This document shows, in pieces, positions 1-30,239 of a stretch of 30,239 nucleotides of DNA (the first letter of the stretch is position 1; each line of letters begins with the position of its first letter). Source of the DNA: a virus (Duplodnaviria; Caudoviricetes); IMG/VR virus record IMGVR_UViG_3300032253_000231, positions 1-30,239 of that record; one strand, written 5' to 3'. Below the pieces are notes generated by a model. The model ran no database searches. It saw nothing but the letters and a program-made list of their open reading frames with translations, and was not told where the DNA came from. The translations under genes were made by a program, and so were the position numbers.

Positions 1-591
1 TTATTTATCATCATCCACAGCATTTCTAAGTTTCTTTTTTTCACTTTCAGTTAAACTGTCAAATACAGCAAAATGTCTTATTAGATCGCTGACAATACGA
101 ACGGCTGCTAAAGACCACCTTAACGCCCACAACGTAAATCCTATAACAATGGCCAACATAAATTGTTTCCATAGGATCGGGATTATTGGCAACAGTATGC
201 AAATAAGTGCCACAAGCGTTATTGTTGAAGCAATAACCTGTGTCACGTGAACAAATGAAACATAAAAATTATAGACTTTGAACATTCCGCTAGATTGGAG
301 GAATGAAGAAAATCCGGGATTAGACATTATCTCAAGAATACGCCCAATTGCGGACCATGAAAGAGCTAATGTAATAGCGTTGAATGCTAAAATCCCACTA
401 TAAACTGTTGTGGATACATCCCACCTTTTTTCAGAAAAAAAATCGATTGATATGTAGTAAGCCGCTAAGCCACCAATAACCATGAAAACAATAAGGAAGG
501 ACGGGACGGCATGCCATGCCCCCTTACGCTTGATTGTTTCTGCCACATCAGCAAAAAATTGAGCAATAAAATGTTCTTTTTTTTCAGCCAT
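1..591 (-). CDS. Integral membrane protein, about 4 TM helices, unknown function (196 aa)
   Basis: ATG at 591 overlaps the end of the upstream gene (stop at 584-586). Four hydrophobic segments (FLIVFMVIGGLAAYYI, ILAFNAITLALSW, VIASTITLVALICILL, FMLAIVIGFTLWAL). AT-rich DNA. Confidence 0.8.
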   Translation of the reverse strand: MAEKKEHFIAQFFADVAETIKRKGAWHAVPSFLIVFMVIGGLAAYYISIDFFSEKRWDVSTTVYSGILAFNAITLALSWSAIGRILEIMSNPGFSSFLQSSGMFKVYNFYVSFVHVTQVIASTITLVALICILLPIIPILWKQFMLAIVIGFTLWALRWSLAAVRIVSDLIRHFAVFDSLTESEKKKLRNAVDDDK

Positions 592-1474
592 CGTAAATTT
601 CAATCATAGTCCTCACAACGTATTCCTCTTCAGAAACATCCACATCTCCAGTAGGGACAAAAACTTTTAAAGAAGAAGCTTTAGCTTGTTGCCTTATGTT
701 ACCTTCCCTTGATCGTTCAAATTTTGGTTTCGGGTAGGCAACTTCTGTCCCTGAATTAGTAGTTCCTTTAAAACCAATTTGACCATAACCTTCCTCTGCA
801 AGGCCAATCGATTCAGAAATTAAACCTTCATCAGCGACTGACATAGTCTCCCCAAATACAGGTTCGGCCTTTCCTGTCATTTTTCCAACCCGCGCTTTCC
901 TCATAAGTTCATCCATAATTTCACCCGGAACAACTGGGTGCGGGTTTGTGGGCCTTGAAGTAAACGAGAATTCAGTCAAGCCAAGGCGTGTTGCAGCTTG
1001 GGATACCTCACCAGATGTTGCCGTTCGGTAAAATGAAAAATCAAAATCTGATAAACCTCTTACAATAGACCGAAGCCGGTTCGCACCTTGACTGGCCGAA
1101 AGCATGTCTCCGCTGCCGTCACGAATTCCCATGCGCTCCATTCTAGGAACCATAATAAAACGGGTCCAAATTGTATCATTAGCAGGCACATCGACTAATT
1201 CAAGGTCGTCAGTATTGGGATTGTACCGGTGCTCCACGCGAACGTCTACTCCTCTAGCGACATCAAATATTGCACAATCTAACCCTGCTAAAACTTGATT
1301 TCTAAATCTCATGATAAAAGTGTCGTATTCGTTGGGACTCGGTTCAGGCTTGCGGTGAGCAACCCTGTTACCAGCAAACCCATGCATAATATCGGCGTGT
1401 TCATGAGTATAAATGGGTTCCTCAGCTTCGTCGAGAATGGCATACTTATAGAAACAGTATGAGATTTTTGGCAT
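584..1474 (-). CDS. Soluble accessory protein (296 aa), possibly DUF4747-like
   Basis: ATG at 1474 preceded by AGGGGTAAGAAA. Long ORF in AT-rich DNA. The family resemblance (…FSFTSRPTNP…) is from memory and unverified. Confidence 0.75.
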   Translation of the reverse strand: MPKISYCFYKYAILDEAEEPIYTHEHADIMHGFAGNRVAHRKPEPSPNEYDTFIMRFRNQVLAGLDCAIFDVARGVDVRVEHRYNPNTDDLELVDVPANDTIWTRFIMVPRMERMGIRDGSGDMLSASQGANRLRSIVRGLSDFDFSFYRTATSGEVSQAATRLGLTEFSFTSRPTNPHPVVPGEIMDELMRKARVGKMTGKAEPVFGETMSVADEGLISESIGLAEEGYGQIGFKGTTNSGTEVAYPKPKFERSREGNIRQQAKASSLKVFVPTGDVDVSEEEYVVRTMIEIYDG

Positions 1475-1532
1475 TTTCTTACCCCTAGAATATTGTGTGT
1501 AACGCTCACTACGGGTAGAAGTGTCGCCTAAA

Positions 1533-1541
1533 ATTATAGCA
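1533..1541 (-). promoter_or_regulatory. Extended -10 sigma70 promoter (TGCTATAAT) for the 1-1474 cassette
   Basis: The minus strand reads TG-C-TATAAT about 60 nt upstream of the ATG at 1474. No good -35 at 17 bp. Confidence 0.55.
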
Positions 1542-1573
1542 AGAGTCAAATTTGCCGGGGTCATAGGGGTGGC

Positions 1574-2371
1574 CTAAGCATTAGAAATTATCACCTCGCC
1601 GACTTTATGGGCCTGTTTTTTGGCGATGGAGTATGTGGTTTCGACGGCCTCGATGTCGAAGGATTTGAATATTTCGCGGACTTCCGGTCGGTCATTTAAG
1701 GACAGGATAAAGTGCCCTTTAAGGTTCATTAAAACATCGTTTAACCGTTCAAAATCTGCCCGTTCGAACATGTCTTTGCCGTAGTCTTTTTCGCAACCAA
1801 AATAAGGCGGATCAAGATAAAACAAGGTCATCGGCCGATCATAGCGCTGGATGAAATCGGTGTAGGGCAAACATTCGATGGTGACGGCCGAAAGCCGGGT
1901 ATGCAGTGCATCCAGCATCGGCCCCAGACGGGTAATATCAAAGCGGGCGGGCCGGTCGGCGGATACACCAAAATTGCGGCCGGAAACCTTGCCGCCAAAA
2001 GCCGTTCGTTGCAGATACAGAAACCGTGCTGCGCGTTCGAGGTCAGTTAAAGTATCTGGAACGGCTGCGATCAGCCGGTCAAATTCTGCCCTGGTTGTGA
2101 TCTGAAACTTCATCATTTCCATGAACGGCACATAATGGCGTTGAAGGATTCGGAAGAAATTAGCCACTTCACGGTTGAGATCATTGACGACTTCGGTCTT
2201 TGGTTTGTACTGCCGTCTTAAAAAAACGCCGCCCATGCCGACAAAGGGTTCTGCGTATAAAACGTGCGGAATGCCTTCGATTTTCTGAATAATTCGTTTT
2301 GCGAGATTTCGTTTGCCACCAAGATAAGGCGCAACGGGTGAAACCGGTTCAACAGGTTGTCTGGACTCCAT
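1574..2371 (-). CDS. DNA adenine methyltransferase (D12/Dam class) at the Mu mom position
   Basis: Motifs YLGGK, EPFVGMGG (SAM binding), VVNDLN and FYLDPPY (catalytic). Confidence 0.93.
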   Translation of the reverse strand: MESRQPVEPVSPVAPYLGGKRNLAKRIIQKIEGIPHVLYAEPFVGMGGVFLRRQYKPKTEVVNDLNREVANFFRILQRHYVPFMEMMKFQITTRAEFDRLIAAVPDTLTDLERAARFLYLQRTAFGGKVSGRNFGVSADRPARFDITRLGPMLDALHTRLSAVTIECLPYTDFIQRYDRPMTLFYLDPPYFGCEKDYGKDMFERADFERLNDVLMNLKGHFILSLNDRPEVREIFKSFDIEAVETTYSIAKKQAHKVGEVIISNA

Positions 2372-2391
2372 AAGTCATTTATCCGTATAAA
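2362..2391 (+). promoter_or_regulatory. Putative antisense sigma70 promoter overlapping the methylase start
   Basis: TGGACT (2362-2367), 18 bp spacer, TATAAA (2386-2391), immediately before a multi-hairpin region. Confidence 0.4.
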
Positions 2392-2394
2392 TAT

Positions 2395-2503
2395 CCCGCC
2401 GCGCGTACGGTGGCGGGTCGGCCAATATGCGGCCGGTTTTGGTCGAGAGGATTCTAGGCCCTCGGTTCAGGTGGTTACAGCCACCTGTCCCCCGTCCGGT
2501 CGC
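2395..2503 (+). ncRNA. Candidate structured RNA (4 consecutive hairpins) between the tail fibre assembly gene and the methylase
   Basis: Stems CCCGCCGC/GTGGCGGG, TCGGCC/GGCCGG, TCGAG(A)GG/CCCTCGG and CAGGTGG-TTACAG-CCACCTG (2468-2487). G-U pairs work on the + strand only. Confidence 0.5.
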
Positions 2504-3067
2504 CTATACAGGCGTTGGCCAGGTCAGATTACTTGCGGCCGTCAATGCATCAGCCGCCGTTGTGGCGGCGTCGATGGCTTCTTTCGCGCCTTCACGGATA
2601 TCCTCAATGGCGGCCGCAACCACCATCCACGTGTCGGCTTGTGTTTTCCATTCGGTGGCCACGGCCGCATAATCAGGTATTGTTGGATTGAGCCGTTCAG
2701 CCCGCGCCTTGATCAACGGATAATCGCTGGCCACCGGTGATGTGGCCGCCAGCCAGTTTTCGGCTTCGGCCCGTTTTCGTTCATAAATCAACGCCTGTCC
2801 GGAACCGCCGGTGATAAATTTCAACCGGGTATTTTCGGCTTCGGAATCGACCCGGTTTTTAAGCAATGTTTGCGTATCGGTGAGCGGGATGGTTTCCGGC
2901 GCTGGCGCTGTAAAGGACGTGCCGTCCCATGTCGCGCCGATCACGGCCGTGCCGTCATCAGGCACCAGCGTGGCGACGATTTCCGGTGTGAACATTTCAT
3001 TAATATCGCCGCCCTGATCGTCGATCAGCTCAACAACAATATTTTTTTCAATTCTTGCATGGATCAT
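2504..3067 (-). CDS. Tail fibre-associated/assembly protein
   Basis: Directly follows the tail fibre. The pattern 'V..IGATWDGTSFTAP … GQALIYERKRAEA … IEDIREGAK' is typical of post-fibre proteins. Confidence 0.7.
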   Translation of the reverse strand: MIHARIEKNIVVELIDDQGGDINEMFTPEIVATLVPDDGTAVIGATWDGTSFTAPAPETIPLTDTQTLLKNRVDSEAENTRLKFITGGSGQALIYERKRAEAENWLAATSPVASDYPLIKARAERLNPTIPDYAAVATEWKTQADTWMVVAAAIEDIREGAKEAIDAATTAADALTAASNLTWPTPV

Positions 3068-4302
3068 TATTTATACTCCTCGATGATTACAAAACCGGGG
3101 CCGCCTGTACCACCGGCACCGGCCACAGCGGTACCGCCCGCGCCCATGGCACCACCGCCACCACCGCCACCATTAACGCCGTCCTGCCCGGCAGTTCCGG
3201 CGAGCCACGCACCGGGGCCACCGCCTTCGCCGCCACCATTGCCGCCCTGATTTGAATTTGTTGTAACTTCACGAAGACCTTGCGTGCCAACCGCACCGCG
3301 CAGATTAATATCGCCGGATGATCCAAGGCCGCCTGTGCCGCCCCAGCCATCATCGCCGCCACCGGACCGGTAACCACCGCCACCGCCGGTCGCGGACAAA
3401 TACGCGCCGAACGACGTTGTCCCGCCGGTGCCACCATTGGTCATGCCCGCGCCGCCGCCATCTGACGGATTTCCCGGTGTGCCGCCAAGCCCGACCGTCA
3501 CCGCAACGGAAGATATTCCAAGGGCTATGATATCGAGCAGCTTTTCAGCACGGCCACCTTGACCGCCACCACCACCAACGTAATAATCGGCGTAGCCACC
3601 GCCACCACCGCCACCACCGCCACAAAGGCGAACGCGGATTTTTGTTGTCCCGGCATCCGGCGTCCAGGTACCGGAAGCCGTGAATACCTTGACAGCTTGC
3701 AGCACGCCACCGGCATCGGACTCGGCATCAATATCAACAAACATGATGTCGGCCGCTTTGGCGATGCCGATGCGGACCTTGTCGGTGGGAGCCGTTAAAT
3801 TAAGTGCACCGGCCGTGGTGCCATCCAGATAATAACGTGATCCCGGCGTCAGTCCCGACATCAGACCGGCGCGGGTTTCCCCGAAACAAATGACTTCACT
3901 GTTCGTTACATCGGCCACACCCACCGCATTGTTGCTGGTGGTACCGTCGGCAATGGCTTGGGCAAAATTGCTGTTGACGCTATCCCAACGGACGACTTCA
4001 CCATCGGCGACACCGGCGGCAAAGGTCGCCGATTTGATAACGACGGCTTTCGACGCGCCGCTGATCATGGCCGTGATGGCTTGACGCAGTTGTGTGCGGT
4101 CGGATTTATCAAGGGTCAGACCGCTGCTGGTAATCGTGCCTGCGATTTCTTCTTGCACCATATTCAGCCATTCGGCGTTGACCACCGTGGCCGGGATGGC
4201 GTTCGCCGCATCACCATCGGTAAAAAACCCGTTTGGATTGGGCCCGGCGGCCGTCGGTGCCGGGAGCGTGCCTGTGGCGGTTCCGTTATCAATCTTGAAC
4301 AT
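3067..4302 (-). CDS. Tail fibre protein with glycine-rich C-terminal domain
   Basis: Mu-type fibre N-terminus (GFFTDG…ATVVNAEWLNMVQEEI…LDKSDRTQL) directly after gp48. 'FTASGTWTP…GGGGGGG' Gly-rich domain. Confidence 0.85.
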   Translation of the reverse strand: MFKIDNGTATGTLPAPTAAGPNPNGFFTDGDAANAIPATVVNAEWLNMVQEEIAGTITSSGLTLDKSDRTQLRQAITAMISGASKAVVIKSATFAAGVADGEVVRWDSVNSNFAQAIADGTTSNNAVGVADVTNSEVICFGETRAGLMSGLTPGSRYYLDGTTAGALNLTAPTDKVRIGIAKAADIMFVDIDAESDAGGVLQAVKVFTASGTWTPDAGTTKIRVRLCGGGGGGGGGYADYYVGGGGGQGGRAEKLLDIIALGISSVAVTVGLGGTPGNPSDGGGAGMTNGGTGGTTSFGAYLSATGGGGGYRSGGGDDGWGGTGGLGSSGDINLRGAVGTQGLREVTTNSNQGGNGGGEGGGPGAWLAGTAGQDGVNGGGGGGGAMGAGGTAVAGAGGTGGPGFVIIEEYK

Positions 4303-4303
4303 T

Positions 4304-4897
4304 TTAGTTGCCTCCGTAGGTGAAATTTACATGTGTGTGGGCGGGTTTTTTGGCTTTGACGGCGCACTCCAGAAGCTCGTTGCCCCACTTGGCCAACGGC
4401 TCGCCACAACTGCTTGCCCCGGCCCTGAACTGAACGGTCGTTGTTGCCGGTGCGTTGCAGGCCCAGACAAAACGCCAGGTCTCGCCACAACAGGGATCTC
4501 CGGCCGCACTCTGTCCGGCCGTAAACGGTTTGAATTCCGATATCGTCACGTCGAAGCCCAGGATTTTTGCCAGATCGATAAAAAACTGCCGGGATTGGCC
4601 ACCACGCATGGTCAGTTTGGCGACCAGTGCGGCGCGTCGTTCCTGCACGGTTGTGGCGGCTGTGGCACACTTATCCGGCAGTCCGGCTGTTTTTTCCCAG
4701 TCGCTGAGCATTTCCGTGGTTTGGCGCGGATCGCTTTCATCCACCAGATCGGCCATGCGATTATGTGAGTTGGCCATACCATCGGCCGTGGCCGTTAACA
4801 GCTTGGTCAATGTGGCATCAGGGTCGCGTGGCCAAGCCGATCCTTGCGGCAACAGTTGCTGTAAAATATTCAGATAATCGTCGGTGGTGGCTCTCAT
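4304..4897 (-). CDS. Baseplate protein, Mu gp48/YmfQ (DUF2313) family
   Basis: LLPQGSAW, DP..T.EML.DWE, GGQS..FFI.LA..LG and KPAHT motifs; synteny. Confidence 0.92.
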   Translation of the reverse strand: MRATTDDYLNILQQLLPQGSAWPRDPDATLTKLLTATADGMANSHNRMADLVDESDPRQTTEMLSDWEKTAGLPDKCATAATTVQERRAALVAKLTMRGGQSRQFFIDLAKILGFDVTISEFKPFTAGQSAAGDPCCGETWRFVWACNAPATTTVQFRAGASSCGEPLAKWGNELLECAVKAKKPAHTHVNFTYGGN

Positions 4898-4901
4898 CGC
4901 A

Positions 4902-5960
4902 TCAGCTCCATGTGATCGCGCCGAAGACGGCGATCTCTCCTGTCAAATGGGTGACGTCGGCGACCGGGCTGGTCAGTTGATGATCGTTTTCACCGGCGGC
5001 GATAGAAATGGCCTCACGAATATGGCTGATCAGGATGGTGCCGCCGGGGACTGCTTCGCGCCGGATCAGGTCTTTGATCTCGGCCTCGATGGCGTCTTTG
5101 ACGGCCTGCGATACCGGATCAAGCCCGGAAATGGTCAGGTTTAAAATCTTCGGTACCGGGGCGACAACGGTTAATGCGGCCGTCACCGGCCGCACCAGAT
5201 CAAGGGCCGTTTGCACGGCCGTCACATCGGCCGCCAGCGGAATGCCATCGGCATAGGTATCGGCCATTAAAAACCGCACGCTGACGGTGCCGAGGCCCAG
5301 TTCCTGCGGATAGACCCATGCGTCTGTGACACCGGCCTGATCTTTGGCCCATTTGACGTAATCAAAATCCGCGCCACCGTGGGGCGGTTGCTGAATACGG
5401 TCGAGAATACGGGCGCGAAAATCGTCGTCGGTTTCTTCGTCCGCGCCGCCGGTTAAGCCTGCGGCCGCCACAGTCGGCCCAGCGTTTACGCCGACAATGG
5501 GTGAAACCAGGTTAACCGTGGTCCCGGAAACCCCGTTGCCGTCCAATCCGGCCAATACGGCGGTGACGGTGGCGGTGGCCACACCGGCGGTGATGATCAC
5601 TTCGACAGTAGTTTGGTATTGGCGGCCATCGGCGCGTTGCAACAACGTGTCTTTTGGAATTACGGTGTTATCAATGCCCGTAAAATCAACCGATCCTGTG
5701 GCAAAGGTTGCCGCCAAGCGCGCCACATTCCAGACCGCACCGTGGCGATCGAGCATTTCCGTTTCGGCGGTATCAACCAGCATCTGTTCCTTGGCCCAGT
5801 CGATAAAACCATAGACACCGTGATTGGCCCCGGCCGATGTGGTGGCCAGAACGTTCAGGTTTGATCTGCGCAGGCGGGCGTCGGCACCGGGCAAGCGGGC
5901 CTCGATGTCGGCGATGGCGGCGTCATTCAGATTGGTTAAGGTCGGTTTTTCAAAGGGCAT
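4902..5960 (-). CDS. Baseplate J / Mu gp47 protein
   Basis: GGADEETDDDFRAR, PPHGG..DY..WA and GTVSV motifs; synteny. Confidence 0.94.
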   Translation of the reverse strand: MPFEKPTLTNLNDAAIADIEARLPGADARLRRSNLNVLATTSAGANHGVYGFIDWAKEQMLVDTAETEMLDRHGAVWNVARLAATFATGSVDFTGIDNTVIPKDTLLQRADGRQYQTTVEVIITAGVATATVTAVLAGLDGNGVSGTTVNLVSPIVGVNAGPTVAAAGLTGGADEETDDDFRARILDRIQQPPHGGADFDYVKWAKDQAGVTDAWVYPQELGLGTVSVRFLMADTYADGIPLAADVTAVQTALDLVRPVTAALTVVAPVPKILNLTISGLDPVSQAVKDAIEAEIKDLIRREAVPGGTILISHIREAISIAAGENDHQLTSPVADVTHLTGEIAVFGAITWS

Positions 5961-6433
5961 TATGAATTGGCTCCTTGGCCTTGCCAGACGTTGTCAAAAC
6001 GGTATTCGATCTGATTGCCGGTCGGCGGATGGATCACGATTTCAAGGGCCAGCATTTGCGGTCGCGGGTTTGTGGCCACAACATCGACTTTTGATGCAAC
6101 ACCGTCCTCGATCAGCCATGCAAGGGCTTCGCGGGCGTATTCTGCGGCCCTGATCATCACGGCGGGCAGTTGTTTTTCCCGCGCCAACAACCACAGCCGC
6201 GATCCGATGCGGTCATCGCCGCTGTTTGCGGGCAGGCCCAGACTGTCGCCCCACCAGCCGCGCAGGGTATCATCATCGCCCGGCAACTGATCGTCCGGGC
6301 GGGCACGCCGATCAGTAAACAGGGAAATAATCACGGCTGTTTCCAAACCGTCGTCGGCTTTCAATAAACCACCGTCCAGGTCCAGATCAGCGGCCATGAT
6401 GTCGGCATCAAATAACGCTTTGATATCGGTCAT
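5960..6433 (-). CDS. Mu gp46-like baseplate protein
   Basis: L.TAVIISLFTDRRA, RGWWGD and GSRLWLL.REK motifs. Confidence 0.94.
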   Translation of the reverse strand: MTDIKALFDADIMAADLDLDGGLLKADDGLETAVIISLFTDRRARPDDQLPGDDDTLRGWWGDSLGLPANSGDDRIGSRLWLLAREKQLPAVMIRAAEYAREALAWLIEDGVASKVDVVATNPRPQMLALEIVIHPPTGNQIEYRFDNVWQGQGANS

Positions 6434-7023
6434 GGCCCCTCCGGATGATTGGAAGGCAGATCCGCTTGATCGAGGCCATGTTCGGTCGATGTGCCGGTGG
6501 CACCGGTGGTGTAACTGTCAATATTATAGGCGGTGCCACCCGCATGGGTCTCGCGCTGACCCTTGCCATAAACTTCGGTCTGCAGATAATCGGTGCCGAT
6601 GATCTCGACGCCTTTGCCTTTGATGCGGACGATGCCGGAAGATTTGAGATAAATATTTTTGCCTTCAAGGTGCAGGCCGTTCCTTTTGATATGAACAACC
6701 TGTCCCTGATCGTCATATAAAGCGACTTCACCTTGAGCCAATTTTTTCAGGCGGTACCGCCGATCATCAACAGCAATGATGACGCTGTGCGAGCGGTTAC
6801 CGCCCAAGGCCAACAGGATCGCTTCCGCGCCCGGATGGGGATGGCTGGTGATGCCATAATTCTGAAACCGTTCGACGCCGTCCATGGCCTCGCCCTTCAG
6901 CACCGAGACCTGCAGACCCTGCAGTTTGGTTTCGTCATCGATGACCTGGACAATGGCGCGGCCGATCATCAGCATGACGCGGCGTTTAAGGGGGGCACTC
7001 AATTTTTCAATAATGCGTCTCAC
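6430..7023 (-). CDS. Baseplate spike, Mu gp45 / gpV
   Basis: VERFQNYG.TS.P..GAE, DDRRYR and GEVALYD..G motifs. Confidence 0.93.
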   Translation of the reverse strand: MRRIIEKLSAPLKRRVMLMIGRAIVQVIDDETKLQGLQVSVLKGEAMDGVERFQNYGITSHPHPGAEAILLALGGNRSHSVIIAVDDRRYRLKKLAQGEVALYDDQGQVVHIKRNGLHLEGKNIYLKSSGIVRIKGKGVEIIGTDYLQTEVYGKGQRETHAGGTAYNIDSYTTGATGTSTEHGLDQADLPSNHPEGP

Positions 7024-8069
7024 CAGCCCGTTTCCACTTCATCGTCTTTAAGCGCGATCAATTCAAACGCCTTGGCCGGTGCCAGAGTTAACCGTGTTGT
7101 GCGGCCATTTCCGTCCAGCGTCATGGTGGTCGACGTAATCAGCATATCGCCCGATAAACCCAGTTCCGGAATATCGATGGCCACCAAAGTTAACGGCCGC
7201 CATAATCCGGTTTTATGTTTCCAGCCCTGCACCGTGATGTCGGCTTTTAAAGCGCGGGCGCGGCGCACGCTGGCTTCCCATTTGGCGCGTTCAAGGAACG
7301 TCGAACCGTCGCCTTGGTCTTCGCCAATAATAATTAGCGGCCGATAGCGGGTAACACCGGGATCAACGGCTTCGGCATTGGGTTCAGCATTGTCTTCAGG
7401 TGACGTGAAATCATTTCCAGCGGCTTGTCCTTTGACGATGATTTTTGAAAACCGGTCACGCATGCTGGAACCGCCGGACGCTTTTAAAACATTGCCGTCT
7501 TTGCCTGTTTTAAGGGTTGCGTTTGAATGCGCAGCCTGATCGGCACGGGTTAAATTGAGGCCGCCAAAACCGTCCGACATGGCCAGCACAGCGCGCATGC
7601 GACAGGCGCGGTCGATGGCTTCAAAGGCGGTTTCACCTTCGTTCAATTTAAATTTGGAAAACGCCTTGCCGACATCGATTTCCGCATCGACGTTGACATC
7701 GAATGGCTGGCACAAGGCCCTGACGATTTCCGTTAATTTTTGATCTTTCCATTCCCCCGGCGAATGTACGGCCGAGCAATCGACCAAATCCCCGGCGCGG
7801 TCGCGACCGGATACGGTTACAGTGTGATTTCCGGCGTCAAAATTGGGTGTGGCGTCATCGATATAGCCGGTGATCACCGTTTCATCGCCGATTTTTAATG
7901 TGCAGGATGATCCGGCCTTGACCGGGCGCGGTGCATCCGATCCCGGCCAGCGGTCACTTAATGTCAGATTGAACGTTCCGGCCAGTGTTTCCATAGAACG
8001 GGTGACGGTGACGGTTTTCCAGCCTTGATGAATTTTATCAGCGATCAGCAGCCTGACATCATCCGGCAT
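7020..8069 (-). CDS. Baseplate hub, Mu gpP (gp44)
   Basis: GW..V.V.RS, VITGYID, GRD…DLVDCS, GET.FE.I and RA.WE motifs. Confidence 0.93.
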   Translation of the reverse strand: MPDDVRLLIADKIHQGWKTVTVTRSMETLAGTFNLTLSDRWPGSDAPRPVKAGSSCTLKIGDETVITGYIDDATPNFDAGNHTVTVSGRDRAGDLVDCSAVHSPGEWKDQKLTEIVRALCQPFDVNVDAEIDVGKAFSKFKLNEGETAFEAIDRACRMRAVLAMSDGFGGLNLTRADQAAHSNATLKTGKDGNVLKASGGSSMRDRFSKIIVKGQAAGNDFTSPEDNAEPNAEAVDPGVTRYRPLIIIGEDQGDGSTFLERAKWEASVRRARALKADITVQGWKHKTGLWRPLTLVAIDIPELGLSGDMLITSTTMTLDGNGRTTRLTLAPAKAFELIALKDDEVETGW

Positions 8070-9264
8070 GGGTCAAAACCTCCAACTGGTTGCCACCGAT
8101 GGCCATACCGGGATGGCGTAATTTATTGCGGGCTGAGATTTCATCGGCGCGGTTTAAAACCGCATCCAAATCGTCGCCATACAAATCATTGGCCAATGCC
8201 AGGGCCGGGCGGGTGGCGGGCCACGATTTTTTAATAATGCGCGGCAGGCTGGGCGCGATGGTGGAAACGTGTTTAACCACCGACTGCGCCAGTTTGGTGT
8301 AGCTGCGCCATTCGCCGTCGGTGGCCGTGGCTGTTTCCAGATCGATCAAATCGACAATGCGGTCGCGAGCTGTCGTCGCTTCCAGACTTGTCGCAAATGT
8401 CTGGTTGGCGGCCAGACGGGCGCGTTCGGCCAGCGCCGAGCCACGGACAAAGCGGGCAAGTGCGGTCTGGTTTTTCAGTTGCTGCTGTCGGCTCGGCGTC
8501 GTTTGTGGTGGAGGTGTCAGCCCGTCACCAAAGCTGGCAATATTCTGAAACACATTTTCTGCCGGCAAAGGTGTCACGGATTGAACCCGGCCGATCAGGC
8601 TCTGCAGTTTTGACGCCAAATTTACCGGGTCGCGCACATAGGTGCTGGCGTTTGTTGTCAAATCCGTAACATCACGGCCGAGGCTGGCCAATTGTTCGCC
8701 GCTACGGATTGTTTTCTGGATTGTGGCCACAATATCGCTTGCGGCCGTGGTCACGGATTTGGCGGCATCACTGGCGACAAATTCCGGAAACCCGCCAACG
8801 TTAAACGACGTTTTAAAGGATGTTTGCAGGCTGTTTAAAAGGTTGTTTGCTGAACTGTTAACCGCGGACGGCGTGTTGGTTTGTGTTTCGGGATAGCGAT
8901 TGTCACCGGCCTCGGCAAAGGTCAGGGTAAACCGCGCCATGCCGCCGTCCCGCGTCGTGTAGCGTTGGCGGCAATCGGTGCAGACGACGGTCATCTCGCC
9001 CAAGTATGGATGAACCAGAGTTCCGGGCCCGGATTTTTCACAAGCCTCGACCAGTTTTGCGGCTTTCGCTATATGGTCCGGTTCCAGCACGTAGCACTGG
9101 ATTGTGTGTTCCCGCGATTTGCGGCCCAAGTCTTCGATATAGGGCAAGTCCCGATCCGGGTATTCGTGGTTGGCTTGACGGCGGCCAAATCCACCTTCGG
9201 CGTCTGAATAAAAAAATTCAATACCGCGAAACGAGGCCTTGCGCAATTTTTGATGCCAGCTCAT
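8059..9264 (-). CDS. DNA circularisation protein, Mu gpN
   Basis: Start reassigned to the ATG at 9264 (MSWHQKLRKASFRG; GGAGTGG upstream). Motifs HEYP.RD..IEDLGR, GPGTLVHPYLG and a C-terminal PAL.LA..LYGD…RN..RHP. Confidence 0.92.
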   Translation of the reverse strand: MSWHQKLRKASFRGIEFFYSDAEGGFGRRQANHEYPDRDLPYIEDLGRKSREHTIQCYVLEPDHIAKAAKLVEACEKSGPGTLVHPYLGEMTVVCTDCRQRYTTRDGGMARFTLTFAEAGDNRYPETQTNTPSAVNSSANNLLNSLQTSFKTSFNVGGFPEFVASDAAKSVTTAASDIVATIQKTIRSGEQLASLGRDVTDLTTNASTYVRDPVNLASKLQSLIGRVQSVTPLPAENVFQNIASFGDGLTPPPQTTPSRQQQLKNQTALARFVRGSALAERARLAANQTFATSLEATTARDRIVDLIDLETATATDGEWRSYTKLAQSVVKHVSTIAPSLPRIIKKSWPATRPALALANDLYGDDLDAVLNRADEISARNKLRHPGMAIGGNQLEVLTHAG

Positions 9265-9267
9265 TAT
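9239..9267 (+). promoter_or_regulatory. Putative sigma70 promoter for the inverted lipoprotein gene
   Basis: TTGCGC (9239-9244), 17 bp spacer, CATTAT (9262-9267); overlaps the gpN start codon on the other strand. Confidence 0.4.
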
Positions 9268-9305
9268 ACCACTCCAGAATGAAAATAGATTAATGGAGAG
9301 CAGAT

Positions 9306-9812
9306 ATGATGGTTCGATGGTTGGCACCGATCGCCCTTGTTTTGCTGCTGGCGTCCTGTGGCGAGGAGCCAAAGCCTGAAACGGTTTTTGAAATTCAAGG
9401 CACCTATGACAAAATCCAGATGGCAAATATTGAAAAAACGATCAATGTTTTTCGCAAGGCCTGCCCGAATTTGTTTGATAAATACTGGAGCGATGTGACG
9501 GAAGCGAAAGCAACCGTTTGGCCCCATTTTATGAAAGCCGTTTACGGAGAAGTCACCATGCCGTTTCTTGATCAGTATGGTTGGCGTTACTCGTTGTTTC
9601 TGGAAATCACCATCAGTGAAAATCCTCAAAAAATTCCATATTCCTATAATGCAAACGGGCACACCCTTTTTTATCATTTGGGCGGCGGTCGTCGTCCTGG
9701 CATCTCCTCTGCCAAGGTACAATCGCAACGCGTTTGCGGGTTTAAAGAGGACGCAGATAGAGATGTTTTTACATCCGTCCCCGGTCTTTCTGTCATGAGC
9801 GCGTTTGACTAG
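9306..9812 (+). CDS. Inverted moron lipoprotein, unknown function
   Basis: RBS GGAGAG; signal peptide with lipobox LLASC; fills the gap between tape measure and gpN; the only credible + strand gene. Confidence 0.85.
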   Translation: MMVRWLAPIALVLLLASCGEEPKPETVFEIQGTYDKIQMANIEKTINVFRKACPNLFDKYWSDVTEAKATVWPHFMKAVYGEVTMPFLDQYGWRYSLFLEITISENPQKIPYSYNANGHTLFYHLGGGRRPGISSAKVQSQRVCGFKEDADRDVFTSVPGLSVMSAFD

Positions 9813-9818
9813 TTGCAT

Positions 9819-11678
9819 CTAAGACCCCGTCATCATCATGCCGACATCGACGTCGACATTGACGTCCTTGCTGGAGCTTTTCAGGTCCTGGACACGGGTG
9901 TTGCCTTCGGCATCGACTTTTAGCTTGATGTCGACCGAATTTTTGTTGGCGGCGATGGCATCCCCGGCGACGATCCCGCCGAGTTTTTCACCGCCCATAC
10001 CACCCAATATTGCACCGATAATACTGCCGATAGCGGTTCCGATAACAGGTACAATGGCCGTGCCAATAGCGGCCCCGGCGGCGGCCCCGGCGGCGGTTCC
10101 GCCAAATCCGCCGATGGCTGTGCCGACGCCTTTTTTATCGCCTGTCTTGGACGCGGCATAAAGATCGCTGCCATATGATAATGCTGAAAGAGCAATAGCA
10201 GCGCCCCCGGCGAAGCGTCCCAGCAACCGACCGCTTCGCCCCGCCAGACCACGTAATCCCCGGCGACTTGATTTTGCAAGTCTGCCTGATTTTCCACCAC
10301 TGCCGCCACCATATCCCGTGCTGCCACCGGCTGGCCAGTTCACGACCATTACCGGCGTGGCACCGGCTTTGCCCGCCACACCGGCGAGCGCCTTGGCGGC
10401 ACCGCCTTTACGACCCGAAAACAGCGACCGTGCAGCTGCAGCTGTGCGTATGGCTTTTGATGCAACGACCAGGCCGCCTAACGCTGCCGCGCCATAACCA
10501 AGTGTTTTGATCATGGAATCAAGCTTTTCAGGGTCGAGACTGTTGATTGCGGAAGCTAAATCCTGTATCGGTTTGGTTAAATTGGTATCAGCAAAACGCT
10601 TTCCGGCCGTGAGCAAACTTGTTAAAGCCGCACCTGCCGTTTTTGCATTTCTAGCACTGTCTTTAAAAAGCTGTGAACCATCGCTTTTGACGTTCAAAAA
10701 ACTATCGAACGAGGCAAATCCACCCGTTTTATTGTATTCGATAATCGCACCAGTAAATGCACGCATGGCTTCTCCATCAAATATTTTTGAGACCTTTGAT
10801 GTATCGCCGTCCGTTGCACGAATGATATCTTTGACAATTTCGATCACGGATCGCATCCGCTTCGGATCATCCGGATCCATGATTTTAATGCCGCCTTTTT
10901 GCAACATTTTACGCTTTGCCCCATCGTTTAAAATTCTGATCAATGCTTCCATTGCTGTGGACGCTTGTTCTGGCCCAGCCGTTCCGCGTCTGATCATTTG
11001 CATCATCGCACCCATTTCTTTGATCGCTTGCGGACCTACACGGTTAAAAGAGCCGTAGGCGGATGTAATGCGCTCGCCTTGGGTCGCCAAATTTTGTAAA
11101 GTAAATGCGCCTGATTTGCCTTGATTGATCAGAGCATCCAATGAATTTGTAAATTCTTGACTGTTTTCAAGGCCAAACTTTTCATTCATATCAGCCAACA
11201 TCGCGCCAATATTTTGACCCTCGGCCCCGGTTGCACGTATGGCCAACCCGATGTTGCGCATATTGTCTTTGGCAAGGTCGAGGTTACCGGTTTTTTCGAC
11301 GATTTTATCAATGGCGGCCAGTATTTGTCCCGGATCGACACGGATATCCGGCGATTGCGCCACATCAAAAACCGATTTTTTCAACGCGTCCATTTCCTTG
11401 GCCGAGCGACCCGATTGCACACCCAGCTGGGTGATTTGCGTTTCCAGAGACACCAGATACCGAACAGCACCGGCCCCGGCGGCACCGGTAACCAATGCGG
11501 AATAACGATTGCCTATCCGGTCAAGTCCGCGCCCGGCAAATTTAGCAGCACGGCCGAGGCCGCGCAGGCTCTGCGAACTCTTTCTGGAAAACGTCCCGAT
11601 TTGCCGGGTCAGCCCGCGCGTTTTTTGCGCCAGATTACCGGCCAGATCGATTATCAAACGTGTTTTTAAATCACCCAT
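9819..11678 (-). CDS. Tail tape measure protein
   Basis: Ala/Gly-rich, 619 aa, after the chaperone; QGKSGAFTL..LA motif; hydrophobic G/A repeats near the C-terminus. Confidence 0.9.
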   Translation of the reverse strand: MGDLKTRLIIDLAGNLAQKTRGLTRQIGTFSRKSSQSLRGLGRAAKFAGRGLDRIGNRYSALVTGAAGAGAVRYLVSLETQITQLGVQSGRSAKEMDALKKSVFDVAQSPDIRVDPGQILAAIDKIVEKTGNLDLAKDNMRNIGLAIRATGAEGQNIGAMLADMNEKFGLENSQEFTNSLDALINQGKSGAFTLQNLATQGERITSAYGSFNRVGPQAIKEMGAMMQMIRRGTAGPEQASTAMEALIRILNDGAKRKMLQKGGIKIMDPDDPKRMRSVIEIVKDIIRATDGDTSKVSKIFDGEAMRAFTGAIIEYNKTGGFASFDSFLNVKSDGSQLFKDSARNAKTAGAALTSLLTAGKRFADTNLTKPIQDLASAINSLDPEKLDSMIKTLGYGAAALGGLVVASKAIRTAAAARSLFSGRKGGAAKALAGVAGKAGATPVMVVNWPAGGSTGYGGGSGGKSGRLAKSSRRGLRGLAGRSGRLLGRFAGGAAIALSALSYGSDLYAASKTGDKKGVGTAIGGFGGTAAGAAAGAAIGTAIVPVIGTAIGSIIGAILGGMGGEKLGGIVAGDAIAANKNSVDIKLKVDAEGNTRVQDLKSSSKDVNVDVDVGMMMTGS

Positions 11679-12154
11679 GCTGTTTTTCTTCCAGCTTATT
11701 TAAATAACTAATCACCCGTGTGGTAGGAAGGTTCAGAACTTCATTCATCGACCATCCGGTATTCATAGACAGCAAGATAATTGCGTCATCAAAACTATTC
11801 CGATGACGCAGAAGGTCGCCCCCGATTTTTCACCTTTTTTAAAGATGCTTCGGTCAATCCATCTGCCGCACCACGAATGATTTCGAGATCGATAGTTGAA
11901 AGCTTTTTAAGGTTGTCGATATCTATGGGACCGGCCAAATCTCCGATCCTGACAATTTGCCGTCCCAGCGATAGCAGCCCAACCATCGCCGGATTTGATA
12001 CCAATTCGTACCCATCCGGAGTTGTCACCAGTTTTTCTGCGTCGCTAAGAGCCGCGACCATATCGCCGACCGTTTCGTTGCGAATTTCAACGTCCATATA
12101 AACATCAGGGCCAATTTTAAGTCCATCGACTAATTTTTCTATGATTTTGTTCAT
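11671..12154 (-). CDS. Frameshift-extended tail chaperone (gp41 plus extension, equivalent to lambda gpGT / P2 gpE+E')
   Basis: GGGGGCGA at 11823-11816. The -2 frame reads GDLLRHRNSFDDAIILLSMNTGWSMNEVLNLPTTRVISYLNKLEEKQHG* and ends with TGA at 11673-11671, overlapping the tape measure start. Confidence 0.8.
11795..12154 (-). CDS. Tail assembly chaperone, Mu gp41-like
   Basis: Lies between tube and tape measure; L.DGL.IG…V.IR..TVGD…RQIVRIG…L..LS..DL pattern. Confidence 0.88.
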   Translation of the reverse strand: MNKIIEKLVDGLKIGPDVYMDVEIRNETVGDMVAALSDAEKLVTTPDGYELVSNPAMVGLLSLGRQIVRIGDLAGPIDIDNLKKLSTIDLEIIRGAADGLTEASLKKVKNRGRPSASSE

Positions 12155-12519
12155 TTTAACGGCTTTGCTTTTTTGCCTTCAAAACGAACCGGAATGTTTG
12201 CTTCTTCGGTTTCCGCATCGCCTTCATTTGCGTACCAGGCTTCGCTAAGGACGATAACTTTACCGTTGGCCAGCTCAAGGGTGACAGTGGCATTATCAAT
12301 CATAACAAGCTTTTCGAGATCAAAATCTGAATTATCTGTGATTTCACCTTCGATAAACGGGACCTGCTCCTTTTCTGTAAAACCATGCACGCCATCCGCT
12401 CCAATTACAGCTTCGCGTTTGGGCTTCCCCAAATTATATTTGAAATTTCCCTTGGCCGGGTATTGAATGCTATTAACTTTGAAATAGACCGTACCGGCCA
12501 ACCGATTTGGATTTGTCAT
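12151..12519 (-). CDS. Tail tube protein, Mu gpM
   Basis: R.AG..Y.KV, REAV.G.DGVHG..E, PFIEG and TVTLELANGK motifs; follows the sheath. Confidence 0.93.
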   Translation of the reverse strand: MTNPNRLAGTVYFKVNSIQYPAKGNFKYNLGKPKREAVIGADGVHGFTEKEQVPFIEGEITDNSDFDLEKLVMIDNATVTLELANGKVIVLSEAWYANEGDAETEEANIPVRFEGKKAKPLK

Positions 12520-12538
12520 TGTTTTTTACTCCTTAAAA

Positions 12539-14014
12539 TTAAAGTCTGGATTCGACCTGACCGGCGAAGAGTCGGAACTGGTTGATGACATCAGGCGGGA
12601 TTAGCGCATTGATACGGTTGGCGTCGTTGGCGTCCCGCTCGACAATCAGATCGGTTTTGAACTGATCGATGTTTTCAACCAGACCGGCGTCTTCCCATTG
12701 CCAGAACAACGCAATCAGTTCAGCACGGATGATTTTTGGCGTGACGATGGCTTGCCCGGCACCGAAGCGGGTGCCGTCATTGGCCAGTTTGAAGCGCGGG
12801 AATTTCAGCAAAATCCGTGCACGTACTGAATAGCGGAGGTACGCCAGCGTCTTCATGGTGTTGAGATCAAGATAACTGACGTCTTCGATACCGGCCGCAT
12901 TGGTTTTATACGTGGTAATCACGCGTTCGACCAGCACGATGCCGCCGTCGTCCACTTTCCATGTGGCAATACCGTCGAACAGCAACAAGTTGCGTTCGTT
13001 CATGGTGAAGCGGTCTTCGACAACCGGAGCCATGACGCCTTTTAACGGTAGCGTCTGGAACGGCCGGGCCGGATCGATTTTGGCGTAATAGGCGCAAACC
13101 CCGCCCAAAGCAGCTGCCCATTGACAGGGCTCGGTCGGTGATTTTTTGGCACCGATAATCGAGACGTGTGGCGAGTTGCGGGAATTGCCAAGCGTCGTTA
13201 AAGCCGCATGGGTTCCGGACGCGCCTATATAAGTGTGAGCATCCATCATGGTCAACGGCCCGAAACGGCTTAAAAGTTCTGCTTCCAAAGCCGTTAAGTT
13301 GGCGGCATCTGACCAGGCACAAACAATGTCCGTGTACCATTCCGATCCCATGGTGGCGATCACGGTCGATAAATCCGGGTTGCCGGAACCACCGGCCATG
13401 GCGGTGACGGTGGCCGTCAAACCGCCCGGTAAAACTTCACCAGAATAATAATTAACGCGGACATCGATGTCGTTACCGTTTTCGCCTTTGTGGCGGGCTG
13501 TGATGTCAACCTGCTCGGGCGTTACGCCGTTAACGGCGGCTGTGACCGACAGATCGGTTTTGGCGACAATGGCGGCAGCGACATTGGTGGCCACATTGGC
13601 GGGCGTATCGGTTGTGGCGACGCCGACGCGGATCCGTTGGCCACCAAGATAGATGTTGAGTGTGCCAGCCACTGTTACCGCACCGCCGAACAGAATGTTG
13701 CCTGCGGCCTGAACACCGGCGACGAGATCATCTTTGGCGATGGCCCAGACTTCGGTCCACGAATTGTTTTTCTTTAAGGCCCGAAACATCAGATGGAGTT
13801 GTGATCCGCGACCGAAGTATTCTTCGGCAGCGGCTTCCGATAATACGCGGATCGGCGTGTCGGCGGCGACGGTACCGGTTGCCAGACGTTGGCCGGTGAC
13901 CAGGATTTTGGTTGGCATACCGGGCAGACCGCGCAGGGCACCGGTGTTGATAATCTCGATGGCCGCACCAGGTGTGCGCAGATCGACAGGGATGGCATCA
14001 AATGAAAGGGTCAT
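12539..14014 (-). CDS. Contractile tail sheath, Mu gpL
   Basis: FGRGS.L, ARHKG..GN, DPARP.QTL.L, ERN.LL.DGI, ITTY..N and RKLA-type motifs. Confidence 0.96.
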   Translation of the reverse strand: MTLSFDAIPVDLRTPGAAIEIINTGALRGLPGMPTKILVTGQRLATGTVAADTPIRVLSEAAAEEYFGRGSQLHLMFRALKKNNSWTEVWAIAKDDLVAGVQAAGNILFGGAVTVAGTLNIYLGGQRIRVGVATTDTPANVATNVAAAIVAKTDLSVTAAVNGVTPEQVDITARHKGENGNDIDVRVNYYSGEVLPGGLTATVTAMAGGSGNPDLSTVIATMGSEWYTDIVCAWSDAANLTALEAELLSRFGPLTMMDAHTYIGASGTHAALTTLGNSRNSPHVSIIGAKKSPTEPCQWAAALGGVCAYYAKIDPARPFQTLPLKGVMAPVVEDRFTMNERNLLLFDGIATWKVDDGGIVLVERVITTYKTNAAGIEDVSYLDLNTMKTLAYLRYSVRARILLKFPRFKLANDGTRFGAGQAIVTPKIIRAELIALFWQWEDAGLVENIDQFKTDLIVERDANDANRINALIPPDVINQFRLFAGQVESRL

Positions 14015-14017
14015 CGG

Positions 14018-14197
14018 TTAATCCTTTTTCTTGGAAGTAACGGGTTTGGTTTTGACGACATCGCCGTCTTTCAGGCGGCGCTGCCAATAGGAATTATCAG
14101 CGACCTTGGCACCGTCTGCGGGCAAGGCCTTGCGGTTGACAGGATCGCGGACAATGATTTTCGGATTTGCGGGTTTTAAAAATAAAAGATCAGGCAT
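14018..14197 (-). CDS. Mu gp38-like small protein (DUF2635), 59 aa, missing from the ORF track
   Basis: Hand translation MPDLLFLKPANPKIIVRDPVNRKALPADGAKVADNSYWQRRLKDGDVVKTKPVTSKKKD*; VRDP…YW.RRL.DGDV signature; fills the gap. Confidence 0.9.
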   Translation of the reverse strand: MPDLLFLKPANPKIIVRDPVNRKALPADGAKVADNSYWQRRLKDGDVVKTKPVTSKKKD

Positions 14198-14200
14198 AAT

Positions 14201-14776
14201 TTATTGCTCCGGTTTGATTAAATCTTCGGCGTCGTTTTCAGCCGCAGGAAGAGGTGCGATAACGTTGCCCAGTGGCGGCAAGTCCCAGTCGCTGTGCAGG
14301 GTGACGAAGTTGTCGAGTGTGGTTTCATCAAGGGTCAGTTCCGTTACGTATGAAGTCTCGATCTCAATGGCGTAGATCGACAGATTTTTTTCATTGTGGA
14401 TTTGCACCACGCGACCGGGTTTGACCTCGCCAACATCGCTGAGACCAAGACCAAAAAGTAAAACGCGCCTCATATCTTCAACCATTTGATAGGTGCCGAC
14501 ATCCCCTGCGGCTCCCCGGCGCGCGGCTTTTTCATTGCGGCGATTTCGGGTTGCGCAAATTATCGAAAAACGGGGAACATGCCGCCACGCCGAACTGGCA
14601 ATTTGCTCCGGTTTGGCTTCGCCTGAAAAAGTCACGAAAACCGCCGGTGTGCGTTTGACGATCTCACTGGCTTTGGCTTCCAGTTCGCCGCCGTAGGATT
14701 TAACATCTTTCAAGGTGTAACCGAGCGCTGCGTCCTTCAGCTTATCAACTATGGCCTGTTCAATAGTCCCGATCAT
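14201..14776 (-). CDS. Mu gp37-like tail completion protein (DUF1834)
   Basis: IE.AI…L…V.SYGGE…PAV.V…R.G…G.YQ motifs; synteny. Confidence 0.85.
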   Translation of the reverse strand: MIGTIEQAIVDKLKDAALGYTLKDVKSYGGELEAKASEIVKRTPAVFVTFSGEAKPEQIASSAWRHVPRFSIICATRNRRNEKAARRGAAGDVGTYQMVEDMRRVLLFGLGLSDVGEVKPGRVVQIHNEKNLSIYAIEIETSYVTELTLDETTLDNFVTLHSDWDLPPLGNVIAPLPAAENDAEDLIKPEQ

Positions 14777-15240
14777 TGTTTAAACGCTCCGGCCAGATAA
14801 TCTTGAACGCTGGCTTCTATTTCCCGTTCGTCGTCGCTGTCAATTCCCAGAAACGGACGCGCCGGAATGGTGGCTGCAAGATTTCGACCGGCTTGTCCGC
14901 CTTCCTGGTGGATGCGCGCATAAACCATGTTGGAGCCGACTTCGACCTGATCACTGGACGCATTGTGGGTTATTGACCCGCTGAGATAGTCATCCAAGGT
15001 CAGAATTTTTGCTTTGCCATCGCGAGCGCGACGACGTTTGGCGTAAGCTGTTGACCACGGTTTCCATTTTTTCCCGTCCGGGCCCCGCTCGGCTTCAAAC
15101 CGATCCTGTGTTGATGTAACGAGACTGGCCCCGATATGATCAAGCAAAGGCTCCAGATTTTGCCCACGCTGTTCAAGACCGGCAAACACGCGGCGAATGA
15201 TTTTATCATCAACTTTAATGCTGAGACCGATGCCCGCCAT
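14773..15240 (-). CDS. Phage virion morphogenesis protein (Mu gpG-like)
   Basis: RF..E.GPDG..W, L..SI, VGSN..YA.IHQ.GG and IPARPFLG motifs. Confidence 0.92.
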   Translation of the reverse strand: MAGIGLSIKVDDKIIRRVFAGLEQRGQNLEPLLDHIGASLVTSTQDRFEAERGPDGKKWKPWSTAYAKRRRARDGKAKILTLDDYLSGSITHNASSDQVEVGSNMVYARIHQEGGQAGRNLAATIPARPFLGIDSDDEREIEASVQDYLAGAFKQ

Positions 15241-15659
15241 CAGAAATCCTCCAGCGTTTTACTGGTGAAGACCCGTTCGGGGCCATCGATGATGACCGCA
15301 TTGGTTCGCCCGGCAGGCTCAACGCCACCGACATCCAGTTCGGCGCGACCGACGGCAATATCTTTCAGAAAGGAAACAGCATCTTTATAGCCTGCAGCAA
15401 CTCTGTCACTGGGTTCATTATCGTGAAGAAAATAGCGTGCAAGATCGCAGGCCACTTTTTTAATCGCGGTCGGTGTTTGGCTAAGCGGCAAGTCATAACG
15501 TTTACTGATGTAGCTGTCGATCAGATCGCCCGCATCCGCAATGGCCGTGTCAATCACACCGGTATCGACCAAGCCATCGGCATCACGGTCAGCCAGTTCA
15601 AGAATTTCCGGCTGACTGAAACGTGTTTCAAGATCGGATTGTGTAATATAAACGGCCAC
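15240..15659 (-). CDS. Mu gp36-like head-tail connector (DUF1320)
   Basis: GTG start at 15659 (MAVYITQSDL); AI.DA…IDSY…RY.LPL, CDLARY.L and Y..A…L motifs. Confidence 0.9.
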   Translation of the reverse strand: MAVYITQSDLETRFSQPEILELADRDADGLVDTGVIDTAIADAGDLIDSYISKRYDLPLSQTPTAIKKVACDLARYFLHDNEPSDRVAAGYKDAVSFLKDIAVGRAELDVGGVEPAGRTNAVIIDGPERVFTSKTLEDF

Positions 15660-15789
15660 TTTTTTTCTTTCCAAACGCCCGCCGAAGATCTGGTTAGATC
15701 AACTCCGGCGGACTTCCTGTTCTCAGGCATTGTATGCGGGCTCCCTGCAGGCCCGGCTAACCCCGGACCTGCGGATCAAAGCCTCGGCT

Positions 15790-16005
15790 TCAGGTATTCT
15801 TGTTTTTGCCAGATCCGTCAGGACCAGGATTATCAGAAGTATTATCTGCATCCGATTTATCCTGATCGGGATTGAGCAACCGGCCTGTTTCGATGAGATG
15901 AGCGACGTCTTTGTCGTCGGCTTTGATTTTATCGCCTTCCACATACCGGTTACCGTCAAGGATAAGCGCCATGTCGCCTTTGAGTGTGTAAGTTTTCTTG
16001 GGCAT
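15790..16005 (-). CDS. Small head-region protein (gp35 position)
   Basis: Strong RBS AAGGAG; follows the capsid gene; DG.RY.EGD motif with an acidic tail. Confidence 0.75.
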   Translation of the reverse strand: MPKKTYTLKGDMALILDGNRYVEGDKIKADDKDVAHLIETGRLLNPDQDKSDADNTSDNPGPDGSGKNKNT

Positions 16006-16016
16006 TTCAATCTCCT

Positions 16017-16958
16017 TTACGCAACTGCGTCCTGAATGAAAAAACCGGCACGATTGGCGATTACCAATTCCTTGACGGTTTCACCGGCACGAACGATTTG
16101 CCCGCCACGAAGACCGATGTCGGTTTGTTTAGTGCCGCCAACCCGTTCACCGTATTGCGCTGTCATGCCGAAGGTGATACCGCCCGTTTCAGCATTTACG
16201 GTTTCATCGATGAACAGCCCGGAAATGTGTTTACCCCAGACCCGTGCCAGGCTGGCAGCCTGACCAGGCTTGTTCTGGTTAACCCGACTTTCGCCGACCA
16301 GAACTTCCTGGACTTCAAACAGATCGGCAACCTGTTGACGGGTCGCCCGGCCTTTGGTGCCAGAATTGTGTTGAACGGCGGCAACGATATCCGGATGGCG
16401 GGCCGTTTGTGACCAGGCCGTTTGTCCGAAGACCAGTTTGTTAGGCCGGAAAAGGCAAGCGTCCAGTAGGTCTGTGACCTGACCGATGGGATCAGAATTG
16501 GCCGTATCGGAAAACTGGCTGGTTCCCGACAACTGCACTTTGGTGCTGGCATCATAATTGGCGGCATTAAAAACAACCCCGGCGACACGAATTTCCCGGT
16601 CAAGCATCAACAGATTTGCCGACCGTTCAACGGCACCACGGCGCGGGTCGTAACCCTTTTTTTCGGCTTCGGCGATGGTGTCATTATCAAGGGGAATACC
16701 CAGACCATAATCATCGCACTTGGCCGTTTTTTCATCACCGTCTATTTCCACAAGATTGACAGACGAACGTCGGCCGACACGGGTATCGGGAACGGTGTAA
16801 TGATCAGCGACGTTATAATCCTGATACTTGAAACTTAGGGAACCAACGCGAACACGCGGCAGAACCCGGTCAGCGATCAGCGAATAGGCCGGGTTTTTAT
16901 AGGCAACCGCAATGGCAGTAAGAACCGGGTCCTCGATATATTGTTCGTAGGTGGGCAT
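16017..16958 (-). CDS. Major capsid protein
   Basis: DP.LTAIA..Y.N…IAD.VLPRV, RE.RVA, SDPI and G.RGG…R.GE motifs; RBS AGGAAG; synteny. Confidence 0.9.
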   Translation of the reverse strand: MPTYEQYIEDPVLTAIAVAYKNPAYSLIADRVLPRVRVGSLSFKYQDYNVADHYTVPDTRVGRRSSVNLVEIDGDEKTAKCDDYGLGIPLDNDTIAEAEKKGYDPRRGAVERSANLLMLDREIRVAGVVFNAANYDASTKVQLSGTSQFSDTANSDPIGQVTDLLDACLFRPNKLVFGQTAWSQTARHPDIVAAVQHNSGTKGRATRQQVADLFEVQEVLVGESRVNQNKPGQAASLARVWGKHISGLFIDETVNAETGGITFGMTAQYGERVGGTKQTDIGLRGGQIVRAGETVKELVIANRAGFFIQDAVA

Positions 16959-16985
16959 TGTTGTCTTCCTTTTTCTTAAAAGCGG

Positions 16986-17363
16986 TTAACCCTGGATACG
17001 ACCAGGCTGGATGAGAATGCTGCCGATATCACCGGCAACAGCGGAAACCATGGCGCGGCCGATAACGACCTCGTTAACACCGGCAGCGGGAGCTGCAGCA
17101 ATCGCTTTGCCGCTGGCATCCGAGGTCACGAAGTCGCCCTGTGTAACGACACCGCCGAATTCAACATCCCTGATGCCGTCAAGATAAACATCAACACGGT
17201 CACCGATTGCGGCTGCACCACGCGGCCCAGTGACGCCCAGCAACAAATCCGTGTTGGCGGCCGCTTCAGCAACTTCGCCTTCGGTGGCTGTGAATTTGAC
17301 GATCCGTCGTGGCAGGATCGCCGCACTGGCCGTCATATTTTTAATTAAACCAAACTCGTTCAT
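16986..17363 (-). CDS. Capsid decoration/cement protein (DUF2190-like)
   Basis: Ala/Gly/Val-rich, 125 aa, between protease and capsid; G..VTSDA.GKA…IG.A…A.AGD. Confidence 0.8.
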   Translation of the reverse strand: MNEFGLIKNMTASAAILPRRIVKFTATEGEVAEAAANTDLLLGVTGPRGAAAIGDRVDVYLDGIRDVEFGGVVTQGDFVTSDASGKAIAAAPAAGVNEVVIGRAMVSAVAGDIGSILIQPGRIQG

Positions 17364-17839
17364 TGGTCCGTTCCTTTCATAACGTGATCAACCGCATCGG
17401 ACGTCGAAACCGTGACGCCCTTGGTACGCATTTCTTCCTGGTAGGCCACCGCATCTCGAGCGGTTTCAGTGGCGCTGGCATTTTCAACTGCAGGAATATC
17501 GCCGCCCGAGCGTTCTGAAAAATCGACCCGGTTTGGCAAAGAGCCCAAAAAGTCGACCAGAAACGCTTTTTGCGTTTTTTCATCGCCCTCACCAAAAGAC
17601 ACGGTCTCCTGGTCATCAAGCTTGGCCATGAATTGAGCCAATGGCTTTTTTTCGGCAGGCAGGACCTGTCCGGATTTAACCAGACCATCGAGGACTTCAT
17701 TGGCCTTGGCGGTGCGTTCACGTTCGGCAAATTTTGCTTCACGATCTTTTAAGGTTTGCTCGCGCCGGTCCAGTTCTGCGGTATCCGGTTGAGCAGGTTC
17801 GGCGGCAACAGCCACCGGCGTTTTTGGCGACGGGTTCAT
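17360..17839 (-). CDS. Putative internally initiated scaffold (Mu gpZ equivalent)
   Basis: In-frame ATG at 17839 (MNPSPK…) preceded by AAGGAACCGACG; the coiled-coil C-terminal half follows. Confidence 0.6.
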   Translation of the reverse strand: MNPSPKTPVAVAAEPAQPDTAELDRREQTLKDREAKFAERERTAKANEVLDGLVKSGQVLPAEKKPLAQFMAKLDDQETVSFGEGDEKTQKAFLVDFLGSLPNRVDFSERSGGDIPAVENASATETARDAVAYQEEMRTKGVTVSTSDAVDHVMKGTDQ

Positions 17840-18538
17840 CGTCGGTTCCTTTTCAGTTGTGGTTAAAGAGAGAGGGGCTTCGTTAAAACTCCTGGCGCTG
17901 TCAGGCTGTGGCGCGCTGATAATTTGGGCGGCTTCTTCGGCACCGGTTTCCAGATCAAACTTTTCGATGACTTTGTTGGCTTTTTCAGAGCCGTATTCTT
18001 CGATTAGAAATTCACGCAGAGAGCCAAGAATTCGATAGACACGTTTGAGCGACCAGCCTGTCTCCGATTCAGGGGCGGCAAAATCGACGGTCATGGTTAT
18101 GGCATCGTCGTCATCTGCGAACTCAACCGGTTTCAAGCCCTTGACAGCGGGCGGCTGGGCTCCGAGAAACCCAACGTGTCTGAGGGCGAACACTTCCGGC
18201 GTCGGATTGTTGGATGCACCGGGCTTGTAAAAGCTGGCTGAAACTTTTTTAAACCGACCGGCGGAAACCATTTCAGCAAATTCCGGATCGACCTGGTGCG
18301 GGATGGCCGTCAACGCGTTTTCTGAAAATTCCAGCTCTTTTACCCAGCCGTATGCCGGGGCATTGGCTTTGGGATGGCCGATCACCAGCGGCGCTTCATG
18401 GGCTGACGGATCGTAGGCGGCAGCCGTTTCTGCCAGATCACTTTCCGAAAACGAGATATCCGCACCAGACATATCACGGTGATGCCCCGTGCGAAAAATC
18501 TCGATAGGTTGGCTTTCGTCACCAGCCTTTTTGTTCAT
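17360..18538 (-). CDS. Prohead protease/scaffold, Mu gpI-like
   Basis: IEIFR.G.H, HEAPLVIGHP, PAYGWV, G.FKK.SASFY and LRHVGFLGAQPPAVKGL motifs. Confidence 0.93.
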   Translation of the reverse strand: MNKKAGDESQPIEIFRTGHHRDMSGADISFSESDLAETAAAYDPSAHEAPLVIGHPKANAPAYGWVKELEFSENALTAIPHQVDPEFAEMVSAGRFKKVSASFYKPGASNNPTPEVFALRHVGFLGAQPPAVKGLKPVEFADDDDAITMTVDFAAPESETGWSLKRVYRILGSLREFLIEEYGSEKANKVIEKFDLETGAEEAAQIISAPQPDSARSFNEAPLSLTTTEKEPTMNPSPKTPVAVAAEPAQPDTAELDRREQTLKDREAKFAERERTAKANEVLDGLVKSGQVLPAEKKPLAQFMAKLDDQETVSFGEGDEKTQKAFLVDFLGSLPNRVDFSERSGGDIPAVENASATETARDAVAYQEEMRTKGVTVSTSDAVDHVMKGTDQ

Positions 18539-18627
18539 GGGTTATCTCCTGAAAGACGCCGAAAGTTAAAAAGCGGTCAAACCGCTGTTTCGAGAGACAT
18601 CATTTCAGGTTGGGTGCCATCAAATAA

Positions 18628-18646
18628 GGGCGCAACGTTTGCGCCC
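18628..18646. promoter_or_regulatory. Dyad GGGCGCAA-N3-TTGCGCCC, putative Mor/C activator site of the head-operon promoter
   Basis: Perfect 8-bp inverted repeat upstream of the protease gene; identical arms at 26412-26430. Confidence 0.75.
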
Positions 18647-18854
18647 CTGAAGAAATCCAGCTACATGGAAAATCCGTTTGTGGTTAGTCAGACATAACTC
18701 AAAAAATCGCGCGCGTCTATAATGACAATTTAAACCGGTTTTAATATCAAAATTAAACGGGGGTTAAACGGGGCAGGAAAGCCGCAATGGGATTTTGGCG
18801 GCCCAAGTCCCTGACCGGGGCTTGATGGCCCCCTATGGGCAATTTTTTGGAGCC

Positions 18855-18883
18855 TCGACTTTTTAGATAAGCAATCGTATAAT
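18855..18883 (+). promoter_or_regulatory. sigma70 promoter pointing at the 3' end of muF
   Basis: TCGACT (18855-18860), 17 bp spacer, TATAAT (18878-18883). Confidence 0.65.
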
Positions 18884-18888
18884 GTATG

Positions 18889-18967
18889 GGCAGATGTTGA
18901 CGGGTCCGCATACCTTTCGTCAGCATTGGGCTCCACGGTCGATGCGGAGGCTTGATGGAACTTTTTT
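18889..18967 (+). ncRNA. Candidate H-type pseudoknot small RNA
   Basis: S1 is AUGUUGACG (18894-18902) pairing with CGUCAGCAU (18918-18926). S2 is loop UCCGCAU (18905-18911) pairing with AUGCGGA (18942-18948). It starts just after the promoter and ends at a U-run (18962-18967). Confidence 0.55.
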
Positions 18968-20183
18968 ATTCTTTCTTATATATCCTCAAGCCATTTCTTA
19001 TATTCTTCAGCTTGTCTGATTTTCCGGGAAAAAAAGTCAGTCCTGACCATATCCCTCCATCAAGATCTGCCACCAGAGAAACGGTCCTGTTCTTCCCGAT
19101 CTGCAATAATTTAGCGTATCTTCGCCGTATTAAAACCCGGCCGGATATGCTGCTTTCGGCAAAACCTGCCCATATTTCTTCAGGATCTTCGATTAACTCA
19201 GGAATGAACGGGAAAAAAGCTTCCCGGCCATCCATGCGTTTCGTGTTTTCAATCAGATGATCAACAATGCCTTGGCCCACCTGAATACGTGCACCTAACG
19301 GATCCACGAGAACAGCATCATCCGCACCAAGCGATTTGTTCATTAATTTTTTAAGAGTTTCCGGGTCTTTTGTCCGTTCTCCAATGGAAGCTTTCGGTGT
19401 GAAAACCGTTAAGTTACCCGGGTCTTGCGGCCGGTTTCCACCGGGCGCACTCAGGGCTTGCCATGGACCATGACGTTCCTGCGCGACCTTGCTTGCACCA
19501 CGTCCCCATGCCGCATCGCCAACGTTGTAGGCAAACCCGGTATCAATGCCCTTCGGTACTTCTAGGCTGACTTTTCCTTCCGGCGTGTTAACCTGACGGG
19601 TCTCTTTTTCAATGCGCGGCGGCGGGTCCGTCACCGCTTTACCGCGCCGCTTCAAATCGCGTGCCGAGAAGGGTTGTACCTTGCAACGACAGTTCCAGCC
19701 GTTTGGCGGGGCATGTGTTCGCCAGAACGGATCATCAACCGGCAGGATGGTGTCATGCCATGCGCGGTGTTCAGGACGGGTGCGACCATCCATGACGGCT
19801 ACATAGCGCACATAGGGTTTGGTTTTCTTTAGGCGTTGGATTTGTGCCCAACGTCCGGCGTTTGTGGCCATGCGCATGTTGGTACCGTAAATCACACGGG
19901 ATCGCCAACCGCGCGACCCTTTATAGGACCAACCGTGTTTGGCAACGATGCGGTCAAAGTCTTTGCGAAAATCAGCCAAGGTCCGTCCCTCGGCGATGGC
20001 TTTGTTGACGGCTTCGTGAAAATCAGCAATCAGCGCGGCCTTGACCGCACCGGAAACAACAAAGGCACGGGCATGCATGCCTTGAAACAGGTCTGTCCAG
20101 GTCCGGGTCGGCAGATCGACTTTGTTTGTGAGAAAAGAAATTGCTTCTGCAAACGGTACCCCGCCTGTGGCAACATCAGCCAT
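18966..20183 (-). CDS. Minor head protein MuF (gp30) with C-terminal PBECR2-like (Barnase/EndoU/Colicin/RelE fold) nuclease domain
   Basis: MuF core (AF.V.G, D.RTRPEH..W, DDPFW..H.PPNGWNCRC). The C-terminal extension DH…DGRE.F…I…I.DPEEIW…RRRY…GLTFF…R.G..IY resembles PBECR2. Confidence 0.88.
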   Translation of the reverse strand: MADVATGGVPFAEAISFLTNKVDLPTRTWTDLFQGMHARAFVVSGAVKAALIADFHEAVNKAIAEGRTLADFRKDFDRIVAKHGWSYKGSRGWRSRVIYGTNMRMATNAGRWAQIQRLKKTKPYVRYVAVMDGRTRPEHRAWHDTILPVDDPFWRTHAPPNGWNCRCKVQPFSARDLKRRGKAVTDPPPRIEKETRQVNTPEGKVSLEVPKGIDTGFAYNVGDAAWGRGASKVAQERHGPWQALSAPGGNRPQDPGNLTVFTPKASIGERTKDPETLKKLMNKSLGADDAVLVDPLGARIQVGQGIVDHLIENTKRMDGREAFFPFIPELIEDPEEIWAGFAESSISGRVLIRRRYAKLLQIGKNRTVSLVADLDGGIWSGLTFFPGKSDKLKNIRNGLRIYKKE

Positions 20184-21627
20184 CGATAATCTCCGACTGG
20201 CCTGTCAGTTCGGCAACGCTCAGGGCTTGGCCCATAACATCAGCCAGACTGCTATCGTCAATGTCCGGGTAAAGCTCTATCAGTTTATCAGCAACGTCCT
20301 GCAGGCTGTCGGCGCTATCGATCAGGCTTCTGATCTGATTGATCATAACGTCCATGGCCGGTGCGGCGACGGTATCCAGTTGACCGGTTAAATCGTCAGC
20401 CGCATCCTTGGCAATATGTTCGGCAAATGATAGCGGCTTATTGGTGGGTTGACCCATAGCGGTCGCAACCACACCCTCATATCCGGGGCCATAGGTTTCC
20501 GCGATTCGCTCAGCCGTTGGCTTGTAACCGATATTGAAAAGCCGCTCATCCCGTTCGGCAAGCTGGTTCAAATCTTCCGGGTCATCGGTAACACGCCAGA
20601 CTCTTGGCGTTGCCGCATTCGGAAAATTCCACGCCGTCAACCACGTGACCGGGCCTTTGTTAAAACTCTCGCACACCAGATCGGCATCACTTTCAACAAC
20701 ATCATTACGCACATCCATGTGAACCTGTGCCTGGCTAAGGCTTGAGCCACTTTCTGTGGTCATGGTTTGTGATAAAATGACTTTGGCAATCATTAAATCC
20801 ATGTACTGAGCGAATTTTTCATGGTCGCCACCGGCACGACGCGTCGCTTCCATAAATTCAATTTCCATGCCTTGCGGAATGATGATGCCGACATCTGTGG
20901 CAACCGCGCGGATAGCCGATAATAATTTTTTCTTTTCTTCTTCAGTGGCGGATGCGTCATAGTGACCGATTGTCGTGGGCTGACCGAACTTTTCCAGTAC
21001 AATCGCCCACGATTTAATGCCGTTGCGTTTGAAAAACACCGGCCAGTAAAGCCAATAGGCCAACCCCAAACCATAGACATCATCATCGTTGTCGGCACCG
21101 GCGGTGAAGGTCCAGAATTTTCGGTCCGGCATAATCATTCCCGTGGGCTTGTCTTTTGTCAAAAGACGAAGCGACCCGTCCCGGCCAAACCGGAACCGTT
21201 TTCGGTTACGCACCTTGACATCAGCCAGTTGGACACGCGAGGCATCAATTTCCCACATACATTCGGCCACCGCGTATCCGTAAAACAGGCCCCACAACAT
21301 GCGTTCGGTGATCCGGTCCCAGGACAAATTACTGATCTGCTCTTTCAGATCATCGGCGGCCTGTTGATCGATGGCGGCATCTCCGCCGGGTTCGACGTTC
21401 CAGTCGCGACTGGTGACGGCCCGTCTGCGTTGCTGAAAAGTCGTATGCACTTGCTCGTCGCGGCGAATGTTTTCGTAAATGGCAAGATCGCCGCCTTTCG
21501 AACGCAATTTTGGATCGGTCGGTTGTGCCAGTTCGCCGGTATAGAAATCGTAAGCATCCGCACTGCTTGCACCAGCACCGGCGATTTCGCGGGTTTCAGG
21601 TTTTGATTTTTCAGGTTTTTTTGCCAT
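20176..21627 (-). CDS. Portal protein, Mu gp29 (DUF935)
   Basis: YGYAV.E..W, YGLGL…YWP..FK, EKFG.P, QTMTT and A.VH..VR motifs. Confidence 0.95.
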   Translation of the reverse strand: MAKKPEKSKPETREIAGAGASSADAYDFYTGELAQPTDPKLRSKGGDLAIYENIRRDEQVHTTFQQRRRAVTSRDWNVEPGGDAAIDQQAADDLKEQISNLSWDRITERMLWGLFYGYAVAECMWEIDASRVQLADVKVRNRKRFRFGRDGSLRLLTKDKPTGMIMPDRKFWTFTAGADNDDDVYGLGLAYWLYWPVFFKRNGIKSWAIVLEKFGQPTTIGHYDASATEEEKKKLLSAIRAVATDVGIIIPQGMEIEFMEATRRAGGDHEKFAQYMDLMIAKVILSQTMTTESGSSLSQAQVHMDVRNDVVESDADLVCESFNKGPVTWLTAWNFPNAATPRVWRVTDDPEDLNQLAERDERLFNIGYKPTAERIAETYGPGYEGVVATAMGQPTNKPLSFAEHIAKDAADDLTGQLDTVAAPAMDVMINQIRSLIDSADSLQDVADKLIELYPDIDDSSLADVMGQALSVAELTGQSEIIDG

Positions 21628-21629
21628 CG

Positions 21630-23318
21630 TTAAAATCCATTCATATCCATGTCAGACGGTACCGTGCCAAAACCAACGCCGGAAAAATCATTATCCCTGT
21701 CCATTGGTTGGGTTTCGGAAAAAGCCGCTTGCGATTGACGAGTGCCCGTGCTTTCAAATTCGATCAAACCCACATCTGCCTCCAGTGCGGCAAACAAATT
21801 GATCAGGGAAATGGCACTATCGGCATGCCGCTTGCCATCGTCACTGCCTTTGGTGCGAACATCGGAAGGGATCCGCCACGTTCCATTATTGGTCATTTGA
21901 AATTGCTTTAAATCAGATTTAATGTCGCTGTCTTCGGGCAACAAAATCATTCGGCTTTCAAAAGCTTCGCGGAATTTTGGAGCAAATTCCCGGAACCACG
22001 CATCCTTGGCCAATAGTTCCTGGATGCGTAGCTGGCCATATTTTTGCCGGGCTTCCTGTGCCAGCACCATACCGTTGCCGCCTGCGTCCATGACGCCACT
22101 GTGAAACCGGTGCACCCGGTCAAGAATAAAAAACAACGCCTGTTTTTGCTGATCATACGGACATCCTCTCAATTCCACGATCAGTGGAACGTCAAGCAAC
22201 AAACCATGGCCACGGTAACCGATAGCAATCGAAGTGCGGTCAACTCGCATGGCAAAATCTTCGCCAAGTCCATAAAGCCGTCCCTTCGGCAGCGCTTTCA
22301 GAACCGGTTCCACATAATCGCGTAGCCACAATTCCATTTCGGCACGGCGTGCGGCTTCCGGCCAATCAACAAAGTCTTCGCTTTCAGCCTGCCAGCGGAC
22401 AACTTTATATTCTTGGTTCATACAGGCTTCGATCCATGCCAACGGCAACATCGTGCCTTCGCCTTCGCGCGGGATAGCGTCCAGTTCTTCACGCATCTTG
22501 TCCTTGCGGGTGCCGTAACTGGCGCGAATGCGATTGTACCATTTTTGTTTTTTTTCAGGCGTTGGTTTCCAGCCTTTAACCAGACAGACCCGTTCATATA
22601 GACCGTTGGCAACGGCATCATCAAAAGTGATGCGATGAATACTATAGGGCCATTTTCCTTCGCGGGTTTCCTTAATCAGTTCGTTGAATGCATTCAAAAC
22701 ACCATTGTGGGTCGAGATAATGCGGATGCGACCGCCCCAGATCAGCAAGGCGTTACAGGCGTCGATCACGCCTTTGACATTGTTATGGAACGCCGCCTCA
22801 TCAATAACAACGACACCCTGCAGACCGCGTATGACAGCGGGCCTCGAAGCCAAAGCAGAAATCCGAAAACCGGATTTGAACCGAATGGTGTATGAGGCAA
22901 GACGTTCAATCACGCGTTTGTCGTTTTCAACGTATTCAACGACTTCTTCACCTTCCCAGATTTCCGGCAGAACGCCTTCGATGAACTGTGCAAAGTGGGC
23001 GCAGTAACCGATAAATTCGAGACCCTTTTCCTTGGTGTCGCCAATGTAAAAAATATTATCTCCGCCCGCTTCCCGTGAAGCCGCTGCGATCAGTGTATCG
23101 TCGTGAGCTTCCGCCCATGTGATGCCGGTGCGACGGCCTTTGTCACAAAGTTTCAGATCCGCATCGTCGGCAACCCAATCAATTTGGTGGGCCATGAAAA
23201 TCCCCCGTTCGAGGGGATTAAGATCAGACGGGATATTGCGCGCACGCGGGGGAAGCTCAAACTGGTCAACTTTCCGAAACGGTTTTTGCTGTGCGCTGAT
23301 AACGCGGTTTTCGCTCAT
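21630..23318 (-). CDS. Terminase large subunit, Mu gp28-like
   Basis: K.RRTGITWA (Walker A variant), RG.QG.VVIDEAAFH (Walker B), ISTHNG..N.FN and H.DSAI motifs. Confidence 0.95.
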   Translation of the reverse strand: MSENRVISAQQKPFRKVDQFELPPRARNIPSDLNPLERGIFMAHQIDWVADDADLKLCDKGRRTGITWAEAHDDTLIAAASREAGGDNIFYIGDTKEKGLEFIGYCAHFAQFIEGVLPEIWEGEEVVEYVENDKRVIERLASYTIRFKSGFRISALASRPAVIRGLQGVVVIDEAAFHNNVKGVIDACNALLIWGGRIRIISTHNGVLNAFNELIKETREGKWPYSIHRITFDDAVANGLYERVCLVKGWKPTPEKKQKWYNRIRASYGTRKDKMREELDAIPREGEGTMLPLAWIEACMNQEYKVVRWQAESEDFVDWPEAARRAEMELWLRDYVEPVLKALPKGRLYGLGEDFAMRVDRTSIAIGYRGHGLLLDVPLIVELRGCPYDQQKQALFFILDRVHRFHSGVMDAGGNGMVLAQEARQKYGQLRIQELLAKDAWFREFAPKFREAFESRMILLPEDSDIKSDLKQFQMTNNGTWRIPSDVRTKGSDDGKRHADSAISLINLFAALEADVGLIEFESTGTRQSQAAFSETQPMDRDNDFSGVGFGTVPSDMDMNGF

Positions 23319-23890
23319 GGCCCGCTCTCGTCATCAGGTTTGCGAACGCCCAGGAAACTTTCTTTCCAGAAGTTCACCTGCTCGGCCGTAAGACCGGCGC
23401 TGGTCATGGTCTTGACAGCGTCATCAGCGGCTTTAAGGCGTTCTTCTCGGGCAATAATTTCACGGATTTTTGTTTCATAATCCTGATCTGAACGTAGCGC
23501 TCGGCTGAGTTCAGCCAAACCTTTCCCGAGAAGCGCTACATCTTTCGTATCCAAATTTTTGCTGTCGTCCTGTTGGACTTTATCGAGCAAATCAAAAACG
23601 AGACCGCGCACCATCTCGACCAATAACCGGCCCTGTTTTCCTTGGGTCGCACTATTGCCAAGTTCCATTGTCAGGGCTTCAGTGATCTGACGTGATTCGC
23701 GCATCTTGGCTGCTGCCCGATCTATCTTTTGCATGTAGCGATGGGCTGCGGATTTGGAAATTTCAAAACCACGCTGCCCCAGCCATTCGGTCAAGCCAAG
23801 CACAGTCCATTCACCGCTGGCGATCATTTTATCGAGATCGGCGCGTTCTTCTTTTGAAAGCTGCATTTCTATGGATGACCGTTGGCTCAT
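23315..23890 (-). CDS. Mu gp27-like protein (DUF3486), putative small terminase
   Basis: SS…L, G..ISKSA.HRY HTH, C-terminal GLT…LG; directly upstream of terL. Confidence 0.88.
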   Translation of the reverse strand: MSQRSSIEMQLSKEERADLDKMIASGEWTVLGLTEWLGQRGFEISKSAAHRYMQKIDRAAAKMRESRQITEALTMELGNSATQGKQGRLLVEMVRGLVFDLLDKVQQDDSKNLDTKDVALLGKGLAELSRALRSDQDYETKIREIIAREERLKAADDAVKTMTSAGLTAEQVNFWKESFLGVRKPDDESGP

Positions 23891-23893
23891 GGT

Positions 23894-24196
23894 TCAATCC
23901 TCCAACGGTGGTTTGTCAACGCCGTCGATCCGGGTCACACCGGCGGCAACGTCGGCACCCCGTTGCAACAGTTTTGCAAAAACGAGTTCGTCTTCGATCA
24001 CCAGTTCGATTAAAAACTTGGCCTCAAGCCAGCGCAGGTCTTTGCGGATTTGATCAACACCAACGGCATGCGCCGGGTTAATGGTTAGAATTCCGCGCTG
24101 GATCATACGGATTTCGACCTGATGACCAAAGTCACCGGCCATAAGTTTCAGGATTGTCCAGCGTCTATTCGCGGATAACAGTTCTTGCGGTGTCAT
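23894..24196 (-). CDS. Mu gp26-like winged-helix protein
   Basis: RR..IL..M…D..R.DL.WL…L…RG.DVA.G…GV..P signature. Confidence 0.85.
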   Translation of the reverse strand: MTPQELLSANRRWTILKLMAGDFGHQVEIRMIQRGILTINPAHAVGVDQIRKDLRWLEAKFLIELVIEDELVFAKLLQRGADVAAGVTRIDGVDKPPLED

Positions 24197-24543
24197 CGAT
24201 CATCCCTTTCCCGTGTGAATTCACTGCGATTGAGCAAAGCAATGTTTTTTTCAATGCCGTTCAGGGAGCCCGCCATCCCGGCCACCGCCGTTGCCACTTT
24301 GCTCAGTTCGTCCCTGACATCGGAAACCCTTTCATGCACGCCTTCGACGTCTTCGTGACTGGCAACCCGGCGCGGCAAATGTTCGACCGCTGCTTCGAGT
24401 TTGACAATGCGATTTCCGTGGTCATTGAAGCGGTTATCATTGCGCGCGGCCGCGACTTGATTGCGCATTAATATTGACCAGCCAATCGTCCATGCCAGAT
24501 TGCTGGCCAGCAGGCCCAAGCCAATGAGTTCACCCCAGTTCAT
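24193..24543 (-). CDS. Mu gp25-like protein (DUF2730); N-terminal TM plus coiled coil
   Basis: N-terminal hydrophobic helix; RI..LE…HLP motif; synteny. Start may be 24543 or 24558. Confidence 0.75.
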   Translation of the reverse strand: MNWGELIGLGLLASNLAWTIGWSILMRNQVAAARNDNRFNDHGNRIVKLEAAVEHLPRRVASHEDVEGVHERVSDVRDELSKVATAVAGMAGSLNGIEKNIALLNRSEFTRERDDR

Positions 24544-24745
24544 TTGTCTCTCTTTCATTTTCGCAATGTGTGCATCTCATTGCCGTTGGAACGGCCATCA
24601 GACGTGCTTCGCCAATGGATTCACCACAACTGGTGCACATGCCATTGCCTTCACTGGTCGTATGCCTGTGAACTTTTAAAGCGGCCAAGGCGTTTTGTCG
24701 GTGCAGTTCTTCAACAGCTTGAGCCCGGTCAGCATCATCTGACAT
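24530..24745 (-). CDS. TraR/DksA C4 zinc-finger protein
   Basis: MSDDADRAQ (DxxDxA) with CTSCGE.I…R..A.P…RC.HC. Confidence 0.92.
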   Translation of the reverse strand: MSDDADRAQAVEELHRQNALAALKVHRHTTSEGNGMCTSCGESIGEARLMAVPTAMRCTHCENERETNELG

Positions 24746-25499
24746 CGTTGTTCTCCGCACGTTCCAATACCCGGCCGTAGTTGGCAATTTTGTGGTCCAG
24801 ATACATTCGTTCGGGAACCGGGCAGAGCGTCCAACCCGATTTCCATTTCAGGGAAAACACGGAAAGAAACCGTCCGAACAATTCCTGCCATAATGGACAG
24901 TCCCGAATAGCCTCACCGTTCGTTGTCAAATAAACGGGTCTGCCGTCATGCCTGAAACCCATCGCCATTAACGGCACCGCAGGCACAATGTCTGCGCCAT
25001 AAACATATCGGGTGTGAAGGATTTGTTCGTCCTTAAACACCTGTTTAATCGCCTTTGAACCAACGCGCGGCGCACCGAATGTAACCACACGCTGGCACCA
25101 TGGCCATGACAGCCCGGCTATTACCGCCAAGGCACCACCGAGTGAATGACCTGTGAAAATCAAACGACTATCGCCATTTTCGCCAATCATCTTTCTGAGT
25201 TTGGGACGGATCGCGCCCCACTGCGCCCGAAAACCCCGATGTACCCGAATCTTGCCAGAAGGGATTAGGTCGACCCGGCGGAATTTCAAATCAGCCATAA
25301 TATCAGCATAATTTTTTTCCGTGCCGCGAAAAGCCACAACGGTTTCATTTTCATTTGAACAAACGATCAGGTCGGCTCCGGTTGTCTTGTCATGGATCGC
25401 CCCTTCAAACCGATAACCCAAACGGGCAACGGATCGCTTGGCATCGGCATCAGGCAAATAGGCGGCGGCACTCAGTTGTTGGTAAATCAAATCCGACAC
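24735..25499 (-). CDS. Class-3 lipase (alpha/beta hydrolase)
   Basis: VVAFRGT, VHRGF, TGHSLGG (Ser), TFGAPRVG, DIVP.VP (Asp), DH.I..Y (His); GTG start at 25499 with GAGG RBS. Confidence 0.92.
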   Translation of the reverse strand: MSDLIYQQLSAAAYLPDADAKRSVARLGYRFEGAIHDKTTGADLIVCSNENETVVAFRGTEKNYADIMADLKFRRVDLIPSGKIRVHRGFRAQWGAIRPKLRKMIGENGDSRLIFTGHSLGGALAVIAGLSWPWCQRVVTFGAPRVGSKAIKQVFKDEQILHTRYVYGADIVPAVPLMAMGFRHDGRPVYLTTNGEAIRDCPLWQELFGRFLSVFSLKWKSGWTLCPVPERMYLDHKIANYGRVLERAENNDVR

Positions 25500-25506
25500 A
25501 ATAACC

Positions 25507-25881
25507 TCAAGGCACGACGGCTTTAACGATGGCACCCATCACGCTGTCAACGATACCGGGCGCGGCCGCTTTTAAATCATCGGAAATTGCATCTTCAACT
25601 GCTCCCCGGATTTTCTGACCTTCAAAGGCCCGGACACCGTTTGCAGAATATTCAACTTGCCAGCCAACGGGATTTTTTATCACCAAAGAAACATTTTGCT
25701 TTTCCTTGCCGTCAATGATTTCGGCGGCGCAAACAAAAACACCGCCGTCTTTTTTCTGGCAAACCTTGACGGTCGCATGGGTGATCCCGGCGTTGACTTG
25801 TTCATTTCCGGGAATGGCACCGCAGGCAGCCAGAAATAAAATCAATGCGAGCGGCGCGGATAATGATAATAGGCGTTTCAT
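25507..25881 (-). CDS. Lipoprotein in the lysis cassette
   Basis: RBS AGGAG; signal peptide with lipobox LAAC; directly after the endolysin. Confidence 0.85.
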   Translation of the reverse strand: MKRLLSLSAPLALILFLAACGAIPGNEQVNAGITHATVKVCQKKDGGVFVCAAEIIDGKEKQNVSLVIKNPVGWQVEYSANGVRAFEGQKIRGAVEDAISDDLKAAAPGIVDSVMGAIVKAVVP

Positions 25882-25890
25882 GGTTTGCTC

Positions 25891-26361
25891 CTAAGCTATA
25901 CCCTTGTAAAAAAGATGACGGCCAAGACTGAAATGAGGCTCGACAGGCTCCCCCCATGCCTCGGGAAATGATTGTGACGCAACGTGATAATGCGTCGCCC
26001 CGTCGGTCAAATCCTCAAGGCCACCGGAGACTGCACGTTCAGCGATTTCCAGACAGTCTCTGAAAACGTCATCGTCATCGGTAACGGATTTTAATTTTTC
26101 GTAATTCGGGTCGTTGGCATTCCAGCAAGAAAACTGCCACGGCTTCAGGCATATGGCCTCAATGGAATTGCCCCACCAGTAACCCTTTTTTTCTTTGCTG
26201 AATGCCAGCCGGTTCAAGATCACGTTGGCAACGGCAATGCGCCCGTTATGGCTTTCACCGCGTGCTTCGCCCCAAAGTGTCCGGGCAAGGGTATCGGTAT
26301 CTTCCATGATGTCTCTGTCGACAATTTCCAAAACTGACTCCATACCAAAACGGGCGATCAT
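25891..26361 (-). CDS. Endolysin, SleB/Hydrolase_2 cell wall hydrolase
   Basis: LART.WGEARGE, AVA.VI.NR, QFSCWN, D.T.GATHYH and G.H.FY motifs. Start uncertain (26361, 26343 or 26307). Confidence 0.92.
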   Translation of the reverse strand: MIARFGMESVLEIVDRDIMEDTDTLARTLWGEARGESHNGRIAVANVILNRLAFSKEKKGYWWGNSIEAICLKPWQFSCWNANDPNYEKLKSVTDDDDVFRDCLEIAERAVSGGLEDLTDGATHYHVASQSFPEAWGEPVEPHFSLGRHLFYKGIA

Positions 26362-26411
26362 CAGCCCGTTAAATTGAGTTTCAGTTTGATTGTTTTTGTC
26401 TTGGGATGTGA

Positions 26412-26430
26412 GGGCGCAATGGTTGCGCCC
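26412..26430. promoter_or_regulatory. Dyad GGGCGCAA-N3-TTGCGCCC, putative Mor/C activator site of the lysis promoter
   Basis: Same arms as 18628-18646; lies between the activator gene and the endolysin. Confidence 0.75.
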
Positions 26431-26435
26431 AAGAA

Positions 26436-26798
26436 TCAGGCAGCGGGATTGAAAAGATCAATTTGCCGGGTGGGCGTGGTGCCGCTATCCCAATATTGAA
26501 CAGTGCGGCGACTGAGTTTCAAGGCCATCGCCCGGCGTTCCTGTGACCAGCCCTGATCTTTGAGCCAAGCACTCAAGGTCTTTTTTGCAAGCGGGATTTC
26601 AATCCGCTCGTCTGCCAGATTTGCCACAATTTTATAGGCCGCGTCAATGCCGACGATTTTTTCCAGTTCCGAGCCTTCAGCATTTTGTGGAATCCGGAAC
26701 CTCGAACCGCCCCGCTTCAATGCAATCTTGAGCGCGGCATCAATCCCGGCCGCGTCCGCCAGAATTTGTAGACCGTGAGGAAGATTTTGGCTGTTCAT
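26436..26798 (-). CDS. Mor/C-family late transcription activator
   Basis: LP..L…G..AA.K….GG….IP…IG..AA…IP.A followed by a C-terminal HTH (WSQ…A..L.LS.RTV); position just before the lysis genes. Confidence 0.85.
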   Translation of the reverse strand: MNSQNLPHGLQILADAAGIDAALKIALKRGGSRFRIPQNAEGSELEKIVGIDAAYKIVANLADERIEIPLAKKTLSAWLKDQGWSQERRAMALKLSRRTVQYWDSGTTPTRQIDLFNPAA

Positions 26799-26800
26799 AA

Positions 26801-27031
26801 TTACGCAGAATCTTCCGGCACAGTGTCATAGCGATAGAAAAATACTTCCCGTTCCCCTTGGCGATTGACCAGATTTTTGCCGTCACAAAAGGGACACCAT
26901 AAATCGTTGGTGGTTCGGCCGCTGTCATAAAGTCCAATCCATTCTGAATGACAGTCGAGACAAGATAAAAGCGTCATTAAACTCGACATATCGTCAGTCT
27001 GGGGCTGTGGAAAAGGAATTATTTCAGACAT
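26801..27031 (-). CDS. Small putative Zn-ribbon protein
   Basis: C.DC…W and CPFC pairs; N-terminal IIPFP; fills the gap. Confidence 0.65.
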   Translation of the reverse strand: MSEIIPFPQPQTDDMSSLMTLLSCLDCHSEWIGLYDSGRTTNDLWCPFCDGKNLVNRQGEREVFFYRYDTVPEDSA

Positions 27032-27041
27032 TTTAAATTTA

Positions 27042-27275
27042 TCAATTACCCAAAGTGTAGTTAATCATTTCAAGGGCCATACATTCAGACAGGTCGATGG
27101 CATTGGCTTCAAGAGCTGTCCGTGCTGTACTTAAAGATAATAAATCGTTTGGTTTATAGGGACCGAACTGATCATCCAAGCCTTTTTCAATCATTACAGA
27201 TTTCGCAAAATCTAATGCTTCTATATCTGATGGTTTTGGTTTCGATCTAATAAAATCAATCATCTCGTTGTGCAT
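27042..27275 (-). CDS. Hypothetical protein (AT-rich)
   Basis: ATG at 27275 with AAAGGA RBS, overlapping the end of gemA. Confidence 0.6.
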   Translation of the reverse strand: MHNEMIDFIRSKPKPSDIEALDFAKSVMIEKGLDDQFGPYKPNDLLSLSTARTALEANAIDLSECMALEMINYTLGN

Positions 27276-27993
27276 TTTTTTTCCTTTCAATAGTGGCTTT
27301 TCTGATTTTCTGACCCAAGGCCTCGATAACCAGGTCAGCGTCGTGATCATCCAAGTGCAAATAAGGAATAATGCCAGGGCTTTTCACGAACCGGCCGACC
27401 CAGCTGGATAGCGCGCCGTGATCGCGGATTTTTACGACACCGAGGTCATGGAGTTTTTCCCATTGCGCTTCCATCACCCGGCAACGCGGCTTGTAAAATG
27501 GGCCGTTCGTCGAGGCGTAAGCGCGCCAATTAACGCCGCCGTCGCGAGTTGCCCAGGATTTCAGAGCCTCGATAACCTTGAATGCTTTTTCCGGGATCAG
27601 GAACCTAAGGTCATCGACCCCGGCCTGCCGTTTGACAAAAGCGGCCAAGGCTTTTTCCGACGAGTCTGTGATAATGCCAAGATGATAAAGTGTAATCCAA
27701 AGCGCACGGATTTTCCGCTGCGTCTTACCGCTCGCCATCGGTCGCGATCCGGCCCGTGCCGGGGCTTTGCGTTTGGGCTTGAATCCTAGCGTTTTAAAAT
27801 GCTCAACCAGATCGACCAGCTGACGGTTGCCAAGCTGTTTGCGAGATCGTTTGCCATATCTGACTTCCAGCAAATCCCGGTATGTATCGTCATCCATGCC
27901 GATTGATTTTTTGGCGATCTCAATCTTGCCGTACAAAGACCGGCGATAAGGATCCGTCGGTTTTTTATGAACCTGTTTTTTAACCGTTGCCAT
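27256..27993 (-). CDS. gemA: GemA-like regulatory protein (DUF1018)
   Basis: KI.IAK…DD.YR..L, GFK, KIRALW..L, AL.AFVKR and VIEALK.W motifs; ATG at 27993. Confidence 0.9.
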   Translation of the reverse strand: MATVKKQVHKKPTDPYRRSLYGKIEIAKKSIGMDDDTYRDLLEVRYGKRSRKQLGNRQLVDLVEHFKTLGFKPKRKAPARAGSRPMASGKTQRKIRALWITLYHLGIITDSSEKALAAFVKRQAGVDDLRFLIPEKAFKVIEALKSWATRDGGVNWRAYASTNGPFYKPRCRVMEAQWEKLHDLGVVKIRDHGALSSWVGRFVKSPGIIPYLHLDDHDADLVIEALGQKIRKATIERKKNAQRDD

Positions 27994-28417
27994 TGCACCA
28001 TCCTTTTCTTTTTCCGCCTTTGTAAACTCTGGCAAAACCACCATCGATCATGGCTTGTGCCACATCAATGCCGTCAGCCGTTTCCACACGGGCAATGACG
28101 CGACCAGCAAATTTTCCCGGCCAAACGTTTAAAAGACGGGCCTGATCGCCCAACATTTTTGTGAGTGCTTTTTTGGCGTCTTGTGCACGCCGTTTTTCCG
28201 ATGCGCATTTACCTTTGATTTCCGGTGTATCAAACCCGTCCATGCGAATAGACCGACGTAGCAAGATGCCCGGCCAGATTTCAAACAAGGCGACAAAGGT
28301 GTCGCCATCGATGACGCGAACAACTTCGGCCACGATTGGGCCCGGAACCGTTTTATTGATTTTTGCCATGACTGGTGTGGTCATCAATAAAATGGCGATA
28401 AGCAAAAATTTAATCAT
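27980..28417 (-). CDS. Secreted thermonuclease (SNase-like)
   Basis: Signal peptide; VVRVIDGDT, IR..G.DTPE, GK..GR, G.AR.Y.GG.R..WC motifs. Confidence 0.9.
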   Translation of the reverse strand: MIKFLLIAILLMTTPVMAKINKTVPGPIVAEVVRVIDGDTFVALFEIWPGILLRRSIRMDGFDTPEIKGKCASEKRRAQDAKKALTKMLGDQARLLNVWPGKFAGRVIARVETADGIDVAQAMIDGGFARVYKGGKRKGWCNGNG

Positions 28418-28695
28418 CAGTTTAATTCCTTTGTTGCGCCTTCAAGGGCATGGCGGTTTACGGCGGTGGTCAGATCGTGCCAGTTGCCGCCACTGGCGAT
28501 ATAGGCCTCGATTAAAGCATCCGGATTGATTGGCTCGGTGGCATCAGTGATCGCGCCTTCGATAACACCCCGGCCGATTTCGGCCATGGCTTGACCGACC
28601 TTGCGGCGATCCTCGCACGGCAACAAACGAGCGCGGCGGCGGTAATTACAATCAACCACCAGAAACGCATCAAGACACTTGTTCGAATTTGACAT
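28417..28695 (-). CDS. Hypothetical protein
   Basis: Coupled to both neighbours; GGAGG upstream. Confidence 0.65.
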   Translation of the reverse strand: MSNSNKCLDAFLVVDCNYRRRARLLPCEDRRKVGQAMAEIGRGVIEGAITDATEPINPDALIEAYIASGGNWHDLTTAVNRHALEGATKELN

Positions 28696-29062
28696 CGTTT
28701 TCCTCCTGAAGTCGTTGAATAAAATCGAGCATCATGCCGATGGGCGATGCCGGTATGCCGGGCGGCACAAGTTCGTCACTTTTACGGGGTTGCAGATCGG
28801 CAGCCTGATAAACTCGTGCCATGCTCATCGCCAGTGCCGGTGCCGGAACACCGTGCTGCAAGGCGACAGAAATCGCCACCGCAGCATCGCCGAGGATGGC
28901 TTCCATCAGCGACCCTTCTTTGGCACCGGAAATAAATACCTCGCGCACAGTCAAGGTTGTAGGGTCAAGGCCAGCTGTGACCGTATAGTCGGTTCCGGAG
29001 AACGACATTGTTTCTGAAATCGCGTGGCGACGGTTTGGCAAGCGGCGACGGGCGGTTTCCAT
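28670..29062 (-). CDS. Stand-alone TSCPD / NrdJ C-terminal-like protein
   Basis: RRRLPNRR…T.G…EVFI…K.GS…A..IS.ALQHGVP resembles the C-terminal domain of class II ribonucleotide reductases; ATG at 29062 with GGAGG. Confidence 0.75.
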   Translation of the reverse strand: METARRRLPNRRHAISETMSFSGTDYTVTAGLDPTTLTVREVFISGAKEGSLMEAILGDAAVAISVALQHGVPAPALAMSMARVYQAADLQPRKSDELVPPGIPASPIGMMLDFIQRLQEENDVKFEQVS

Positions 29063-29063
29063 A

Positions 29064-29156
29064 TCAGCCTCCGACAAACGATTTAAAAACAACAAATGCG
29101 ATGACGGCGATGCTGGTGATAATTCCGATGATGAAGCCAAAAATCAAATCGTTCAT
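29064..29156 (-). CDS. Small single-TM peptide (30 aa)
   Basis: MNDLIFGFIIGIITSIAVIAFVVFKSFVGG; ATGA overlap with the upstream gene; AAGGTG RBS. Confidence 0.6.
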   Translation of the reverse strand: MNDLIFGFIIGIITSIAVIAFVVFKSFVGG

Positions 29157-29371
29157 GACGCACCTTTTTTCCTGAGTTCGACAGGCTCCGGTCCGGAGCC
29201 GTATGGGTTGATGACCGGGTGTACGGTGATAAAGCCATCGGCTTCGATGTCTCTGGCTTCGGCACAATAGCTGCACAGGTCTTTTTCAACCCGGTAACAA
29301 GGCCCGCGTTTGCCGATACAGGCATTGTGATCATGGCAGCCGCAGACGCGGCAGGATGGCTGATTTTTCAT
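29153..29371 (-). CDS. Small Cys-rich Zn-binding protein
   Basis: CRVCGC….AC…..C..V..DLCS.C motif of the type seen in Mu-like early regions; ATGA overlaps. Confidence 0.7.
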   Translation of the reverse strand: MKNQPSCRVCGCHDHNACIGKRGPCYRVEKDLCSYCAEARDIEADGFITVHPVINPYGSGPEPVELRKKGAS

Positions 29372-29553
29372 GAGGAACTCTCCCAGTTAATAGCCTGAGC
29401 ATGATTTTCCCAGGGAACTTCTGTGAGAGTGATATTTTTAGTTGGGTCATATCCATGGGCGCGCAGGACCGATAGCGCACCTTTTTTATGGCGGGCAATC
29501 ACGAATACTTTGACCCATCTGAAAACTTTATTGGCGCGTTTTTTACTCATCAT
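29368..29553 (-). CDS. Hypothetical basic protein
   Basis: ATGA coupling to gam and to the next gene; GAGG RBS. Confidence 0.6.
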   Translation of the reverse strand: MMSKKRANKVFRWVKVFVIARHKKGALSVLRAHGYDPTKNITLTEVPWENHAQAINWESSS

Positions 29554-30080
29554 GCCACCTCGTCCAGTTCGGTTTCAAAAGGCGTGATGACAAAGTCTTC
29601 GCCTTCAGAGCCGATTTTGATGCCTTCGACGGATCCGGCAATTTCCGGTTCGGCCAGCAGGGCATCTTTGTTGACCTCTTCTTTGATGCGGATAAACCGT
29701 TTCAGTTTTAAAGATTTAAGGCGTTCGATCACGGCACCAACGCCGCGCACCGTGGCTTTCGGCGGGCGGCTGCGCCAGTTCACTTCTCCGGCGGGAAATT
29801 TATGGGTCTTGATCTTGCCACCCTTGGTCAGGTCATTGCGGTTGGCTTCACAAAAGGTTTGCACGCCTTTGGTCCGTTCCTCGATCTCGGCTTTGAACGG
29901 CCCGGCCTGTTCTTCAAATTCGGCTTTGATTTCGGCAAGCTGATCGTTCATGGCGGCCTGAAGGCGGTCCCGTTCACGCTGGGCCATGCCGATTTTCTGA
30001 ATAAAATCGTTGGCTTCGGTCATGGTTTGCGGCACAGGATATGCGGCTGCTTTTGATTTCAATCGGGATTTTTTAGCCAT
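29550..30080 (-). CDS. gam: Host-nuclease inhibitor Gam (DNA end protection)
   Basis: ATG at 30080 with GGAGG; 176 aa; coiled coil, CEANR..LT..GK.KT, G.V.WR..PP and IR.KEEVNK.A motifs. Confidence 0.94.
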   Translation of the reverse strand: MAKKSRLKSKAAAYPVPQTMTEANDFIQKIGMAQRERDRLQAAMNDQLAEIKAEFEEQAGPFKAEIEERTKGVQTFCEANRNDLTKGGKIKTHKFPAGEVNWRSRPPKATVRGVGAVIERLKSLKLKRFIRIKEEVNKDALLAEPEIAGSVEGIKIGSEGEDFVITPFETELDEVA

Positions 30081-30175
30081 CAGACGGACCTCCTTGTCGG
30101 GTTTGAAGAAAAGAAAATGGTTCGCCACCAGCGCCATTGCTGGCGTAATGGCCACAATAATCCGCGTCGTTTCAT
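30080..30175 (-). CDS. Small Trp/Arg-rich peptide (31 aa), missing from the ORF track
   Basis: GGAGG-N5-ATG at 30175; MKRRGLLWPLRQQWRWWRTIFFSSNPTRRSV*; TGA overlaps the gam ATG. Confidence 0.5.
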   Translation of the reverse strand: MKRRGLLWPLRQQWRWWRTIFFSSNPTRRSV

Positions 30176-30239
30176 GCCCGGCCTCCTGAATACAATGGGT
30201 TCGATGAACAACAGTTTGGGCAAATATTTTGATTTGCAT

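Follow-up and report, generated by a model that had tools for sequence, protein, structure and literature searches.

A small structured RNA with a promoter of its own is predicted against the stop codon of a phage head gene, muF, whose product ends in a predicted RNase domain, PBECR2. The window analysed is the whole stretch of 30,239 nucleotides (IMG/VR record IMGVR_UViG_3300032253_000231, positions 1 to 30,239; Caudoviricetes). Comparison of related loci establishes the domain, the promoter consensus, a fold of two hairpins whose loops pair over 6 bp, the close association of RNA and domain, and cassette exchange. As read from these sequences, domain and RNA are arranged like a toxin and its immunity gene, with the RNA where the immunity gene would stand, and we consider it rather probable that the RNA is a trans-acting antitoxin, which would take the place of protein immunity for a predicted virion polymorphic nuclease. 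A preliminary description of this DNA had proposed that an independently promoted structured RNA partners PBECR2 and replaces an immunity protein; conservation, covariation, the promoter, cassette exchange and the failure to find such an RNA after short MuFs all point in the same direction.

Gene context and the PBECR2 domain of MuF

The window belongs to a Mu-like phage, and the genes for the small terminase, portal, MuF, a protease-like protein, the capsid module and the tail are on the minus strand (Table 1). The protease-like gene begins 427 nt past the muF stop; no Pfam protease match was found for it, and we infer its gpI-like name from its position and from the similar N-termini of annotated homologues.

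Table 1. Positions of the features in the 30,239-nt window.
Feature	Position	Strand	Remarks
G-type gene, away from muF	14773-15240		
Mu gpI-like head protease/scaffold gene (inferred name)	17360..18538	-	ORF; next sense gene after muF
Sigma70-type promoter	18855..18883	+	-35 TCGACT 18855-18860, 17-nt spacer, -10 TATAAT 18878-18883
Predicted kissing-hairpin ncRNA	18890..18961	+	~72 nt; match of covariance model R1 at 18881-18967, 59.1 bits (window is a seed)
Hairpin A	18893..18927	+	10-bp outer stem 18893-18902/18918-18927
Hairpin A, inner 3-bp helix	18903-18905/18912-18914	+	
Hairpin A, loop CCGCAU, 6 nt	18906-18911	+	
Hairpin A, bulge, 3 nt	18915-18917	+	UUU in the window, GAU in 20 of 53 RNAs
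Hairpin B	18932..18959	+	constrained fold; loop holds AUGCGG 18942-18947
U-rich tail, antisense overlap of muF stop codon	18962..18975	+	from sequence
muF (gpF-like minor head protein) with C-terminal PBECR2	18966..20183	-	405 aa
PBECR2 predicted RNase domain	18975..19331	-	aa 285-403 of MuF, Pfam E 2.7e-19
Thr383 codon of MuF PBECR2	19035-19037	-	
His309 codon of MuF PBECR2	19257-19259	-	
Phage_Mu_F domain	19677..20024	-	aa 54-169 of MuF, Pfam E 2.5e-25
Mu-type portal gene, upstream of muF	20176..21627	-	Portal_Mu E 3.5e-108

The C-terminal extension of MuF had been taken for PBECR2 from the letters alone, and the profile search that was run as a check confirms it (PF18810; 70 bits against a curated cut-off of 27.1). 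The Atlas neighbours of the domain are PBECR2 as well. At E up to 0.05, the protein matches solely Phage_Mu_F and PBECR2 in Pfam, with the ToxN, CptN and TenpN families absent. The window muF therefore has a MuF domain and a C-terminal toxin-type domain within the head module of a temperate phage.

His309 is invariant across 67 aligned PBECR2 domains, and at the site of Thr383 threonine is the commonest residue, with Asp, Asn, Gly or Ser in other domains. Both residues of the window agree with the PBECR active site of a His and a C-terminal Thr/Ser described by Iyer et al. (2017, PMC5512222), in so far as the consulted part of that paper sets it out. The AF2 model of the domain (pLDDT 84.8) shows a helix and a meander sheet, and fold searches with it are weak (best Z 4.8; Foldseek best E 0.08–0.1). 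BECR toxins score at Z 3.7–4.5, tied with unrelated folds. The longest alignments, also weak, include the BECR CDI toxins 6cp9_A (Z 4.5) and 7m5f_C (Z 4.0); the former, CdiA-CT Kp342 (PDB 6CP9), gives the longest one among the top rows (90 residues, rmsd 4.0), at a score shared with unrelated folds. Lys-Tyr-Thr together with His and Arg are described to act on tRNA-Ile in this toxin (PMC9086364, in part), which is neutralised by a protein, CdiI. MazF/ToxN structures are not among the fold-search matches listed, and a PDB sequence search with the domain gave no match.

MuF toxins typically have an immunity ORF (PMC5576092, in the portion used here), and at the window muF this usual feature is absent directly downstream. 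Two small sense ORFs are present, one with 57 aa (18753-18926) and one with 68 aa (18730-18936), but in a set of 254 loci they have no counterpart except in copies of the window itself, which rules them out as immunity proteins and bears out the preliminary view that no credible sense ORF follows muF. The 57-aa ORF is preceded by GGAG in the window; SD-led sense ORFs near the muF stop occur in 9 of 69 loci, with unlike lengths.

Promoter and extent of the RNA

The promoter TCGACT-17-TATAAT was noticed at the outset. It is convergent to muF and matches the consensus at 10 of 12 positions, a pattern that by itself is near chance in the window (5 sites versus a shuffled mean of 3.2). Across the RNA family, however, TAnnnT stands at promoter spacing in 58 of 74 copies versus 7 of 74 control windows. 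The probable start of the RNA is 18890, the G of a GCAG conserved in 52 of 53 aligned RNAs, one nucleotide from the start near 18889 given before. The U-run in which the RNA was said to end is present in the window (18962-18967), but at least four U at the 3' end are found in only 2 of 75 family copies, so that the U-rich tail is a possible terminator of this phage only. Because no terminator is conserved, read-through antisense to muF is possible.

A search of the window stretch against Rfam at E up to 10 returned two chance rows and no family, and the RNA slots of 20, 16 and 10 related loci gave no family at the gathering threshold. A single-sequence scan of the locus gave no match. Among 7 sequencing runs, none from RNA was listed as holding the sequence, and no variant was found in three DNA sequencing runs. 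A 15-nt likeness of the RNA 5' end to the muF mRNA was treated as chance.

Fold and covariation of the RNA

AUGCGG (18942-18947) in the loop of hairpin B pairs with the loop of hairpin A, forming a 6-bp kissing helix. The fold common to the family consists of hairpin A (stem, bulge, a GGG/CCC-type 3-bp helix and a 6-nt loop), a GGGC linker, hairpin B and the loop-loop kiss. Covariation was counted in the window RNA and 52 others (n=53), aligned by sequence only, with a mean identity of 56% and about 45 clusters at 80%. Changes on both sides are seen in every one of the 27 pairs, in counts that ignore phylogeny, and 87.5% of the cells are paired, versus 73.9% in shuffles (none of 500 as good) and 34–44% in slid controls. 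By helix, paired cells amount to 96.9% for inner A, 86.8–88.7% for outer A, 82.5% for B and 94.6% for the kissing helix. The ten best MI/APC pairs, computed without structure, all fall in three proposed helices.

Read on the plus strand, the alignment has 134 G-U cells versus 27 A-C cells, indicating that this is the folded strand, as the preliminary description had held from a single pair. None of 100 shuffles of the window gives an equally good kissing structure, and the site ranks first on both strands of the 30-kb window with a sequence-free descriptor; the plain MFE of the window RNA is unremarkable (z -1.6).

The structure had previously been drawn as a clean H-type pseudoknot with two stems. 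Its S1 (18894-18902/18918-18926) is present in the sequence and covaries in the family. From its 7-bp S2, the 6-bp core (18906-18911/18942-18947) covaries too, but the seventh pair is found in 14 of 51, and the ACC/GGU extension fails: it is 62.9% paired, with pair 39-76 formed in 5 of 53 RNAs and pairs 40-75 and 41-74 without double-sided change. Hairpin B and the inner 3-bp helix had been missed, and with them the fold becomes two hairpins with a loop-loop kiss, so that the H-type pseudoknot with its extension is ruled out by family covariation. The check proposed at that stage, a covariance model of the stretches downstream of PBECR2 homologues, has thus recovered the S1/S2 core and a conserved promoter.

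An HDV-like ribozyme, which is a nested double pseudoknot with P3, P1.1 and a catalytic C, was considered on account of the G-U pair that comes first and the GGG that follows the stem. It was rejected, with no P3 or P1.1 in the covariation and no Rfam match to E 10.

Distribution across PBECR2 loci

A homologue search with a domain alignment of 15 proteins yielded 71 viral, 35 genome and 30 metagenome loci, to which 5 phage records were added. Four loci whose contig stops within the gene or shortly beyond it were left out, and 108 non-duplicate loci were kept, one of them identical to the window. A sequence-only profile finds a similar stretch in 58 loci, nearly all antisense and abutting the muF stop. 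The covariance model R1, whose E-values are rough and for which 52 of the loci served as seeds, scores at least 25 bits in 69 of the 108 loci (52 seeds, 1 window copy and 16 others) and 14–25 bits at the same place in 16, with no match in 23.

These 23 loci are of several kinds. In ten (L001, L004, L037, L058, L063, L066, L068, L070, L108 and L139; weaker in L037 and L068) a kissing fold is found by constrained folding or by eye, five (L067, L071-L074) have a different short RNA instead, and one (L111) is a spurious protein match. In the remaining seven (L003, L005, L039, L051, L065, L102 and L140), no RNA was found in the stretch examined. Among them, L003 and L005 have the G gene directly after muF, and in the cultured phage JBD25 the G gene likewise starts 1 nt after muF, with no RNA. 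L039, L051 and L065 have His-bearing domains, which is evidence against the antitoxin reading.

Searches blind to the protein arrive at the same loci. A pattern scan picked up 9 contigs, of which 8 adjoin muF-PBECR2 and one ends right after the RNA, and in five whole genomes all matches (7 of 7) are at muF-PBECR2 loci. With a strict descriptor, the antisense strand is positive in 39 of 105 loci, versus 2 of 105 for the sense strand and 8 of 299 coding controls. Loop complementarity with differing sequence is seen in the cultured phages Riverbug, MMP7, Lsp-JY19, RR1-B, RcapMu, RcWaterboi and YO374_1.

PF18810 is present in 31 of 401 genomes sampled from the wider phylum, and R1 recognises 4 of 30 PBECR2 loci of this sample well. 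Over 151 genomes of the wider class, the sole R1 match is the centre genome, which shows R1 to be subfamily-specific. The strict descriptor is positive in 7 of 27 loci of the phylum set versus 1 of 81 controls, and in 20 of the 27 loci with enough flank the kissing fold is beaten by at most one of 15 shuffles, a test that is not specific since other structured RNAs (L067, L072, L176) pass it as well. Several loci of the phylum set, solo PBECR2 genes included, retain a GGG-loop-CCC-GAU core, and a kissing fold accompanies three solo PBECR2 genes (L226, L228, L244).

Linkage of the RNA to the tail of MuF

As a control set, 44 loci were retrieved with the MuF N-terminus alone. R1 matches at the stop codon solely in L161, a PBECR2 carrier, and weakly (18 bits); at L169 and L170, which have PBECR2 tails, related RNAs are recognised by eye. 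The kissing core is found in none of 19 MuFs without PBECR2, and no structured RNA was found after short MuFs and His-less non-PBECR2 tails. Two His-less tails (L162, L164) are followed by a convergent promoter-like site with no stable fold, which counts against the antitoxin reading. At 16 of 16 loci with other His-bearing tails, the slot again has a convergent promoter, but the RNA there resembles a cloverleaf and contains a T-loop-like motif. MuF_C gives weak matches in 2 of 8 such tails scanned, and for these tRNA-like RNAs ARAGORN (32 loci) made no call and Rfam likewise none.

Closely related phages differ in the tail and the RNA together. For example, between RcapMu and RcWaterboi the identity is 96–100% for the N-terminal muF DNA, 45–67% for the tail and RNA, and 84–96% for the promoter and G gene. 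The values for L024 and L026 are 0.99 (N-part), 0.69 (tail), 0.75 (RNA) and 0.97 (flank), and the swap pattern of RcapMu and RcWaterboi recurs in six pairs of the tRNA-like class. In 64 non-independent pairs, the RNA slot correlates with the tail at rho 0.71 versus 0.25 with the N-part; L185 and L189 are an exception, with an RNA (0.64) more divergent than the tail (0.81). On these comparisons, domain and RNA are evidently exchanged between phages as one cassette. A partial Mantel test (n=49) gives 0.32 for RNA and PBECR2 (p 0.001) versus 0.14 for RNA and the MuF N-part (p 0.08); it agrees for the portal and separates the protease less well (0.26 vs 0.21). Physical linkage could be the source of part of the Mantel signal, and since linkage alone makes the RNA resemble its nearest neighbour, these correlations are no proof of co-evolution.

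The rule that the RNA stands beside His-bearing domains only does not hold, because His-less PBECR2 variants often keep the kissing RNA (L066, L108, L222, L223, L225, RR1-B, RcapMu and RcWaterboi). The RNA is thus found with and without the predicted catalytic His, a point against the antitoxin reading: either other catalytic residues are used or the partnership is independent of toxicity. His-free BECR nucleases exist, such as colicin E5 and RelE, so by analogy the His-less variants may still be active.

Sense, displaced, tandem and orphan copies

Some copies depart from the usual position. In L017 and L032 the RNA is read from the sense strand, in L079, L010, L006 and L009 it is displaced by 118 to about 1100 nt of cargo, and L036, L129 and L136 have tandem copies. 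The slot also takes cargo genes, e.g. those of RelA_SpoT and NACHT proteins. Over 151 genomes of one order, R1 has 13 matches in 10 genomes, 6 of which are beside PBECR2 genes, 1 beside a 40-aa remnant and 6 orphan. The six orphans are located in four elements without a PBECR2 domain nearby, and three of the four genomes, which are possibly incomplete, have no PF18810 match. These elements carry in part repressor, transposase, MuB-type ATPase, GemA, Mor, capsid, protease or tape-measure genes, and tblastn with the window proteins found no muF, portal or terminase in the orphan-element stretches. We infer that they are Mu-like satellites; the case is weaker for L215 because its contig is short. 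The sense, displaced, tandem and orphan copies are evidence, at the level of gene arrangement, for action in trans.

Comparison with known systems

Type III TA systems (ToxIN, CptIN, TenpIN/AbiQ) likewise combine a predicted endoribonuclease with a small pseudoknotted ncRNA and have no immunity protein; their tandem-repeat antitoxin is upstream of the toxin, with a terminator between and one promoter (PMC5086642, as far as its available text describes them). The window RNA, in contrast, is downstream, convergent, under its own promoter and single copy, and the muF-PBECR2 RNA family as a whole is usually single copy and downstream rather than a tandem array in one operon. The antitoxin of type III is an H-type pseudoknot whereas the muF-PBECR2 RNA has kissing hairpins, and the type III toxin is a MazF/Kid-fold ToxN whereas the putative toxin of the window is a PBECR2 (predicted BECR fold) fused to a head protein. 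From the earlier label "type III-like", only the likeness in working is kept: toxin family, gene layout and RNA fold all differ from ToxIN, CptIN and TenpIN, and the RNA/PBECR2 pair would, by analogy, work like a type III system without being a member.

The MuF polymorphic toxins, as covered in part of Jamet et al. (2017, PMC5576092), also join MuF to a variable C-terminal domain in a temperate head module. Their C-terminal cassettes are exchanged, here together with the downstream element, and the difference is that the immunity slot holds an ncRNA exchanged with the domain. The PBECR clade of Iyer et al. shares PF18810, the MuF fusion and the His with a C-terminal Thr/Ser; RNase activity or RNA binding was predicted for it, and a linked RNA gene is unmentioned in the part of that paper considered (PMC5512222).

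Proposed mechanism and alternative explanations

In the mechanism that we propose, host sigma70 would transcribe the RNA both in the lysogen and soon after infection, with no dependence on late-operon transcription. Once folded, the RNA would occupy the active site of the BECR domain by imitating its substrate, which is probably tRNA given that sister MuF tails are accompanied by cloverleaf RNAs. MuF would then do no damage when its gene is leakily expressed or while virions are assembled, and a lysogen would be protected when a superinfecting phage injects a toxin of the type it carries. A cell that lacks the matching RNA would have its own RNA, or that of a rival, cut by the injected domain. 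Additional divergent copies, like the orphan copies of satellites, would play at the RNA level the part of orphan immunity genes, and Mu-like satellites may take up the RNAs to withstand or exploit the virion toxin of their helper. Whether this extends to virion MuF-BECR nucleases in general, as polymorphic toxins with ncRNA immunity (kissing for PBECR2 and cloverleaf for its sisters, with cassette swapping, orphan arrays and satellite uptake), we regard as an even bet.

The prohead RNA (pRNA) of phi29 is a small phage RNA with two complementary loops and a portal-associated function, and it forms an intermolecular oligomer on the prohead. A comparable structural or cargo role, in which the RNA forms an RNP with PBECR2 at the portal or is packaged and injected (as a pRNA-like oligomer, guide or decoy), is unlikely but has several points in its favour. 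The loops of the muF-PBECR2 RNA are mutually complementary as in the pRNA and could pair between molecules; the kiss may lie within one molecule or between molecules, and covariation fits both alike. His-less domains often retain the RNA, orphan copies adjoin capsid, protease and tape-measure genes in satellite-like elements, and SPP1 gp7, a MuF protein, is complexed with the portal (PMC5576092, within the part consulted). On the other hand, the promoter, which is of host sigma70 type, in most loci points away from the late operon, JBD25 and L003/L005 do without the RNA, solo PBECR2 genes without a MuF domain retain it, and the fold becomes a cloverleaf with other tails. The likeness to the pRNA ends there as well: the muF-PBECR2 RNA has no Rfam match, was not found in some related phages, and its fold varies with the nuclease tail.

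A type I-like cis-antisense, in which transcription from the convergent promoter runs on into muF and shuts off leaky toxin mRNA while the 5' structure only serves as a stabiliser, would explain why the RNA overlaps the muF stop codon in most loci and why a terminator is not conserved (2 of 75). We think it improbable. In the window the overlap with muF is at the stop codon only, and the sense, cargo-separated, tandem and orphan copies do not fit, the sense, displaced and orphan ones being without overlap; moreover, a mere stabiliser needs no conserved GGG/CCC helix, bulge or kiss, nor co-exchange with the domain.

The RNA might also be a counter-defence decoy against nucleases of the host or of rival elements, placed beside muF because this is a cargo hotspot. 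Phage PhiTE reportedly carries a pseudo-ToxI, a precedent for an RNA decoy, and both the orphan copies in elements without PBECR2 and the RelA_SpoT and NACHT cargo in the slot would suit such a role. This reading is very doubtful given that the RNA was not found after the 19 MuFs without PBECR2, is swapped with the domain, follows solo PBECR2 genes, and changes in type with the type of tail. That a cis element (DNA-level or a late-transcript terminator) or a small ORF explains the sequence is highly improbable, for although hairpin B doubles as a terminator-like hairpin in the His-less subfamily and GGAG stands ahead of the 57-aa ORF, the strand bias of 134:27, the loop-loop covariation, the RNA's own promoter and the unconserved ORFs, SD-led in few loci, all stand against it.

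If the trans-acting antitoxin reading is true, RNA antitoxins also exist outside the three families of type III and the operon arrangement typical of them, and RNA immunity serves a widespread polymorphic toxin system in phage heads. MuF toxins without an immunity gene would be explained, the uncharacterised PBECR nucleases would gain a testable partner and a substrate hint, and many naturally orthogonal nuclease/RNA pairs would be at hand. Even without an antitoxin role, these RNAs form a compact family that covaries strongly and has no match in Rfam. In the literature searched (subscription papers and some supplements lay outside), there is no description of a kissing RNA beside muF-PBECR2, and the available part of bioRxiv 2026.09.22.753630 does not mention BECR. 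Since cultured phages that infect laboratory hosts (RcapMu, RcWaterboi and Riverbug) carry such an RNA, the proposal can be tested at once.

RNAs beside other MuF tails and solo PBECR2 genes

Tandem pairs included (L173 and L174), cloverleaf RNAs that resemble tRNAs and contain a T-loop-like motif are found at 16 of the compared loci, where they are preceded by strong sigma70 promoters and neighboured by MuF proteins carrying other, His-bearing tails, and neither ARAGORN nor Rfam calls these RNAs of the muF slot. The cloverleaf RNA is exchanged together with the MuF tail. At L172, Rfam separately detects sRNA-Xcc1 (73.5 bits), at an upstream position in the Mu-like head region. A different short structured RNA, composed of two small hairpins and a terminator, occupies the slot at the muF stop at five loci and adjoins His-bearing PBECR2 domains. 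Beside solo PBECR2 genes, which have no MuF N-terminus (L226, L227, L228 and L244), the core of the window-type RNA is kept and surrounded by an extra closing stem.

Extra copies and candidate satellites

L218 has a His-less PBECR2 muF; after this gene comes a structured stretch of its own type, and beyond that lies a second RNA, of window type (84.5 bits), which looks like an orphan immunity copy. Downstream of both the RNA and the full muF-PBECR2, L207 contains a second, partial PBECR2 coding stretch that is like an orphan C-terminal cassette.

Two RNA copies with promoter-like sites are present in each of four small Mu-like transposable elements, which are candidate Mu-like satellites. These elements have capsid, protease or tape-measure genes, and no muF, portal or terminase was found in the stretches examined by tblastn with the window proteins.

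Cargo genes and other features of the window

Cargo genes separate muF from the next head gene on four contigs. In the window, the lipase gene adjoins a cell-wall hydrolase gene, and the nuclease-like gene lies ahead of gemA. The interval that separates the RNA promoter from the protease gene contains short inverted and direct repeats (three TTAAACnGG copies and GC hairpins), possibly the late promoter region.

Coordinates of the features (locus, with genome:contig in brackets)
Feature	Locus	Position	Strand
tRNA-like cloverleaf RNAs	L172-L176, L178, L180-L182, L185, L186, L189, L190, L192, L193, L200	0-190 nt past muF stop	opposite muF
sRNA-Xcc1	L172	614-699	-
Two-hairpin RNA	L067, L071-L074	~0-75 nt past stop	opposite
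Two RNA-like stretches after muF-PBECR2	L218	5542-5628, ~5700-5790	
Partial PBECR2	L207	1104-1472	
Mu-like element	L213 (G081:C1)	~1678000-1685200	
Mu-like element	L214 (G101:C34)	1-9200	
Mu-like element	L215 (G023:C120)		
Mu-like element	L216 (G077:C77)		
Slot: RelA_SpoT protein	L145 (contig shared with L009)	780-1643	
Slot: NACHT-domain protein	L039	2952-5333	
Slot: unknown 185-aa ORF	L006	2890-3447	
Slot: presumably transposon-like genes, named from sequence	L065	2878-4472	
Class 3 lipase gene	window	24735-25535	-
Staphylococcal-nuclease-like gene	window	27980-28417	-
Short repeats	window	18612-18646, 18727-18772, 18800-18835
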